A stretch of 64,000 nucleotides of DNA from an uncultured Myxococcales bacterium (GTDB taxonomy: Bacteria; Myxococcota_A; Polyangia; JAAYKL01). Location: the NCBI GenBank assembly GCA_964530995.1, contig CAZHCG010000001.1:14942-78941 (forward strand). The letters are read 5' to 3'. The notes under the pieces are model-generated. The model was not told the DNA's origin, did no database searches, and was given only the letters and a program-made list of their open reading frames with translations. A program made the translations under genes and the position numbers. Of the stretch, positions 1 through 64,000 are shown piece by piece (the stretch's first letter is position 1; every line of letters starts with the position of its first letter).

Positions 1-32
1 CAGCCGTCGTACTGGCCGCGGCCTTCAGCCTG

Positions 33-305
33 TTGGCCACCGCAACGGCCGACTGGTGCCACATGCCGTACGAGCGGCCGATGGTCGAGGTCGAGCTCGA
101 CCAGGCGCAGCAGCATCTCGATGACGCCGGGTTCTACGGCGATGACCTGCAGGAGCTCGAGGACGCCAAGCGGCACCTCGAGAACGCCCTCAACCTCGTG
201 GAAGAGGGCATTCACCAGCACTACCCGTGTCCCGAGGTCGAAGAGGAATACCCCGACCTAGGAGACGATGACGACTGGCCCGCGTCTCAGCGCCGGCGCC
301 GGTAG
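33..305 (+). CDS. hypothetical acidic protein; the start may lie upstream of the window
   Basis: 90-aa ORF whose composition looks like real coding sequence; no homology recognised. Confidence 0.4.
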   Translation: MATATADWCHMPYERPMVEVELDQAQQHLDDAGFYGDDLQELEDAKRHLENALNLVEEGIHQHYPCPEVEEEYPDLGDDDDWPASQRRRR

Positions 306-317
306 GAGACGAGTTAC

Positions 318-539
318 ATGGCAGAGCCGAAGACGAAAGAGCACCGCGTCTCTCTGACGGCCGGAGCGCTGGAAGTCGTCGCCACGACCCTCACCGCCAA
401 GTACGTCAACGTGGACGAGGTCGCCAAGCTCAAGAAGAAGCTCGAGAAGAACGGGTGGGACCTGCGCAAGCTCGCCAAGGCCGCCGAGCCGTTGGTCGAA
501 GAAGCGGAGAGGCAGAAGGTCGAACGTGCCGAGAGCTAA
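318..539 (+). CDS. hypothetical small protein
   Basis: AGGAG ribosome-binding site upstream of the ATG; coding-like composition with K/E-rich helices. Confidence 0.5.
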   Translation: MAEPKTKEHRVSLTAGALEVVATTLTAKYVNVDEVAKLKKKLEKNGWDLRKLAKAAEPLVEEAERQKVERAES

Positions 540-646
540 TCGACAGCTCGGCGACAAGTCGCCGCGACGGTGCTCTCAGTGCACCACCGTACTGGCCGAG
601 GGAGACAAGGGTCCGCGTTGCGCGGAATGCGAGGAGATTGCGAGAA

Positions 647-1051
647 ATGGGCAAGCAAAGCCGGCGCCTGTCGAGGCGCAATCGGGGCCGGGGGGTGGAC
701 ACGTCGATGGTGCCGAAGCGCCTGATGCCGGGCCAGAGGGTGGTGGATCAACAGGGTCGAAGCTACCGGGTCGCGGTGCAGAGCGACGTTCCATCCGACG
801 TGATCGACGAGATCGAGCTCCTGGTGAACGCGGCGGTGGAGACAACAACGGGGAAGGCGTCAGAGTTCAAGGCGAGGCTCGCGATCACAAGGATGCGCCG
901 TGGTCAGGACGCCGTACACGTACGTCCATTCCTGCAGAACGCCTGCGCGCTCAACGAGGCGTACAGGCCGGCGCTCGCGGCGCTGGACGTGGTGTCGCCT
1001 CCGTCGCGCAGTTCGACGACGTCACGGCGGAGCTCCTCAAGCGAGGGTTGA
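647..1051 (+). CDS. hypothetical protein, possibly frameshifted relative to the overlapping 526..1179 frame
   Basis: ATG at 647 starts a protein-like stretch (…VPSDVIDEIELLVNAAVETTTGKASEFKARLAITRM…). A zinc-ribbon-like CSQC…CAEC lies in the neighbouring frame upstream, and a protein-like C-terminus (FDDVTAELLKRGLTDKAAVRARQVLMGEAQ) in the neighbouring frame downstream. Confidence 0.35.
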   Translation: MGKQSRRLSRRNRGRGVDTSMVPKRLMPGQRVVDQQGRSYRVAVQSDVPSDVIDEIELLVNAAVETTTGKASEFKARLAITRMRRGQDAVHVRPFLQNACALNEAYRPALAALDVVSPPSRSSTTSRRSSSSEG

Positions 1052-1175
1052 CGGACAAGGCCGCCGTCAGGGCGCGCCAAGTGCTCATGGGAGAGGCTCA
1101 GGCACAGGTCGGCAGGCCCCCCGGAGCATCAGCCGTGCGCGCGATCAAGCCGAGGTCCACCAAGAGGAGGATCGC

Positions 1176-1982
1176 GTGAATCCCGACCTGATCATGAGGC
1201 GCCTCATCGACAGCGTGCGCGCCGCCGGCATCAATGTCGTCGACATGCGCGGGCAGGTCCCCGAGAACCCCAACGGCAAGAAGTTCCCGAAGTGCTCCCT
1301 CGAGGATCAGACCGGCATCGTCGTGCATCACGGCGCGGCGGAGCGCGCACGATGGGACGGCCCGACGGCGGTCGCGTCCTACGCCTCGTGGCACATCGAC
1401 CGAGGCTTCCCATCGATTGGCTACCGCTTCATGATATGGGGCGACGGCACCCTCGCCGTGCTGCACGGCCTCGACGTGGCCAGCTACGCCACGGGCACCA
1501 GCAAGCGCCCTGGCGACGAGAACGCCCAATTCTCCTCAGTGTGCCTGACGGGCAACATGAAAGGGCCGCACAACAGCGACCAAATCGACGAACCCACGGC
1601 TGCTCAGTGGATCGCGCTCAAGACGCTGTTCAACCAGCATCTGAGGCTCGGCATCTTCCCGGGCTGGAACGACAAACCGTCCCTGTACGGCCACTACCAC
1701 TTCGGCAAGGCGGCCTGCCCGGGACAAGACGTCGAGAACTGGATCGAGCGCACTCGAAAATCGATGTGGCCTCACATCCGCTACGACTGGGAGATCGTGC
1801 AAGACCGGCAGCGTGCCCTCAAGGACGCCGGCTACTACGGAGGAAAGATCGACGGAGACTGGGGACCAAAGTCGAGCACCGCACACAACTCGTTCTGCGC
1901 AGCACATGGGCTCGAGCTCGGTATGTCGTGGGACAGCTCAACGCTGCACCGCAAGCTGTTCTATGTCATTGATGGCACATAG
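1176..1982 (+). CDS. endolysin: N-acetylmuramoyl-L-alanine amidase (amidase_2/PGRP fold) with a C-terminal peptidoglycan-binding domain
   Basis: AGGAGG then GTG at 1176. Amidase_2 motifs IVVHHGAAE…GYRFMIWGDG…SVCLTGN. C-terminal PG_binding_1-like LKDAGYYGGKIDGDWGPKSSTAHNSFCAAHGLE. The upstream part of ORF 900..1982 is Arg-rich junk. Confidence 0.85.
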   Translation: MNPDLIMRRLIDSVRAAGINVVDMRGQVPENPNGKKFPKCSLEDQTGIVVHHGAAERARWDGPTAVASYASWHIDRGFPSIGYRFMIWGDGTLAVLHGLDVASYATGTSKRPGDENAQFSSVCLTGNMKGPHNSDQIDEPTAAQWIALKTLFNQHLRLGIFPGWNDKPSLYGHYHFGKAACPGQDVENWIERTRKSMWPHIRYDWEIVQDRQRALKDAGYYGGKIDGDWGPKSSTAHNSFCAAHGLELGMSWDSSTLHRKLFYVIDGT

Positions 1983-2148
1983 CGATGAAGAGCTCGACAT
2001 TGGTGACATAGTCCGAGCTCCCGTGCCGGACGGAAATGGATTTCTACTCTTCGTTGTCTCGGACACGAAGGTAGTGATACTGAAGGACGGAGAAGATGAG
2101 GGACGATTCCTCATCTTCTTTGTGTATTGGCTGGAGAGGGACGAGTGA
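1972..2148 (+). CDS. small hydrophobic protein, possibly holin-like
   Basis: ATG overlaps the endolysin stop; lower-GC codons; hydrophobic stretches FLLFVVSDTKVVIL and FLIFFVYWL. Confidence 0.35.
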   Translation: MAHSDEELDIGDIVRAPVPDGNGFLLFVVSDTKVVILKDGEDEGRFLIFFVYWLERDE

Positions 2149-2501
2149 GTCAGATCGAGGCGAGATACGAGAGGGACGCGGCGCGACGCCTGTGGGTTGG
2201 CCGCGTGTACGGGTCCGGTCACATCGTGCACGGGCGGACCGTCCGAGAGGCTCGGGAGAGGCTCCTGAGGGCCACCGGGTACGACGGTGTGGACGTGAGA
2301 GACTGCGTGGTGCTTCCAACCGTGCTGCGACAGGCGCTCAACTTCTACGCGATCGCCACGCGGCGAGGGACGCTGGTGCGCTCCACGCAGGACGCCCTCG
2401 CACGCGCCTTCATCGCCATGGGCCTCGGCGTCAGGGAGGCCGCTGCGCTGGCAGACGTCTCCGCCACCACGATGTGGCGGTGGATGAGGAGAGTTCGATG
2501 A
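2145..2501 (+). CDS. helix-turn-helix DNA-binding protein
   Basis: GTG after GGAGAGGGACGA; C-terminal HTH-like GVREAAALADVSATTMWRWMRR. Confidence 0.5.
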   Translation: MSQIEARYERDAARRLWVGRVYGSGHIVHGRTVREARERLLRATGYDGVDVRDCVVLPTVLRQALNFYAIATRRGTLVRSTQDALARAFIAMGLGVREAAALADVSATTMWRWMRRVR

Positions 2502-2716
2502 GACTGAGCGAGGTTCCCGAGGCGCCCGAGCGCTACAAGTCGATGAAGAGCCGCAACGGCGGCGACGTGATGGCCACCCCGAATCGCGAGCTCGCGTGGC
2601 GCGAGGGGTACAAGGCCGCGGTTAACGGCATCGGCAAGAACCCACACCCCGTCACGCATCCGACGCGGCACCGTGCGTGGAAGGACGGCTACCAGGCGGG
2701 GCTCGACGCGGCATGA
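2498..2716 (+). CDS. small protein with ribosome modulation factor (Rmf)-like motifs
   Basis: ATGA overlaps on both sides; motifs AWREGYKAAVNG and AWKDGYQAG resemble the Rmf RGYQAG / GWREA signature. Confidence 0.45.
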   Translation: MRLSEVPEAPERYKSMKSRNGGDVMATPNRELAWREGYKAAVNGIGKNPHPVTHPTRHRAWKDGYQAGLDAA

Positions 2717-4371
2717 CTCAGCTGGTCCTTGGCCGATATGCGCCAATGGACCACCAGGCTGAAGATGTCGAGAGGCTCTCTTCACACCCGCGAATCAACG
2801 TCTGGAACGGCCTAGGGACCGGGAAGACCGCGACTGTAGCGTGGTGGCTTCAACGGCTGTGGTGGTCCGAGGTGGTTGATGAGGCGGTGCTCGTGCTGCC
2901 GTCCATGACCGCTCGAGACTGGCGCGAAACGTTGGAATTTACGGCGTGGCCAGAGGGCCTGGTCGACTTCTGGGACTGTCGCCCGCCGCGTCACACGCTC
3001 ATAGGGGAGGCTTTCACCGAATCCGCCAGGCCGCCGGGCCATCGGTTCAGGGTCATGTGCACGACGTACGGCGGCGCCAGGGCGCTGATGGACGGCCGCA
3101 CCACCGGCAAAAGGTATCGCGTAGATGAGAGCGGCCAGCTGATGAGCTGCGTCCGAGGTAGGCGCATCGCTGCCGTCTTCGACGAGAGCCAAGGTGCCGC
3201 TCTTCAATCCTCCCAGCAGGGAATCGCCTGTCGAGCGCTCGCGTCGGCCTGCCGGTCGGTGGCGAGCGTGACGGCCACGCCTATTGGCAATCCAATCGCC
3301 ATGAGGCTCTGGGGCATGGCCAAGCTCGTCAGGCCTGACCTTCTGACGCGAGTGGTGCCGCCTCCGCTAGGATCCGTCGTCCCCAAGGTAGGGTCGTTCA
3401 ACGCCTTCAAGGCGCGCTATGGGTTCCTCAACGACCCAAGGCAGGATCAAGCCGCTCGCCAAGGGCGCACGATTCCGTTCAACATCAATCGCGCGTATCC
3501 GGTCAGCGTAGACCAGGTGAAGCTGAAGAACGAGATACTCGCGCCCATGGCACCGTTCACCACCAGGCGCGCGAAAGAGGACTGCCTAGATCTGCCGCCG
3601 AAGGTGTTCATGCGGCGCCAGTTCAGGCTCCCTGCCGCCGCTGAACGAATCATGGATGATCTTGTTGAAGAAGATCGCGCTGTCCTCGAGTCTGGCACCG
3701 TCATCGTGCCGCAGAACATCCTTGTGGAGAACCTTCGAACGTACCAATTGTGCGGGGGATGGCTCGCTGGCGAGCCGGTGCACGACGGAAAGCTGAGGCT
3801 GCTCGAGGAGGTCTTAGGTGAGATACGCGAGAACCTCGGGTCAGATGCGCCGATACTTGTTTGGGCAAGAGGTAGTCGAGAGCTTGTGGGATCGGCTCTG
3901 GTTGCGGCTGGGACTCCACCACGCGAGGCGTTCAGCAAGGTCTCTGCTTGCTATCCCCCTGGGGAATCGGCGCCCGTTCGTGCGCTGTACGTTAGGTCGG
4001 TCAAAGACGCCGAAGGAAAGGGCGTCGGACTCATCCACGGGCCGACCGCCGACTCAGAGCGCGACAGAATACAGGATGAGTGGAAGGCCGGAAGGCTACG
4101 GGTCGTTGTGGCGCACCCGGGTGTCGCGGGGGCGGGGCTGAATTGGCAGCACGTCAAGGCCAGCGTGTATTATTCGTCGCCAGGCGGGTCAATCGCGCGC
4201 AATCAATCGGAGGACAGGGTGCATCGCAAGGGCCTTGAACATACGGCCCTGTACTACGACCTGACGGTAGAGGGCGGGCCAGACGAGGCGGTCGTCATGG
4301 CCCATCGAAGGGAGATCAACGTAGAAGCGGCATTGCTTCAGTGGCTGGCGGACCGTGCTGGCCATCGGTGA
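2713..4371 (+). CDS. SNF2/DEAD-like superfamily 2 helicase
   Basis: Motif I GLGTGKTATVAWW, motif II VFDESQGA, helicase-C region GLIHGPTADSERDRIQDEWKAGRLRVVVAHPGVAGAGLNWQHV. Confidence 0.8.
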   Translation: MTQLVLGRYAPMDHQAEDVERLSSHPRINVWNGLGTGKTATVAWWLQRLWWSEVVDEAVLVLPSMTARDWRETLEFTAWPEGLVDFWDCRPPRHTLIGEAFTESARPPGHRFRVMCTTYGGARALMDGRTTGKRYRVDESGQLMSCVRGRRIAAVFDESQGAALQSSQQGIACRALASACRSVASVTATPIGNPIAMRLWGMAKLVRPDLLTRVVPPPLGSVVPKVGSFNAFKARYGFLNDPRQDQAARQGRTIPFNINRAYPVSVDQVKLKNEILAPMAPFTTRRAKEDCLDLPPKVFMRRQFRLPAAAERIMDDLVEEDRAVLESGTVIVPQNILVENLRTYQLCGGWLAGEPVHDGKLRLLEEVLGEIRENLGSDAPILVWARGSRELVGSALVAAGTPPREAFSKVSACYPPGESAPVRALYVRSVKDAEGKGVGLIHGPTADSERDRIQDEWKAGRLRVVVAHPGVAGAGLNWQHVKASVYYSSPGGSIARNQSEDRVHRKGLEHTALYYDLTVEGGPDEAVVMAHRREINVEAALLQWLADRAGHR

Positions 4372-4420
4372 GCGATGTTTTGCCTGCGGATCACCGGGGG
4401 TATCCCGCGGGGGTTCTCGG

Positions 4421-4429
4421 TGGTATAAT
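4421..4429 (+). promoter_or_regulatory. extended -10 promoter element TGGTATAAT
   Basis: One of at least ten near-identical TGnTATA(A/C)T elements, each 30-70 nt upstream of an operon start. Confidence 0.5.
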
Positions 4430-4487
4430 GGAACTATAGCATGGGGTTGCCGTACCCCCACCAAACCAACGAAGGAGACACTACGAG

Positions 4488-4775
4488 ATGGGCGACAGGA
4501 CCAAAGCAGACGAGTACCAGGCCGGGCAGCCACAGATGCACGTACCGAAGGATGCGGTGAACTGCGTCCAGGTGGTGATCTTCGACGACAACTCCATACA
4601 CGTGGCGGCGCCGCCCATCGGAGGCTTGGACGAGACCCCCATGATCCAGGCGCTCGTCGACGGCCTGGACGCGATGGGGTACGCCGCCGAGCTCACGCCG
4701 CACGACAGTGGCCCCGGCCACGTGGAACTCACGGGAATTCACACGCCCGGGACGGCGGTTCCAGGCGAGGCGTGA
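4488..4775 (+). CDS. hypothetical protein
   Basis: GAAGGAGA ribosome-binding site; promoter-like element upstream. Confidence 0.55.
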   Translation: MGDRTKADEYQAGQPQMHVPKDAVNCVQVVIFDDNSIHVAAPPIGGLDETPMIQALVDGLDAMGYAAELTPHDSGPGHVELTGIHTPGTAVPGEA

Positions 4776-4808
4776 CGGAAGTCGGCCACTGGCAGAAAGC
4801 CGAGGGCC

Positions 4809-4818
4809 TTGGTATAGT
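4809..4818 (+). promoter_or_regulatory. extended -10 promoter element TTGGTATAGT
   Basis: Same motif family; followed by the same cgaaggaga…gagatgg ribosome-binding context as at 4470. Confidence 0.45.
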
Positions 4819-4854
4819 AACGATGAAACCCACCGTTCGAAGGAGAACCAAGAG

Positions 4855-5895
4855 ATGGCAGACGAGGAAAACACGGACCTGATGGCCCCGGTAGACGCCG
4901 GGGACCTCATGGCGCCAGCGGCCGCCCCGCAGTTCAAGCGAGAGGACGCAGGCAAGGGCGCGGAGGACGTCGACTCGCACGGCGTCATCCTCCCGCGCAT
5001 CAACCTCCTGCAGGCGCTGAGCAAGCCCGTTCAGAATGGGCTCGATGGCGCGTCGCAGGGCTGCTACTGGATGGCCCCGCACAACCGACCGGTGACCCTG
5101 TCGCCCTCGGACGCGTTCAAGTTCGTGGTGGTGCGCATCTATCCGGCGCAGCGGCTGTGGACGCCCATCGACGAGGGCGGCGGCCTGGTGTGCGAGGCGG
5201 CCGGCGGCGACCTGCGCGCGACCAACCCCATGGGCAAGACCGGATGCAAGATCGTCATCGATACCGACAAGAAGGGCAACATCCGCGACATCGACTGGGA
5301 TGGCGGCGAGCCCACCGACAACTGCCGCGCGTGCGCGTACGGCCTCGGCGCCGCAGCCCTGGCCGCCAGCCGCGATCCGCTCATGTGCAAGCCCAACGCG
5401 TGGCTCCCCAAGATGATGGAGGTCGAGGGGGAGATGGTGCGCGTCCCCGACGACAAGCGCGCCCCCAAGTGCCAGTCGTCCCAGGACGTCCTGGGGCTCG
5501 TGCTGGTCCCCGAGTACGGCGGGCTGAGCGCGGAGCTCCTGCCGGCGTTCATCAGCTTCACCCGCACGGGTGAGCCCGCCGGCCGACAGCTCGCCGGCAT
5601 GATCAAGCTCGCGGCGGCCGAGCCCGCGTGGGCCAAGATCTACGAGATGAGCGCCAACCAGGTGCAGAACGACAAGGGCACCTTCTACGTCCCGCAGATC
5701 AAGACCGTCGGCTACGCGCAGGAGGGCATCCTGAAGCAGGCCTCGGACCTGTACGACCTGGCCCGCGACAAGAGCTACCGGCCGGACGTCAGCAACGGCG
5801 AGGACTCCTACGCGGCCCCGGTGAACGAGGAAGGCGCAACCGTCCCGGCGGACAAGATCAAGGACGACGAGGCGGCTCCCGAAGAGGGGTTCTAG
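4855..5895 (+). CDS. hypothetical Cys-rich protein, possibly zinc-binding
   Basis: GAAGGAGAA ribosome-binding site; cysteine cluster CEAAGG…CKIV…CRACAYG…CKPNAW…CQSS. Confidence 0.6.
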   Translation: MADEENTDLMAPVDAGDLMAPAAAPQFKREDAGKGAEDVDSHGVILPRINLLQALSKPVQNGLDGASQGCYWMAPHNRPVTLSPSDAFKFVVVRIYPAQRLWTPIDEGGGLVCEAAGGDLRATNPMGKTGCKIVIDTDKKGNIRDIDWDGGEPTDNCRACAYGLGAAALAASRDPLMCKPNAWLPKMMEVEGEMVRVPDDKRAPKCQSSQDVLGLVLVPEYGGLSAELLPAFISFTRTGEPAGRQLAGMIKLAAAEPAWAKIYEMSANQVQNDKGTFYVPQIKTVGYAQEGILKQASDLYDLARDKSYRPDVSNGEDSYAAPVNEEGATVPADKIKDDEAAPEEGF

Positions 5896-5907
5896 TCGCC
5901 ACCTGAC

Positions 5908-5948
5908 GGGCCCTGCCCCAACGGAGCGAGTTCCAGCGGGGCAGGGCC
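5908..5948 (+). terminator. GC-rich hairpin (GGGCCCTGCCCC…GGGGCAGGGCC), probable intrinsic terminator
   Basis: 11-12 bp perfect stem immediately after the stop at 5895. Confidence 0.45.
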
Positions 5949-5965
5949 GTGGTGGGCCTTGAAGA

Positions 5966-8833
5966 ATGGCTCGAAAGGCAAGCCCACAGGAGCTCAGCGC
6001 CGCCGTCGTAGCGTTGGGTATTGACGAATCGAGCGCCAATCAGCAGGGGTGGGCGACGACCACCTGCCCTGCTTGCAGCAGCGGCGGTGGTAGTCCGTCG
6101 CTTAGAGTCAATATCAATACCGGCGCATACAGGTGCTTTAGGTGCAATGCCGGCTCAGACGACGATGGCCCAACTATTTACGAGTTCGCGTCCAATCCGC
6201 GGTCCCCAACCGTCACGCGCGGCAACATCGGCAAGTCTGACATACCACCGCTGTCCGACGACCTGGTGGATCGATACCATCGGTTCTTGGTCGATTCTCC
6301 AAGCGTGGTATCTGACGTAGAGCGCGTCCGCGGTTGGACCGAAGAGACGATTAAATCGCTGAAGATCGGGTGGGACGGGAGTCACATGTGGATTCCCGTC
6401 CGAGATCCACGCGGACATCTGGTAAATGCCAGGTTGTACGATCCCTTCAAGAGGGCGCGCGCAAAATCGTACCACTACGCCAATGCCGACGGACTCAAGC
6501 GCACAACGGTGTGGCTGCCATTCGGCGTAGAGAGCCTCGAGGGGCACGACTCCATCTGGATGTTCGAAGGTGAACCCGACGGGATACTCGCCGCGCAGAT
6601 GGGGTTCCCCGCCATGCTCATTACAGGCGGTGCGGGGACGTGGACTGACGAGGTGCTGCCAGTCATAGGCTCCAGGAAAGTCGTGCTCTGCTACGACGCA
6701 GACGCGGCAGGAAGGCGCGGAGCGGCGTCCATCGCCCAGCGCCTTCGAGCGCATGACAAGCAGGTCATCGACCTAGAGATGCAGCTGTCATCGATGGAGT
6801 TGAACGACTTCACCGACGCGGTGCTCAAGGACAAGCGCAAGAGCATCTGGTTTCGCAAGATCGCCAAGGCGATGTGGGATGGCAACGTAGAGGTAGAGGG
6901 CGAGGATCCTCCAATCCCAGTGAAGCTCGGCGGCGGCGTCCCCAACGAACCGGTAGCGGTCAAAGCCCACGTGCTTGGGTCTCACACGGTGCCCGTGCTG
7001 GTGCCACAGACGATCGAGGCGACGTGCCAGATGGACTGGCAGCCAGACCGATCGTGTCGCGGATGCCCGGTGCAACGAGCAAACGGCCTGTTGCGCATAG
7101 CCATCGACCCAGAGAGTCAAGAGCTTGGCGTCATGTGCGTGACGACGGCCAAGCAGCAACCCATCGAGTTCCGGCGACTTTGTGGGATTCCGACGAGGTG
7201 TCCCCGAGCCCAATTTAACGACGGCGGAATGTGGCAGGTCCAGCACATCAAGCTCATACCGCCAATGTCGGAAAGGCATGGCGGTGACTCAACAGTCAGG
7301 TCTGGGATGTTCGTGGCGCCGGCTGACGGCCGCCCCATTCACGTCAGGTCCAATCAGCTGTACGAGTTCACCGGCAGAGTGGTTCCAGACGTCATAACCA
7401 ACGAATGGACGCTACTATCGTCGGAGGCCACGCCAGCGGAGGATGACATCGACTCCTTCGTGCTGGATGCCACGACGGCGTCTGGCATGGCCGACGCTTT
7501 TCGGCCGGCGGAATGGACGCCGGAGGCCATCGAGCGCGTATTGTCACAAGAGGAGAGATCGCTCGCCAGACACGTCACCAAGATCTATGGGCGTGACGCG
7601 CTGCTGCGCATGATAGACCTGGCGTACCACAGCGTCATTTCGTTCAAGTTCAGAGATTCGTACGTCAATCGCGGCTGGATGTCGCTGCTGGTGATCGGAG
7701 ACACACGCACCGGCAAGTCTGAGACGATTGGCGCCCTGTCCAGGCACTTCGGCGCAGGCAAGGTGGTCATCGACCCGGCGAACACCACGTTCGCAGGCTT
7801 GGTCGGCGGCCTACAGCAGATCGGACGTGGAGACAAGTCGTGGGTCATCACCTGGGGACTCATCCCGACTAACGACCGCGGATTGGTAGTGATCGATGAA
7901 ACGTCGAGCCTTCCCATCAATGACATCGCCAAAATGTCAGGCATGCGATCCGCCGGAATCGCAGAGATCACCAAGATCAGAAATGCATCGACGCCTGCTC
8001 GCACGCGACTTATTATGGCGGGAAACCCCAGAGGAATCGCTAGAACGCTTTCGTCGTATGGGACTCCGGTGGAAGCCGTCATGGATCTCATCGGCACTCC
8101 TGAAGACGTGGCTCGATTCGACGCCGCCGTCGGAGTGAAGCTCGGCCTGGACAAGGAGCGCGCAAGCGTCGAGCTGGGAGATCAGCCGCCCCCGGTTCCC
8201 ATCGAGCTGAGGCGGGCGCTGATCAAGTTCGCGTGGTCGAGGAGAGCGGAGCACATCGAGTGGGAGACAGACGCCGAGCGCGAGGCCGTGAGTGCCGCAT
8301 CAGACATGGTAAGCAAGTATCACCCGTCGGTGCCGCTCGTGGAGCCATCGGAGCAGGACCTCAAGGTGGCCCGGGTGGCAGTTGCAATGGCAGTGAGGAC
8401 GTTCAGCGTAAGAAGCGACGACCCTAATACAGTAGTAGTGCGCCCGTGTCACGTTCAATTCGCCAGGGCTAGCATCGAGATGGCGTACGACGGAGACCTC
8501 GGGTACGACAGATTCAGCGAGTACCTTGGACGCATGCGATTGGACAAGAACGCCGTATTGAAGGCGGTCATGAGCGTGCAAAAGAACGTCGCTAAGACGT
8601 GTCGCGCGCTACTATCAATCCGCAGAGTGACGCCGAATTCCATCGGCATGGCGCTCGCGCTGGACGGTAGCGAGTCCAGAGTGTTCATCGCCAACATGGC
8701 GCAGAACGGAGCGGCGTCATTTACACAGGAAGATACTCGCAACACTGCCATGTCGTGGACGCCTGGATTTGTGTCGATGCTGCGCGACATGGAGAAGAAT
8801 CCGCCCGAGGTAAAGGGCGAGGACATGTTCTAA
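5966..8833 (+). CDS. DNA primase-helicase: zinc-binding N-terminus, DnaG-type TOPRIM and P-loop NTPase
   Basis: CPACSS…CFRC zinc-binding motif; TOPRIM WMFEGEPDGILAAQ…VVLCYDADAAG; Walker A IGDTRTGKSE; Walker B VVIDETSS. Confidence 0.8.
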   Translation: MARKASPQELSAAVVALGIDESSANQQGWATTTCPACSSGGGSPSLRVNINTGAYRCFRCNAGSDDDGPTIYEFASNPRSPTVTRGNIGKSDIPPLSDDLVDRYHRFLVDSPSVVSDVERVRGWTEETIKSLKIGWDGSHMWIPVRDPRGHLVNARLYDPFKRARAKSYHYANADGLKRTTVWLPFGVESLEGHDSIWMFEGEPDGILAAQMGFPAMLITGGAGTWTDEVLPVIGSRKVVLCYDADAAGRRGAASIAQRLRAHDKQVIDLEMQLSSMELNDFTDAVLKDKRKSIWFRKIAKAMWDGNVEVEGEDPPIPVKLGGGVPNEPVAVKAHVLGSHTVPVLVPQTIEATCQMDWQPDRSCRGCPVQRANGLLRIAIDPESQELGVMCVTTAKQQPIEFRRLCGIPTRCPRAQFNDGGMWQVQHIKLIPPMSERHGGDSTVRSGMFVAPADGRPIHVRSNQLYEFTGRVVPDVITNEWTLLSSEATPAEDDIDSFVLDATTASGMADAFRPAEWTPEAIERVLSQEERSLARHVTKIYGRDALLRMIDLAYHSVISFKFRDSYVNRGWMSLLVIGDTRTGKSETIGALSRHFGAGKVVIDPANTTFAGLVGGLQQIGRGDKSWVITWGLIPTNDRGLVVIDETSSLPINDIAKMSGMRSAGIAEITKIRNASTPARTRLIMAGNPRGIARTLSSYGTPVEAVMDLIGTPEDVARFDAAVGVKLGLDKERASVELGDQPPPVPIELRRALIKFAWSRRAEHIEWETDAEREAVSAASDMVSKYHPSVPLVEPSEQDLKVARVAVAMAVRTFSVRSDDPNTVVVRPCHVQFARASIEMAYDGDLGYDRFSEYLGRMRLDKNAVLKAVMSVQKNVAKTCRALLSIRRVTPNSIGMALALDGSESRVFIANMAQNGAASFTQEDTRNTAMSWTPGFVSMLRDMEKNPPEVKGEDMF

Positions 8834-8913
8834 CGGTGACGACATGACAGCCAGTGCGCGCGACACGGCGCGACACAACGAGGACATGTGGCGTGGCCCG
8901 CCTCCATAGGTCA

Positions 8914-8922
8914 TGGTATACT
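8914..8922 (+). promoter_or_regulatory. extended -10 promoter element TGGTATACT
   Basis: Motif family member upstream of 8976. Confidence 0.45.
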
Positions 8923-8975
8923 TGAGACGTAAGCAAGGGATGGGTATCGTCTACCAAAGAAAGGAACCAGACAAC

Positions 8976-10064
8976 ATGCAGCTTCACCAGTCCACCGTGC
9001 TGATGATGCTCACCTACCTCGGCGTCGAGGCCGAGGAGGGTGAGGATCTCGACTCCACGCTCGACGAGTCGCTCGCCGAGTACAACCTCGACCGGGACCA
9101 GTTCCTCACGCGGGAGACCTGCTTCTCGCTGGGGTACCACCGCGGCCTGGCCGGGCGCCCCTTCTCCGACGAGCAGGCGCCGCAGGGCGACGACGGCCCC
9201 GACAAGGAGCTCATGGAGCTCATCGAGGACGGCTACGCCTACGGCCTGGAGGCACGGGACCTGCGCCTGTCGCCGCCGCCCAGCCTGGTGCTGACCGCCC
9301 ACGACGCCAACGAGCTCGAGGCCGGGATGCTGGCCAAGTGGGCCGAGGAGCTCGACCTCTCCGAGGGTCAGCGCCTGGCGCACGCCATCAACATCGGCAG
9401 CGGCAAGTCCGCCGTCACCGTCCCCGCCGGCACCCCGGTGGACGTCCTCGGTGAGGCCGAGAAGGACGGCGTCCCGCACACCATCGTGCTGTTCGACGGG
9501 TCGGCGCTCCTGGTCCCCAACCCCGAGGACGCCTCCAACATCGTCTCCGCGGACACGGCCGTTGCCCCGGAGAAGAAGACCCGCAAGGGCAAGAAGAAGA
9601 GCGGCGGCGCCAAGCGCGAGCGCGGTCCGACCCTCAAGCAGGGCATCATCAAGGTCATCGAGGGCGGCGACGGCGGCCCCGGCCCCCTGCAGACCAACGG
9701 GCAGTTCGCCAGCCGCGTCAAGGCCGTGTGCCGCGAGATGGGCATCGGCGACAAGGCCGGCAAGTTCGTCCAGCAGGCGGACCGGCACGTGCCCTACTAC
9801 CTCAACTGCTACCGCCCGACCAAGCAGGGTGAGCCCGGCCGCCTCGGCGTCGAGCAGCCGTTGGCCTGGGTGGTCGCCGCCACCGTGGCCCGCAAGTACT
9901 ACCTGCGCGCCGACGGCTCCCACGAGGAGCGGATGAAGGCCATCCCCGCCGACCTCATGTCCCAGATGGAGGACCGCGAGGCGCGGGTGGAGACCACCGC
10001 CCCGGCCCCGGCCGAGCCCAAGAAGAAGAGCAAGGACGACGCCAAGGACAAGTCCAAGGAGTAG
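8976..10064 (+). CDS. hypothetical protein with a basic linker
   Basis: Ribosome-binding site AAGAAAGGAAC; the upstream part of ORF 8913..10064 is unlikely to be coding. Confidence 0.55.
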   Translation: MQLHQSTVLMMLTYLGVEAEEGEDLDSTLDESLAEYNLDRDQFLTRETCFSLGYHRGLAGRPFSDEQAPQGDDGPDKELMELIEDGYAYGLEARDLRLSPPPSLVLTAHDANELEAGMLAKWAEELDLSEGQRLAHAINIGSGKSAVTVPAGTPVDVLGEAEKDGVPHTIVLFDGSALLVPNPEDASNIVSADTAVAPEKKTRKGKKKSGGAKRERGPTLKQGIIKVIEGGDGGPGPLQTNGQFASRVKAVCREMGIGDKAGKFVQQADRHVPYYLNCYRPTKQGEPGRLGVEQPLAWVVAATVARKYYLRADGSHEERMKAIPADLMSQMEDREARVETTAPAPAEPKKKSKDDAKDKSKE

Positions 10065-10139
10065 TTCATCGGCGCTGACGGCCATACCGGCCATACCGGC
10101 CAGAGCGCCTCGCCGAGGAACGACCCCCTGTCCACCGCT

Positions 10140-10418
10140 TTGAGGGAGTCACTCGGCGGGGCGCTCGCGGCGCATAGAAAGCGAGTCAAGTCCCATTCGA
10201 CGCTCACTGGCGTCATTGACTCGTCCGCCCTCAAGAAGCGCATTCTGAAGCCAAAGACCAGGACGAAGACCTACGGCGGAGAGCGACCTGAGCCCAAACG
10301 CGAGGTGAAGGTGGTGCGCCCGAAGTCAGACCGTGGAAAAAAGCTCAGTGCGTCTGAGAAACGACGTCGACGAAAACGCCGCAAAGCGGCCCAGAAATCA
10401 AAGAAGAGAAACCGATGA
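10140..10418 (+). CDS. small, highly basic K/R-rich protein, possibly nucleic-acid binding
   Basis: TTG start; its stop overlaps the next ATG (ATGA), which suggests translational coupling. Confidence 0.4.
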   Translation: MRESLGGALAAHRKRVKSHSTLTGVIDSSALKKRILKPKTRTKTYGGERPEPKREVKVVRPKSDRGKKLSASEKRRRRKRRKAAQKSKKRNR

Positions 10419-11188
10419 GAGTGCAGAAATGCGCTGAGACGGCGTTTGCTATCATCGACTGCGACTGCGACCCACAGCAGGACATGATTCAACGCCAGAT
10501 AAAGTTTCAAAAGCGCGTCGGAACCTGGGACGACTCCATCAAGGATTACGGCCCAAATCCGAAGTGTGATCCACGTAAGGTGGTGTGGATGCTCGACCTT
10601 GCCCTGCAGGAGGCCAGCGAAGCGTGGGACCTAGTCGAGGGCGGCTGGAAGGGCCACAAGCTCAACCCTGACCCGATGGACGACGGCGAGGTCCTCATGG
10701 AGCTCGTAGACGTGGCACACTACGTCTGGAACGCCTACGCCTTCGCCGGCGGGCAGCCACATCCGGACCTCGTCGCCGCCGCAGTGTGCGCATGCCGCCA
10801 GAACCTGCAGCTTCCCACGCTCAATATGTTCCTGGCGTGGCAGAAGGGCACCATGCTCTGGTCCGGTGGCAACAGCGAAGACATGGAGTTCAAGTACGGC
10901 TATCACGAATGGGCGCACGGTACGGATGCCGAGAAGGCGGTGGCCTCGCGCATCAACTGCCTGCGCGCTCAGATCGCCGGAGTGGCCGAGACTTACCGCT
11001 CTTCAATGGTCGGGTTCAGAGACCGCCTCGACAAGTACCCTGTCGCGCCTGGATTCGTGTTCGACGAGATCGTTCCTCACATGTATGCCGCTGCCGCCGC
11101 GATTCCAGGGTGTGACGAGCAGACCTTTTACTCCGCGTTCGTGCACAAGAACGACATCAACCACGGGAGGCAAGACGATGGGTACTGA
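10415..11188 (+). CDS. MazG-like all-alpha nucleoside triphosphate pyrophosphohydrolase (dUTPase/dCTPase family)
   Basis: EExxE-type helices LALQEASEAWDLVEGG and ELVDVAHYVWNAYAF. Confidence 0.65.
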   Translation: MRVQKCAETAFAIIDCDCDPQQDMIQRQIKFQKRVGTWDDSIKDYGPNPKCDPRKVVWMLDLALQEASEAWDLVEGGWKGHKLNPDPMDDGEVLMELVDVAHYVWNAYAFAGGQPHPDLVAAAVCACRQNLQLPTLNMFLAWQKGTMLWSGGNSEDMEFKYGYHEWAHGTDAEKAVASRINCLRAQIAGVAETYRSSMVGFRDRLDKYPVAPGFVFDEIVPHMYAAAAAIPGCDEQTFYSAFVHKNDINHGRQDDGY

Positions 11189-12410
11189 GGGGTACAGGGC
11201 GCTCGGCAATGAGGAACAGCTCGAGCAGATCGGCGTCAACATGGCGACGGCAGACAAATTCGATGCCGTAGGCGCGTGCATCTTCGCTGGAGGATTCAGC
11301 TTCGGCATGGAGCAGGCCGGATTCGACGTGGCCGGACATTTCGAATTCCCTGGGCTCGACCTAGGAGCCGATGTGTCGCGTCAACGCTGGCCTGTATTCA
11401 TTGGGTCGCTCGAGGAGTGGGTAGCCCCGTTCGGCAATGGCATGGACCAGCCGCACGTCCTGTTCATGAACCCACCGTGTGTCGCATACGCCGGAACGGG
11501 CAAGCACCAGGGTACATCAGACGACCGCATGTGCTACCTGCGATGGTGCGTCGAGTGGGCGATGCGCGTGCAACCGGAGGTGTGGGCGTGGGAACTCGTG
11601 CCAGGCATCTACGGCAAAGACAGGTCGTGGCTCGAGGCCATGACGTTCAGGGCTGGCAGGCTCGGCTACAAGTGCTGGGCGTTTCTGACCAGCTCGGCAC
11701 TGCACGGTGGGTACATGGACAGGCGCCGGTTCCACTTCGTGGCATCCAGAGTCGAGCTGGATTTCGAGGCCTCGTACGCCGCGGACTGGGACAGCCACAA
11801 GGGCGTCCTCACGCTCGGCGACGCCCTGGCGTCCGTCAGCCACGCGAGGGAGATGCATGGGCCGCTACCGAACGACAAGAACACCTACCACGGCGCCTTC
11901 GCGGACATCATCCCGTACTGCGCCCCGGGCATGCACCTCGGCAACCTGCCCGATGAGATCATGCACGAGCACTATCGCCCACGTGGCCGCCCATGGTCTG
12001 GCTCCGGGCGACCCGGGTTTTCGCACACTCGTGGCCGACTCGATCGTCCCAGCCCTAACGTGCTGGGAGGGCATACCATATTCCACCCCGTCGAAGACCG
12101 CTACCTGACCCCACGCGAGAAGGCTACGATCATGGGGTTCCCCACCGATTACGCCTTCAGCCGCGGCAGCAAGGCGTACCAGGAGATCGGACGCGGGCTG
12201 TGCACTCACAACGCGAGGTTCCTAGGCGTTGCCATCATGGACGGACTGAAGGCCGGACAGCCGGCAGATGTGGATCGCAAGCTGCACGCCGTGGACTGGC
12301 GCAGCAGGGCGAAGAAGCTCAATATGTCCATGACCCGCGAGGAACTGTTCGAGTGGTACCGAGGACGCCACAGAGAGGACCCGCCGGAGTCATACGGCAT
12401 GCGCCGATGA
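11178..12410 (+). CDS. DNA cytosine-C5 methyltransferase-fold protein (motif IV NPPC, catalytic Cys present)
   Basis: Motif I IFAGGFSFGMEQAGF; motif IV FMNPPCVAY; ENV-like WELVPGI; motif VIII-like GGYMDRRRFHFVAS. Confidence 0.8.
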   Translation: MGTEGYRALGNEEQLEQIGVNMATADKFDAVGACIFAGGFSFGMEQAGFDVAGHFEFPGLDLGADVSRQRWPVFIGSLEEWVAPFGNGMDQPHVLFMNPPCVAYAGTGKHQGTSDDRMCYLRWCVEWAMRVQPEVWAWELVPGIYGKDRSWLEAMTFRAGRLGYKCWAFLTSSALHGGYMDRRRFHFVASRVELDFEASYAADWDSHKGVLTLGDALASVSHAREMHGPLPNDKNTYHGAFADIIPYCAPGMHLGNLPDEIMHEHYRPRGRPWSGSGRPGFSHTRGRLDRPSPNVLGGHTIFHPVEDRYLTPREKATIMGFPTDYAFSRGSKAYQEIGRGLCTHNARFLGVAIMDGLKAGQPADVDRKLHAVDWRSRAKKLNMSMTREELFEWYRGRHREDPPESYGMRR

Positions 12411-12416
12411 AACAGT

Positions 12417-12435
12417 CCCCCCACCGCATGGGGGG
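12417..12435 (+). terminator. hairpin CCCCCC-ACCGCAT-GGGGGG between the methyltransferase paralogs
   Basis: Perfect 6-bp G/C stem; immediately followed by a -10 element. Confidence 0.35.
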
Positions 12436-12437
12436 CA

Positions 12438-12446
12438 TGGTATAAT
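12438..12446 (+). promoter_or_regulatory. extended -10 promoter element TGGTATAAT
   Basis: Motif family member; GGGAGG ribosome-binding site and ATG 12479 downstream. Confidence 0.5.
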
Positions 12447-12478
12447 GTATTCATGGACCAAGAGATGGGAGGCCCAAA

Positions 12479-14329
12479 ATGCCGAGAAACTACGGGGAGC
12501 CAAGACTTGCGCTCGATGAGATCAAGCGCAGGATTGGCGAGAGTGAGAACCTGACCGCGCTGGGAGCCTGCGTCTTCGCGGGCGGCTTCAGCTTCGGGAT
12601 GGAGGAGGCCGGCTTCGACGTCGTCGGCCACCTGGAACTGCCGGACCTGGACGTCGGAGCTGGGACCGCCAGCCAGCGATGGCCAGTGGCTGTGGCGCCG
12701 CTCGACGACGCGTACGAGCACAAGAACCGGCACGGCAACCACACGACGTGGATGAACGCCGTGGACGAGCTGCTCGAGGAGGAGCTCGTGCCCGACGTCC
12801 TCCACATGAACCCGCCCTACTCGGCGTTCGCGCAGACCGGACTGCAGCGCGGGCTGTCCGATCCGGTCATGTGCTACCTGGAGTACTGCGTGCACCGCCT
12901 GGCGCTTCGGCTGAAGCCCAAGGTGTTCGTCTGGGAGCTCGTGCCCGGCATCTGGGACCGCGAGCCGCAGTTCATCAACTCGATGGCAGCTGCCGCCGCG
13001 GAGCATGGGTACAGGACCTACTCGTTCCTGACCACCGCCGCGCTTCACGGCGGGTTCCAGAACCGCAACCGCTTCCACTTCATCGCCAGCAAGTACGCGC
13101 TGGACTTCGAGGGAGTGTACGAGAGGGAGCCCGCCGACCGCAAGGCCTGCCGGACGCTGGGCGACGTGCTCCAGATCGTGGACGACGCTCAGGCGGAGTT
13201 GGGACGGCTCCCGAACCACGAGGCGGACTACCAGTCCACCGGCGCACTGGACGCCATCCTTCCGTTCGTGCCGCCTGGCGGGTACCTCGGAGACGTGCCT
13301 GACCCCGTGCTCTACGAGCACTACAGGCCGAACGGTCAGCCGTGGAAGGGCACCGGTCGCCCCGGCGCGACGCGCGTGCGTGGGCGCATGGACCGCACCT
13401 GTCCGGTCATCATCGGCGGCGCCAGCATCGTCCACCCGGAGAAGGACCGCTGGCTGACCGTCAGGGAGTGCGCCGCGGCGCAGGGATTCCCGATGGACTA
13501 CGAGTTCCCCAACGGTGGCAACGGCTACGCCGAGGTCGGCAAGGGCCTCTGCACGCACAACGCCGCCTTCGTGGGACGGGTCATCTGGGATGCCCTGGCG
13601 AACAAGACGGACGCCGAGCCCAACGTCGTCGCTGAGCTGATCGACTGGCGCAAGCGCACCAGCGTGCCGAAGATGACGCCGAGCATCGAAGAGCGCCGGG
13701 CGTGGTTCAAGGAGAAGCACCCCGACCTTCCCATCGAGTACGCCGAACGCAAGAAGAGCGCCAAGAAGGGCGGCAAGAAGCGCTCTCGCAAGCAGGCCAC
13801 GTGCATCGCAGTCCCAGCGTACGACGGCGGCGAGAAGAGCGCGCGTGTCATGCGCATGCTGCGGCTCTGCGGCATCACGGCGATCGTCCCGCCGGACAAC
13901 GACCCCGCCGGCCGAGTGGCCGCGTTCCAGGGCAGCTCGCTGGCGCTCCTCATCGCGGAGGACCAGGCGGCCGCCTTCCAGGCGTTCATGGACGTCGGCA
14001 CGGCGCTGGGAGCCAGCAAGCCGGTCCTGACGATGTTCCCCGACGGAGTGCCCACTCCGCCCGGAGTGACCCCCATCCCGGACGAGGCTGACGCCGCGTT
14101 CGTGGTCAAGTCCATCGTGGAGAGGTCCGGAATGAACGTCGCTGACGTGGTCCAAGCGGTCATCAACCGCCTGGCCGGAGACGCCGCGTCCCTCACCACC
14201 ATCCTTAACATCGCCCTGGAGATGATCCCGGACGACGACTACGGAGAGGACGAGGTCAGCGAGGAAGACCTCGAGGACGAGGACGAGGAGAACCAGGACG
14301 CCTACGAGGTCACCGACGACGAGGACTAG
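12479..14329 (+). CDS. paralogous C5-methyltransferase-fold protein with motif IV NPPY (Cys replaced by Tyr) and a long acidic C-terminal extension
   Basis: VFAGGFSFGMEEAGF; HMNPPYSAF; WELVPGI; canonical QxRxR as FQNRNRFHFIAS; collinear with the 11178..12410 product through the target-recognition region (YEHYRPNGQPWKGTGRPG…GLCTHNAAF). Confidence 0.8.
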   Translation: MPRNYGEPRLALDEIKRRIGESENLTALGACVFAGGFSFGMEEAGFDVVGHLELPDLDVGAGTASQRWPVAVAPLDDAYEHKNRHGNHTTWMNAVDELLEEELVPDVLHMNPPYSAFAQTGLQRGLSDPVMCYLEYCVHRLALRLKPKVFVWELVPGIWDREPQFINSMAAAAAEHGYRTYSFLTTAALHGGFQNRNRFHFIASKYALDFEGVYEREPADRKACRTLGDVLQIVDDAQAELGRLPNHEADYQSTGALDAILPFVPPGGYLGDVPDPVLYEHYRPNGQPWKGTGRPGATRVRGRMDRTCPVIIGGASIVHPEKDRWLTVRECAAAQGFPMDYEFPNGGNGYAEVGKGLCTHNAAFVGRVIWDALANKTDAEPNVVAELIDWRKRTSVPKMTPSIEERRAWFKEKHPDLPIEYAERKKSAKKGGKKRSRKQATCIAVPAYDGGEKSARVMRMLRLCGITAIVPPDNDPAGRVAAFQGSSLALLIAEDQAAAFQAFMDVGTALGASKPVLTMFPDGVPTPPGVTPIPDEADAAFVVKSIVERSGMNVADVVQAVINRLAGDAASLTTILNIALEMIPDDDYGEDEVSEEDLEDEDEENQDAYEVTDDED

Positions 14330-14332
14330 AAC

Positions 14333-15322
14333 ATGGCCCTGAAGAACGAGGCGTCATACAGCGACTCACGCGCCAACATGCTCGACGCGTGTGCGAGGCA
14401 GTACTTCTACGGCGTATATCGCATGTGGAACGGGTGGTGGTACGGCAAGCGCCCTCCCGCCAGTCGAGACGCAGAGGAGGCCTACGTAGCGAAGCACGCC
14501 TCGACCGGCTCTCAGTGGGCCGGCAAGCTGGTGCACGGCTCGGCAGAACACGCGCTCAAGAGCGCGAGGCGACAGCGGGGATTCCTGCAGTCGTCTGGCG
14601 GCATGCGCGGCCTGGCCACGGCCTTGAGCCGAAGGGCGGCCGGCGAGATCGACGTCGGGCTCCGGCAGGCCAGGACGCAACGAACCGGCAACCCAAAGCA
14701 GCGGATACAACTCGTCGAGGTAACCCATGGCCTCCCCTTCGACGAGTCCCAATTCCGCAACAGGGTCAGGTCGCGCATCGCCGCCCTCTGCGCCGATGGT
14801 GACAAATGGGACGGAGACTTCGCGGGCACCAACCTGTTCGAGCGCGCCATATCAGCCAGCGATCGCATCGTGGCCGTGGAGGAGCTCGTCAGGACTGAGA
14901 TTCGCGGGGTCACGATGTTCCTCAAAGTCGACCTCCTCATGAGGTCGCCGAAGGAGAGCCGAGACTGTTCGGTCATCGACTGGAAGACCGGCAAACCTCG
15001 AGACTCGGACGTACAACAGCTCGAGCTTTACACCGTGTGGGCTCACTCCGTGGGATGGAGGCGCGTGTCCGCGTTCGACGCCTACCTCGGCGACGAGTCC
15101 ACCAACGTGGTGCGACACAACATCGACCCAGACGCCGCCGCCAAATCGGTGGGAGAGCGCGTCGCAAGGTTCAGGGACTCGTTGGCAGGCCGGCTGAATG
15201 ACGGCGACCTCGACAAGAACGTGCCAATAGAGAGCAAGTTCGAACCCACTACGAATGCCAGTCAGTGCACCCTATGCTCGTTCGCGAGACTGTGCGAGCG
15301 AGACGGCACGAAGCCACGCTAA
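14333..15322 (+). CDS. PD-(D/E)xK nuclease, Cas4/RecB-like, with a C-terminal Cys cluster
   Basis: Motifs …KVDLLMRS…VIDWKTGKP; C-terminal CTLCSFARLC plus an N-terminal Cys, consistent with Fe-S coordination. Confidence 0.7.
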   Translation: MALKNEASYSDSRANMLDACARQYFYGVYRMWNGWWYGKRPPASRDAEEAYVAKHASTGSQWAGKLVHGSAEHALKSARRQRGFLQSSGGMRGLATALSRRAAGEIDVGLRQARTQRTGNPKQRIQLVEVTHGLPFDESQFRNRVRSRIAALCADGDKWDGDFAGTNLFERAISASDRIVAVEELVRTEIRGVTMFLKVDLLMRSPKESRDCSVIDWKTGKPRDSDVQQLELYTVWAHSVGWRRVSAFDAYLGDESTNVVRHNIDPDAAAKSVGERVARFRDSLAGRLNDGDLDKNVPIESKFEPTTNASQCTLCSFARLCERDGTKPR

Positions 15323-15342
15323 AGGACAAAGTCGAACATTCG

Positions 15343-15362
15343 TGATATACGGTACTATATTA
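15343..15362 (+). promoter_or_regulatory. promoter-like element TGATATACGGTACTATATT
   Basis: Variant of the motif family, upstream of 15387. Confidence 0.4.
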
Positions 15363-15386
15363 CGGTGTAACTCTGGAGCTGGTCAA

Positions 15387-16721
15387 ATGTTCGATACGAA
15401 GCCGACTCAGCAGGGCTTTCTCGCTACGACCATGAAGAGGAACCAGTACTCACGCGACGCGATCATGGGAGTGCTGCAGAGCCTCGGAATGCCGGTGGCC
15501 CTGGACGAGTCGCACATCGTCTTCACCGACTGTGACGCCGCCATCCGATGGATGGTGGTGGCGGGCGACGACCAGATCGCGTCGCTCTTCTCGGCCTTCG
15601 AGGACCCGGACAAGTACGGCAAGGCTCGCGAGGCCTTCCGGTCGCTCGCGCCGCCCATCGCGATCAAGCACGTCATGTCCCCCGGCGTGTCCATGCGGGG
15701 AGGCGCCGCCGTCCTGGATGGGTGTGCGATGCGCGTGCGCATCAACCCGCGCGTCAATGCCAACGAGGGCCCCGAGGCCTTCGTGGTGCCGGTCCGCAAG
15801 GAGATGATGATGAGCGGGGCCGAGTGGGTGCAGATGGTCGCCCTTGTCCCCAAGGCCCAGTTGCCCGAGTGGATGGCGATCGTGCACGCCGCGCACGCCG
15901 CCGACCGCTCTTTCGACGTTCGACGCCAGGTCATGCGCGTTTACAACGGTCCCGATGTTCCGATCTCTCCCATGAGCTTGGACGGGCTGATTCTCGATGA
16001 CCGAGTGCTTCGCGAGTTTCCGGACGACATCACCGGGTTCCTGAGCCGGCGGGACTGGTACGTCAAGCGCAGCCTGCCGTGGTCTCGCAAGTACCTGCTG
16101 GATGGCCCGCCGGGCACCGGCAAGACGTCCCTTGCGAGATGGGCCGCCACCAGCCTCGGTATGCCTGCCATCTCGTTCGACTTCACGGACAAGTTGGCTG
16201 ACGGCCGAGACTTCAGCATGTGCCTGTCGTACGCCGGTCGTCGGGCGCCGTGCTTGCTGGTCCTGGACGACATCGACAAGGTGTTCGGCGGCGACAACAA
16301 GACCGGCATCACGGCTCACACCCTGCTGACGGCGTTCTCCGGCATGAGCGGCATGGACGGAGTGATCGTCATCGCCACGTCCAACTCGACCAACCCGTTC
16401 AAGCAGACGTTCAACAACGACCCGTCCACTCCCATGATGCGGCGCTTCGACCAGATCGTCAAGTTTCCGCTTCCGACTGCGGAGCATCGGCTCAGGTACC
16501 TGGAGCGGCTGCTCAACGAGGACGGAGTCGGCATGGACGCGCTCACCACCATGGCGCAGAGCTCCGATGGATGGTCATTCGATGACCTGAGGGCGGCGGT
16601 CACATCTGCCGCGAACCGCATGATCGCGAGGAAGGGCGACACCATCAACGAAGACGACCTCAACCACGGGATCCGAGCGGTCACCACGCGTCGCGACGAG
16701 TCAACTCCAATCGACGGATAG
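15387..16721 (+). CDS. AAA+ ATPase (classical clade)
   Basis: Walker A LLDGPPGTGKTSLA; Walker B CLLVLDDIDK; sensor-1 ATSNS; Arg finger MRRFD. Confidence 0.8.
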   Translation: MFDTKPTQQGFLATTMKRNQYSRDAIMGVLQSLGMPVALDESHIVFTDCDAAIRWMVVAGDDQIASLFSAFEDPDKYGKAREAFRSLAPPIAIKHVMSPGVSMRGGAAVLDGCAMRVRINPRVNANEGPEAFVVPVRKEMMMSGAEWVQMVALVPKAQLPEWMAIVHAAHAADRSFDVRRQVMRVYNGPDVPISPMSLDGLILDDRVLREFPDDITGFLSRRDWYVKRSLPWSRKYLLDGPPGTGKTSLARWAATSLGMPAISFDFTDKLADGRDFSMCLSYAGRRAPCLLVLDDIDKVFGGDNKTGITAHTLLTAFSGMSGMDGVIVIATSNSTNPFKQTFNNDPSTPMMRRFDQIVKFPLPTAEHRLRYLERLLNEDGVGMDALTTMAQSSDGWSFDDLRAAVTSAANRMIARKGDTINEDDLNHGIRAVTTRRDESTPIDG

Positions 16722-16724
16722 GGC

Positions 16725-17105
16725 ATGGACGTCTGGAACGACCAGATCGTCATACAGGGGCTCACCGCGGCATACGGCACCGGAGTCCCTCTCGACACCA
16801 TGCCCATCTACGGCGACGTGCGCCGCATGTCCGTCACTCGCCTAGGCTCCAGCAGCGGCGACATCACTGTGGAGGTATCAGCCAATAAGGACTTCACCGA
16901 CATCCTGATGGAGGTCGAATTTCAGGGCATGAACGGCGCGGGGGCGTCCAACGTGTGGGGGTGCGGATACAAGCCGACCTTCAACGCGCCTAACGGCCTG
17001 TACGTGCGGGCCAAGGACACAGCAGACGCTGGTGACGACATCTCGGTGAAGATCTCCGGCGAGGCTGGCGAGGGTGCGGGTCAGTACAGGGGGATCGGCA
17101 AATGA
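16725..17105 (+). CDS. hypothetical protein
   Basis: Ribosome-binding site GGATAGGG; ATG. Confidence 0.5.
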   Translation: MDVWNDQIVIQGLTAAYGTGVPLDTMPIYGDVRRMSVTRLGSSSGDITVEVSANKDFTDILMEVEFQGMNGAGASNVWGCGYKPTFNAPNGLYVRAKDTADAGDDISVKISGEAGEGAGQYRGIGK

Positions 17106-17440
17106 GCACCGGCGACGTCGTAGTCCTCAAGCCGCCCCCGGGGTCCTGTCCCGGCGGAGGAGGCGCGCCGACTCCGATGGACCTCAGCGTGTTCCTGGAG
17201 ATCATGCTTCAGTGGACGAAGGGCACCCTGTCCAAGGAGTTCACGTACACCGGCCTAGACCTGACGCGCATCAGCTATTTCGACGTGGACGGCGGCACGG
17301 AGCTCTACCGCGTGGAGTTCAGCTACGACGGCAGCGGCTTCCTCGACACTGAGGTCGCAACCAGGCTGGCCGACTCCGCGGCTCAGACGAAGACCTACAC
17401 TCACGCCAGCGGTGTGGTGACGAAGGTGGTAGTCACGTGA
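17102..17440 (+). CDS. hypothetical protein
   Basis: ATGA overlap with the previous gene. Confidence 0.5.
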   Translation: MSTGDVVVLKPPPGSCPGGGGAPTPMDLSVFLEIMLQWTKGTLSKEFTYTGLDLTRISYFDVDGGTELYRVEFSYDGSGFLDTEVATRLADSAAQTKTYTHASGVVTKVVVT

Positions 17441-17946
17441 GGACGACGCCAGCCACCGACGGGAAGAAGCACGCGGGCTCCAACCCGCTGCCACACGACC
17501 ACCACAACCGACCGGAGTCGTTCTCGATCAGCAGCACCGGCACACAGAGCCTGCCGCCCGGTACCACGTACGACCTCGACATCGACCTCGGGCGCACGGG
17601 GTACACCTACGGCAGGGTGTACCTGGAGGGCCCACGCACGATGTCCGGATCAGGGGTGCTGTGGCAGGAGTGCGCCGAGGTGGTCGTCACTACGGACTCC
17701 GCGGACGCCAGGTCCCACAGCGTTAGGGACTCGAACTTCAAGAAGGTGTACGCCGGCCACTACTCGAAGCCGCAGGGCGACGCGTGGCTCAGCCACAAGA
17801 TCTTCGACTCCGCCACCGGACTGACACAAAGGTACATCGCCCTGCTGGACGCATGGATCACCGGCAGCACACTGCGGCTCAGGTTCCACAACTACTTTGG
17901 CGGCTCCGCGTTCCTGTGGGTCGAGGGGCAGGCGGTGATGCGATGA
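17437..17946 (+). CDS. member A of a tandem three-gene paralog family (HDHH motif)
   Basis: GTGA overlap start; N-terminal HDHHNRPESF; C-terminal LDAWITGSTLRLRFHNY. Confidence 0.55.
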   Translation: MRTTPATDGKKHAGSNPLPHDHHNRPESFSISSTGTQSLPPGTTYDLDIDLGRTGYTYGRVYLEGPRTMSGSGVLWQECAEVVVTTDSADARSHSVRDSNFKKVYAGHYSKPQGDAWLSHKIFDSATGLTQRYIALLDAWITGSTLRLRFHNYFGGSAFLWVEGQAVMR

Positions 17947-18431
17947 GGACGTCGGTCAAAAGGAACACGACGGACCACGCCGACATCCTGGTCCAGACGG
18001 AGCACGACCACCACCCACGCGGTCAGGAGTTTCGCATCATCATCAACTCGACGTCCATCGCGCCGGGCGCCTACGAGCACCGCACCGCGCTGGGAAGGTC
18101 GGGACATCAGACGTCCCGAGGCATTCTGCGCGGCTACAAGCAAATGTCGGTTCAAGGGCATAATGGCCTCTTCTTCGTCGGAGGGCCGAGCTCGGGACAG
18201 TGCTCCGGGATCGGCATGGAACCGTACGGAGGCGGCGGATACTACTCGGCGTACATGGGCGGGTACTCGCGCCTGCACGGCGACTCGTTCCTGAGCAGAT
18301 CGTGGATGTTCGGCCCGAGCATCTACCTCCGTGACGCGTACATCGATGACGATGAATTCGTCCTCGAGTTCTACAACCAGGCCGCCTCAAACAGGAATCT
18401 CAGCTGCTACGGATCGGTGGCAGTCAAGTGA
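17943..18431 (+). CDS. member B of the tandem paralog family
   Basis: ATGA overlap; HDHHPRGQEF…; C-terminal VLEFYNQAASNRNL. Confidence 0.55.
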   Translation: MRTSVKRNTTDHADILVQTEHDHHPRGQEFRIIINSTSIAPGAYEHRTALGRSGHQTSRGILRGYKQMSVQGHNGLFFVGGPSSGQCSGIGMEPYGGGGYYSAYMGGYSRLHGDSFLSRSWMFGPSIYLRDAYIDDDEFVLEFYNQAASNRNLSCYGSVAVK

Positions 18432-18949
18432 GGACCCAGAGCCACAGGATGCACCCGGGCGGCCACGCCGGTCTGGTCAACGTCAACGCGAACGACCACC
18501 ACGAGCAGCCCACATTCGTGGAGTTCAGCGACACCACGACTGTCATCGCCCCAATGCCATTCGGCCCAGGAACCATTGACATCATCCTGCCGTGGGCGGC
18601 TGACGTGGTGCTGTTCGACCTGCGCTCCGTCAGGACCGTGGGCGAAGGGTCGCTCAAGGCTGGGGTCACCGGCATCACCGGCAGGTCCCAGTACTTCGAC
18701 GCCACTTGCGCGTCCATCGGCGGCAGAGGGACTACAGCGGCTACTGCCTACGGAGCGATATATAGCAAGGCCGCCTCGGCGCTGAACCTATCCCACAAAG
18801 TGTTCTCCTCAAGCGGCGCGGACGTCAGCCTGACGGACGCCTGGATCACGACCAGCGGGCCAAACACCGTCCTCAGGCTCGAGTTCACGAACTACAGCGC
18901 CGGCAACCGGACCCTAAACGTGTGGGGGACCGTCGAGGTGTTGGGATGA
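18428..18949 (+). CDS. member C of the tandem paralog family
   Basis: NDHHEQPTF…; C-terminal LTDAWITTSGPNTVLRLEFTNYSAGNRTL. Confidence 0.55.
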   Translation: MRTQSHRMHPGGHAGLVNVNANDHHEQPTFVEFSDTTTVIAPMPFGPGTIDIILPWAADVVLFDLRSVRTVGEGSLKAGVTGITGRSQYFDATCASIGGRGTTAATAYGAIYSKAASALNLSHKVFSSSGADVSLTDAWITTSGPNTVLRLEFTNYSAGNRTLNVWGTVEVLG

Positions 18950-20202
18950 CGCTACGAGTGCTGGCCATCTGCCAGGAGGACCCCGAGCACATCCTCGGCG
19001 GGATGGGCCGGCACGTCGGCGAGCTGTACGCGACGATGGCGCGCAGGTCTGATGTGGAAGTGGACCTGCTGACATGCGGCGTGGGCGACGAGCCCACGAC
19101 CTGGCGCGGATTCACCAAGTGGCCCGGCGACAAGCTCGTGGCGTGGAAGCCGCGCAGTCCTGACATGTCGAGCCTACTGATGAGCGACATCCAGATGCTG
19201 CGCCAGCTCACGCAGATGCTGGCCGACGGGCGCCGCTGGGACGTCGTGCACGTCCACGAGTGGAACGCCCTCCAGGTCGCCAGGGCCGCCCGGGACGCGC
19301 TTCGAGTGCCTCTGGTCGGCACGATGCACCTCTGCATCACGTACCTCATGGAGGACGGCGGTGGAATCAGCGGCGAGATGAAGGATCAGGAGATGTACCT
19401 GATGCAGATGGAGGGCCACCTCGCCGTCGACACCGACGAGTTCATCATCTGCTCGGACGCCTACCGTCGGCTCACAAGCCGGCTGTTCATGACGGACCGC
19501 GACACCAACGTGATCTACAACGGCATCGATACGCAGAGGTGGAGCCCGGAGCTGGGGGACGCCAAGAGCGCTCTCAGACGGCACGGACTGCCGTGGGATC
19601 GACCCATCTGCCTGTTCGTCGGGCGCATCGCCGAGATGAAGGGCATCCGCACGATCATGGACGCCGTCGAGCGCGAGGACAACGGCTGGTTCTACGCCCT
19701 CGCCGGCGAGATCAACGCCAACACCAAGGCGGCCCGTGACTCGTGGGACGTCACCCAGCGGCTCGAGCGCATGAACGAGGAGCTCCCGGACCGATTCAAG
19801 TGGGTCGGATTCCAGCAGGGCCAAGCGCTCAAGGACCTGTACGCCGCGGCGACGGTCGGCCTGATGCCCAGCCACCACGAGCCGTTCGGCCTGGTCGCCC
19901 TCGAGCACATGGCGATGGGCGTGCCGCTCATCAGCACGGAAGTCGACGGCCTTGGCGAGGTGGTCATGGACGAGGCCGGCGTCGAGTACGCGATGATAGT
20001 GCCGCCGCGCAGCGTTGAAGACATCCTGGAGGCCCTGGAGATCCTCAGCGACCCGAAGCCGCGCGAGGAGCTCAGGCGGCTGGGCCTTCAGCGCGCCAGT
20101 CAGTTCGACTGGCACGAAATCGCGGCTCAGACGGTTGACGTTTACCGACGAGCCGTACTGAATCACAGCCGCCCGCAGGAGGCCGCATGTTCATCATACT
20201 GA
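18946..20202 (+). CDS. GT4-family (GT-B fold) glycosyltransferase
   Basis: N-terminal GGMGRHV; C-terminal signature HHEPFGLVALEHMAMGVPLIST. Confidence 0.85.
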   Translation: MTLRVLAICQEDPEHILGGMGRHVGELYATMARRSDVEVDLLTCGVGDEPTTWRGFTKWPGDKLVAWKPRSPDMSSLLMSDIQMLRQLTQMLADGRRWDVVHVHEWNALQVARAARDALRVPLVGTMHLCITYLMEDGGGISGEMKDQEMYLMQMEGHLAVDTDEFIICSDAYRRLTSRLFMTDRDTNVIYNGIDTQRWSPELGDAKSALRRHGLPWDRPICLFVGRIAEMKGIRTIMDAVEREDNGWFYALAGEINANTKAARDSWDVTQRLERMNEELPDRFKWVGFQQGQALKDLYAAATVGLMPSHHEPFGLVALEHMAMGVPLISTEVDGLGEVVMDEAGVEYAMIVPPRSVEDILEALEILSDPKPREELRRLGLQRASQFDWHEIAAQTVDVYRRAVLNHSRPQEAACSSY

Positions 20203-20681
20203 CCGAGCCCGTGCAGGTGCCGGACCTGAACCGCATCTCCATCGCCAACATCGAGATCGAGCACAACCCTCAGCGCGGGCGCGCGTGGGCCGAGATCTGG
20301 TGCGTGTGGGGCTACCTCGAGGAGCCGGGCAACCCCATGTCATTCGTCGAGTGCAAGCACCCCGTCACCGGTGAGGACGCGACCCTCTTCAAGATCGAGG
20401 ACGGCCACCACCCCATCGCCCACGACATGGCGCTGGGCAAGTGCCCCACCTGCGGGGCGTGGCATCAGCGGATCTCGAGCGTCTGCGGGGTGGACGGGTG
20501 CGATGGGGACGTGGCGCCCTACGACGGGTTCACCCGGGTCATGGCCGAGATGACCGCGGATGGGGAAGACGTCGGCACGGCGGTTCAGCGGATCGCGTAC
20601 ACCTTCCTCCTGACCGAGGTGATCCCCGATCATAACACGTGGGAGCTGCGCCCCCTGGTGGCGGGCACGCCGGAGGTGTAG
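20187..20681 (+). CDS. hypothetical Cys/His-containing protein
   Basis: Overlaps the previous stop; CKHP…CPTCGAWH…CGVDGC. Confidence 0.5.
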   Translation: MFIILTEPVQVPDLNRISIANIEIEHNPQRGRAWAEIWCVWGYLEEPGNPMSFVECKHPVTGEDATLFKIEDGHHPIAHDMALGKCPTCGAWHQRISSVCGVDGCDGDVAPYDGFTRVMAEMTADGEDVGTAVQRIAYTFLLTEVIPDHNTWELRPLVAGTPEV

Positions 20682-20685
20682 GGCG

Positions 20686-22041
20686 ATGAACGGCAGCAGC
20701 GTCAGAATCATAGACGGAGACACCGAGCGCATCGAGACGCAGGCGCTCGACGATGCAGAGGACCCGCTCACCGGGGTCACGGACCTGCTCATCTCCATCC
20801 GTCGGGTGAGCGACGACTTCTACTACGACTTCAACGACAACACATTCAAGTCCACTGGGTGGACCACCAGGCGTCAGGCTATGACGGAGCTCGACGCCAC
20901 CAACGACCCGGGCCTGTACTACTACGACTTCGACACCTCGGCCATCACCAACGAGGCGGCAGACGACACCTACATGGTGCGCGTCGAGCAGTCCCCCGGA
21001 ACCACCGTGGAGAACCTGCCGCAGAGCGGGGAGATCAAGGTCGACCAGTGGCCGAAGGATATTATCGACGACGTTGCCACCGTAGACGGTGTCGTCGACG
21101 ACATCCTGGTAGACACCAACGAGATGCAGAGCAAGCTGCCCACGAACAACATCATGGGGAGCAGCGACAAGGCGGACCATGACGGCGAGATCGGCGACAT
21201 CCTCACTGACACCGCGGCGATGCAGCCGCTGGTCAGCGCCAACCTGGACGACTCGATCAGCAACGTCAGAGCTGACATCGCGGCTCTCAACGACATCGAT
21301 CAGGCGGGCGTCCAGGCGGCCCTGACGGCCCAGGGGTACACCTCGGTCAGGGCCGGGCTCCTGGACAACCTCGACCAGGCCATCAGCTCCTTGAACGACC
21401 TGTCCATCGCAGACGTGCAGACCGCGCTGACGAACCAGGGGTACACGGCTCTTCGGGCGGCGGCCCTGGACAACCTAGACGCCGCAATCTCGACGGTCCT
21501 CGGGGCCATCGGCGCTCTCAACGACCTGAGCCAGGCCGACGTGCAGTCCGCCATGACCTCGCAGGGCTACACGACCATCAGGGCGGCCCTGCTGGACAAC
21601 CTGGACGCGGCCATCACGGCAATCCCGGCGGCGGTTGACGTCGTCCTGTCGGCGGCTCACGGCAGCGGGAGCTGGGAGGACGCCGGGGCGATGGCCGCCG
21701 ACGTCGTGATCGAGTACATCAACGGCAACTTCAAGGTCGGCGTGACGATGATCGAGCATGGGGAGGTTGTCACGGACTTCGACTCCGTGGCCGCCGAGAT
21801 CCATGAGGTCGATGGCGCCGCGACCCTAGTGGTGGACCTCGGCACGCAGAACAGCGACAACGCCGACGGCACCTTCATCTTCACCGACACCCCGACCCTG
21901 GACTACGGGGAGGTGTACGCACTCGTCATTGTGGCAACCCGTGGCCTCGACACCTGGAACCTCCACTTCGGGTTCCCGGCAGAGCGCCTGGCCGACCAGT
22001 TCCGTGTGACGAGGAACCTGGTGGTAGGCACGGGGGTGTAG
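20686..22041 (+). CDS. repeat-containing protein, probably structural, with three 35-aa tandem repeats
   Basis: Repeats LND(I/L)xxAxVQxA(L/M)TxQGYTxxRAxLLDNLDxAI(S/T), each occurring three times. Confidence 0.55.
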   Translation: MNGSSVRIIDGDTERIETQALDDAEDPLTGVTDLLISIRRVSDDFYYDFNDNTFKSTGWTTRRQAMTELDATNDPGLYYYDFDTSAITNEAADDTYMVRVEQSPGTTVENLPQSGEIKVDQWPKDIIDDVATVDGVVDDILVDTNEMQSKLPTNNIMGSSDKADHDGEIGDILTDTAAMQPLVSANLDDSISNVRADIAALNDIDQAGVQAALTAQGYTSVRAGLLDNLDQAISSLNDLSIADVQTALTNQGYTALRAAALDNLDAAISTVLGAIGALNDLSQADVQSAMTSQGYTTIRAALLDNLDAAITAIPAAVDVVLSAAHGSGSWEDAGAMAADVVIEYINGNFKVGVTMIEHGEVVTDFDSVAAEIHEVDGAATLVVDLGTQNSDNADGTFIFTDTPTLDYGEVYALVIVATRGLDTWNLHFGFPAERLADQFRVTRNLVVGTGV

Positions 22042-22042
22042 C

Positions 22043-22561
22043 GTGTACGTCGTCGGTTTCAGCAAGAAGATGACGTTCCTCGCCAGAGCGATCATGTGGT
22101 TCACGAAGAGCCACACGAGCCACACCTACGTCCGCCAGGGCGACACGGAGACCGGGTATGTCTTCGAGTCCGACGAGCGTGGGGCCAACAACCAGTGGGC
22201 CCCCGTGTTCTACCGCGAGGGCAGCGGCAACATCATCGTCGAGGAGTACCTCATCGAACTGCCGGACGAGCTACTCAACGACGGATGGGACGTTACACAG
22301 CGACAGCACCTGAATCAAAAGTACGGATACCTACAGCTCGTCGGAGACGCCATTTCCATCCTGGTCGAGTGGGCATTCAAGAAGAAGGTCAAGAATCCGT
22401 TCGGCAACGCCTATACCGTCGTGTGCAGTGAACTGGTGCTGGCATTCCTCGTAAACTCAGACATCCCTGGCTTCGCGGACATGGACCCAGAGCTCGTTAG
22501 CCCCGAAGATCTGTTGGAAGTGATTCACACCATGCCGGCCACGTTCCAACGGTTGACTTGA
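22043..22561 (+). CDS. hypothetical protein
   Basis: GTG start; lower-GC codon usage. Confidence 0.45.
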   Translation: MYVVGFSKKMTFLARAIMWFTKSHTSHTYVRQGDTETGYVFESDERGANNQWAPVFYREGSGNIIVEEYLIELPDELLNDGWDVTQRQHLNQKYGYLQLVGDAISILVEWAFKKKVKNPFGNAYTVVCSELVLAFLVNSDIPGFADMDPELVSPEDLLEVIHTMPATFQRLT

Positions 22562-22637
22562 GGCTCGCAGCTCGACGAACTGATAGGGATGGACAGGGTG
22601 CGCGCTACAGGGCAGTATAGGGTGGACGGAGGCGTTG

Positions 22638-24410
22638 ATGTCTGACGACAACCCGGTTGTGACACAGAATCCGAGCATCATCCTCGACAAAGAGGTGATC
22701 GACGTCCCGCTGATGATCGGCGAACTTCCTGGCACGCCGGCTCAGGATACCGATCCTGACGAGATGTTCGGCGGCGGCATGGCCAAGCAGCCCGTGCCTC
22801 CCAAGGAGGCGCTGCGCCTGATGCTTCGATGCGGCGCGCTGATGGCCGTCAGCCACGCCGTGGCTGAGGGGACCGCAGGCTCCGGCTACGACATCATTCC
22901 GCGCACGCGCGGCATTGACGTCGATCATCCGGATCGCTGGCCGGCCGACGTGAATGATCAGTTCCAACGAATCCAGGCGTTCATCCAGACGGCGTTCCAC
23001 GGCGAGCAGGACATGTCACTGCGCACCGGCTTCTACCGAGAGGAGCACGACAGGTTCTCAATCGGCTGGGGAGGCGTCATCGTCCACCGTGGCATCAAGG
23101 ACGCTAACAGCGACCTTCCGCCGCCACCCAAGGGGCTCGGACGGTTCGAGGCGTGCGGCGGGAAGTTCACCAAGCCGGACCGCAAGCCGACGATGGTGCC
23201 CGTGCCCGTGGGATTGGACGACGGCTCCATCGTCTGGGTGGAGGTGCCGCGCTTCTTCCGCCGCATCAGGTACCAGTCCAGCGGCGGCGCGATCATGTGG
23301 TTCAAGGAGTACGGCGACTGGCGCAGCATGGACGCCAAGACGGGAAAGTTCTCGTCCGGCGTCACGCACACCCCACCGACCAAGGAGTGGGCGCACGGTC
23401 GATACACCGGTGGGGCGCTGCCCAAGACCGCCGTTCCGGCAGTCGAGGTTGCCCACTGGGAGACGCCGTTTCCTGGCGTGTACCCGTACGGCGTCAGCGC
23501 GTGGCACGCGGAGATGACGGCCATCAGGTCGTCGCACGAGCACGCCAGCCTGATGCTGGACTACCTCAAGTCCGGATTGCACTCGGTGATCGTTGCCGCG
23601 GCCAACAGGTCATTCGAGTCCGGCACGGCCGACGCCGCCGTGAAGAAGATCGACGAGCTGGGGCGCGGGCGCGAGGGGCTCGGCGCCCTGGTCCTCATCG
23701 AGCTGCAGCCCATCGACAGCAAGCAGACCGGGTACAACTCCATGTTCGATCAGGACAGGACCGGCGACCGCGGGCGGCTGGTGCTGCACGAGCTCCACAC
23801 CAAGCTGCCGTCCGAGCTGATGAATAACACGTTCAGCGAGGCGCTGTCCACCAGGATCTCCAACGCAGAACGCATCCCCGGGTTGCTGCTCGGCCGCTCA
23901 GAGTCCTACAACTTCGCCACTGCTGCCGCGGCTTGGATGACGGCCAACCGCTTGCGGTTCAGGCCGCACCACATGACCCGCGAGTCATTCCTCGACGCGC
24001 TGCTTATCGAGATGGGCATCACGCACTGGCGGCTTGCCGTGCGTTCGCCCGAGTGGGACGAGCAGGAGAAGATCTCCAGCGTGGTCCAGTCCATCGGCCA
24101 GATGGGCGGTATCAGCGTGAATCGAGCGCTGCAGCTGCTCGGCCGCGCGGTCGGCATCGAGACTACTCCGATCACCGAGTGGTGGGGCGACATCCCACTC
24201 GTGCTAGTTACCAAGATCCTCGAGGCCGAAGACCCGCAGGCCATGCTCGACGCGCTCAAGCTGCCCGGCGAGCCTCAGATCCCGATGGACCGGTCCAGCG
24301 TGTCAGATCCGGTGTCCAAGGCCATCGACACTTTGAACGCTGCGGCGGAGGAGGCCGCGGGTTCGCGTTCGGGCGATGGGGCGCGACCCCCTGAGGGTGG
24401 CACCGAGTAG
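22638..24410 (+). CDS. large hypothetical protein, possibly a portal or morphogenesis protein
   Basis: GGACGGAGG ribosome-binding site; roughly 590 aa; no definitive motif. Confidence 0.5.
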   Translation: MSDDNPVVTQNPSIILDKEVIDVPLMIGELPGTPAQDTDPDEMFGGGMAKQPVPPKEALRLMLRCGALMAVSHAVAEGTAGSGYDIIPRTRGIDVDHPDRWPADVNDQFQRIQAFIQTAFHGEQDMSLRTGFYREEHDRFSIGWGGVIVHRGIKDANSDLPPPPKGLGRFEACGGKFTKPDRKPTMVPVPVGLDDGSIVWVEVPRFFRRIRYQSSGGAIMWFKEYGDWRSMDAKTGKFSSGVTHTPPTKEWAHGRYTGGALPKTAVPAVEVAHWETPFPGVYPYGVSAWHAEMTAIRSSHEHASLMLDYLKSGLHSVIVAAANRSFESGTADAAVKKIDELGRGREGLGALVLIELQPIDSKQTGYNSMFDQDRTGDRGRLVLHELHTKLPSELMNNTFSEALSTRISNAERIPGLLLGRSESYNFATAAAAWMTANRLRFRPHHMTRESFLDALLIEMGITHWRLAVRSPEWDEQEKISSVVQSIGQMGGISVNRALQLLGRAVGIETTPITEWWGDIPLVLVTKILEAEDPQAMLDALKLPGEPQIPMDRSSVSDPVSKAIDTLNAAAEEAAGSRSGDGARPPEGGTE

Positions 24411-24417
24411 CACAGCT

Positions 24418-24426
24418 TGATATACT
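24418..24426 (+). promoter_or_regulatory. extended -10 promoter element TGATATACT
   Basis: Motif family member; heads the methyltransferase - kinase - ThyA-like operon. Confidence 0.5.
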
Positions 24427-24469
24427 ACAGGTAGTTAAATACGGCAACCACCGCAGCCGTGGAGACGAG

Positions 24470-25387
24470 ATGGGATCACAGAAGATGATGGCATGCATCA
24501 GGACTGGGCGCGTCTTCGCCGCAGACCAGGTGCCGGACGACACCGACGGGCTGATGCTCATGCCCGTGGAGGAGGCCGAGCCGTACTACGAGCAGTGGAC
24601 TCGCTCGGCGGCCATTCCGCATGAGCGCACGGACGATGGAAGATTCGACCGCTCCCATCTGTCCACCGAGCACGCGTACCGACTCGGTCGCGATTACTTC
24701 GCGCACTGCCTGAGGTACGGGTGGCCGATGACGCTGGTGCGCCAGCACGTCGGCCCCGGCGGCCGCATCATGGACGTGGGATGCGGCAAGGAGATCCCGT
24801 TCTTCAGGGCCCTGACGTGCGACCACTCCGCCGTGACCTACTACAAGCCGGCGTTGTACGTCGCGGCTGACCTGAACGACATCAAGTACCGGCCTCGCAT
24901 CACCGGGTGCGAGACCCACATCCTCGACCACTGCAACGCCGTTGAGGACCTGAGTCGAGTCCCGAACGAGCCGTTCGACCTCGTGGTATCCTTCGAGGTG
25001 CTCGAGCACATGGACAAGGACGACGGCCTGAGGTTTCTCGAGGCGCTGGTGGGATTCGCTCGGCGCAAGCCTGAACGAGAAGGCAAGCCCGCGATCATCG
25101 CCCTGTCCACCCCGGTCAACGGCGGCACCATCGCCAAGAACCACATCTACGAGTGGGGCCGCTCCGAGCTGCGCCGCGCGTGGTGGAAGCTCGGCTGCGA
25201 CGTCGTGCAGGAGTACGGCACCTTCGCCAACCTGCGCGACATCACTCGAATGCTTACCAGCACCGAACTCGAGGTGTGGAACTCACTCGTGGACTACCAC
25301 AGCCCGCACACCCTGACGAGCATCTTCGCCACCAAGCATCCCGAAGCCGCCAGGAACATCGCCTGGCACGTCGAGGTGAGGCCGTGA
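24470..25387 (+). CDS. class I SAM-dependent methyltransferase
   Basis: Motif I RIMDVGCGKE; post-I FDLVVSFEVLEHM. Confidence 0.8.
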   Translation: MGSQKMMACIRTGRVFAADQVPDDTDGLMLMPVEEAEPYYEQWTRSAAIPHERTDDGRFDRSHLSTEHAYRLGRDYFAHCLRYGWPMTLVRQHVGPGGRIMDVGCGKEIPFFRALTCDHSAVTYYKPALYVAADLNDIKYRPRITGCETHILDHCNAVEDLSRVPNEPFDLVVSFEVLEHMDKDDGLRFLEALVGFARRKPEREGKPAIIALSTPVNGGTIAKNHIYEWGRSELRRAWWKLGCDVVQEYGTFANLRDITRMLTSTELEVWNSLVDYHSPHTLTSIFATKHPEAARNIAWHVEVRP

Positions 25388-26262
25388 TCATAGTGCTCGA
25401 GGGCGCAGATGGCGTGGGAAAGACCACCCTCGCCGACGCCATCGAGTCTCTGAATCCCGGCAACACGGTGAGATTCAACCATGGCCCGCCTCCAGACGGC
25501 GAGTCCGCGGCGATGCACTACGAGGAGTCCATACGCGACCTCGTCAGAGCCTCTGACGCTGGAACGGTAGTCGTGTGCGACAGGCTACACGTGGGTGAGC
25601 TGGTGTATGGCGCGGTGGTGCGAGACGATCCAGGCATCACCGTAGGCGAGGCATGCGTGTTCGACCTGACGCTGGAAGGCGCCGGCGCCTTGTTAGTTCA
25701 TTGCTCCGTGCCCAAGGCCGTCGCATTTCAGCGCATGATCGGTCGTGACGGCGGCAAGCCCGACGAGAAGAGCGGCGCGAAGACGTCTCACTGGCGCGCG
25801 TTGGCCGCCGGCTTTCGGCGCTACACCGGCGGAGTACTCACCGGGCACTGGCGCGACGCAGACCTGACGGGATACCCCCTTCAGGCCGCCACTGAACTGT
25901 CCATCGAGGCGCGCATGCGCCATCGGTTCGGGCCACCGGTCCCGAAGTTCCAGCTGGCTCTGCCCGACCCAGAGCCAGGCATCAGCAACACGTCGTGGAT
26001 CTGCCACCAGATGCGAATTCTTGGACTGCACCGTCAGTTCGAGTTTGCGACACCTGGCCACGTTAGAAACAATGTCCCAATCATCGCGTTGGGTGACGCC
26101 AGCGCGTGGCTGGACGTCGCTGCCATCGCCTACGAACGCCGAGTCCCCCACCGCGAAGACGAAGAGGACTATGACGAAGAGTCGGCGTGGCGCAGTGAGG
26201 TCTTTGACGCCGTGAAATGCGTGAAACGAGAGATGGGCCATGAAGAAAGGTGCACCAGATGA
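25384..26262 (+). CDS. P-loop nucleotide or nucleoside-monophosphate kinase
   Basis: GTGA overlap start; P-loop VLEGADGVGKTTLA. Confidence 0.65.
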   Translation: MIIVLEGADGVGKTTLADAIESLNPGNTVRFNHGPPPDGESAAMHYEESIRDLVRASDAGTVVVCDRLHVGELVYGAVVRDDPGITVGEACVFDLTLEGAGALLVHCSVPKAVAFQRMIGRDGGKPDEKSGAKTSHWRALAAGFRRYTGGVLTGHWRDADLTGYPLQAATELSIEARMRHRFGPPVPKFQLALPDPEPGISNTSWICHQMRILGLHRQFEFATPGHVRNNVPIIALGDASAWLDVAAIAYERRVPHREDEEDYDEESAWRSEVFDAVKCVKREMGHEERCTR

Positions 26263-26540
26263 AGTTCGATCTCAGCGTGATCGAGGAGATGCACGAGGCG
26301 CATCAGGCGACGTTCAAGCGCCTGTGCGACAAGGCGGAGCTGGAGGTCAAGAAGACCTCGGTGACCTTCTCGGAGGAGCAGATCAAGAAGGCGTCGGAGG
26401 ACCCGGGGTTCGCCAAGGGGTTCCCGATGTTCGCGGCGGCCTACGGGAAGGCCTCCAAGAGCTCGAAGAAGCCCGACAAGAAGTCCTCCAGCGACAAGTC
26501 CGTCAAGAAGGACAAGACCGAGGACAAGCCGCAGGACTAG
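26259..26540 (+). CDS. hypothetical K-rich small protein
   Basis: GAAAGG ribosome-binding site, then ATG; C-terminal KKPDKKSSSDKSVKKDK. Confidence 0.4.
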   Translation: MKFDLSVIEEMHEAHQATFKRLCDKAELEVKKTSVTFSEEQIKKASEDPGFAKGFPMFAAAYGKASKSSKKPDKKSSSDKSVKKDKTEDKPQD

Positions 26541-26626
26541 TCGGCGAGTTCGCCACAGGCGACGACCTCTGCAGGGCCGCACTGCGGTTCTGCCTAGCAC
26601 AGGAGTCTGAGGCCGCCCCGAGAGGC

Positions 26627-27559
26627 ATGGCGGTCAAGGAGTCGCTGCTCCCATCCGTCATGGTCCTGAAGGACGTGCACAGGCCGTTCTTCCTGTCACC
26701 GACGCGCAAGGCCAACTACCGATTCGGCCTGGCAGAGGCCTGCTGGATTCTCAGCGGCTCCGACGACGCCCAGCTCATCGGCAAGTTCAACAAGAACATG
26801 CTGAAGTTCAGCGACGACGGCAAGACGCTGTGGGGCGCCTACGGCCCGAGGCTCATGGGTCAAATGCCCCACGTCCTGAACAGCCTCAGGCGGGACGGGC
26901 ACAGCAGGCAGGCGGTGAGCTGCCCGTGGAGACCGCAGGTTGGGCCACTCGAGCTGTATGGCATGGACATCGACTGGCGTGGAGACCACAGAGACAGTCT
27001 CGGACTCACACTCGACCCCAACAATCAAAATGCCGAGTGGGACGGCGACTCCTGGCGCTCGAAGGACATCCCGTGCACGATCTTCATGCACTTCCAGATG
27101 CGCGATGGTAAGCTGTGCATGACGGCGTACATGAGGTCCAACGACGCGTACCTCGGCGTGCCGTACGACATCCTATCGTTCACCACCGTGCAGCGGGCCA
27201 TCGCGTCCGCCCTCGGCGCGGAGCCCGGGTGGTACTGCCACGTGGCGAGCAACCTGCACCTATACGAGCGCAACTTCGAGGACGCGGAGCGCGCCCTGAA
27301 AGACACCAGCGGCGTGGACAATCAGGTCGAACTTCCGCCCATGGGACGGGCGCTTTACGGAACGCTAGCGCCGCAGATCTCTCGTGTCTTCGAAGACATC
27401 TTCGATGAGACCCTGGGCGCGTGTGAGCACCACGTCGACTGGATCAAGCCATTCGTCGCAGCCATGCACCGCCGTCCTGACGTGTGGGACGGATGGCCGA
27501 GGCTGCTGCGTGCGACAGGGCGAAAGCCCCGCGTGGTGGCTACGAGCACAATCACGTGA
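26627..27559 (+). CDS. thymidylate-synthase-family pyrimidine C5 hydroxymethylase/methylase with Asn-to-Asp substitution at the ThyA Asn177 position, which in ThyA-family enzymes determines substrate pyrimidine (dCMP-type)
   Basis: GAGAGG ribosome-binding site; SRQAVSCPWRP; catalytic IPCTIFMHFQ; RSNDAYLGVPYDILSF aligns with ThyA RSCDVFLGLPFNIASY, placing D where ThyA has N. Confidence 0.75.
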   Translation: MAVKESLLPSVMVLKDVHRPFFLSPTRKANYRFGLAEACWILSGSDDAQLIGKFNKNMLKFSDDGKTLWGAYGPRLMGQMPHVLNSLRRDGHSRQAVSCPWRPQVGPLELYGMDIDWRGDHRDSLGLTLDPNNQNAEWDGDSWRSKDIPCTIFMHFQMRDGKLCMTAYMRSNDAYLGVPYDILSFTTVQRAIASALGAEPGWYCHVASNLHLYERNFEDAERALKDTSGVDNQVELPPMGRALYGTLAPQISRVFEDIFDETLGACEHHVDWIKPFVAAMHRRPDVWDGWPRLLRATGRKPRVVATSTIT

Positions 27560-27586
27560 TAGGATGTAGGTGATCTTGGGAGAGGC

Positions 27587-29941
27587 ATGCACGAGACCTA
27601 TCGCATATGTTGGACGCTCGAGCAGTGGACGGAGGCTCTGAAAGAGGCGGCGGAGAGCCCACGCGTCGGGCTTGACTTCGAGACCTGCCCAGACCCTCGA
27701 CGAGAGACCACCACCGAACCTACGCGCCCTGAGGACGGCGCGAAGGTGGCTGGCACCGCGTTGGCGTGGCTCGCTGAAGATGGCGTCACCATCAAGTCAG
27801 CGTACGCCCCGTGCCGGCATCACCGGCTGTATGCCGGCGGGATGCAAATGCGTCCGAGAGAGGTCTTTGGGCCGCTCTCTGACTTCATGCGCAACCGCCC
27901 AGCCGATCAGCTCGTCGTAGTTCACAATCTGTCATTCGAGCTTGGGTTCTTGCTGGCGGAGGGGGTGCTGTGGCCCAAGCGCGGGCAGCTCCACGATACC
28001 ATGATTGCCGCGCGCGTCCTGAACAAGGGCGTTGGATTCCGCGAGCTCATCGGCCTCAAGGGGCTTCAGGCCGAGTACCTCAATCGGGATATGACGTCCA
28101 AGAACGACATGGACACGTGGCTGAAGGCGCACAACTTCAAGCCCGGACGCGACATCTGGAAGGCACCGCCAGCCATCGCCGGCGTATACGCGCAGGATGA
28201 TGCCAGAGACACGCTCGCCATCTGGCTGATGTGGGAGGAGTACGTATACCAGGAGCCGACACAGTGGTGGTGGCACAGGGGTCCGGACCGCCGGTTCCGA
28301 CACGACTTGTACGAGCTCGAGATCGAGGCGGCGATCAACGCCATCATAAACTGCCTGCGCGGCACCAGGTACGACAAAGCGCTGTGCGCCCGACAGGCAC
28401 TCGCCGCCGAGACCCTTCAAGAGGTATCGCGCCGTTGGGTTCGCAACTACCTCGAGATGCCCACCATCAACCCTGGCAGCGGACCGCAGGTGCGTGGCAT
28501 CATATTCTCAGAAGCATTCGGCGTGCAACCGTCGCTCGAGCACATGACCGACAGCTTCAACAAGCTGCCTGATCGAGAGCAGGTCAAGACCATCGAAGGC
28601 CTCGGCAAGAAGACCCTGAAAGACTACGCCTCGCTGGACATCGACGCGTTGGGATTCTACGCCGAACAGGTCCCAGAGCATGAGAGCCTGTTCTTCATGC
28701 TGGCCGTATACCGCAAGTGTCAGACGGCCATCAACTGGTTCAACGACAGGGTGCTGCAGTTCGGCACGCCAGTGGCCGCAGACCCGTGGTGGGACGGCAA
28801 CGGGTCAGCGTTGGCAGTCATCTTTCATCGCCTCTTGACGGTTGGCACAGTATCCGGGCGCATGTCATCCAGAGACTACAACGGCCAGCAGGTGCCGAAG
28901 CGGTTCAAGATGCTCTTAAACGCCAACAAGCTGCACGCCATTCTGCGAGAGTACCTGCCAGAGAATCAGTTCGAAGAGCTCCTGGATATGTTCGAGTACG
29001 CCCCCGTAAATGAGGGCGACGAAGCCAAGGTCCTGGGGCTCGAGCCCGGCGAGCCGGTCATCGACTTTTCAGTGCGCCGCATGTTCATCACGAGGCCGGA
29101 CCACGTCATGCGGCTGTGGGACCTCTCTCAGGTGGAGATGCGCGGGTTTGCGCACTATTCAGGAAACGCCCTGCTGTGCAACGGGTACGGCAGCCCGCCC
29201 AGCGACGAGGAGATCACAGACGAACTGTCCATGATCTACGAGGTAGTCGACGGGCGAGACCCTCACATGGCGTTGGCTCAAGCGTACCTCATGCGCCATG
29301 CGGACCTGGAGGCCAACCCGTTTGACATCCATGCTTTCGTCTCAGACGAACTGGACATCAACCGAAAGAAGGGCAAGGGCATCAACTTCGGCATCGTGTA
29401 TGGCATGGGCAAGCGGAAGCTCGCACGACAGCTCGGGTGGACCATCGTGGAGGGGCGCGAGTATCTGGCGAGGTACTACGCCAAGTTCCCCGAAATTCAG
29501 ACGATTCAAATGCACATCAAGCAGCGCCTACGCGAGCGTGGATACGTGTTCGATCCGTTCGGGCGCCGGTACTTCCTGCCAATGAACCGGTCGTACGTAG
29601 GATTGAACCGCCTCATTCAGGGATGGGCCGCCACCGTCATGAAGGTCGGATTCGTACGCATCAGCGAGCTGTTCGCAAGCCCGGCACTCGGCGGAGGCTC
29701 AGTGCACCCGGTCATGGGACGTCGCACCCCGGATGAGTGCCGCGGGCTTAAGATCGTTCACGATGAGATCATCGCTGAGGTGCTGCACAAGCACAACACT
29801 CAGAACCTTGACTTCATGGTCCGAAGCTGCATGACGCTCATGCACGGGCTAAACGTGCCGCTAGGCACATCGTCCGAAATGTCCGATAGGTCATGGGACG
29901 AAGCAATCAAGTACGAAGTAAAGACAGGGAGAGCGGCGTAA
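27587..29941 (+). CDS. PolA-family (DNA polymerase I-like) polymerase with 3'-5' exonuclease domain
   Basis: Exo I LDFETC; motif A DLSQVEMRGFA; motif B RKKGKGINFGIVYGMG; motif C VHDEII. Confidence 0.9.
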   Translation: MHETYRICWTLEQWTEALKEAAESPRVGLDFETCPDPRRETTTEPTRPEDGAKVAGTALAWLAEDGVTIKSAYAPCRHHRLYAGGMQMRPREVFGPLSDFMRNRPADQLVVVHNLSFELGFLLAEGVLWPKRGQLHDTMIAARVLNKGVGFRELIGLKGLQAEYLNRDMTSKNDMDTWLKAHNFKPGRDIWKAPPAIAGVYAQDDARDTLAIWLMWEEYVYQEPTQWWWHRGPDRRFRHDLYELEIEAAINAIINCLRGTRYDKALCARQALAAETLQEVSRRWVRNYLEMPTINPGSGPQVRGIIFSEAFGVQPSLEHMTDSFNKLPDREQVKTIEGLGKKTLKDYASLDIDALGFYAEQVPEHESLFFMLAVYRKCQTAINWFNDRVLQFGTPVAADPWWDGNGSALAVIFHRLLTVGTVSGRMSSRDYNGQQVPKRFKMLLNANKLHAILREYLPENQFEELLDMFEYAPVNEGDEAKVLGLEPGEPVIDFSVRRMFITRPDHVMRLWDLSQVEMRGFAHYSGNALLCNGYGSPPSDEEITDELSMIYEVVDGRDPHMALAQAYLMRHADLEANPFDIHAFVSDELDINRKKGKGINFGIVYGMGKRKLARQLGWTIVEGREYLARYYAKFPEIQTIQMHIKQRLRERGYVFDPFGRRYFLPMNRSYVGLNRLIQGWAATVMKVGFVRISELFASPALGGGSVHPVMGRRTPDECRGLKIVHDEIIAEVLHKHNTQNLDFMVRSCMTLMHGLNVPLGTSSEMSDRSWDEAIKYEVKTGRAA

Positions 29942-30282
29942 TGGCGAGGGAGAGCGCGAATCAACCGTTCGTCGGGCAGGAGGACGTCCTCCTCACGATC
30001 CCGAAGAACAACGTGACCGAGACCCGCGTGCAGTTCAAGTCGACTGCCACACGCGCCAGCGGCCAGGTTCAGCAGTTCATCGACATCCGCGAGTGGTGGT
30101 ACAAGGACGGCCCTACCAACGAGCCCATCGCCACCAGGAAGGGAGCGATGATACACCGCCACCAAGTGCCGAAGCTGATTCTGGCCATGCTGCAGCACAT
30201 GCAGCCCGGAGAGCTCGGCGACTACGGTGACAAGATCGCCATGGAAGTGGCGGCCCTCAACGACAAGGGAGTCAAACAGTAG
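29941..30282 (+). CDS. hypothetical protein, possibly PC4/YdbC-like single-stranded DNA binding
   Basis: ATG overlaps the polymerase stop; FIDIREWWYKDGPTNEPIATRKGAMI. Confidence 0.45.
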   Translation: MARESANQPFVGQEDVLLTIPKNNVTETRVQFKSTATRASGQVQQFIDIREWWYKDGPTNEPIATRKGAMIHRHQVPKLILAMLQHMQPGELGDYGDKIAMEVAALNDKGVKQ

Positions 30283-30702
30283 ATGGCCGCCAATCCCGAA
30301 ACCGTTGTAACACAGCGAGTGAGGGACGTCCTCAAAGGTGCCGGCGCGCATTTCATCAAGCTGAGCGATCAGTTCACGCGAGGCGTGCCTGATGCCCTGC
30401 TGGTGACAGACCGCATACTGTTGGTGGAGTTCAAGGTCGATCGACGAAAGCGCGACCCAAACGATTTGACGTACAAACAGCTCGGTCTGAGCGGCGCACA
30501 AGACCATCACATACGACAAATATGTCGGCGTAATACTCGTGGAGCATGCGTAGTAACCGATTCAGTCGATGGTGGAAAGCTGAGACTATGGCTTCCGCTG
30601 CGGTCGCATGGCGAGGGCGCTAAAGGGTTCGAAACATACGTCGTATACGAGTGTGACGAAAAGGTGTACGCGTGGCTTCTGGGCAAGACATACCAGACCT
30701 GA
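30283..30702 (+). CDS. VRR-NUC domain nuclease
   Basis: GVPDALLV…LLVEFK, the PD-(D/E)xK core of the VRR-NUC type. Confidence 0.7.
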   Translation: MAANPETVVTQRVRDVLKGAGAHFIKLSDQFTRGVPDALLVTDRILLVEFKVDRRKRDPNDLTYKQLGLSGAQDHHIRQICRRNTRGACVVTDSVDGGKLRLWLPLRSHGEGAKGFETYVVYECDEKVYAWLLGKTYQT

Positions 30703-31154
30703 GGCTTGTTGTCCTCGGAATCGGCGAGTGGGCGGCACGGGCTCATCCCGGACTGGTGACTGACCGCGACCTAGAGCGGGTGCGTGAGTCCAACAATGTG
30801 CTGTTGGCCACCGCGCGTCGCCTGTTGGTGATCGCTCAACGCGCTGGAATGCCAAAGTCCGAGGTCGAATCGTTGATCAGTTCGGCGAAGCCGTCGCCAG
30901 CGGTAGGCCTGATGCAGGCCAAGGGCCAGCAGGACGATGGCTCGAAGGTCACGGGACGATTCTCGCAGATGGAGGCGATAGCCGCCGTGGACGCGGCCCT
31001 GGCGCACCCCAGGACGGCTCAGAGAGTGCCCGCGTGGTTCAAGCACGACTGGTGGCCCGGCGTCCTGAGGCGCGTGGCGTCCGGCGAGTGCATGTCCGAT
31101 CGTGAGGTGGACGTCGCGGTTTACGTGGCCGCGGATGCGACGGAGGAGAGATGA
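30672..31154 (+). CDS. hypothetical protein
   Basis: ATG at 30672 overlaps the previous gene by 31 nt; its stop overlaps the next ATG. Confidence 0.45.
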   Translation: MASGQDIPDLRLVVLGIGEWAARAHPGLVTDRDLERVRESNNVLLATARRLLVIAQRAGMPKSEVESLISSAKPSPAVGLMQAKGQQDDGSKVTGRFSQMEAIAAVDAALAHPRTAQRVPAWFKHDWWPGVLRRVASGECMSDREVDVAVYVAADATEER

Positions 31155-31627
31155 GGCCCAATTGGCCCGAGTACTTCATGTGGCTTGCCGTTGTGGCAGC
31201 CACTCGCTCTACATGCAGCCGGCTCAAGGTTGGGTGCGTGATCGTCGACCGAGAGGGGTACGTCAAGTCCACCGGGTACAACGGCAGCGCTCCCGGAGCG
31301 TCGCATGACCCGCTTCTGCACGACGGGCGCAACGTCAGGACCATACACGCTGAGGCCAACGCTGTGGCGCACGCGCACTGTGACCTGAGGGGAAGCACGG
31401 CGTACGTCACGACGTTCCCTTGCCGAGAGTGCATCAAGCTGCTCGGCGCAGCCGGAGTCAAGAGCATCGTCTGGCTAGAGGCCTACGCGTCGGAGGACAA
31501 CACGATCACCGCCAAGCTGGCCATGGACGCCGGCGTCAGCATGAAGAAGTTCGAAGGGAGAGAGCCGTGGAGCGAGGACGTCTCATCGTGGTTGAAGGCA
31601 TCGACGGAAGCGGAAAGAGCACGCTGA
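31151..31627 (+). CDS. dCMP deaminase
   Basis: Zinc motifs HAEANAV and PCRECIKLL; GGAGGAGAG ribosome-binding site. Confidence 0.85.
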   Translation: MRPNWPEYFMWLAVVAATRSTCSRLKVGCVIVDREGYVKSTGYNGSAPGASHDPLLHDGRNVRTIHAEANAVAHAHCDLRGSTAYVTTFPCRECIKLLGAAGVKSIVWLEAYASEDNTITAKLAMDAGVSMKKFEGREPWSEDVSSWLKASTEAERAR

Positions 31628-32190
31628 GCAAGTCGTTAGCCCGAGCCATCGGCGCTACGTGCGTTCGTGAGCCCGGGGACACGGAGTTCGGTGAGAACAT
31701 CCGCGAAGGGGTCCTCATGAAGATGTCAGCCGAGGCTCGTCCCGGCGCCGCTGCCATGACGATGCTGTACGCAGCCGCTCGTGCGGAGCTGTTCCAGACC
31801 GTCGTTGGCCCGGAGCTCGACGCCGGACGCGACGTCGTGTCCGACCGGTCGTACATCAGCAGCCTGGCGTACAATGCCGACGAAAGCTGGAGCCGAGATG
31901 ACGTCATGAACATCAACGCCAAGCTCATGACTCGATTCAACTGCTGGCCTGACGTCATACTCATCATGGACCTGAACGAGCGCGTGGCCATGGACCGTAT
32001 CACGATGGAACGATCTGTGGGTGCGTACGAGGCCGACGGGCTGGAGGCGTTCCGCCGGCGACGCGAGTTCTACTACCTGACGGCGAGGCACTACGCCGGG
32101 ATGGACTCGCACGTCCATGTCGTCGACGCCACGCGCCCCAAGGACGAGGTCCTGGCAAACGTCGTGGGCCTGATTACATCTGGCAGATGA
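31567..32190 (+). CDS. tmk: thymidylate kinase
   Basis: GTG after GAAGGGAGAG; P-loop IVVEGIDGSGKST; DRSYISSLAY; lid region. Confidence 0.8.
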   Translation: MERGRLIVVEGIDGSGKSTLSKSLARAIGATCVREPGDTEFGENIREGVLMKMSAEARPGAAAMTMLYAAARAELFQTVVGPELDAGRDVVSDRSYISSLAYNADESWSRDDVMNINAKLMTRFNCWPDVILIMDLNERVAMDRITMERSVGAYEADGLEAFRRRREFYYLTARHYAGMDSHVHVVDATRPKDEVLANVVGLITSGR

Positions 32191-32217
32191 AATTTATTCC
32201 CCCACGTGGAGTGGGCA

Positions 32218-32226
32218 TGATATACT
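32218..32226 (+). promoter_or_regulatory. extended -10 promoter element TGATATACT
   Basis: Motif family member, preceded by the palindrome CCACGTGG. Confidence 0.5.
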
Positions 32227-32275
32227 AGGATAAAGGGCCACTGGCCAAAGAACCGCGCATCTGGGAGGCCTGCCG

Positions 32276-33019
32276 ATGAGAAAAGACGAATTGAGGGAGA
32301 GGATCTTGTCCCTCGAGCCGACCAACAAGGTCGGGCGAGACCCGAGGGCAAGTCACGACGAGCTGACACAGGAGTACCGCGCCGCGAAGCGACGCAACGC
32401 CGCCAAGCAGAAGTCCGAGTCTGTCTCGGCTGACCTCCACTACAAGCTCGAGAAGGACGTGGGCAATGAGCTCATGTCATGGAAGCTGTACGTCGACGGT
32501 GAGCCCGCCACCGGGCTCAGCTTCGGCGAGGAACTGCCGATGGAGGGCACGATCGTTCCAGACGATGGCGATGGCCCGCCGCTCATGGTCAAGGACCACG
32601 CGGAGGGCCTGGACGTCGTCACTGGTGATCTCAGCGTGCGAGAGCAGTTCGATCCACGGCGCATCTACAAGACCCCCAACGGCTCGCTCGTGACGTTCAA
32701 GCGCGAGGAGGCCGGGCGCGTGGTCCTGTGGTCGTTCAAGGTCGGCAGCGAGATCATGCTCGGCCCGCAGGTCCCCGTGTCCAGGACCAACCGAACCGCC
32801 AAGCCCGTGGCACAGCAGAACCGACGCATGACGCAGAAGCTGCTCGCCGCGTACCTCATCGCCTGCAACCCGGCGATCACCGGGTCCGAGCTGACTGAGT
32901 CGCTCAAGCAGGCCTTCCCACAGAACGCCATTGGCCCACGGCACGGCCCGCACTACCTGTCGTTGAGCCGCAACGGTCGCCTGCCGGAGCCACCGGACAG
33001 CGATCCAAGGGAGTGGTGA
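32276..33019 (+). CDS. hypothetical protein
   Basis: GGGAGG ribosome-binding site; ATG. Confidence 0.55.
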   Translation: MRKDELRERILSLEPTNKVGRDPRASHDELTQEYRAAKRRNAAKQKSESVSADLHYKLEKDVGNELMSWKLYVDGEPATGLSFGEELPMEGTIVPDDGDGPPLMVKDHAEGLDVVTGDLSVREQFDPRRIYKTPNGSLVTFKREEAGRVVLWSFKVGSEIMLGPQVPVSRTNRTAKPVAQQNRRMTQKLLAAYLIACNPAITGSELTESLKQAFPQNAIGPRHGPHYLSLSRNGRLPEPPDSDPREW

Positions 33020-33405
33020 TGCTCATCAACGATAGGACGTCCATCGACACCAGAGCCACGCACGTAGTGTTCCAGCCCGGCGACCTGACGAACTACGAGT
33101 TCCTGGTGATACCGATCGCCGGGCTTCCCGTACCCGGTACGCGTGGGTTGAAGTACGCACAGGTTGTGATGCTGAGCTGCGGTGAAGCCCACCACCAGTT
33201 CAAGTGCGGTCCCGACGCCGAGCCCCTGTCCGTGGACTACGTTGGCAGCAAGCTCAACCTTCGTGGCCCCAGCGCCGTGGCGATGACCGTGGCGCTGTGT
33301 CGAGAGCTCGATCGTGAGCCGCACGGCGTCATGGAGGACTGGATGGACGACGAGCCACACATCGAGAAGTACCGAGCCGCGTGGGAATCGTGGCAGAACG
33401 AATGA
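33019..33405 (+). CDS. hypothetical protein
   Basis: TGATG overlap with the previous gene. Confidence 0.5.
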   Translation: MLINDRTSIDTRATHVVFQPGDLTNYEFLVIPIAGLPVPGTRGLKYAQVVMLSCGEAHHQFKCGPDAEPLSVDYVGSKLNLRGPSAVAMTVALCRELDREPHGVMEDWMDDEPHIEKYRAAWESWQNE

Positions 33406-33425
33406 ACTTGATAGGAGGTCAAGAG

Positions 33426-34529
33426 ATGGGAGACCTGATCACACTGGAGGAGTTCGCCGAGCACATCGGGCACCAGCCCGTGCCGCGCGACCTCTCCGTC
33501 ACGGACGAGCGATTCGCGCTCGTTGGAACCGGACCCAGCCTGGAGGTGCAGTTCGCCGGAATGCCGGCCGGCCCGCTGCCCATGTACCAGGCGAAGTCCA
33601 TGGCCGGCGCCTCGAACATCGACCTGCGGGGGACCACCAACCACCTGCGAACCGCCAGATCCGCCAAGGCGGACGATGAGCGATACAGGGTGGCGCGCGC
33701 CACCCTGGCACGCCAAGTCAACGAGTTGAACTCGGCCATCGATGCGGCGGGGCGCGACGAGCGGTCTCCCATGATCGCTCGCATCTCGGCGGGTGACGAT
33801 GGGCGCGAGTACGTGGGTGGCCTGGTCTCCAAGGACTACGCGCCGCTCACGCACGTACAGCTCGTCGAGACCATGCTCGAGACGCCTGGCCTCGTCGACG
33901 CGCGCGTCCATCGCATGCGAGTGACCGCCGCCCGCATGGAGGCCACGCTGATGTTCAACAACAGCGAATGGAAGGTCGACGGTGGCGTCAAGGCCGGCAT
34001 TCGCATTGGCAACGGGCAGTTCGGCGACAAGGCGTTCAGCCTCGTGGCCATGCTCTTCCGACTGCTGTGCACGAACGGCATGATGGACGTCCTCGACTCT
34101 GCCACCGTGTTCAAGAGGCATGTCGGCATGGCGATCCAGCTCGAGACGAGCTTGAAGACCGTCCTGGAGAGGGCCGATGGCATGTTCCTCGACTCCACCC
34201 AGGCGATGAACGAGGAGGTCGACGTGATCGAGGGCCTAGTGGAGCTCTACCGACACGGGCTGCTCAACCGTGGGGCGTTCAAGAAGACGCTCGTGCGACG
34301 CGACGAGACCGTCGGCGGTCGGCAGGTCGAGGGCGCGACCACCACGCTGTGGGGTCTGTCCCAAGCGGTCACCGCGGCCGCGCGCGACTATGGGTTCACG
34401 CAGATGAACTCGATGGGCGTGCTCGCCGGCCGGCTGGTGCACGAGGGCATCGACGGGGTGATCTCCGGGCGCCGCGAGGTCAACGACGACCATGAGGAGA
34501 TCCTGGAAGAGTTGGGGATCGCCGCGTGA
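33426..34529 (+). CDS. hypothetical protein
   Basis: AGGAGG ribosome-binding site 7 nt before the ATG at 33426. Confidence 0.55.
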   Translation: MGDLITLEEFAEHIGHQPVPRDLSVTDERFALVGTGPSLEVQFAGMPAGPLPMYQAKSMAGASNIDLRGTTNHLRTARSAKADDERYRVARATLARQVNELNSAIDAAGRDERSPMIARISAGDDGREYVGGLVSKDYAPLTHVQLVETMLETPGLVDARVHRMRVTAARMEATLMFNNSEWKVDGGVKAGIRIGNGQFGDKAFSLVAMLFRLLCTNGMMDVLDSATVFKRHVGMAIQLETSLKTVLERADGMFLDSTQAMNEEVDVIEGLVELYRHGLLNRGAFKKTLVRRDETVGGRQVEGATTTLWGLSQAVTAAARDYGFTQMNSMGVLAGRLVHEGIDGVISGRREVNDDHEEILEELGIAA

Positions 34530-34539
34530 TCGAAGCACT

Positions 34540-34678
34540 TTTCTGGGGCCTACGACAGGGGGTCCGATCTGGGGGCATCCATCCCTACTAGACCACCCTG
34601 TCGATGGCCCCAGAAATGAACTGAAGGGGACAGAAACAAAAAACGCCCACCCCCTGGGCTCCCCTCCGGAGGGGTAAT
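34540..34678 (+). other. structured intergenic region with a nested inverted repeat and a 14-bp perfect palindrome; possible terminator, regulatory site or origin-like element
   Basis: Outer arms TTTCTGGGGCC (34540-50) and GGCCCCAGAAA (34606-16); inner arms CGACAGGGGGTC (34553-34564) and GACCACCCTGTCG (34591-34603); A-rich ACAGAAACAAAAAACG; palindrome CCCCTCCGGAGGGG at 34661-74. Confidence 0.4.
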
Positions 34679-34693
34679 GACTGGTGATTGACT

Positions 34694-37300
34694 ATGGCAC
34701 GAGCGTTCCATACCGATGACCGAACGTTCTCAAACTTCCAGCCGGCAGAACTGGTGAAGCTGTGCGGTGTGCCGATGGGTCGATGGCCACTGTACGTGAT
34801 GAAGGAGCTGCTCGACAACGCCACCGCGGCGCTGGAGGAGTTCGGGATCGATAACCCGATGGTGACGATCACCGTCAAACAGAACGAGCTGGTTGTCAGC
34901 GAAAACGGTCCCGGCATCACAGACGAGGCGCTGGATCACATCCTCGACTTCACCAAGTTCGGCGGGTCGAACCGACACCACAAGCTGCCTACCCGCGGGG
35001 CTCAGGGCAACGCTCTGATGACAATCGTCGGCATCGCTACGACGTGGGGTGGCCAGGTGGTGGTACAGCGTCCGTGTGGGCCGTCCATAGCTCTGGAGGT
35101 GACGCTCGACACGGTGAGGCAGTCTGTGGACGTAGAGCGACGAGAAGTGGGTCGCCCAGGCAGGTCATCTGTCAGCGTAACGCTTCCGGAGCTGCCATGG
35201 AAGCGTGGTGGGGCTGACCTCGATGAGATAGTCGAGCTGGTGAAGGTGTTCACTTGGTTCAATCCGCACGTGACATTCATGGTCAAGGACAAGCGCGACG
35301 GCATATCGATGGACTCGGTGCCGCGCGAGGACGGCGCCAAGCCGGCGCTGCCAGGCGGGTACGACTGCGGGCACGTCCAGTGGTTCACCACAGACGAGTT
35401 CGCCGACCGACTCGCCGCGGACGTGCGCGCCAGACCGGACACGGACCTCGGCGCCTGGATGTCCGAGTTCCTGAAGTCGAAGCAGCACCCACACAAGGGA
35501 GTGTCGATCGGCGACATGGTCAGCGACGATCGCACATCTCTGGTGAAGTTCGCCAGCGGCATCAAATCCAAGGTGGCCGACGCCAGCCAAAGCCCGAACG
35601 TGCAGTTCACGCCCATCGGGCGCAACCGGCTGGGTGACGCGCTGGAGGAGATGGGTGGAGACAAGAACTCGTACCTGGAGTATCACACCGTTCGTGGCAC
35701 GTTCAGCTGTGAGGCCGGGCACCAGGTGCCGTTCCTGGTAGAAGCCGCGCTGCTGCAGATGCCAGAAGGCGTGAGGCGCGCGCCGACCCCCGTGTTCTCG
35801 ATGAACCGCACCGTCATGTACGGATCTCCATCGTTCGATTCAATCGAATGGCGCGAGAAGGTGCGAGGCCCGTGGCACACGGCGCGCAGAGCCGAGCTCA
35901 GCTACCTCGCCAGGGCGTACCAGATCGACGTCGGGAAGACTCCCGCAGCCCTCATCGTCCACGTGACTTGTCCCAGCCCGGGATACTCCGGCTATGGCAA
36001 GCAATCGTTCGATACCACATGGCTCGCGGAACCACTCAGCGAGTGTCTCGAGAGGGTTACACTCGCCGCCAGGAAGGAGCGAGCCGGCGAAGCGCGCAGG
36101 CGCCGTGAGGCGCAGGCACCGCGTGAGAAGATCCGCACCGTGCTATTTCGCATCCTCCCCGAGATCATCGACACCAACACCGAGGGCGGACGGCTGCCGA
36201 TCATGATTCGACAGCTCTACTACGCCACCCGAGGCGTGTGGGCCGCGCACCACCACAAGCCGCTGCAGTACGGCACGTTCTGCGCGTACGTCGACCTCTA
36301 CGAACAGGCCATCGGACGCATGGTCTGCTACCGAGACCCGCGCGGCACGCTCATCGAGCCACATTCCGGCCGCGAACTAAGGCTCGGAACTGACGCCGTC
36401 AACAGGTACAATCCGAAGAAGTGGGAGGGGCACACGATTATCTTCGTCGAGAAGGAGGGCTTTGCTCACGCACTGAAGGCGTACAAAGTGACGAAGAGGT
36501 GGGACGCCATCGTCGTCGGGTCCAAGGGGTTTGCCGTCGAGTCCTGCAGGGAGGTACTGCAGAAGTACCGAAAGTTGCTCGGTGACATGGTGAAGATCAT
36601 CTGCCTGCACGACGCAGACCCCGCCGGCTACATGATCGGATACGACCTCGCCACCAACCTGCCAAGGTTCGGCGACAACGTGGACGTGCAGGTCATCGAC
36701 GTCGGGCTCACGATGGAGGACGCCTGGCAGATGGACCTGCAGGACGAGCCATTCGACCTCAAGAAGACGGTGTGGTCCATGGTTCGAAATATGCGCAAGC
36801 ACATGATCCGTGACCCCAACGGAATGAGGCGACCGCTGCTCGAGCCGCGCGCATGGGACATGTTCATGCCGAACATGTACCGCGACGACACGTACCCCCA
36901 CTGGGCGAACCGCCCGCAGGGGCGTAGGGTCGAATTGAACGCCATGCCTCCGCGGGTATTCATAGACTGGCTAGAAGAGCACCTCGAGGCCAATGAATGC
37001 CGCAAGGTGCGACCTCCCGATGACATTGTGGACGACAAACTCCGCTCTGCGCGCGAGAATGCCGTTCGCAACGAGGTGGGGCAGTTCCTCATGAAGATGA
37101 TGGGAGAGGACGCCGTCTTCGAAGTCATGAAGGAGCTCGGCGTGCCGGCGTACGACCTCGACAGCGTGCTCGAGGGCAGGCCGGAACAACACTGGGAGTA
37201 CCTAGTGAAGCGCGCCGGCGAGACTGGCGCAGACTTCAACGCAGCGGTGGAACGGGCGATGAGGCGTAAGTTCCCTGGCATGTTTGCGGGTGCGGAGTGA
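34694..37300 (+). CDS. single-chain type IIB topoisomerase-like protein (Topo VIII-like): Topo VI-B-type GHKL ATPase N-terminus fused to a Spo11/Topo VI-A-type winged-helix (YY) and TOPRIM C-terminus
   Basis: Bergerat-fold motifs ELLDNATAALEE (N box), ENGPGITDE (G1), GGSNRHHKLPTRGAQGNALMT (G2); winged-helix catalytic motif MIRQLYYATRG; TOPRIM IIFVEKEGFAHAL…VVGSKGFAV…ICLHDADPAGYMIGYDL. Confidence 0.75.
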   Translation: MARAFHTDDRTFSNFQPAELVKLCGVPMGRWPLYVMKELLDNATAALEEFGIDNPMVTITVKQNELVVSENGPGITDEALDHILDFTKFGGSNRHHKLPTRGAQGNALMTIVGIATTWGGQVVVQRPCGPSIALEVTLDTVRQSVDVERREVGRPGRSSVSVTLPELPWKRGGADLDEIVELVKVFTWFNPHVTFMVKDKRDGISMDSVPREDGAKPALPGGYDCGHVQWFTTDEFADRLAADVRARPDTDLGAWMSEFLKSKQHPHKGVSIGDMVSDDRTSLVKFASGIKSKVADASQSPNVQFTPIGRNRLGDALEEMGGDKNSYLEYHTVRGTFSCEAGHQVPFLVEAALLQMPEGVRRAPTPVFSMNRTVMYGSPSFDSIEWREKVRGPWHTARRAELSYLARAYQIDVGKTPAALIVHVTCPSPGYSGYGKQSFDTTWLAEPLSECLERVTLAARKERAGEARRRREAQAPREKIRTVLFRILPEIIDTNTEGGRLPIMIRQLYYATRGVWAAHHHKPLQYGTFCAYVDLYEQAIGRMVCYRDPRGTLIEPHSGRELRLGTDAVNRYNPKKWEGHTIIFVEKEGFAHALKAYKVTKRWDAIVVGSKGFAVESCREVLQKYRKLLGDMVKIICLHDADPAGYMIGYDLATNLPRFGDNVDVQVIDVGLTMEDAWQMDLQDEPFDLKKTVWSMVRNMRKHMIRDPNGMRRPLLEPRAWDMFMPNMYRDDTYPHWANRPQGRRVELNAMPPRVFIDWLEEHLEANECRKVRPPDDIVDDKLRSARENAVRNEVGQFLMKMMGEDAVFEVMKELGVPAYDLDSVLEGRPEQHWEYLVKRAGETGADFNAAVERAMRRKFPGMFAGAE

Positions 37301-37334
37301 TTCGACTGACAAAAGTGGACTGAGTGGAGGCAAC

Positions 37335-39020
37335 GTGGTAGAGGTGGGCAGTGACGGTGGGCACCCGGACTGGCAGAGTCTGGTACCGGAGGTGACCCTG
37401 AGGCCGCAGCAGAACGAAGCATTGCCGATGCTGTGGGAGGCCCTGTATGGAAGCGAAGCGGTTGACTTTGCGACACTCGAGGCCCCGACCGGAGTCGGCA
37501 AGAGCGTCATACTGCTCGCACTGGCGAGGTGGGTCGAACGCGAGGGAGGCCGAGCGTTCCTGGTGACGCCACAGAGGGTCCTTCAGGACCAACTGGCAGT
37601 GTGGGATGGCGTCGCCGTCATGAAGGGAAAGGGCTCATACTCGTGCAACATCGCCCCAACCACCGCGGCATCAGCGCCATGCGCCCTGAACGCCAAGGTC
37701 AGGGAGGGGCACGAAGAGTGCAGCGACAAGCTCTGCCCTTACTTCAGGGCCCTGGCCAAGGCCAAGGCGACGCCGATCGTCATTCACAATTACGCCAGCC
37801 TCATGGCTCAGTCCCACATTGGCGGCCACTTCGGACCGCGGGACCTGATGTGTCTGGACGAGGCGCACACCGCCGCATCCTGGGTGCGAAACTACATGTC
37901 GTGCGAGTTCACACTCAGCGACCTGCGCGCCATGACGGCCAAGGACCCGCCACAAGACCCGGACCTGTTCATGCCTTGGCTGAGGCTGCTCATCGGCAGG
38001 CTTGGCGACGAAATACCGAACAACTTCCCGGAGCGTGTGATCGCGCACTTGCTGAAGATCAGGGCCCACTCGGCGGCATTCGGCGTCCCGAACGTCAACG
38101 AGATGGAGGGGCAGCACGGAGACGAAATGCGCGACCTCGATCCCGAGGACCGCGTGCCGTTCGAGGCGTGGGCCATGGATCGGCTGGGAGAGTCGTGTGC
38201 CCTCGTGCCATGGGCCACGATACGCCACAACGTCGATACCGACGACGAGGAGAGCTGGGAGGTCCTGCCGCTACGAATCGCCCCACTGTCAACGGCGCTC
38301 ACCGGACTCGGCGGCAAGATCGTCATGACCACGGCCACCGTCCTGTCGCCCAAGCTGCTGGCGGCGGAGGCCGGCGTCTCGAACCACAACATCAAGAGCA
38401 TCATCATCGATTCCGCGTTCCACCCGGACTCAAGGCCGGTGTACAGACGATACGTAGGCAAGATGTCGTATGCGCACAAGAAGCGAACGCTTCCGCGCAT
38501 GATCGACGAACTGGTGGAGATCGCCGCCGAGCACAACCACGAGCAGGGGCTCGTCCATACGGTGAGCCATGCCCTCGCGTGGCAAGTATCCGATCGCCTG
38601 AGAAAGCGACTCAGAGGACGTCCCGTAGTTCAACTGCCGCGCGGGTCGGATCGAGACGTTGTCATCAAGGACTTCCTGTCAGGTACGTTTGGACCGACCG
38701 CAATACTGATCGGCCCAGGCCTGATGGAGGGCGTCGACGGCGTGGGCGACAGCTGCCGGTGGCAGGCCATGTGCAAGGCGCCGTGGCCACACCGCAAGGA
38801 CCCCGTCGTCTGTCACCTCATGGACAACAAGGACCCAAAAATCCGCCGTTGGGGCGACACCTGGTACGTATGGAAGACCGCTCAGCTTACCGTTCAAGGC
38901 ATCGGTCGCGTTTGCCGATCGAACGACGACCATGGTGTCACGTACCTGCTCGACAGCGGATTCAAGCGCATCCTCACGTCTGGCTTCGTGCCGGACTACG
39001 TCATCGACGCCGTATCCTGA
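37335..39020 (+). CDS. DinG/XPD(Rad3)-family DEAH helicase with a 4-Cys iron-sulfur domain
   Basis: Q-motif RPQQ; Walker A APTGVGKS; Fe-S cysteines YSCN…CALN…CSDKLCPYF; DEAH box CLDEAH. Start uncertain among TTG 37284, GTG 37290, GTG 37335 and GTG 37344; 37335 chosen because a GGAGG element ends 5 nt upstream. Confidence 0.75.
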   Translation: MVEVGSDGGHPDWQSLVPEVTLRPQQNEALPMLWEALYGSEAVDFATLEAPTGVGKSVILLALARWVEREGGRAFLVTPQRVLQDQLAVWDGVAVMKGKGSYSCNIAPTTAASAPCALNAKVREGHEECSDKLCPYFRALAKAKATPIVIHNYASLMAQSHIGGHFGPRDLMCLDEAHTAASWVRNYMSCEFTLSDLRAMTAKDPPQDPDLFMPWLRLLIGRLGDEIPNNFPERVIAHLLKIRAHSAAFGVPNVNEMEGQHGDEMRDLDPEDRVPFEAWAMDRLGESCALVPWATIRHNVDTDDEESWEVLPLRIAPLSTALTGLGGKIVMTTATVLSPKLLAAEAGVSNHNIKSIIIDSAFHPDSRPVYRRYVGKMSYAHKKRTLPRMIDELVEIAAEHNHEQGLVHTVSHALAWQVSDRLRKRLRGRPVVQLPRGSDRDVVIKDFLSGTFGPTAILIGPGLMEGVDGVGDSCRWQAMCKAPWPHRKDPVVCHLMDNKDPKIRRWGDTWYVWKTAQLTVQGIGRVCRSNDDHGVTYLLDSGFKRILTSGFVPDYVIDAVS

Positions 39021-39036
39021 CGGCATCATCTGGGAG

Positions 39037-39909
39037 ATGAACATGAAACTCGTCATGCACAACAACAGAATTCGTCGAGTGGTATCGACGCACGGGTCGA
39101 ACGTACCGGACTCCATCACGGCTGAGATCGTGACCGGGTACCGCCGGCGCGGCGCAACGAGCGGGCGCATGCCCGGACCCGGCTGGAAGCGCATTCCCGG
39201 CGACCCGCGCCGATGGTTCAAGCTCGAGCCGATCGTTGAAGAGGTCACCGTCCGAGTCGACCAGGCCATCGACTGCGACGACTGGCCGGAGGGCCTGGAG
39301 GGCACGCCGCTCGAGGACGAGATGACCGCCGAGATGATGGACATCATCCGCCCGCGGATGGAGAGCGCCGTGAAGTCCGGCGGAGTGGTCGCGCAGCGCG
39401 CGATGCCGCAGATCAAGATCGAGACCATCGAGTATGAGGTCAAGTCCGCCGGCCTCCCGATGCCCACCGAGGACGAGTGGATCAAGCTGCTCAATGACGC
39501 GTGGGACGAGGTCAACCCCAAGGGGCGCGCCCACAAGCGCAAGAAGGCGCCCAAGCCGAGTGGCGCGATCACGACTCCGCCGCCGGAGACCGACGACCCT
39601 GTCGAGAAGGCCGCGATGCTCGTCGGAGATGACGCCGCGGAGAAGGTCGCCGGTGAGGCCGCCCCCGACGCCGCGCAGCCCGTGGGCGACGAGCCCGAGA
39701 TCCCGGATGGCCACAAGAAGTACGAGCACCTGGGCATCGCCGAGAAGTCCAAGGACAACGACTACCGTGACGCAGCCCTCGACAACGGCTGGCCGAAGGA
39801 GATGGTCAACGACGACGAGATCGCCTGGAATCGCAAGGGATCTCACGGGATGACCCTCGCGTTCATGCGCAAGAACGCGTACGACGCCGACAAGCACGGC
39901 ACGAGCTAG
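39037..39909 (+). CDS. hypothetical protein
   Basis: GGGAG ribosome-binding site; ATG; acidic/proline-rich linker. Confidence 0.5.
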   Translation: MNMKLVMHNNRIRRVVSTHGSNVPDSITAEIVTGYRRRGATSGRMPGPGWKRIPGDPRRWFKLEPIVEEVTVRVDQAIDCDDWPEGLEGTPLEDEMTAEMMDIIRPRMESAVKSGGVVAQRAMPQIKIETIEYEVKSAGLPMPTEDEWIKLLNDAWDEVNPKGRAHKRKKAPKPSGAITTPPPETDDPVEKAAMLVGDDAAEKVAGEAAPDAAQPVGDEPEIPDGHKKYEHLGIAEKSKDNDYRDAALDNGWPKEMVNDDEIAWNRKGSHGMTLAFMRKNAYDADKHGTS

Positions 39910-39969
39910 GCCGCGCCGACCAGCGACGAACATACGACAATCGCGGCAGTGGACCGTCGCGTGGTCGCG

Positions 39970-39978
39970 TGGTAGTAT
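39970..39978 (+). promoter_or_regulatory. extended -10 promoter element TGGTAGTAT, probably giving a leaderless mRNA
   Basis: The -10 hexamer ends 6 nt before the ATG at 39985. Confidence 0.4.
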
Positions 39979-39984
39979 TCTGGT

Positions 39985-40713
39985 ATGTCGGTGGGCCTAT
40001 TCGAAGCAATCGTCGTCAATGAGGCGCCAGACCCGGAGCTTCCAGGGTACATCTCTGTGAAGATCCCGGAGCTGTTCGGCGACGCTGAAGTCCCAGAGCC
40101 CATACCGCCGCTATTCCCAGGCGGCATTAGCGGTTGGGGCGGGATCACGCCGTCTACAGCTCCTCCTGCCGACGAGACCATACCAGATAACGCAACTGAC
40201 GTCAAGGTCACCGTCATACGAATCGCTCCAGAGACGTTCAGATGGTTTGGCACGTCTCAGGGATGGAAGTTCCTGACGGACAACGCCGGCAAGGTGTGCG
40301 GAGCCAGGTCTCCCGACGGAAAGAAGCAAATCTACCTTAGTAATGACGATGGATTCTTCGCCGGAGTCACTGACGACTTCAACACGTTCCATCGAATTGC
40401 CATCGGTACAGATGGCAAGATTCAGGTGCTGAGGAACGACGACGGTGGGGGCATGGAGGCCGACTCCACCAGCACGCGCATCATCGGCACAATCGTCAAA
40501 GTGACCACAGACGCAACGGGTGCCACCACAACGGAGATGATGGTGCTCGGCGAGTCGTACATGACGGACGAACTAGCCGCCCTGACGGAGGTCATGACGG
40601 CCGTGGCGGCGCTCGGGTTCCCAGTCACAAATCTATCGTCATTCATCACAAACCTTGGAGTGTCCCTCGGCGCCGGGCCGCCCTACCTGTCAACAGTCGG
40701 GGAGGTGGAATAA
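39985..40713 (+). CDS. baseplate spike or hub-like structural protein
   Basis: Its position begins a V-W-J-I-like gene order; no specific motif. Confidence 0.45.
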   Translation: MSVGLFEAIVVNEAPDPELPGYISVKIPELFGDAEVPEPIPPLFPGGISGWGGITPSTAPPADETIPDNATDVKVTVIRIAPETFRWFGTSQGWKFLTDNAGKVCGARSPDGKKQIYLSNDDGFFAGVTDDFNTFHRIAIGTDGKIQVLRNDDGGGMEADSTSTRIIGTIVKVTTDATGATTTEMMVLGESYMTDELAALTEVMTAVAALGFPVTNLSSFITNLGVSLGAGPPYLSTVGEVE

Positions 40714-40967
40714 TGGCGATGGACGCCGCCACGTTGGCCAACCTCATTATGACGAAGATGGAGGGCAACAGCCCAGACTTCGACGCCATGGACACGGCCG
40801 ACAAGGAGGCCGTCCGAGACGCCCTGTTCCTGTCCATCGCGGAGGCGGTCGTGGAGCACTTGCAGGGCGACGCGGAGGTCGCATTTAGCGTCGGAGACTT
40901 CTCCGGCACCGACTCCAATGGCGACACGCCTGACAACATCTCAGCCTCTGGTGGGAGCATCTCGTAA
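40713..40967 (+). CDS. hypothetical small protein
   Basis: TAATG overlap with the previous gene. Confidence 0.45.
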   Translation: MAMDAATLANLIMTKMEGNSPDFDAMDTADKEAVRDALFLSIAEAVVEHLQGDAEVAFSVGDFSGTDSNGDTPDNISASGGSIS

Positions 40968-41302
40968 TGGCGAAGACGATGGTATGGCCGCCGACTCCTC
41001 GCAGCGGCAGAGTTCCCATGGTGCAGGGGGCGGAGGCCACGCGAATCCTCGTGATGGCCACGCTCAGCGACCTGCAGACCAACCCATTCAACGAAAATTC
41101 GCTCAGCCTGGGCAACATCACCTTCAGAGTAGAGAAGGCCACTCGCGCTCGTATCGAGGCGGCCCTCAAGCGACTGCGAAGCATGATCCACGTTGAAGCG
41201 ATCATCGAGTCCGACGACGATGGCGAGTCTGAAAAGACGTACACCATCAATTTCACGGACTTGGAAACACGAAAAAAGAGGAGCGTGACGGTCAATGGCT
41301 AG
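40967..41302 (+). CDS. small baseplate protein, gpW/gp25-like by position
   Basis: 111 aa, overlapping both neighbours; the call rests on position only. Confidence 0.35.
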   Translation: MAKTMVWPPTPRSGRVPMVQGAEATRILVMATLSDLQTNPFNENSLSLGNITFRVEKATRARIEAALKRLRSMIHVEAIIESDDDGESEKTYTINFTDLETRKKRSVTVNG

Positions 41303-43523
41303 AGAATCGACTGACCCACGGTGGCCGCCGAGCGCTGAGGTCGACTTCGATTCGATTATGGATCGGCTGTTCACGCTCAAGCAGCACCACTTTCCGCAAC
41401 ATACGGTTCGTGATCCGGCCGACCCGTTCGTACAGCTGCTGCGCCTGATCGGAGCCCTTGGGCAGCACGCCCTCGGGAGGGGAAACAACGCGCTGCTGCA
41501 GCTCGCGCTCAAGTACGCCACAAGCCGTAGGGCGCTGCTGTCACTCACGGAGGTAGTGTCTCGCCCGCTGCTGCCCATGCTACCCGCGAGGGGACCTGCA
41601 TACGCCAAGCTCAGCGCCGCTCCGACTGCCGACACGGTCGTCGTTGAAGCCGGCACCAAGATCGTTCAACCTGGGATTGCCGACCCGGTGTTCTCTGTCG
41701 ATGAGGCCATCACCACGGCGTCTGACGTGCTCTTTCGGATGTGGCACGAGCAGATCGGAAGCGCAACTACGCTGATTCCTCCGTCGACGCCCATCTCGTT
41801 CGGCGATGGCGACTCTCTCATCTTCGGGTTCCAAGAGCTCACGTGGGATTCCGTCGCCATCGCGTTGGCTCAAGCGTTCTCAGCGAACGATCAGCTATTC
41901 GCTCTCGAGTTCTACAACGAGGAGTGGGGCGAGCCGGATTCTGTCACGGACAGCGGCTCTCAGCTGTACCTCTACGTCGACACCTATCTGAGCCCAGAGC
42001 TCAACGCCCAGTCCATCGGTACAACGGTGACAGTGCGCCACAAGACCTCCGGCGCCGAGGAGACGGCCACCATCGACGAGGACGGCGGCAAGCTCAGAGC
42101 GATCGTCTCGTACATGGGCCAATCCTCGCCATCCACCTCGGCATACGATTACGAGGTCCTCATCGACTGGAGGCCGGTACCGGACTGGACGGACGAAACG
42201 GACATGCTATCGGCTGACGGTTCCATCTCGTTAGACATCACCGACGTGCTGTCCTTCGTAAGATGGTGGTCAGAGCACGATACGTACGGCTACGCCCTGA
42301 AGTTCCGACACTACGACGATACCACCGCGTCGCTCCCACAAACGCTCGAATTCACCTCCATGACAGGCGACGCGAACTTCTACGCCCTGTGCGACATCAC
42401 TCAGGGATACCAGTCGACCGTATCCCTCGGTCGGACTGATGGATCGTCGTTTCAGCACTTGCCCGTTCCAACCGAGCCCATCGATGAGCCAGTCAACGAG
42501 CCGGAGCAAACCCTCGTGGTTGGCAGCGACTACGACTGGTACGTCATGGAGGACTTCTCCAATAGCGGATCGTCGTCAAAGCACGCGATCTTCCGCGAGG
42601 ACGTCGATGACGGGTGGGGCATCGTATTCGGAGACGGGACCGTGGGAGCGTTGCCTACCGCCGGCGAAGCGGTGAAGCTGACGTATCGAACCGGCAGCAC
42701 ACAGCCCGGTGACCTCGACCCGGATTCCAACATCAAGGCGATCAGCGGCACCGGACTAGCCCGCGACTGGGTACTCCCAAGAGGTACGTCCGGATACGAA
42801 GAACCGGAGGCGTCTGACAAAGACTCCGTGCTGAGGTTCCGCCACGAGGTCATCCCTCAGCTCGCACTTCGGGCAGAGAGCGTCGTCTCGCCGCCGGAGA
42901 TCGTGGCCGCCCTCACAGGAGGTGCCGAGAACCGCGCCACCTTCGAGACTGAGGACGGGCGCAAGCCGTTCTCCAGAGCGCTGTACTCGACCACTGGAGC
43001 AGGGCCACGGCAGTACAGAGTCGTTGTGGTGGGCAGCGAGTCAGACGACGACGGCTCCGTCACCACTCCGGATCTAGTGGAAGCGGAGGAGTGGCTCAAC
43101 GGGGTAGAGATCGGCGTGGAAGTCATCGGCGGGCACGGCCCGCAGAACACCGAAGCCATCCTCGGGTCATTTGTCTCACGGCCCATGCTGCCAACGATCA
43201 ACCTGTACGTGACCAGCGCCACAGGAGTCAGAAGTCAAGCAGACCAAATCATTCGAGACTTCTTCAAGCCGCATTCACGCGATGAAAAAGAGGCATTCCG
43301 ATGGTCATGGGGCGGCAAGATGCCGATGGCACTGCTGTTCAGCCTGCTGTGGGAGGGCGTGCCGAACAAGTCCGTGGTGCAAGTACCGACGGTGAGCGTC
43401 ACGGACGCCTACGGCACATACGACACTGGAGATGAGATCGATCTCGATGAGTTCGAGCTTCCCATCATCAGCCCATCGTACGATGATGATGTGAACATCG
43501 TCGTAAACGTCGTCGAGGAGTGA
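41295..43523 (+). CDS. baseplate J-like large structural protein
   Basis: 742 aa, placed immediately after the W-like gene; the call rests on position and size. Confidence 0.5.
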   Translation: MARESTDPRWPPSAEVDFDSIMDRLFTLKQHHFPQHTVRDPADPFVQLLRLIGALGQHALGRGNNALLQLALKYATSRRALLSLTEVVSRPLLPMLPARGPAYAKLSAAPTADTVVVEAGTKIVQPGIADPVFSVDEAITTASDVLFRMWHEQIGSATTLIPPSTPISFGDGDSLIFGFQELTWDSVAIALAQAFSANDQLFALEFYNEEWGEPDSVTDSGSQLYLYVDTYLSPELNAQSIGTTVTVRHKTSGAEETATIDEDGGKLRAIVSYMGQSSPSTSAYDYEVLIDWRPVPDWTDETDMLSADGSISLDITDVLSFVRWWSEHDTYGYALKFRHYDDTTASLPQTLEFTSMTGDANFYALCDITQGYQSTVSLGRTDGSSFQHLPVPTEPIDEPVNEPEQTLVVGSDYDWYVMEDFSNSGSSSKHAIFREDVDDGWGIVFGDGTVGALPTAGEAVKLTYRTGSTQPGDLDPDSNIKAISGTGLARDWVLPRGTSGYEEPEASDKDSVLRFRHEVIPQLALRAESVVSPPEIVAALTGGAENRATFETEDGRKPFSRALYSTTGAGPRQYRVVVVGSESDDDGSVTTPDLVEAEEWLNGVEIGVEVIGGHGPQNTEAILGSFVSRPMLPTINLYVTSATGVRSQADQIIRDFFKPHSRDEKEAFRWSWGGKMPMALLFSLLWEGVPNKSVVQVPTVSVTDAYGTYDTGDEIDLDEFELPIISPSYDDDVNIVVNVVEE

Positions 43524-43526
43524 AGC

Positions 43527-45071
43527 ATGGCTGATCCGTACGGCGATGTTGACCGCGAGGGCCTGTCAGAGCGAGCCCGCTCGTGGACCCCCAAGGGCCT
43601 GAAGACCAATCAGGACGCGGAGGACGCGCTGGACTGCCTGGCCGACGCGCTCGCAGACGCCCTCAACCCGGTGATCGACATGGAGAACTACCTGCCGATC
43701 ATCCTCAACCCAACACGTTGCGGCGACAACGACATCAACCGCTCGCTCAACCTGACGGGCATCGAACGCAATCCGGCCCTATCCAATTCACAGGCACGGC
43801 GACTTGCCATCCTAGGCAATCAGCTTAGGGCGTGGCGCGGCGCTTTCAGATCTCATCGACCGATTGCAGGCGCACTCACAGGCGGTCCGGTGATCATCAG
43901 GCCGTACCTGCTCGATAGGTTCATTCTCGACGAAAGCTCGATGGACCTGGTGGAGTTGGACGACACGTACTCCGACCTTTCCCAGATCTTCGTTCTAGGC
44001 CAAGGTCCAAGCGGCCAAGAGTACGATGAAAGTCAGGTACGAAAACATCTCGAAAATCTAGCGATGCCGGCCCTAGACGAGGTGGAGCTCGTGCCGTGCT
44101 TCGTTCTCACAGCTTGGCGCGACGGCCTAGCGTCTGGATGGTCATCGACCGGAGAGACCCGCCTGGTCGGCTCCACGGTCTTCAACGAATACGAAGCACT
44201 TGACATCGGGCCTAACATCGACGCCGCTGCCGTACAGCAGTGGCTCACCGGCCCTACGCTGCAGCCCGACCACGAGGCGTATCAGACGATCTGGCACACC
44301 ATCTGGTTCAAGACCGGCGGCGCGACCCCCGGATCGTATTGGGAAGCACACGCGATGCTGTCAGACCCGATGACGGGATCTGGCACTGACTCTTACTGCA
44401 TCCGCGTATATTCCGGCAACTACGGAGTGGAGTTTTATCGCGTATCAGGCGGTACGTACATCCTGATGGGCAGCCACCCGTTTACCATCAGCGACGGGTT
44501 GAGCGGCACGTACCACCGGCTCGACTGGCTCATCAATACGAGCCCATCCGCGCTGAAGATGCGCGTGTACGTCGATGGCGACTCATCGTCGTGGTTCTCC
44601 GCGTTCCCAAGCGCCGGCGGGCTGCGCACGGCGTACGGCATGGACGTGGCCAACTTCCCGACGGGACTCCTCCGAGTGTCGTCATTGACTGGATCTAGGA
44701 CGTATGTCAAGGTAGGATCTTCGTTCATCGCCAGCAGCTGGGTTGTCGTGCCTACCACCGTACCTATGGCGCTGTGCTACCTAGCGGGAATGGTGAACGT
44801 TGGCCTGTGCGGCGGACTGGGCATCCCTCAAGCGGTGGCCTCTCCAACCGATTGGGTGGCCCCTGCGCCGTCATCTCACGTGTCGGCCGTCAACAGGCTC
44901 GCCTTGACGGTGAACGCCGGCCTGTGCGGCGGGCTGGGCATCCCGGTGTCCCCGTGCGCTGCGTCCGACTGGGTGGCGCCTGCTCCAACAACTGACCAAG
45001 AAGCGATCGACAGGCTGGCGGCTATCGTCAATACCGGCCTGTGCGGAGGCCTGGGGGTGCCAGAGCCGTGA
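43527..45071 (+). CDS. tail-fibre or baseplate protein with three C-terminal repeats containing CGGLG
   Basis: VNVGLCGGLGIPQAVASPTDWVAPAPSS / VNAGLCGGLGIPVSPCAASDWVAPAPTT / VNTGLCGGLGVPEP. Confidence 0.5.
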   Translation: MADPYGDVDREGLSERARSWTPKGLKTNQDAEDALDCLADALADALNPVIDMENYLPIILNPTRCGDNDINRSLNLTGIERNPALSNSQARRLAILGNQLRAWRGAFRSHRPIAGALTGGPVIIRPYLLDRFILDESSMDLVELDDTYSDLSQIFVLGQGPSGQEYDESQVRKHLENLAMPALDEVELVPCFVLTAWRDGLASGWSSTGETRLVGSTVFNEYEALDIGPNIDAAAVQQWLTGPTLQPDHEAYQTIWHTIWFKTGGATPGSYWEAHAMLSDPMTGSGTDSYCIRVYSGNYGVEFYRVSGGTYILMGSHPFTISDGLSGTYHRLDWLINTSPSALKMRVYVDGDSSSWFSAFPSAGGLRTAYGMDVANFPTGLLRVSSLTGSRTYVKVGSSFIASSWVVVPTTVPMALCYLAGMVNVGLCGGLGIPQAVASPTDWVAPAPSSHVSAVNRLALTVNAGLCGGLGIPVSPCAASDWVAPAPTTDQEAIDRLAAIVNTGLCGGLGVPEP

Positions 45072-45625
45072 GCCGATACAACTTCGAGGACCTGGGACCT
45101 TTCGTCGACGACGCCACCGCTCTGACGTTCATCAGGTCGATGAACTGGGACACCAACGAAGATGGCACCGGAGACCCCATCGCCGGAATGCGCTATTGGC
45201 GCAGTTCGACGAATAGCCGACGCCAGTGGGACGGCGCGGCGTGGGGAGACGTGGGCGGCGGTGGCGCCACCTTCGAGCCCTTCCAGTTCTGCCTGCCACT
45301 CGTGCAGAGCAACGATACGACGAGGCACGCGTGGGTGTCCGCCGACTCGACGTGCATCAAGATCTGGGCATACCTCGAGGTGCTACCGAGCGCTGGGGCT
45401 CTGACCCTGGAGGTCATCAACAAGGAGACCGGCAACACAATGCTCGTGGGGGCGAACTTCGACCTCACGACCCTGGCGGCTGGAGTCGTGACGGAACTGA
45501 CGCTCACCGGTACACCCGCCGACCTGTCATTTAGCGAGGAGGGCCGCTTCAAGGTGGTGGTCACTGCTGACGCACTGATGGCGGACGCCGAGGGCCTATA
45601 CGTGGGGCTCAAGTTCGAGACCTGA
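45068..45625 (+). CDS. hypothetical structural protein whose N-terminal domain is shared with 47981..48178
   Basis: GTGA overlap; SRYNFEDLGPFVDDATALTFIRSMNWDTNEDGTGDP… matches ARYSFEFLGEHADDTAALTFLRSKNWDTNGDGTGDP…. Confidence 0.5.
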   Translation: MSRYNFEDLGPFVDDATALTFIRSMNWDTNEDGTGDPIAGMRYWRSSTNSRRQWDGAAWGDVGGGGATFEPFQFCLPLVQSNDTTRHAWVSADSTCIKIWAYLEVLPSAGALTLEVINKETGNTMLVGANFDLTTLAAGVVTELTLTGTPADLSFSEEGRFKVVVTADALMADAEGLYVGLKFET

Positions 45626-45626
45626 T

Positions 45627-45980
45627 ATGGCATCGTTCCAGTCACCATGCGACCAGAACCTAGCCCTACGGGATGCAGACCCATACTGGGTGTTGGATCA
45701 CTACCAATCTCCCTGCGACGCGGTGGTGGCGGACCCAGACCCGTGGTGGATCATCTCATTCGGAAGCGTCGCGGCCTCAGACGACGACTCGGCCGTGTTG
45801 GACGTGTCGCTCTGGGACTGGACGGAAATTGTTACCGGATTCAGCCAGATCGTCAGCGCTGACATCATGGTCCTCGACGTATCCATATGGAACGGCACTG
45901 ACGTGATGACGACGTGGAATCAAGAAACTAGCACCAATGATGAGATCGGCGACGACATCACCGTGGAGAATCCTTTCTGA
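45627..45980 (+). CDS. hypothetical protein
   Basis: Compact ORF between two structural genes. Confidence 0.45.
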   Translation: MASFQSPCDQNLALRDADPYWVLDHYQSPCDAVVADPDPWWIISFGSVAASDDDSAVLDVSLWDWTEIVTGFSQIVSADIMVLDVSIWNGTDVMTTWNQETSTNDEIGDDITVENPF

Positions 45981-47971
45981 TGACTGCCACGACCCTACCG
46001 ACACTGACCTGGGAGCCGAGCGCCGTCACCGTGGGCGCCAACACGTCGTGGTCCAACTTCTTGGACGCAATCGCAGTGTTGGTCAACGCCTCGACGGACT
46101 GGACGGTGCTGACGGGAAGCGGCGCGGCGAGCTACCTGGAGATCGGCCCAAACTCCGTCGACCCGGACGTGGCTGACTGCCGCATCCTGGTCTGCATCGG
46201 CTCCACCCTCACTGACGACACGAGGATGCGCCAAGGCACCCGGGGCGACATGTGCATCGGCATCGACCCAACCGGAGGGTCGGGCGCCTACACGAGCTAC
46301 GACTCCACCGACCCGTACGGCACCGGGACGTTCAGCCTGTACACCAGGACGCGCGCGCTGACGCACTGGGACAGCGTGTGGCTCATCTCGTGCGAAGAGA
46401 TCTGGGGCATCCACGGCGATGACAGCGCCGACACTCAGGACGGCCAGCAGTCGTTCATCTTCGGCGCCCTCCTGGACCCGAAGGAGCAGGAGTCCGGCGT
46501 CGACAGCAACGGCCGGATGTGGGGGTACGCGGCCAGCGGCCAGAACGACCACATCAACAAGAACTTCTGGAACCTGTATTACAGCAACAGCATGTTCCAC
46601 TCGAATACCAGCAACAACCAGTTCTACATGGGCGCCTTTGACAAGGACTGGACGTGGCGGCGCTTGGCCCGAATGCAGTCGGTGGACACTCAGGAGAACG
46701 GCGCGAACACCCCGCTCAAGGACGCGTGGGGCAACTACATGGGGTTGACGTTCGACATGCGCATGTACGACAGCCCGTACAAGTACATGGGTCGCGGGCG
46801 TCAGATCAACATCTGGGATCGCGGGGGGATCAGGACTACGTACGAAACTGCCGGCGGTACCGTCCGGGCTGTGGGCCGCGGAGCGTCGAAGGACAGCCAT
46901 CAAGACACCATCGGGTTCACCAACCTGATCGGAGTCCCCACGCCGCCGGACCTGCCGCCAACCATGAACTGGCGGCGCAGCACGGATCTCAAGCAGTACG
47001 GGATCGACTTCTGGACCGGCGAGGACCAGCATATAGACGCGCTGATCGACCTCGTCGACAACTACTCGAACTACTGGATCACCGACCAGGGCAGCGGCGC
47101 ATTGGGGTACTGCATCTTCCGCCCGAGGACGGCCGGCGAGGGCAACCCGTCAGGCAGCCCCCTGTGCCCGAACATGCGCGTCGTCGTCGCCCTGTCAACG
47201 CAGATTACGAACAGCGCCTGGTGCTGGGGGAGTACGTGTAGCGACGCATTGCATTGGGGGCTCGACCCGCAGGGCGGCGCCGGAGCCTTCACGACGCACC
47301 AGAGCGCCGACCCATTCGGCACGGGGCGCTTCTCCAGGTACGTGGCAGTGCCCAAGCGTTTTGACGTCCGCGAGATGTGGCTCATCGAGAGCGAGGAGGT
47401 GCTGAGCGCGCACTTCTCCGACACTGGAGACAATGACGGCCAGACCTCCATCATCCTCGGGGCCATCTTCGAGCCGATGCATGACGACGCCGGGGAGGAC
47501 GGCGCCTCGGTCTGCACGGACAGCAAGGAGCGACTGTTCGGCATCGCCAAGAGCAACTACGGCGGCAGCTCCAACTTCATCTCTGACCGCTTCTGGCTGT
47601 TCGACAATAACTTCATGACCACGAACTACTATCGCACCACTCAGGACGCGACCGTCATCGGATTCAGACCTAACAGCGCGCCGTACGCCATGAAGAAGAT
47701 CGAGGTGATGACCATCTCCCAGCTGTCGTACCCGAATCAGGAGTTCGTCACACACGGCCTCGGGCAGTACGTCGGCATCCCGATCCACTATCGTTATCAC
47801 GAGAGCGAGAGCCCTGGGCGCGAGTTCTACGGCCGGCTGAGGCAGATGCGCGCGTGGGTTCAGGACTACCATCGCAGAGAGATCAAGGACACAGGCGGAA
47901 ACGTCAAGGTCATCCTTCGCGGTGCGTACAGAGTCGAGAAGAAGCATACGCTGGCGTTCGTGAACCCGTAG
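45980..47971 (+). CDS. tail-fibre or receptor-binding-like protein with an internal domain duplication
   Basis: Two related segments, CIGIDPTGGSGAYTSYDSTDPYGTGTFSLYTRT…WLISCEEIWG and HWGLDPQGGAGAFTTHQSADPFGTGRFSRYVAV…WLIESEEVLS. Confidence 0.5.
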   Translation: MTATTLPTLTWEPSAVTVGANTSWSNFLDAIAVLVNASTDWTVLTGSGAASYLEIGPNSVDPDVADCRILVCIGSTLTDDTRMRQGTRGDMCIGIDPTGGSGAYTSYDSTDPYGTGTFSLYTRTRALTHWDSVWLISCEEIWGIHGDDSADTQDGQQSFIFGALLDPKEQESGVDSNGRMWGYAASGQNDHINKNFWNLYYSNSMFHSNTSNNQFYMGAFDKDWTWRRLARMQSVDTQENGANTPLKDAWGNYMGLTFDMRMYDSPYKYMGRGRQINIWDRGGIRTTYETAGGTVRAVGRGASKDSHQDTIGFTNLIGVPTPPDLPPTMNWRRSTDLKQYGIDFWTGEDQHIDALIDLVDNYSNYWITDQGSGALGYCIFRPRTAGEGNPSGSPLCPNMRVVVALSTQITNSAWCWGSTCSDALHWGLDPQGGAGAFTTHQSADPFGTGRFSRYVAVPKRFDVREMWLIESEEVLSAHFSDTGDNDGQTSIILGAIFEPMHDDAGEDGASVCTDSKERLFGIAKSNYGGSSNFISDRFWLFDNNFMTTNYYRTTQDATVIGFRPNSAPYAMKKIEVMTISQLSYPNQEFVTHGLGQYVGIPIHYRYHESESPGREFYGRLRQMRAWVQDYHRREIKDTGGNVKVILRGAYRVEKKHTLAFVNP

Positions 47972-47980
47972 GAGGGGCAG

Positions 47981-48178
47981 ATGGCGCGGTATAGCTTTGA
48001 ATTTCTCGGGGAACATGCGGACGATACCGCCGCACTGACGTTCCTCAGGTCCAAGAACTGGGACACCAACGGCGATGGGACCGGCGACCCACACACCGGA
48101 GTCACATACTTTAACACGACCACAGGTGAACGTCGACAGTGGAACGGCTTCATCTGGCAAGCCTTCATCATGAGATGA
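47981..48178 (+). CDS. small paralog (65 aa) of the N-terminal domain of 45068..45625
   Basis: GGAGGGG ribosome-binding site; the paralogy is seen directly in the sequence. Confidence 0.4.
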   Translation: MARYSFEFLGEHADDTAALTFLRSKNWDTNGDGTGDPHTGVTYFNTTTGERRQWNGFIWQAFIMR

Positions 48179-48188
48179 GGAGATCGAA

Positions 48189-49922
48189 ATGACCACCGGC
48201 AGACGATACAAGGGCTTCTTCGCGAAGGCCATCCTCGGTGCCTTGGAGTTCGAGGACTGGATCTTCAACGCGCTGAGGGAGCACGTGGAGGACGTGGTCG
48301 GAAGGAGCGTCGGAGAGACGGTGCTCGACCCCACGACCACTGGGCTCGGAATCACCACCACCGAGGGTGTCGACGCGATCAACGACCGCCGCATGACCAT
48401 CACCGGCGACCTGCCATGCATGAGCAACAGTGGCCATCTGATGAGGTGTGGCGACGGCATCTCGCTGCTACAAGACATCGAGGGTTCGCGCACCATCACG
48501 CTCCAAGATCCGGCATGGTTCGAAGACCTGCCGTACGAGAATGCCGATGGCAGCACTTACTACGTCTACCTCGGACGATCCAACTACCCAATCGACGTAG
48601 GCATCGCACGTGATGGCAGCCGCGGGTACAGCGACATCGTGGACGTCCCCGGTTTTACCGTCAACCCGAACGTCGTCACGGACACCGGCACTTACCTGGA
48701 ACTGGGACTCAACGCCGTATTGACATCGCTGGGCATGCAGCAGTGGCTGACGTCCAACAACGACGATCCGGACTGGTCATACGACTGTGTGGTGTGGCTG
48801 GACACGGACCAGACCGGAGTGGAGATCGCCACTGACGATCCGGACGTGGCTATCGCGTTCTTCGCCAAGCTGGTCAGAAACGGCGTTACCGGCGCCTGGA
48901 CGATCAATCTGAACGGGTTCGGTGACGGGTACCTGGGACAGGCCACTCCCAGCACAACCCCAGCCCACTACAAGGTCTGCATCCTCGGTCCGCTGATCAC
49001 CAACACCAACGCACTGCAGAGCGACGACGATTGGGTATTCGTCGGCACCGTGGCGTCGGCCGTCGCGAGCGAGACGGAGGACACCTCAGGCCAGGTGATC
49101 ACCTCGCCGTATGCCACGTACTCGGCCGGATTCGGCGTCGAGCACAACAACACCCCCGGCGACCCGAACCTCGGCCGTCACAAGCAAGTCACTGCAGAAG
49201 CGGGCAGCCAGCTGCTGATCCGAGTCGACGACCCGGCGCTCACGGACGTCATCCTCCAGAACATCGGCGGAGGCGGCGCAAGGGTCCGTGCAGACGGCGC
49301 CAACGATCTCATCCAAGGTCGTGACGTCCGGTCGTACAACGGCTTCTTCCCAGTCGTGGGGTCCGAGTGGGACGACCACCTGACCTGGGACGCGCTCTAC
49401 ATGATGGCGTTCGCACCCAACGAGAACGCCGCGGCCGGAGGCGGGTCACTGAACTACGTGGCGTCTGGCGGCGCCGATCCGGCGCATATCCACCCGGGCA
49501 CCGGACTCGGCAACTCCATCACGTTCAGATTCCCGATCTTCCCGCCGGACCTGTTCGAGGTGGAATACGCCGCGATGCGAATCTGGGCGGCGGCCAACTA
49601 CACCCCGGGCACGCCGAACACGCTGCTCGCTCAGGTCTGGCAGTGGGATGATGGCAACGTTCTGCCGCTGGTGCTGGACATCTTCGACTTCAGCCTGATG
49701 ATTCCGCCGGCCGGAGCGTGGGTTCCACTTCAGATCCCTGCGTCGGCACCGTTCCAGATCGACCGCAGCCACACCGGCAACGAGGATCGCCACTTCTGGA
49801 TCGAGATCACCATCGTCAACGGCCCCACCACGCCGGTCACTGGGCCGTATCCGACTCTCAAGATTCATGACTTCGCCCTCGTCGGCAAGGTCCACAAGAT
49901 TCCGCAAGTCAACGAGCCGTGA
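48189..49922 (+). CDS. tail-fibre-like large structural protein
   Basis: GAGGAGATCGAAATG ribosome-binding site; 577 aa, Gly/Thr/Asn-rich. Confidence 0.5.
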   Translation: MTTGRRYKGFFAKAILGALEFEDWIFNALREHVEDVVGRSVGETVLDPTTTGLGITTTEGVDAINDRRMTITGDLPCMSNSGHLMRCGDGISLLQDIEGSRTITLQDPAWFEDLPYENADGSTYYVYLGRSNYPIDVGIARDGSRGYSDIVDVPGFTVNPNVVTDTGTYLELGLNAVLTSLGMQQWLTSNNDDPDWSYDCVVWLDTDQTGVEIATDDPDVAIAFFAKLVRNGVTGAWTINLNGFGDGYLGQATPSTTPAHYKVCILGPLITNTNALQSDDDWVFVGTVASAVASETEDTSGQVITSPYATYSAGFGVEHNNTPGDPNLGRHKQVTAEAGSQLLIRVDDPALTDVILQNIGGGGARVRADGANDLIQGRDVRSYNGFFPVVGSEWDDHLTWDALYMMAFAPNENAAAGGGSLNYVASGGADPAHIHPGTGLGNSITFRFPIFPPDLFEVEYAAMRIWAAANYTPGTPNTLLAQVWQWDDGNVLPLVLDIFDFSLMIPPAGAWVPLQIPASAPFQIDRSHTGNEDRHFWIEITIVNGPTTPVTGPYPTLKIHDFALVGKVHKIPQVNEP

Positions 49923-51937
49923 TCGATGAGCCCCAGGACCTGTACCACCGCGGCGGAAGCCCGGAGGTGCGCAAAGGCGCCACTCAGGCGCTCGCCCACA
50001 AGCTGGGGCTGGCCAGCACGGCAGACCTGCGCCGTGGATTTGACGGACTCTTGGAGAAAGCGCGAGCCGGACGCCTGACTGACACCCAGCTGAAGAAGCT
50101 CAGCGACGCCGTTGACCTGCTGCAACGCCTCGACGCCATTGACAGGCCGTGGGTATTCGGCCAGCGGTACATGTTCCATAGGTTCGTGTCCACTGACCCC
50201 ATATGCCCGGAGTGCAAAAACGCCGTACCTCACCGCACCATCCTGCTGTGCCCGGCATGTGGCGCCCCTGGGCCATGGGTGATAGTCGAAAGGCAGCTGC
50301 CGAGTTCGTACACGCACTACCTGCTGGTCGAACAGATCAGGCGCCTGTTCGGAAACGAGCTGATGCTCGGCACCGCGCACCGAGCTGACGGCATGGTGAC
50401 TGCTCTCCCTCGAGGCGGCGCCAAGTCCACGTGGCTCGCTGAAATCATCACGCTGTGGCTCATACTCACGGGGCGCAGTCGGTGCCTGCTGCTGCTGTCA
50501 AACACCATCAAGCAGGTCATCGAGCGCTCTGTAGAGATCCGAAATGAACTCGAAGTCAATGAGCTAGTCGTGAATGACTTCGGAGTGCAGTACGCTACCA
50601 GGCAAGAGAGGAGGGTGTGGACGCAGGAGGACTTCGTCCTAGCCAACAACAGCCGAGTTGTCGCCAGAGGCGCCATGCAGTCGATGCGTGGCGTGAAGAA
50701 CAACGAGTACCGACCAGACGTGGTGGTGGGGGACGACGCAGACGACGACAAGTTCCTCTCATCGCCTGACATGGCTCGCAAGCTGTGGGAGTGGTGGGAC
50801 AATCGAGTCGTCCCGGCATGCACCCCGAACGCCATCTACATGCTGCACGGCACGGTGATCGGTGAAATGGCGCTGCTCTGGCAGGCGATGAACGGACACC
50901 GCGGCATCACAATGCGCAAGAGGACGTTCCGTGCGCTGGAGGACGATCCCGGCTGCAACGTCTGTGGCATGCCGGCGCTCAACCCTGGGCCGATGGACTG
51001 CCCAGTGTGCGGTGCCAGGACTCGCGCCGTCTCACCGAGGAGCTTCTGGGGTGCCCGCTTCACCGTGGAGGCCCTCAAGACCATCAGACAGCGCATCGGC
51101 CACTGGGCATGGAACTCAGAATATCAGCAGGAGCCGCACGATGACTCGACTAGCTGGTTCGAGAAGGACTGGCTGAGCGCCGCCAAGCGCGACGACTTGG
51201 CTCCGCTGGCAGGAAACGCTCGCAGGGTCCTACCGTGGTCCGTCCTGTCAGTCTCACTGACCGGCAACGAAGCAGTCAAGCTGGCCACCATGGCAGACGA
51301 GCGATACCGACAGGCGCCAGGAGACCTCGGACCGTATCAAGTCATCCTACAGTCGTGGGACCCGGCATGGGCGCGCGCCAAGCCCAAGGACCAAAAGAGC
51401 TGCTGGATGGCCGGCATAGGCATGGGTCTGACGTGGGACGACAAGCTCGACGTCTTCTGGATCGACAGAGACCGCGGCCTGTCAAGCAATCAAGACTACC
51501 GCGACTGGATGTACAACTCGTGGACAGAGAGCATCCTGCCCAAGACCACCGTAGAGCGGCCCGGCCAGATCGGCATGATCATCGAACGCAATGGCGGTGG
51601 AATCCTGTTCCAGTTCGGCGTCGAAGAGCACTGGGGAAGCGTGCCGGTTGTCGACCACCATACCGGCACTGAGAAGCACGACCTAGTGGATGGAATCCCG
51701 GGGCTAGCGTCGTGGTTCAAGGACAATCGTGTCATCATCAGAGCGGGAGGGTCTGACAAGCAGCGCGAGCTGGCCGACGAGCTTATCTACGAGCTGAAGC
51801 ACTCGGGGCGCAGCACTCATACCGACCTGTTGATGGCTCTGTGGTTCGGCTGGGCGTACATCAATCGCTGGATGCGAGACATCAGAGACCCGGCGAGGTA
51901 CAACGAACTGGCCCGGCGCCGATCGCCCGCCGCTTGA
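49919..51937 (+). CDS. terminase large subunit (ATPase plus RNase H-like nuclease) carrying two CxxC…CxxC zinc-ribbon insertions
   Basis: P-loop-like ALPRGGAKSTWLAEI; Walker B VVVGDDADDD; nuclease acidic residues ILQSWDPAWA…IDRDRG…LVDG; CPECK…CPACG and CNVCG…CPVCG. Confidence 0.55.
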   Translation: MIDEPQDLYHRGGSPEVRKGATQALAHKLGLASTADLRRGFDGLLEKARAGRLTDTQLKKLSDAVDLLQRLDAIDRPWVFGQRYMFHRFVSTDPICPECKNAVPHRTILLCPACGAPGPWVIVERQLPSSYTHYLLVEQIRRLFGNELMLGTAHRADGMVTALPRGGAKSTWLAEIITLWLILTGRSRCLLLLSNTIKQVIERSVEIRNELEVNELVVNDFGVQYATRQERRVWTQEDFVLANNSRVVARGAMQSMRGVKNNEYRPDVVVGDDADDDKFLSSPDMARKLWEWWDNRVVPACTPNAIYMLHGTVIGEMALLWQAMNGHRGITMRKRTFRALEDDPGCNVCGMPALNPGPMDCPVCGARTRAVSPRSFWGARFTVEALKTIRQRIGHWAWNSEYQQEPHDDSTSWFEKDWLSAAKRDDLAPLAGNARRVLPWSVLSVSLTGNEAVKLATMADERYRQAPGDLGPYQVILQSWDPAWARAKPKDQKSCWMAGIGMGLTWDDKLDVFWIDRDRGLSSNQDYRDWMYNSWTESILPKTTVERPGQIGMIIERNGGGILFQFGVEEHWGSVPVVDHHTGTEKHDLVDGIPGLASWFKDNRVIIRAGGSDKQRELADELIYELKHSGRSTHTDLLMALWFGWAYINRWMRDIRDPARYNELARRRSPAA

Positions 51938-51987
51938 ACCGCACGGCCGGCGGCGGCCCACCGAGGGTTTCACAGTCACACCCACTA

Positions 51988-51996
51988 TGGTATGAT
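51988..51996 (+). promoter_or_regulatory. extended -10 promoter element TGGTATGAT, leaderless start for the ligase gene
   Basis: The -10 hexamer ends 6 nt before the ATG at 52003. Confidence 0.45.
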
Positions 51997-52002
51997 GTAA
52001 AC

Positions 52003-53919
52003 ATGGAACAAGACCAAAACATCATTGAGCTGCTGCAGGAATCGAATCGCGCGTACTATGACGACGGAGAGTCTGACCTCGATGATGAACAGTACGACGC
52101 TCTATTGGAACACGCACAGCGGCAAGGCGTCAAAATATCGACACTGACGCCACCTCCAGATGGTTCGCCGTGGCCGACGATCGCGCACAAGAGCCCGATG
52201 CTAGGCATCGACTACGTGGCCAAGAACAAGCAGGAGTGGATGGCCATCGTTGACAACGATCCACTGCTGGAGGGACACCTCAGCCTCAAATACGACGGCT
52301 TGGCACTGGAACTGCAGTACGACGACGATGGCAACCTGTGTCACTGCGTGCTGAGAGGCGACGGATTCGAGGGCGAAGACGTGTTCAATAACGCTCGCCT
52401 GGTGCGCGGTATCGCATGGAAGGTGAAGACGCCGAATCTGAACGTCTACGGCGAGGTGTGCTGTTCATTCAACAATCTGAACGCCATCAACGAACTGAGG
52501 GAGATCGACGGCGACCGCACGTACAAGACTACGCGCAGTGTGACGGCCATGGTACGCAACACTAAGGCGTGCCAGCATCAACTCGTGCTGCTCACGTTCA
52601 GACCGTACCGCACATACCCGTCGCTGAAGCCAACACAAGACGACGAGCTGAAAGCGCTTCACTTCGAGAGCGTGGGGCCCAGGAAGTTCGACCCGATCGA
52701 GGCTCACAGGGCCAGTGCCGTCACGGCATGGAAGGCGCGCATCGGAGCCAATGACTCTCGCGACAAGTGGCAATACCCGCTCGATGGCGTGGTCTTCCAA
52801 TTCGCCAACGGAGAACTCGCAAAGCTCAAGTTCCCGGCAATGTCCGCAGTCACGACTGTGACCGGCATCGCAGAGCAGCTCGGTCGCACGGGCATCGTAG
52901 CGCCAGTGCTGGAGTTCGAGACCGTGCGCCTGCTCGGCACAGAAGTGAAGCGCGCGTCGATATTCAATGCCGAACTAGCTGCCAGCCGACTGCCAGGGCT
53001 CGGCATCGGCGCGAAGGTCATCGTCTCCAAGCGCGGTGATGTCATTCCGCACGTGGAGAAGATCGTATCACCGGCTGACGTGCCATGGGTACCGCCGACG
53101 TCATGTCCGTCGTGCGGATCTCCACTCGAGGAAGACGGCGCATACTTGCGGTGTTCTGCCGATGCCGCCGACTGCCCCGGCACCACCGTCGGTCTGTTGC
53201 GCAAGTTCTGCATGGAGCTCGGCATCGATGGATTCGGTCCAGGCGTGTGTTGGGCGCTTGTCAACGCCGGCTACACGCTTCCTCACCACCTGTACCTGAT
53301 GGACTCCGCGCTGATTGAGGACATACCCACGCCGTCTGGCAGCCGACTCGGGTCCGCGGCGGCGAACCGGCTGATCGCAAGGGTACACAGGCGATCGGAA
53401 CTGACGTGGGGGGAGCTGCTCGGGTCCATCGGAGTCCAGGGGTGCGCCAAATCCGTCATGGAAGCCGTCGCGGAGAGGTTCCCGCCGGACGAATTGCAAG
53501 GAGCCACAGTACACGACCTGATGGAGGTCGACGGTGTGGGCCCAGAGCGCGCGGCGCAGATCTCAACGTTCCTCGATGAGAGGTGGTTCGAGGTCATCGC
53601 ACCGCTCCTGGAAGTCGTGAGCCTACGACGCACTGATGGCCCGTTGAACGGCAAGACCTTCTGCATCACCCTCGGACTCAAGACCGGATCGAGAACGGCC
53701 GTAGAGGGAATGATACGTGCCGCCGGCGGCGGTGTAAAGTCCTCTGTAAGTCGCAAGGTGACGCACGTCGTGTGCAACTCACCCGATGAGAACACCTCCA
53801 AGCTGAAAAAGGCGCGCGAATACGGCATCCCAATCATCAGCGAGCGTCGACTGCTCGACATGATAGGCGAAGGCACCAGTGACCTGGACGCCGAGCCCAA
53901 TCCGAACGACAACTTCTAA
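52003..53919 (+). CDS. ligA: NAD-dependent DNA ligase
   Basis: N-terminal Ia region (YYDDGES); adenylation KYDGLAL; zinc finger CPSCGSPLEEDGAYLRCSADAADC; C-terminal BRCT domain. Confidence 0.9.
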   Translation: MEQDQNIIELLQESNRAYYDDGESDLDDEQYDALLEHAQRQGVKISTLTPPPDGSPWPTIAHKSPMLGIDYVAKNKQEWMAIVDNDPLLEGHLSLKYDGLALELQYDDDGNLCHCVLRGDGFEGEDVFNNARLVRGIAWKVKTPNLNVYGEVCCSFNNLNAINELREIDGDRTYKTTRSVTAMVRNTKACQHQLVLLTFRPYRTYPSLKPTQDDELKALHFESVGPRKFDPIEAHRASAVTAWKARIGANDSRDKWQYPLDGVVFQFANGELAKLKFPAMSAVTTVTGIAEQLGRTGIVAPVLEFETVRLLGTEVKRASIFNAELAASRLPGLGIGAKVIVSKRGDVIPHVEKIVSPADVPWVPPTSCPSCGSPLEEDGAYLRCSADAADCPGTTVGLLRKFCMELGIDGFGPGVCWALVNAGYTLPHHLYLMDSALIEDIPTPSGSRLGSAAANRLIARVHRRSELTWGELLGSIGVQGCAKSVMEAVAERFPPDELQGATVHDLMEVDGVGPERAAQISTFLDERWFEVIAPLLEVVSLRRTDGPLNGKTFCITLGLKTGSRTAVEGMIRAAGGGVKSSVSRKVTHVVCNSPDENTSKLKKAREYGIPIISERRLLDMIGEGTSDLDAEPNPNDNF

Positions 53920-53944
53920 CAACCAAATAGGGAGAACCACCGCC

Positions 53945-55069
53945 ATGACCAACGCCCCTGCACTCGAGCCCGACCCGAAAAAGCCGGTAGCTCAGCGAGA
54001 GCATCGACAGTACGACGTCCTCATCGTCGATGGAGGCGGCGCCGCCGTCACGTCATGGGCCACGCACCGCAACCTGGACACCGCCGAATACCGCGTCAAG
54101 GCCGCCTTCCACGTCTTCATGATGAGCCTGTCCAGCCTGTCCCGCGTGATGTCGCCCGGGTGCCACATCATCGTGGTGTGGGACGGCCGCGACAATCGCG
54201 CGTACCGTCGTGGAATGCACCCTCACTACAAGCACGGACGAGGCTCGGTCATCAATCGTGAAGAGGTCGGATTCGTCGTGCAGCAGGCGAACGAGCTGCT
54301 CAACGCGCTGGGGGTCGACACCGTGGACCGACCCATGCACGAGGCCGACGACATGGTGGCCACGATTGCCACGGAGCTCGCCGACAACGGTCACAAGGTG
54401 ATGCTGTACTCCGACGACAAGGACTACTACCAGCTCGTGTCGCCAGACATCCACCTGCACCGTCGCAGCTTCGAAGGCGTCGTCATCACGCCGCAGCAGG
54501 CTGCCGTCATGGGCATCGAGTACGGTGAGCGCTACTTGCACGCCAAGGCGGTCATGGGCGACTCCGGAGACAACATCAAGGGCCTGAAGGGAATCGGTGA
54601 GAAGAAGGCGTTGCAACTGCTGGAAGCCAACCCCGATGCCGTGGCACAATGCCTCGCTGACCCGTCGACGGTCGACTGGTCCAACGTGCACGGAGCGCTG
54701 CGCAAGGCGTTCATCCGCGCCGGCAGCCGCCTGGTGCATCCCATGCCACTCGTCGACAAGAAGTTCGCATCTGCGTTCGCCGCAAAGCGCGGTATGAACG
54801 CGCCCACTGACTACGACCTCGGCGAGAGCGTGTACCTGGAGGCGACCGCCAAGGAGATCCGCTGGAGCCTCAAGCTCGTCACCATGAACCGAGAGCTCGA
54901 ATACGAATCGTACACCACGATTGGAAAGCGCGATGACGAGCGCGTGTACGAGATCCTCCATCGATTGGGAATAGATCGTGATGAGGATGTCACGTCTGCT
55001 GTCAACAGCATCACCATGATGATGACCGCCGGAAGAGACGACGACGCCGCGCCTAACGCAGCGTTCTGA
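53945..55069 (+). CDS. 5'-3' exonuclease / flap endonuclease (Pol I N-terminal-like)
   Basis: VLIVDGGGAA, VVWDG, HEADDM, SDDKDYYQLV; H3TH motif GIGEKKALQLL. Confidence 0.85.
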   Translation: MTNAPALEPDPKKPVAQREHRQYDVLIVDGGGAAVTSWATHRNLDTAEYRVKAAFHVFMMSLSSLSRVMSPGCHIIVVWDGRDNRAYRRGMHPHYKHGRGSVINREEVGFVVQQANELLNALGVDTVDRPMHEADDMVATIATELADNGHKVMLYSDDKDYYQLVSPDIHLHRRSFEGVVITPQQAAVMGIEYGERYLHAKAVMGDSGDNIKGLKGIGEKKALQLLEANPDAVAQCLADPSTVDWSNVHGALRKAFIRAGSRLVHPMPLVDKKFASAFAAKRGMNAPTDYDLGESVYLEATAKEIRWSLKLVTMNRELEYESYTTIGKRDDERVYEILHRLGIDRDEDVTSAVNSITMMMTAGRDDDAAPNAAF

Positions 55070-55114
55070 TAAGGTCAGTCGATGCGAATTGCTCGACACG
55101 ACCAGAACTGCGTC

Positions 55115-55149
55115 GCCACCGCCAGGGTGGCTTGATTTACCGTTTCTTG
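55115..55149 (+). terminator. intrinsic terminator: GCCACC-GCCAG-GGTGGC followed by a T-rich tract
   Basis: 6-bp stem, then TTGATTTACCGTTTCTTG. Confidence 0.55.
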
Positions 55150-55156
55150 ATATACT
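55148..55156 (+). promoter_or_regulatory. extended -10 promoter element TGATATACT
   Basis: Motif family member upstream of the ribonucleotide reductase gene. Confidence 0.5.
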
Positions 55157-55214
55157 GATAGAGTGACCCCAAGGGAAGTCAGCGACATATCCCCACCCAA
55201 CGGAGGCGACGGCA

Positions 55215-57314
55215 GTGAACAATCGGTACTTTGTCAGCGACTACGAGCAGAATTTGTTTTCGACTCGGTACCGCGACTGCGACGCCGATCCGATGGAGAT
55301 GACCTGGGAGGACCGCATACGGAACGCCGTTCACGGCGTGACCAAGGACCGCCAGAGGCGCCGCGAGTACTACCACGCCTTCTCTCACGCCCGCATGATG
55401 ATGGGCTCTCCGCAACTCTGGAACTTCGGCAGCAACAAGCGGTTCCATCTCGCCGGTGGATCGTGCTACACGCTGGACATTCAGGATAGCCTGGACTCGT
55501 TCATCCAGGCGGAGACCGACGCCGTCACCGTCTACTCAGCGAGCGGCGGGGCGGGCTTCCGGTTCGACGGCATCAGGCCGCGCGGCTGCAAGATCGCCAA
55601 CACCAACTCGCCCGGCATCGGGGTGCTCGGCCACGGCGGCCCGCTGAGGGTGCTCGAGGCGAAGACCGGCTACATCACCAATGGCGGTCGAGAGCGCGGG
55701 GCGCTCATGGCACAGGTCGGGGCACGCCATCCCGATGCCGTCGAATTCATTCTCGCCAAGGTGCCCATCGACATCGGAGGCGGCGAGTTCATGCTGCCGC
55801 TGCAGAACTGCAACATGAGCATCCGCATCCCAGACGCGCTCATGCATGCGGCAGAGGTCGACGGCCCGTGGGTATTCTCATGGTTCAGCGAAGACCGTCC
55901 GCACGACGGCGATGACCCATGGACCAACCTCAACGGCGACGCGCTCGACGATCCAGACCTGGGTTACAACACCGGGCTGAAGGTCCAGTACACCGATCAA
56001 GGCGCGTTCCTGTTCCATGACCCCGACGCCGACTACCGCTACGGCGTGGTGCTCACGACGTGGGAGGGACTCAAGCGGAATCTCGAGCCGAACCCCAACA
56101 ACTGGAAAGACCTCGAATACAGCACGTTCTGGCGGCGCACCCTGGTGCCGTGGCTCAGACCGCTGCACGGCCCCATCATGGCAAGAGAGGTGCTCGACCT
56201 CATCTACACCGCCGCCCACCACTGCGCCGATCCTGGCATCGTCTTCGAAGACACCTACGAGCGTTGGAACCCGGTTCCACAGATGGGTGAACGCCTGAGC
56301 AACCCGTGCTCCGAGTTCCTCAACCCGCCTGACGGCTCCTGCAACCTTCTATCGCTCAACCTGCGAGCGATCACCGACGACCAACTCAGCGCCATGGCCC
56401 GCTTGGCCTGTCGGTGGGGCAATGACGCGCTAGACCACAGCGTGGCTCCGGTCAAGTCAGTGGACGCCAAGAGCAGGAGCTGTTACCGCACTGTGGGCAT
56501 CGGCATCATGGGGCTCGCCGAGATGCTCATGATGAAGCGCCTGACGTACGGTTCCAACGAGGCCATCTACGAGTCAGCGCGCGTCATGAGCGAGATCGCA
56601 CTCAGCGCCTGGGAGGAGAGCTTCAAGCTTGCCGAGGCCGGCCGCAGACAGCCCACGGCGTGGAACCGCGAGGCTATGGGCGAGATCTTCGAGGGCCGCC
56701 GTCGGCTGGCGATGAAGTACGGGCTCCCGTCCGACCACGTCAGGCGCTGGAACAACCTGATGGCACGCGCCTTGCTGGGAGATGTCGCCTGCAACACGGC
56801 GGTCACCAGCGTCGCACCTACGGGGAGCATCTCAATGATCGTGTCGTGGCTGATGAGCCGCGCCGCTGGGAGCAATATCGTCGTATCTAGTGGCATCGAG
56901 CCGGTGTTCTCGTTCGTAACGGATCGGAAGGACAACTCTGGGAAGGTGGAGGTCGTTCACGACATGGCCCCCGACAACGGGCACCATCACCCGTGGTTGA
57001 TCACAGCCGGAGAGGTCAGCCCAGAGAGGCACGTCGCCATGCAGGCGGCCATCGCCTCGTTCACCTGCATGTCCGTCAGCAAGACCATCAACCTGCCCAA
57101 TGACGCCCGAATTCGTGACGTACGCCAGGCCTACAGGGCTGCCTGGAAGCTGGGAGTGCCCGGAACGACCATCTTCAGGGATGGTTCGAAGCCCATGCAG
57201 GTCCTGACGGCGAAGGAATGCCCCTCCGGAGAGTGCGCAATCCCGCTAGCTGAGGCCCTGGCGGACCACACCCATGACAACATCAAGATAGCGTCAGATC
57301 TGAACTTACTGTAG
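55215..57314 (+). CDS. nrdJ: ribonucleotide reductase, class II (adenosylcobalamin-dependent NrdJ-like)
   Basis: Active-site SNPCSEFLNPPDGSCNL; SVSKTINLPND; ACGGAGG ribosome-binding site then GTG. Confidence 0.85.
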   Translation: MNNRYFVSDYEQNLFSTRYRDCDADPMEMTWEDRIRNAVHGVTKDRQRRREYYHAFSHARMMMGSPQLWNFGSNKRFHLAGGSCYTLDIQDSLDSFIQAETDAVTVYSASGGAGFRFDGIRPRGCKIANTNSPGIGVLGHGGPLRVLEAKTGYITNGGRERGALMAQVGARHPDAVEFILAKVPIDIGGGEFMLPLQNCNMSIRIPDALMHAAEVDGPWVFSWFSEDRPHDGDDPWTNLNGDALDDPDLGYNTGLKVQYTDQGAFLFHDPDADYRYGVVLTTWEGLKRNLEPNPNNWKDLEYSTFWRRTLVPWLRPLHGPIMAREVLDLIYTAAHHCADPGIVFEDTYERWNPVPQMGERLSNPCSEFLNPPDGSCNLLSLNLRAITDDQLSAMARLACRWGNDALDHSVAPVKSVDAKSRSCYRTVGIGIMGLAEMLMMKRLTYGSNEAIYESARVMSEIALSAWEESFKLAEAGRRQPTAWNREAMGEIFEGRRRLAMKYGLPSDHVRRWNNLMARALLGDVACNTAVTSVAPTGSISMIVSWLMSRAAGSNIVVSSGIEPVFSFVTDRKDNSGKVEVVHDMAPDNGHHHPWLITAGEVSPERHVAMQAAIASFTCMSVSKTINLPNDARIRDVRQAYRAAWKLGVPGTTIFRDGSKPMQVLTAKECPSGECAIPLAEALADHTHDNIKIASDLNLL

Positions 57315-57729
57315 GCTCATCAGGCTGCTCGACTTGAATCCACTTGGTAGAAACGTTGAGCCCAGCCAGGCCTAGAACTGCTGCAACTAAGACAATAATT
57401 ACAACAATCACCCAAGCCGGAACTCGCGTGGGCTTGTTCACCCGCTCAGTTAACCCGTCTACCTTTCGACATACCGACTCGAGCTGACCCTTGATCGTGG
57501 CGTGGTCTGTCGATATCTGATCGACCTTGCCGACCATATCGATTCGACCTTCAGACGATACTCTAAGGTGGGTTGAGACAGCGGCGGTTAGTTCGCTGAC
57601 GGTTTTGACGGTCTCGCGCTCCAGATCGTCTCGCGACTGGTCGCGATCTAACAGGCGGTTGAGCAGATCCACCAAAAGGCGGTCATCTCTCGACTCCGAC
57701 GAAGGCTGATTCTCCTGGTCTTCCGGCAT
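57283..57729 (-). CDS. coiled-coil protein with a C-terminal transmembrane helix
   Basis: C-terminal WVIVVIIVLVAAVLGLAGL; AT-richer codons; its 3' end overlaps the reductase gene convergently by 32 nt. Confidence 0.4.
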   Translation of the reverse strand: MPEDQENQPSSESRDDRLLVDLLNRLLDRDQSRDDLERETVKTVSELTAAVSTHLRVSSEGRIDMVGKVDQISTDHATIKGQLESVCRKVDGLTERVNKPTRVPAWVIVVIIVLVAAVLGLAGLNVSTKWIQVEQPDEPTVSSDLTLS

Positions 57730-57871
57730 CCTCTTCCGATTCCTCGTCAGGGTCGATAGAAACGCTCTCTCGTACCCGCCTAATACGATCGATACGCTGC
57801 CGCGACTTCCTGTTACGCTGATCGATCGCCTCAGTGACCTCTTGTATCTTGGTCCTCAGCGACTCGTTCAT
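57683..57871 (-). CDS. small charged protein (62 aa)
   Basis: ATGA overlap with the upstream gene; it overlaps the downstream start, so the call is uncertain. Confidence 0.3.
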   Translation of the reverse strand: MNESLRTKIQEVTEAIDQRNRKSRQRIDRIRRVRESVSIDPDEESEEDAGRPGESAFVGVER

Positions 57872-58263
57872 TGGTCCTTGTCCACGAAGTCTTTGATCAC
57901 AGGCGCCACCGAAGCACCTAACTTGATGACCGTGCCCACGACCTCCATGACCTCGCCGAACGTCGGAGGGCTTATCCCCTGCGCCTTCCGACACTCTGAA
58001 TTGACACGAATGTTCGCCCCCGCGACGAACGCACCCATCCACTTCCAGTACCAAGTGGTCGAATTTCTGCTCGGGCGCCAAACGTAGAATCCGGCACCGT
58101 GCCAGCTCACCGTACCCCCGCCAAGGTCGCCTACGTCGTACGCGTAGGTGACACGAGCCTCTTCCCACTCGCCGCCGATGTTACGGAAGCGGGTTTCGAA
58201 ACGCCCAGCTGCGCGCTCGCGGTCGCGCACGGTGAGGCGTGGGACCTTGGCGGGGGCAGGCAC
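57868..58263 (-). CDS. hypothetical Trp-rich protein
   Basis: GTG start 4 nt after the previous stop. Confidence 0.45.
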   Translation of the reverse strand: MPAPAKVPRLTVRDRERAAGRFETRFRNIGGEWEEARVTYAYDVGDLGGGTVSWHGAGFYVWRPSRNSTTWYWKWMGAFVAGANIRVNSECRKAQGISPPTFGEVMEVVGTVIKLGASVAPVIKDFVDKDQ

Positions 58264-58267
58264 TCGA

Positions 58268-58954
58268 TCAGTTCCCGCAGTCCAGGCCGCAGCCCGAGTA
58301 CTTGACGGTGAACGTGGGCACCACGCTGGTGTCAGCGCCGTTGGCCGCGTCGATCACCGTCTGGGTCATGAGCTGCTGAAACCCTTCGTCCTCGTCTCCG
58401 AGGACCGAGATGACGATCTTTCCCGCGATGCAGCCGTCGCCCTCCTCGGGTAGGTTCTGCTCGATGAGCCCCTTGGTCGCCAGAACGCCGATCGGAACGA
58501 GTCCTTTGATCACCGCCTCGGCGTTGGGATCCGGCTCGGTGGGCGGCCACGGGTCGGGCTTGCCTTCCATCGTCATGCACCGGCTGAAGTCCAGAGGCCC
58601 ACCCTTCACGGTGAACTCGCAGTCCGGGTTCTCGGCCTCGGCGACGATCTCCGGCACGGTGGAGATCATCATGTCCAACCCCTGACGACCGCCGTCCGCG
58701 GCCATGCACGGGTGGAACCGCGGCGGCTTGTCGATGGTGCCCAGCGCCTCGGCGACGTCGATACCCGCCTTGCCGGCGTTGAACCCAGCGATCAGCGCGT
58801 CACCCACGTCCCCCGGTGCCGGGGTGGCTGGCTCCGCAGTAGGCTCCTCGGTGACCGGCTCCGTGGCATCATCGTCGTCCCCGGGGCATCCAGGGTTTCC
58901 CAATCCGAAGACTGGGACCATCATGAGCATCAAGATCAATGCGACTCGTTTCAT
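58268..58954 (-). CDS. secreted or lipoprotein-like protein
   Basis: Signal peptide MKRVALILMLMMVPVFGLGNPGC with a Cys after the hydrophobic core; Asp/Pro-rich linker. Confidence 0.55.
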   Translation of the reverse strand: MKRVALILMLMMVPVFGLGNPGCPGDDDDATEPVTEEPTAEPATPAPGDVGDALIAGFNAGKAGIDVAEALGTIDKPPRFHPCMAADGGRQGLDMMISTVPEIVAEAENPDCEFTVKGGPLDFSRCMTMEGKPDPWPPTEPDPNAEAVIKGLVPIGVLATKGLIEQNLPEEGDGCIAGKIVISVLGDEDEGFQQLMTQTVIDAANGADTSVVPTFTVKYSGCGLDCGN

Positions 58955-58984
58955 GGCGTTTGCCCTCCTCTCGTGTCGCGGTGG

Positions 58985-60175
58985 TCACGTGGCGGGAGTC
59001 ATCACAGGCTCTTCAACGATCCTGATGGATTTCAGGCTCGTGAGCCACCCGCCTGTACTCAGCTGGTGCTCGACCATTAACGGCAACCAATATCCCTTAT
59101 CGACTGCCGCCATGTTTCCTTCGAGTATCACAGCTTGGTACGGCCACAGGTCGTAATGCCCATCAACCTTAGCCGTGCAGTACCTGCTCAACTTCTCCCT
59201 AAGCTCGAACCAACGACGCGCTAAGTCCTCGGCGCTAGCCTCATCCTTGTACCTGCCGCTGGCGAGCACGTCGTGTCGTTCCTTCTTGCCATACCCGCGC
59301 TGTTCAACGACAGACAGTGTCATACCGCCGGTCGTAGACTCAGACTGAATGCCCTGCGTCGCCACCGGGCCCTCATACACCAACGTTGGGTCTCCACCGA
59401 AGGCGTCGAGTTCAAACACCTTCTCGACAAATTCGCCGAGTCCTGGGTCGAATGACGTCACCGACACCTTGGTGTTTGTCATTCCACCCTCGCGGTTGGG
59501 CTTGAACTGATGTAGGCGTCGCCAGTTGGGGCTATCGGTAGGAGACCCCCTGGTGAACGTCATGGCATTCGTCGCCTCTGGCGTAGGCATCATCAGCGTT
59601 CCACCGCCACCGTCGAAATTGAGGCGTGGTGCGCCGAGGCGAGCCTCTGTGGCGATGAGCTTGAGGAACTCCAGGTCCGATGTTCCTGCCTCTTTGAGTC
59701 GACGCGCTGGGTCAGCGAGCTCCTCCTCAATGCCGTTGCTCCAGCCGTATTCAGCGCAGAGTTCAGCGAGGATAGACGAATCGCTGCCAGAATCGAACGT
59801 CCTGGGCTCCTTATTGCGTGCGGCTCTGGCGAGGTCCGACACTCCGCGGACCGTCATCATCGCCGCACCCTTCTCAGGGTAATTGGTGCTAGTTGAAACG
59901 ATCTCGAACTTCTGAATCACTTGGACGTCATTATCGTACCCCATCCCGATGACCAATGTGCCACCTACCTGCCACACAGGCATGTCAGGGCGCCACTCTC
60001 CGTCGTCATCCTGCCGTGCCGGAAGGTTGAGGTGGAGTTCATCAGCTGACCCAAGGTTGAGGCGCAGCTTCAGACTAGTGAGGCCAGTCCAATCGACGTC
60101 TGTGGCGCCTTCGGTCTTGATAGAGACCTGAGCGTGCACCTCCTCGGTGCCGTCGCCGATGAGGACGTCGACCAT
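58985..60175 (-). CDS. tail protein, P2 gpD-like by position and size
   Basis: 396 aa, last gene of an E-E'-T-U-D order. Confidence 0.5.
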   Translation of the reverse strand: MVDVLIGDGTEEVHAQVSIKTEGATDVDWTGLTSLKLRLNLGSADELHLNLPARQDDDGEWRPDMPVWQVGGTLVIGMGYDNDVQVIQKFEIVSTSTNYPEKGAAMMTVRGVSDLARAARNKEPRTFDSGSDSSILAELCAEYGWSNGIEEELADPARRLKEAGTSDLEFLKLIATEARLGAPRLNFDGGGGTLMMPTPEATNAMTFTRGSPTDSPNWRRLHQFKPNREGGMTNTKVSVTSFDPGLGEFVEKVFELDAFGGDPTLVYEGPVATQGIQSESTTGGMTLSVVEQRGYGKKERHDVLASGRYKDEASAEDLARRWFELREKLSRYCTAKVDGHYDLWPYQAVILEGNMAAVDKGYWLPLMVEHQLSTGGWLTSLKSIRIVEEPVMTPAT

Positions 60176-60176
60176 C

Positions 60177-60899
60177 TCACAGGCCCTCTATGGCGTCTGT
60201 TGTGTCGTAGAATGGGGCGATATCGACGAGTTTGGTGATCTCTGGGTTGTAGCGCCGAGGCAGTTCGAGAGTGAAGTCCTCCTCCTCAGCGTCATCGGCA
60301 GGCTCTTCAGCCGGGAACTTCTTCGTCCCCTGGTTGTACAGCATGACGGAGTGCGCGTACCGAGCGTCGCCATACTGACGCCGACAGATGTCCTCGAACG
60401 ACAGATGCTCCGTCCACTGGACGAAGTTGGTTGACACCGGAAGTTCGAACGAGTTGGGGATGATGGTGATCTCGACCTGAACTGGACCCATCTCGCGAAC
60501 GATGCGAGTATTCTCCCAATGGTCCATTCTCGCCTTCGGGATATTGGTGATGTATCCCTCGACGATGGTCAGGCCGTGAATGAAGAAGACGCGCGGCGGG
60601 CGCCCAAGCACCGAGTCCACGCTGGCGAGCTCGTTGAGCTTCTCCCATGAAGCGCTGGGGTACAGGTCTGCGACGTTGGCTGCGATGGCGTGGTAAAGGA
60701 ACGTCAGCGTCTCATGACCCTTGCCGACATACTTCATCCATGGGTTTCCGCCGGCGATCCCAGGCTTTTTGACCCAGATCGGCTTACCACCGTCTACCGT
60801 TGGGTCAGGGTCGAACTGTCCCATGAGCGGTAGATCGAACGAGCTGTCAGCATTGATGATCATCCACGTCGGAACGCTATAGATTGGGAACGGCAGCAT
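60177..60899 (-). CDS. tail protein, gpU-like by position
   Basis: 240 aa, directly downstream of the tape measure gene. Confidence 0.45.
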   Translation of the reverse strand: MLPFPIYSVPTWMIINADSSFDLPLMGQFDPDPTVDGGKPIWVKKPGIAGGNPWMKYVGKGHETLTFLYHAIAANVADLYPSASWEKLNELASVDSVLGRPPRVFFIHGLTIVEGYITNIPKARMDHWENTRIVREMGPVQVEITIIPNSFELPVSTNFVQWTEHLSFEDICRRQYGDARYAHSVMLYNQGTKKFPAEEPADDAEEEDFTLELPRRYNPEITKLVDIAPFYDTTDAIEGL

Positions 60900-60902
60900 G
60901 CA

Positions 60903-63377
60903 TCAGCTCCTCCCGGCGACCTCAGCCAGAGTTACCGTTCGAATCCTGGAGCCCTCCATGACGAACCCCATCTCCTCCGGTGTGAGCGGGTCTCCGCCGC
61001 GTCCTGCGTTACGGCCGCGCATCTCGGTCTCAGCCAGGCCGGTGGCAATAGTCTCGCCATCCATGTTGACTTCGACCGGCTGTTCGGTCTTGATCTCGGC
61101 CTCCAGTTGAATATTGAGCGGCTTGAGGAACTCGCCTCGAGTCTCAAGGAGACCTTCATCGGTCTTGAGCTGCGCCGCACTCTCGATGAGCCCGGCACCG
61201 GCTTGACGCAATTTGGTGGCCAGCTTCTCTGACAGTGGCGCGATTTTATTGCTGAACTCGATGAGAGTTTCAGCCACCATCGTACTCAGCTGGATGATGA
61301 TGCCTTTGAATGGCGTGACGACGATATCGAACAGCCCGAGCATGAAGACCTTGAGGTTCTCCTGAGCGTCTCCCGTGCCAGACATTAGGTCCCAAAACGC
61401 CTTTGACACCCTCTTGACATCACTGATGAAGCTGTTGATGAACGTGCGGTTTCGTTTCAGGAACAGGTTCATCCTGTCGATCGCCCAGACGACGGCGTCA
61501 ACGGCAGCGAGCAGGATGGTTCCGAGTACGTTGCCCAACTTCGTGCCTATGACGATTAACTGCTCCATCGTGGGCGCGCCACCCGGCCCGGCGATGGTCG
61601 CGAACAGCTCAGCGACGGTCGGGCGCAAGCGCGCGAACGCCTCCTCGAGCGCCTCCCACGCGGGCAAGAACGCATGAGCCAGGGCATTCCAGAACGCATC
61701 CAAGAACACCTTGAACTTTTCCCACATCGGCATGAACCACGCCTTCAACGTGGCACCGAGCCGCTTCATCGTCTCGCCGACGGACTCGCCCTCCTTCCTG
61801 AAGAGCATGAACCCAAACGCCACGGTAGCAATGATCGGCAGCAGCATCAGGGCGAATGCCGCAGCAATTGCGCCGGCAATGAGGATCGCCTGGCCGCCGA
61901 TCATTGCGAGTACGATCACAATGGATAGCAGTGCACCGGCAATTGTGGCGCTGCCAATTACGAATGCTGTAGAGAGCACACCGAACCAAAGGATCGCCGT
62001 CTGAACGCCCTCTGGGATCTTGTTCCACGTGCCGAGCAGCCATTTGCCAGTATCTACGGCGATATTCTTGAACTTCACCATCAGGTCAATCGCCTGTTTG
62101 ATGAACTCCGCCAGTGCGAACATCCACGTGTCACCGATGGCCGCCTCGTCTAGGTCTCCCTTGATCGTAGCCCTGAGGATCTTGCCGAATGTCTGCAGAG
62201 ACTTGATGCCGTCGTCGAGCAGTCCCTTGATGTTGAGCCGCTCGGTGAGCACGTCGCCGATGTCCAACAGAATCTGCTCGACGTTGTCCTTGAGGGTAGA
62301 CATCTTGCCGCTGATGGTGCCAGACAATGCCTCTACGAGGTCTCGACCGCCGGTCAAACTGGTAAACTGCTTCTCGACCTCTTCCAATACGGCTTTACCG
62401 TACGCCTCTCCTCCCGGCTTCCCGAACTCTTTGAACTGCTCAGCGCGCAGTGCCAGCCCGTACTGCTTGAGCGATTCGAACTCGCCGAACGCCGCAGACA
62501 CGAATGCCCGTGACACGTCCTCCACCTTGGTGCCGGGCTTGATGGCTGCGACGTTGGACGCGAGCTTGAACAGCCGCTTGTTCTCATCGACATTTTGCTT
62601 AGTGATCGTGAGCAGACGCCTCGAGCCAGCGATGATGTCCGCCCGCTGGAAAGGAGTCCTGGCGGCGAACTCGGTGATGTCCTCGATGAGCGCTCGACTC
62701 TTCTTGGCGTCACCGAGCATGATGTCGAATGTGACCTTCGAATCCTCCATCTGGCGCGACAGGTCGAACGCGCGTTGGAACATCCCCTTCGCGCCTTCCA
62801 GCAGCTTGCCCCCGGACAGCGCGGCGAATACGCCACCGGCAGCAAATGCGAGACTAGACAGCGCACCACCTACGGATCTGGCTGCAGTACCGATCTTCCT
62901 CAAGCCCGCTACGGCGCGCTGAGTGCGCATCCTGACAGGCTTATTGGATGACCGACGGAACATGCGAATCCAGCCGCGAGCCTCCTTCAGAGCCGCTGTG
63001 AAGGCATTGACAGCGCGAATCTGCATCATCCGCTTTTGGCGCTGCTGCTGCATCGCCTTTGCCTCGAGCCGAGTTTGAAGCCTACTCGCTCGAATTGCAT
63101 CAGCTTTCTTCTGAAGAGCAACGCGACTGATTGTAAGCTGGTTGTGTTCCTCCTTGGTGATTGAGACGATCTTGCCCTTGCCATTGATCAACTTCCGCAT
63201 CTTGGTGCTGTTAATCTCGGCAGCTTTGGCTTCCTTCAAGATGGCGTCTTCGGCCTTATGTGTCGCCAGCTGATCCTGCGCCATCTTGGCGGCTTTGGCC
63301 TTCTTGCGGTACTGCGCGAGCCCCCTAATCGCGTTGGAGGTCGACAGAACCACTTTTCCGACGATTGAAAACGCCAT
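60903..63377 (-). CDS. tail tape measure protein
   Basis: 824 aa; long alpha-helical K/A/Q-rich regions plus a central cluster of hydrophobic helices (ILWFGVLSTAFVIGSATIAGALLSIVIVLAMIGGQAILIAGAIAAAFALMLLPII). Confidence 0.85.
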   Translation of the reverse strand: MAFSIVGKVVLSTSNAIRGLAQYRKKAKAAKMAQDQLATHKAEDAILKEAKAAEINSTKMRKLINGKGKIVSITKEEHNQLTISRVALQKKADAIRASRLQTRLEAKAMQQQRQKRMMQIRAVNAFTAALKEARGWIRMFRRSSNKPVRMRTQRAVAGLRKIGTAARSVGGALSSLAFAAGGVFAALSGGKLLEGAKGMFQRAFDLSRQMEDSKVTFDIMLGDAKKSRALIEDITEFAARTPFQRADIIAGSRRLLTITKQNVDENKRLFKLASNVAAIKPGTKVEDVSRAFVSAAFGEFESLKQYGLALRAEQFKEFGKPGGEAYGKAVLEEVEKQFTSLTGGRDLVEALSGTISGKMSTLKDNVEQILLDIGDVLTERLNIKGLLDDGIKSLQTFGKILRATIKGDLDEAAIGDTWMFALAEFIKQAIDLMVKFKNIAVDTGKWLLGTWNKIPEGVQTAILWFGVLSTAFVIGSATIAGALLSIVIVLAMIGGQAILIAGAIAAAFALMLLPIIATVAFGFMLFRKEGESVGETMKRLGATLKAWFMPMWEKFKVFLDAFWNALAHAFLPAWEALEEAFARLRPTVAELFATIAGPGGAPTMEQLIVIGTKLGNVLGTILLAAVDAVVWAIDRMNLFLKRNRTFINSFISDVKRVSKAFWDLMSGTGDAQENLKVFMLGLFDIVVTPFKGIIIQLSTMVAETLIEFSNKIAPLSEKLATKLRQAGAGLIESAAQLKTDEGLLETRGEFLKPLNIQLEAEIKTEQPVEVNMDGETIATGLAETEMRGRNAGRGGDPLTPEEMGFVMEGSRIRTVTLAEVAGRS

Positions 63378-63641
63378 CTAAATATCGTCCAAAGCCCTCT
63401 TCACTGACTGTATGTCCCTCGACAGCTTGCGCAGCCAGTATCGGACGAATGTGAGGCGCTGCCTCTTGAGCTCTTCTGGCCCCATCATACAGAACCCCGC
63501 CGAACCCTGGCTGGGGATGCCGGTCATGAACTGATACGCTATCCCTGCATAGTCCTCCAACTCCAACCGGTAAACCGGCGGATCGGCTATGACGTTCAGC
63601 CCGCTACCTGCTCGAAAGGGACTTCGGACTCCGAGCCACAC
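63378..63641 (-). CDS. tail assembly chaperone, -1 frameshift extension (E'-like, expressed as a fusion with 63596..63955)
   Basis: Overlaps the upstream chaperone ORF in the -1 frame; slippery CCCTTTC lies in the overlap; directly upstream of the tape measure gene. Confidence 0.6.
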   Translation of the reverse strand: MWLGVRSPFRAGSGLNVIADPPVYRLELEDYAGIAYQFMTGIPSQGSAGFCMMGPEELKRQRLTFVRYWLRKLSRDIQSVKRALDDI

Positions 63642-63955
63642 TCAGAGCACGTGATCACCATCGAGCTGTCAATGCTCGGCACGTTGTCGTCCAGGCACTG
63701 GGCGATGGCGTGGACGCCTCGCATCTTGATCTTGACCGCCTCGGTGCGTGAGACCTGCCGTGGCGCCTTGCCCTCCTTGTTCTGGGCGTACAGCGCGCAC
63801 AGCGAACGGTAGATCCGAATCGCATCCGGCTTGTCCCACGAGTTCTCCGGGATGTTCTTGCGCGCGGCGATCCACGTCGGCTCTCCCACCAGGATCGTGT
63901 TGCCCTTGAGGCTGGTGGGAAGCATGTCGTCGTTCAGGCCGTCGACTTCAAACAT
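63596..63955 (-). CDS. tail assembly chaperone (gpE/gpG-like)
   Basis: Position upstream of the tape measure gene; overlapping frameshift partner. Confidence 0.65.
   Translation of the reverse strand: MFEVDGLNDDMLPTSLKGNTILVGEPTWIAARKNIPENSWDKPDAIRIYRSLCALYAQNKEGKAPRQVSRTEAVKIKMRGVHAIAQCLDDNVPSIDSSMVITCSECGSESEVPFEQVAG
63614..63620 (-). promoter_or_regulatory. -1 programmed ribosomal frameshift slippery heptamer C CCT TTC
   Basis: X XXY YYZ pattern in the 0 frame, within the 46-nt overlap of the two chaperone ORFs. Confidence 0.55.
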
Positions 63956-64000
63956 CGGGAACGGGCCAGACGGCTTCGACTCACGGCGCGATACCCCGAT

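Follow-up and report, generated by a model that had tools for sequence, protein, structure and literature searches.

An uncultured tailed-phage lineage encodes a single-chain topoisomerase of the Topo VIII family

The 868-aa protein described here adds a new member to the known Topo VIII family of topoisomerases (GxxGxA group), in a viral setting that was previously unreported. From a 64 kb stretch of DNA (the window), part of a phage genome of at least 100 kb, we established the protein's domain organization, the conservation of its motifs, its fold and its family, along with its phage setting and the structure of its clade. The gene is conserved in a lineage of ∼90–108 kb uncultured tailed phages, and its product probably acts by ATP-driven strand passage as the phage's relaxing and decatenating enzyme, where we infer the enzymatic activity, dimerization, ATP dependence, strand passage and role.

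The open reading frame is real and fits the 870-aa product of the original prediction, except that its start codon is ambiguous (Table 1); an identical 868-aa protein is held in public data (P0001). A GHKL ATPase domain, an H2TH-like region, a transducer, a 5Y-CAP region and a TOPRIM domain follow one another in one polypeptide. In the predicted model, which is of the monomer, the long helix of the transducer continues straight into the CAP helices; the Tyr-TOPRIM geometry itself would form across the dimer.

Table 1. Positions in the window of the Topo VIII gene, its encoded domains and motifs, the upstream spacer elements and the downstream helicase (residues of the Topo VIII protein numbered from the ATG).
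Feature	Position	Strand	Basis or remark
Long inverted repeat, 21-nt arms, 35-nt spacer	34540-34616		fold and tile scans
Short GC hairpin, terminator-like on minus strand	34645-34659		
Palindrome CCCCTCCGGAGGGG, overlapping SD-like GGAGGGG	34662-34675		
Topo VIII gene, 868 aa	34694 (ATG)-37300	+	alternatively TTG start at 34688, giving 870 aa
GHKL/Bergerat ATPase domain, ~residues 25-200	34766-35293	+	Pfam, motifs, profile search
N-box ELLDNA, residues 38-43	34805-34822	+	motif scan
G1 box ENGPG, residues 70-74	34901-34915	+	motif scan
G2 box PTRGAQGNA, GxxGxA type (GAQGNA = 102-107)	34988-35014	+	motif scan
H2TH-like helical region, ~residues 225-322	35366-35659	+	model secondary structure; Topo VI-B profile alignment
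Transducer domain and long connecting helix, ~residues 325-475	35666-36118	+	alignment, profile search, model
K436 of invariant G435-K436, putative switch lysine	35999-36001	+	aligns with Topo VI-B
5Y-CAP-like winged-helix region, ~residues 480-575	36131-36418	+	alignment, motifs, model
RQLYYATR, residues 506-513	36209-36232	+	motif scan
Predicted catalytic Tyr510, Arg513 at +3	36221-36223 (Tyr510)	+	alignment
Topo VI-A-type TOPRIM, ~residues 580-752	36431-36949	+	Pfam, profile search, motifs
TOPRIM E586, within VEKEG 585-589	36449-36451 (E586)	+	motif scan
TOPRIM DADPAG, residues 640-645	36611-36628	+	motif scan
T2BI box RVELNAM, residues 745-751	36926-36946	+	motif scan
C-terminal helical extension, residues 753-868	36950-37297	+	59-sequence alignment, model
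Rad3/XPD/DinG-like SF2 helicase, 561 aa	37335-39020	+	gene caller, Pfam, PHROG
Helicase Walker A GVGKS, residue 53	37491-37505	+	
Helicase four-Cys putative Fe-S region	37644-37736	+	
Helicase DEAH, residue 175	37857-37868	+	

Motif scans recovered both halves of the enzyme as they had been proposed from the letters of the DNA: the complete GHKL N-terminus (ELLDNA, ENGPG and GAQGNA), and the RQLYY motif followed by a Topo VI-A-type TOPRIM domain (RQLYYATR, VEKEG and DADPAG). The Pfam models HATPase_c (31.8 bits, gathering cutoff 26.4) and TOP6A-Spo11_Toprim (31.6 bits, gathering cutoff 24.1) both matched above their cutoffs. Positions invariant in an alignment of 59 sequences include E38, G74, G102, G105, A107, K436, Y510, R513, E586, D640, D642, G645, R745 and E747, as well as K771, P774 and W834 of the C-terminal extension. 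The pair G435-K436 sits in the “aGK” column of the S. shibatae and M. mazei Topo VI-B sequences in the profile alignment, a column that we take to mark the switch lysine. Every catalytic motif is kept in 38 clade members with a mean identity of 57%, the T2BI box following the pattern R[VIFTM]E[LI]N[AS][MIL]. The acidic residue of the G1 box is Glu70 in the window protein and glutamate in 10 of the 38 clade members, whereas it is aspartate in the rest of the clade and in the other family members examined, including the GxxGxA Topo VIII enzymes. Glu70 aligns with Asp61 of the P. polymyxa enzyme, in which the D61A substitution abolished ATP-dependent relaxation.

All motifs in the Topo VIII list of Takahashi et al. 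2019 (PMC7671362), which together with Gadelle et al. 2014 (PMC4117785) is the reference for Topo VIII, are present in the window protein. The catalytic motif of the family is RxxY/FY with a Topo VIII-specific arginine three residues past the tyrosine, and the T2BI box reads RVELNAM in Topo VIII, R/KxExxA/S in Topo VI and xWELDAL in Mini-A (PMC7671362). The G2 box of Topo VIII is GxxGxG or GxxGxA, and some members of the family are split. The single-chain B-A fusion (Topo VIII) of the original prediction is correct; the window protein has the RVELNAM box, the arginine at +3, a switch lysine and the GxxGxA box. Searches with tblastn matched the Topo VIII proteins of H. jeotgali (96% coverage, 2e-40), P. 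polymyxa pPPM1a, P. amygdali pMPPla107 and Pseudomonas Leaf58, and BLASTP alignments were collinear with the P. polymyxa (E = 2e-50) and H. jeotgali (3e-50) enzymes. In a profile search against the PDB, the N-terminal half matched Topo VI-B (6.6e-24) from the Bergerat fold through the transducer, including the switch-lysine column, and the C-terminal half matched Topo VI-A (9e-9). In the comparisons between families, Topo VI-B outscored MutL, MORC and histidine kinases for the N-terminal half, as did Topo VI-A the DnaG, MksG and OLD-like TOPRIM domains for the C-terminal half. We therefore rejected both a MORC, MutL or histidine-kinase identity for the N-terminal half and an OLD, DnaG or JetD/MksG-type TOPRIM nuclease identity for the C-terminal half. 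A nuclease of defense, anti-defense or conflict that combines GHKL and TOPRIM modules in the manner of MORC, OLD, Gabija or Wadjet JetD/MksG is already disfavored and very improbable; the suggested use in host takeover or anti-defense found no direct support, and PADLOC returned no match for the Topo VIII protein.

About 38 homologs with 51–64% identity form an isolated monophyletic clade (bootstrap support 100/100) on syntenic phage contigs of 50–108 kb, with no sequences bridging it to other Topo VIII proteins. The window protein shares only ∼25% identity with any Topo VIII known before or found outside phages, whereas those are ∼41% identical among themselves. The depth, monophyly and isolation of the clade imply long vertical inheritance in phages. 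This pattern, together with an open reading frame that stays intact at full length, with wholly invariant catalytic residues, across 38 or more diverged sequences from phages, effectively refutes the idea that the gene is a decaying, non-functional passenger from a plasmid, even though reviews describe many Topo VIII genes in various states of inactivation (PMC7614492).

Topo VIII is a rare family that the literature describes as confined to free or integrated plasmids, a trait that the window and related contigs do not share, as they are tailed-phage genomes. Plasmid carriage is a published trait of distribution and has no bearing on molecular membership; the phage setting is the novel aspect. 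The source is an uncultured tailed phage of ∼100 kb that encodes a replication module of its own and to which no cultured phage is closely related, and the window carries genes for a terminase, tape measure protein, endolysin, PolA, primase and ligase. We detected no integrase or partition gene on the window or related contigs, and a scan of 55 window ORFs revealed no second topoisomerase. The original claim that no phage Topo VIII had been reported is consistent with the searchable literature up to 2024–2026, with INPHARED, which gave no Topo VIII match, and with BFVD, in which there was no full-length analog and matches were partial (TM ≤ 0.28). In IMG/VR, distantly related Topo VIII genes of other contigs adjoin capsid, portal or terminase genes, and the present clade is therefore not the sole viral occurrence.

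The 164-nt spacer upstream of the gene contains an inverted repeat, single-copy in the window, with 19 of 21 arm positions paired, confirming the unusual structured non-coding region noted there earlier. Its fold z-score is −3.6, no inverted repeat in a sample of 40 tiles from across the window is stronger, and no Rfam family matched it.

In the mechanism that we propose, ATP binding would close the two GHKL domains around the transported duplex, and the transducer, with switch Lys436, would pass the signal on to the 5Y-CAP/TOPRIM half. In both protomers, Tyr510 would then cut the gate duplex, assisted by Mg2+ on Glu586, Asp640 and Asp642, and the second duplex would go through before the break is resealed. 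As the phage's own relaxing and decatenating enzyme, the protein would serve a largely autonomous replisome (the phage encodes a primase-MCM-like helicase, PolA, FEN, ligase and RNR) and may untangle replicated genomes ahead of packaging.

Alternatively, the protein could be mainly a maker of double-strand breaks, Spo11-like or A. degensii-like, that might degrade or linearize host DNA, start recombination-dependent replication or process phage concatemers. The A. degensii enzyme, the only characterized GxxGxA-type Topo VIII, cleaved DNA without relaxing it (PMC4117785), the G1 box has Glu70 in place of Asp, and a PD-(D/E)XK nuclease and a 5′-3′ exonuclease encoded in the window could process such breaks. 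However, the authors of that study read the cleavage as a trapped cleavable complex or decay, the T2BI box capping the catalytic tyrosine is intact, and the ATPase, transducer and switch-lysine apparatus is strictly kept over 38 diverged sequences, which is hard to square with an ATP-independent nuclease. We consider this reading unlikely and favor strand passage.

The neighboring gene was correctly described as a DinG/XPD-type DEAH helicase with a four-cysteine cluster. Its start in the gene caller is a GTG at 37335 preceded by GGAGG, and its product matches Helicase_C_2 (2e-18), ResIII and DEAD in Pfam and PHROG 2488 “DNA helicase” (4e-76); NCBIfam DinG, YoaA and Rad3 matches are all under their cutoffs, and the best PDB sequence matches are XPD and DinG (∼3e-4). 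Four cysteines between Walker A and Walker B (C104, C116, C129 and C134), which may bind a 4Fe-4S cluster, are invariant in five orthologs with ∼50% identity. All eight clade loci (8/8) have the helicase gene downstream of Topo VIII, at a distance of 35 nt to ∼1.5 kb and in the same orientation, and the two IMG/VR contigs with this helicase subfamily are precisely those with the clade Topo VIII, as would be expected if both proteins formed a dedicated machine, a functional analog of RecQ-Topo III or reverse gyrase. Nevertheless, the entire replication module is syntenic in the clade phages, so the adjacency says little, and zero to two unrelated small ORFs, varying by phage, separate the two genes. 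At 97 other Topo VIII loci, no such helicase occurs within 6–10 kb, and 495 INPHARED phages carry homologous helicases but no Topo VIII. The proposed topoisomerase-helicase pairing thus holds as conserved synteny within the phage clade but not as a general module, and a dedicated machine appears quite improbable; the helicase is better seen as a replication or repair gene inherited along with the rest of the module than as an established partner of Topo VIII. A viral replication role as the ancestral, or at least a recurrent, function of Topo VIII is likewise doubtful. In that reading, the phage clade and the capsid-, portal- and terminase-linked IMG/VR genes would represent the full-length type IIB topoisomerase “missing” from viruses, and in the clade phages it would act with the co-inherited Fe-S helicase as a dedicated machine that unlinks a genome of possibly modified DNA. 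If true, such an enzyme would connect Mini-A of viruses, Topo VIII of plasmids and Topo VI of cells.

Among known enzymes, the type IIA topoisomerase of T4-type phages (gp39/gp52/gp60) is a three-gate enzyme with a non-homologous DNA-cleavage core. The viral Top6A-like Mini-A proteins (Takahashi et al. 2019) share virus encoding, the 5Y-CAP and the Topo VI-A-type TOPRIM with the window protein, and PHROG 6247 “DNA topoisomerase” (303 positions) matches the TOPRIM region weakly. A Mini-A identity was rejected, as Mini-A has ∼300 aa, no ATPase or transducer and an xWELDAL box, whereas the 868-aa protein has a GHKL domain, a transducer and RVELNAM. Archaeal Topo VI (Top6A2-Top6B2; PDB 2zbk, 2q2e, 1d3y, 9o0g) consists of separate subunits with 15–20% identity to the window protein; a Topo VI identity was rejected because of the fused chain and the Topo VIII form of the T2BI box. 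A Pfam scan of the 868-aa protein gave no match to TP6A_N (N-terminal 5Y-CAP part), and the NCBIfam equivalog models for Topo VI-A and Topo VI-B gave 24–40 bits, far under their cutoffs of 274–1310.

The three Topo VIII enzymes tested were all weak in vitro (PMC4117785; PMC7614492), and the P. polymyxa pPPM1a enzyme (GxxGxG group) is the sole Topo VIII with demonstrated ATP-dependent relaxation and decatenation. It is collinear with the window protein over residues 8–795 at 26% identity with all catalytic residues aligned, but it is plasmid-borne, has 751 aa, lacks most of the C-terminal helical extension and carries GALGNG in place of GAQGNA. The H. jeotgali plasmid 5 Topo VIII (GxxGxA group) is likewise a single-chain B-A fusion of ∼870 aa with identical domain order, and it aligns end to end, with the N, G1 and G2 boxes, the switch lysine, RxxYY with Arg at +3, E...DxDxxG and RVELNAM in common. 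The window protein differs from the GxxGxA Topo VIII enzymes in being encoded by a large tailed phage rather than by plasmids or integrated elements, and the context of the switch lysine is G/S-Y-G-K-Q in the phage clade compared to D-R/K-G-K-T/S in those enzymes.

Topo VIII has been defined by a type IIB architecture in which the B and A parts are fused or, occasionally, split, by N, G1 and G2 ATPase boxes (the G2 box reading GxxGxG or GxxGxA), by a switch lysine in the transducer, by an RxxY/FY motif with an extra Arg at +3 from the catalytic Tyr, and by the TOPRIM residues E...DxDxxG, and its T2BI box (RVELNAM) discriminates it from Topo VI (R/KxExxA/S) and from viral Mini-A (xWELDAL) (PMC7671362; PMC4117785). 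The window protein carries every one of these features, with a G2 box of the GxxGxA type (GAQGNA). A motif scan located all of the motifs quoted in the original prediction, and the predicted 870-aa reading frame, which begins at a TTG codon, is uninterrupted. Public assemblies contain an identical 868-aa protein, encoded by contigs 80 and 100.7 kb long. Two Pfam domains pass their curated thresholds, HATPase_c with 31.8 bits against a cutoff of 26.4 and TOP6A-Spo11_Toprim with 31.6 bits against 24.1, and sub-threshold NCBIfam matches relate the N-terminal half to Topo VI-B and the C-terminal half to Topo VI-A.

Coordinates of the Topo VIII gene, its motifs (residues numbered from the ATG) and the flanking features
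Feature	Position	Strand	Details
Topo VIII ORF	34688 (TTG) or 34694 (ATG)-37300	+	870 or 868 aa; uninterrupted
ELLDNA	residues 38-43		
ENGPG	residues 70-74		
PTRGAQGNA	residues 99-107		
RQLYYATR	residues 506-513		
VEKEG	residues 585-589		
DADPAG	residues 640-645		
SF2 helicase	37335 (GTG)-39020	+	561 aa; gene caller; start behind GGAGG
Inverted repeat	34540-34616		21-nt arms; in 164-nt spacer upstream of Topo VIII; fold z-score -3.6

BLASTP alignments with the P. polymyxa and H. jeotgali enzymes are collinear from the N-terminal strap to past the T2BI box (2e-50 and 3e-50, respectively), and tblastn against plasmids matched the H. jeotgali plasmid 5 enzyme with 96% coverage (2e-40) and recovered the other reference enzymes, those of P. 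polymyxa pPPM1a, P. amygdali pMPPla107 and Pseudomonas Leaf58. Because phmmer with the single sequence returned only marginal histidine-kinase matches from the PDB, a family profile was needed for this comparison. The resulting 59-sequence profile matched Topo VI-B at 6.6e-24 over the Bergerat fold, H2TH and transducer, with the invariant G435-K436 on the "GK" switch-lysine column of Topo VI-B; MutL (5e-11), GyrB (1e-5) and MORC (7e-4) gave weaker matches, and Topo VI-A was matched at 9e-9. The 16 best Foldseek matches in the PDB are Topo VI-B throughout. Neither the profile nor Foldseek placed the N-terminus in a non-topoisomerase GHKL group or the C-terminus among OLD/DnaG TOPRIM proteins, the alternatives named in the original prediction, and motifs, profiles and alignments together bear out the fused Topo VI-B/Topo VI-A enzyme that it proposed. 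The window protein truly belongs to Topo VIII; it adds a member to a known family and is not a new kind of enzyme.

A word-indexed search recovered 38 further proteins of 835–896 aa with 51–64% identity to the window protein, as well as about 40 more of the same length and domain content at 23–30% identity. Wherever genomic context was retrieved for the 51–64% group, the gene lies on a phage contig of 50–108 kb, and these contigs are syntenic, with the gene order methyltransferase, ThyA, PolA, dCMP deaminase, dTMP kinase, Topo VIII, helicase and a ~740-aa protein; two of the contigs are IMG/VR genomes (91.9 and 107.8 kb). Three independent metagenome assemblies of related phage (L003, L004 and L013) measure 107.7–107.8 kb and start at different points, which suggests that these genomes are complete and circularly permuted. 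The annotated start of one homolog, P0033, lies ~30 codons too late.

In a neighbor-joining tree the 38 sequences form one clade on a long branch (100/100 bootstraps), with 57% identity within the clade and ~25% to everything else, compared with 41% among the non-phage sequences. The tree was midpoint-rooted, so the root of the clade is not placeable, and the grouping of the clade with H. jeotgali may reflect long-branch attraction. When 1.84 billion cluster representatives were scanned exhaustively with HMMER (276 at E≤1e-30), the top of the ranking consisted of a single full-length sequence (1182 bits) and three short fragments, after which the next full-length match drops to 242 bits and 33% identity. 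Relatives number 223 in 185,579 species-representative genomes; the 80 listed, at 21–33% identity, come from Planctomycetota, Desulfosporosinus/Dehalobacter, Alphaproteobacteria and others, and include no member of the phage clade. Of three distant homologs examined, two adjoin AAA_25 replication ATPases and have integrases or a primase in the vicinity, and the third has no mobile-element marker nearby; these integrated-element or unclassified contexts are broadly consistent with the published picture of Topo VIII. The window Topo VIII defines a deep, isolated, phage-borne clade, in all members of which every catalytic motif is kept.

The G1-box acidic residue contacts adenine in GHKL ATPases and is Asp in other GHKL enzymes. 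It is Glu70 (34901-34903) in the window protein and Glu in 10 of the 38 clade members, and Asp in the remaining members and in every non-phage Topo VIII of the motif table. Glu70 aligns with D61 of the P. polymyxa Topo VIII, in which the D61A substitution abolished ATP-dependent relaxation (PMC4117785).

The window, about 62% GC, comes from a tailed-phage genome and encodes a large terminase, a tape-measure protein and an endolysin. It also carries genes for a primase joined to a helicase domain of the MCM type, a family-A DNA polymerase, a 5′-3′ exonuclease, a PD-(D/E)XK nuclease, an SNF2-like helicase and an NAD-dependent ligase. A scan of 55 ORFs of the 64-kb window turned up no integrase, no partition protein and no second topoisomerase. 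The primase fusion, a 955-aa protein at 5966-8833 with a DnaG-type Toprim_2 primase domain and a P-loop helicase domain of MCM type (Pfam MCM, 5e-8), is unusual for a bacteriophage. Nucleotide metabolism is represented by ribonucleotide reductase, ThyA, dCMP deaminase, dTMP kinase and a dUTPase-like enzyme (dUTPase_2/MazG-like), and DNA modification by two C5-cytosine methyltransferases and a GT4 glycosyltransferase that also matches the Pfam "GT4-conflict" family. The window is dense in such nucleotide and modification genes, which were placed at 12479-14329, 24470-27559 and 31151-32190, coordinates that do not take in the GT4 gene and the second methyltransferase. By analogy with T4, which has modified DNA and brings its own type II topoisomerase, the DNA of the window phage may be modified. 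The phage has no close cultured relative: neither the Topo VIII protein (tblastn) nor a 15-kb window segment (megablast) found a match in 50,697 INPHARED records, and the best identity to any isolate is ≤28% for the terminase and ≤26% for the polymerase.

By homology, the window Topo VIII should be a two-gate type IIB enzyme that works as a homodimer. A duplex would be captured as ATP drives dimerization of the GHKL domains; the transducer, with K436, would link this step to cleavage of the gate duplex by Tyr510 and Mg2+ (E586/D640/D642), with strand passage and resealing to follow. Since the phage has its own replisome and no other topoisomerase is visible in 64 kb of a genome some 35–40 kb longer, the enzyme would naturally serve to relax DNA ahead of forks and to decatenate or unknot it before packaging. 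From the sole GxxGxA Topo VIII tested, that of A. degensii, only DNA cleavage was seen, and activity was weak for every Topo VIII enzyme assayed (PMC4117785). A role in host takeover or anti-defence, also raised in the original prediction, found no support, and a defence-system reading was rejected, as PADLOC finds no match for Topo VIII.

Directly after the topoisomerase lies the DinG/XPD-type DEAH helicase with four Cys that had been predicted there, and its motifs, domains and position were confirmed. It matches Helicase_C_2, ResIII, DEAD and PHROG 2488 (4e-76), carries a Walker A motif (GVGKS) and a DEAH box with Cys 104, 116, 129 and 134 between them, and has XPD and DinG as its closest solved relatives; the four Cys are invariant in five orthologs (~50% identity). 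A Rad3/XPD-like helicase follows on the same strand in all eight clade loci, with 0–2 unrelated small ORFs intervening. The suggested topoisomerase-helicase module therefore stands as an adjacency within the clade but not as a general arrangement: no such helicase occurs within 6–10 kb of other Topo VIII genes (0/97 loci), and the 495 INPHARED phages with full-length homologous helicases, including Ackermannviridae, Halorubrum tailed viruses and jumbo phages, have no Topo VIII. A helicase-side IMG/VR scan returned only the two contigs already carrying the clade's Topo VIII and thus provides no independent test of the pairing. Synteny extends over the whole replication module, so the most likely reason for the adjacency is that both genes were inherited together as parts of it; a functional partnership is possible but unsupported. 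Despite its location in the replication module, the helicase matches the PADLOC profile "typeIV_DinG" (type IV-A CRISPR-associated) at 5.5e-50, and matches of this kind probably lead to false defence-system calls among phage Rad3/XPD-like helicases.

The structured non-coding region noted upstream of the topoisomerase is real and unusual for this genome: its inverted repeat is single-copy and the strongest in a sample of 40 tiles from the window. Two short GC hairpins lie 3′ of the repeat (spacer region 34540-34675), one a perfect 14-nt palindrome overlapping an SD-like GGAGGGG and the other reading as a minus-strand terminator, with nearby genes all on the plus strand. Rfam contains no family for the spacer, giving only a chance miRNA match (E = 0.86). 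The hairpin was rejected as a conserved companion of Topo VIII, being different in sequence in phage of the L003/L004 type and absent from three other related contigs (L002, L005 and L014); its likeliest role is that of a terminator, attenuator or RNA-stability element between operons. Directly upstream of Topo VIII in two divergent relatives is the motif CCTACCCCTACGGAAT (L002, ~9955-9975; L003, ~9845-9865). Its single window copy, with two mismatches, lies at 45659-45674, upstream of a 663-aa ORF at 45980, and is not above chance, so the motif was dropped as a promoter candidate. The gene directly upstream of Topo VIII (33381-34529) encodes a protein of 367–382 aa that hits PHROG 1362, a family of unknown function (1.5e-12), and more weakly DUF932. 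Not all clade members have it: L005 carries a 390-aa ORF, but L002 and L003 lack the gene, which hence forms no conserved unit with Topo VIII.

Viral Topo VIII is not unique to the clade of the window. A distant Topo VIII (24–33% identity) is encoded on 11 more IMG/VR contigs, several with the gene split into two ORFs. On contigs of 10–27 kb, a major capsid protein (L015/L017), a portal (L020) or a large terminase (L022 and L024) lies within ~6 kb of a distant Topo VIII (24–29% identity), and the pooled 6-kb neighborhoods also contain small terminases, a prohead protease and four integrases. Topo VIII is thus also present in smaller phage-like elements that are probably temperate. At L016, L019, L020, L021 and L024 the Topo VIII region reads as two adjacent ORFs of roughly 410–520 aa each, and these virus-classified loci look like the split two-subunit forms of Takahashi et al. 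Among viral structures in BFVD, the window protein has no full-length analog, the best matches being type IIA topoisomerases and rIIA (TM≤0.28). PHROGs holds one 303-position TOPRIM-region family that matches it weakly and is probably Mini-A.

No report of a phage Topo VIII was found in PMC or bioRxiv through 2026, in agreement, as are INPHARED and BFVD, with the original statement that such fusions are not known as a phage replication component; a December 2024 review still lists Topo VIII as plasmid-borne and Mini-A as viral. The plasmid-exclusive view is outdated by the data, though not by the literature searched. The mechanism of the window enzyme is as expected; its viral association is unpublished yet visible in public metagenomic catalogues. 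Reviewers have doubted a real in vivo role for Topo VIII, as the plasmid and integrated copies tested were weak or decaying. The phage lineage provides a setting in which Topo VIII is clearly under selection, and for this reason its better-conserved enzymes are attractive for the first robust biochemistry and structure of a single-chain type IIB topoisomerase. In the published partition, repeated through 2024 reviews, Topo VI is cellular, Topo VIII is confined to plasmids and integrated elements, and viruses have only Mini-A, which lacks the ATPase; evolutionary scenarios of how type IIB enzymes and Spo11 arose rest upon this division. A complete Topo VIII whose catalytic residues are all conserved among the large tailed phages of one lineage breaks this partition, as do the further IMG/VR viral genes, providing evidence that full-length type IIB topoisomerases belong to the viral gene pool and correcting a repeated generalization that underlies these evolutionary models.
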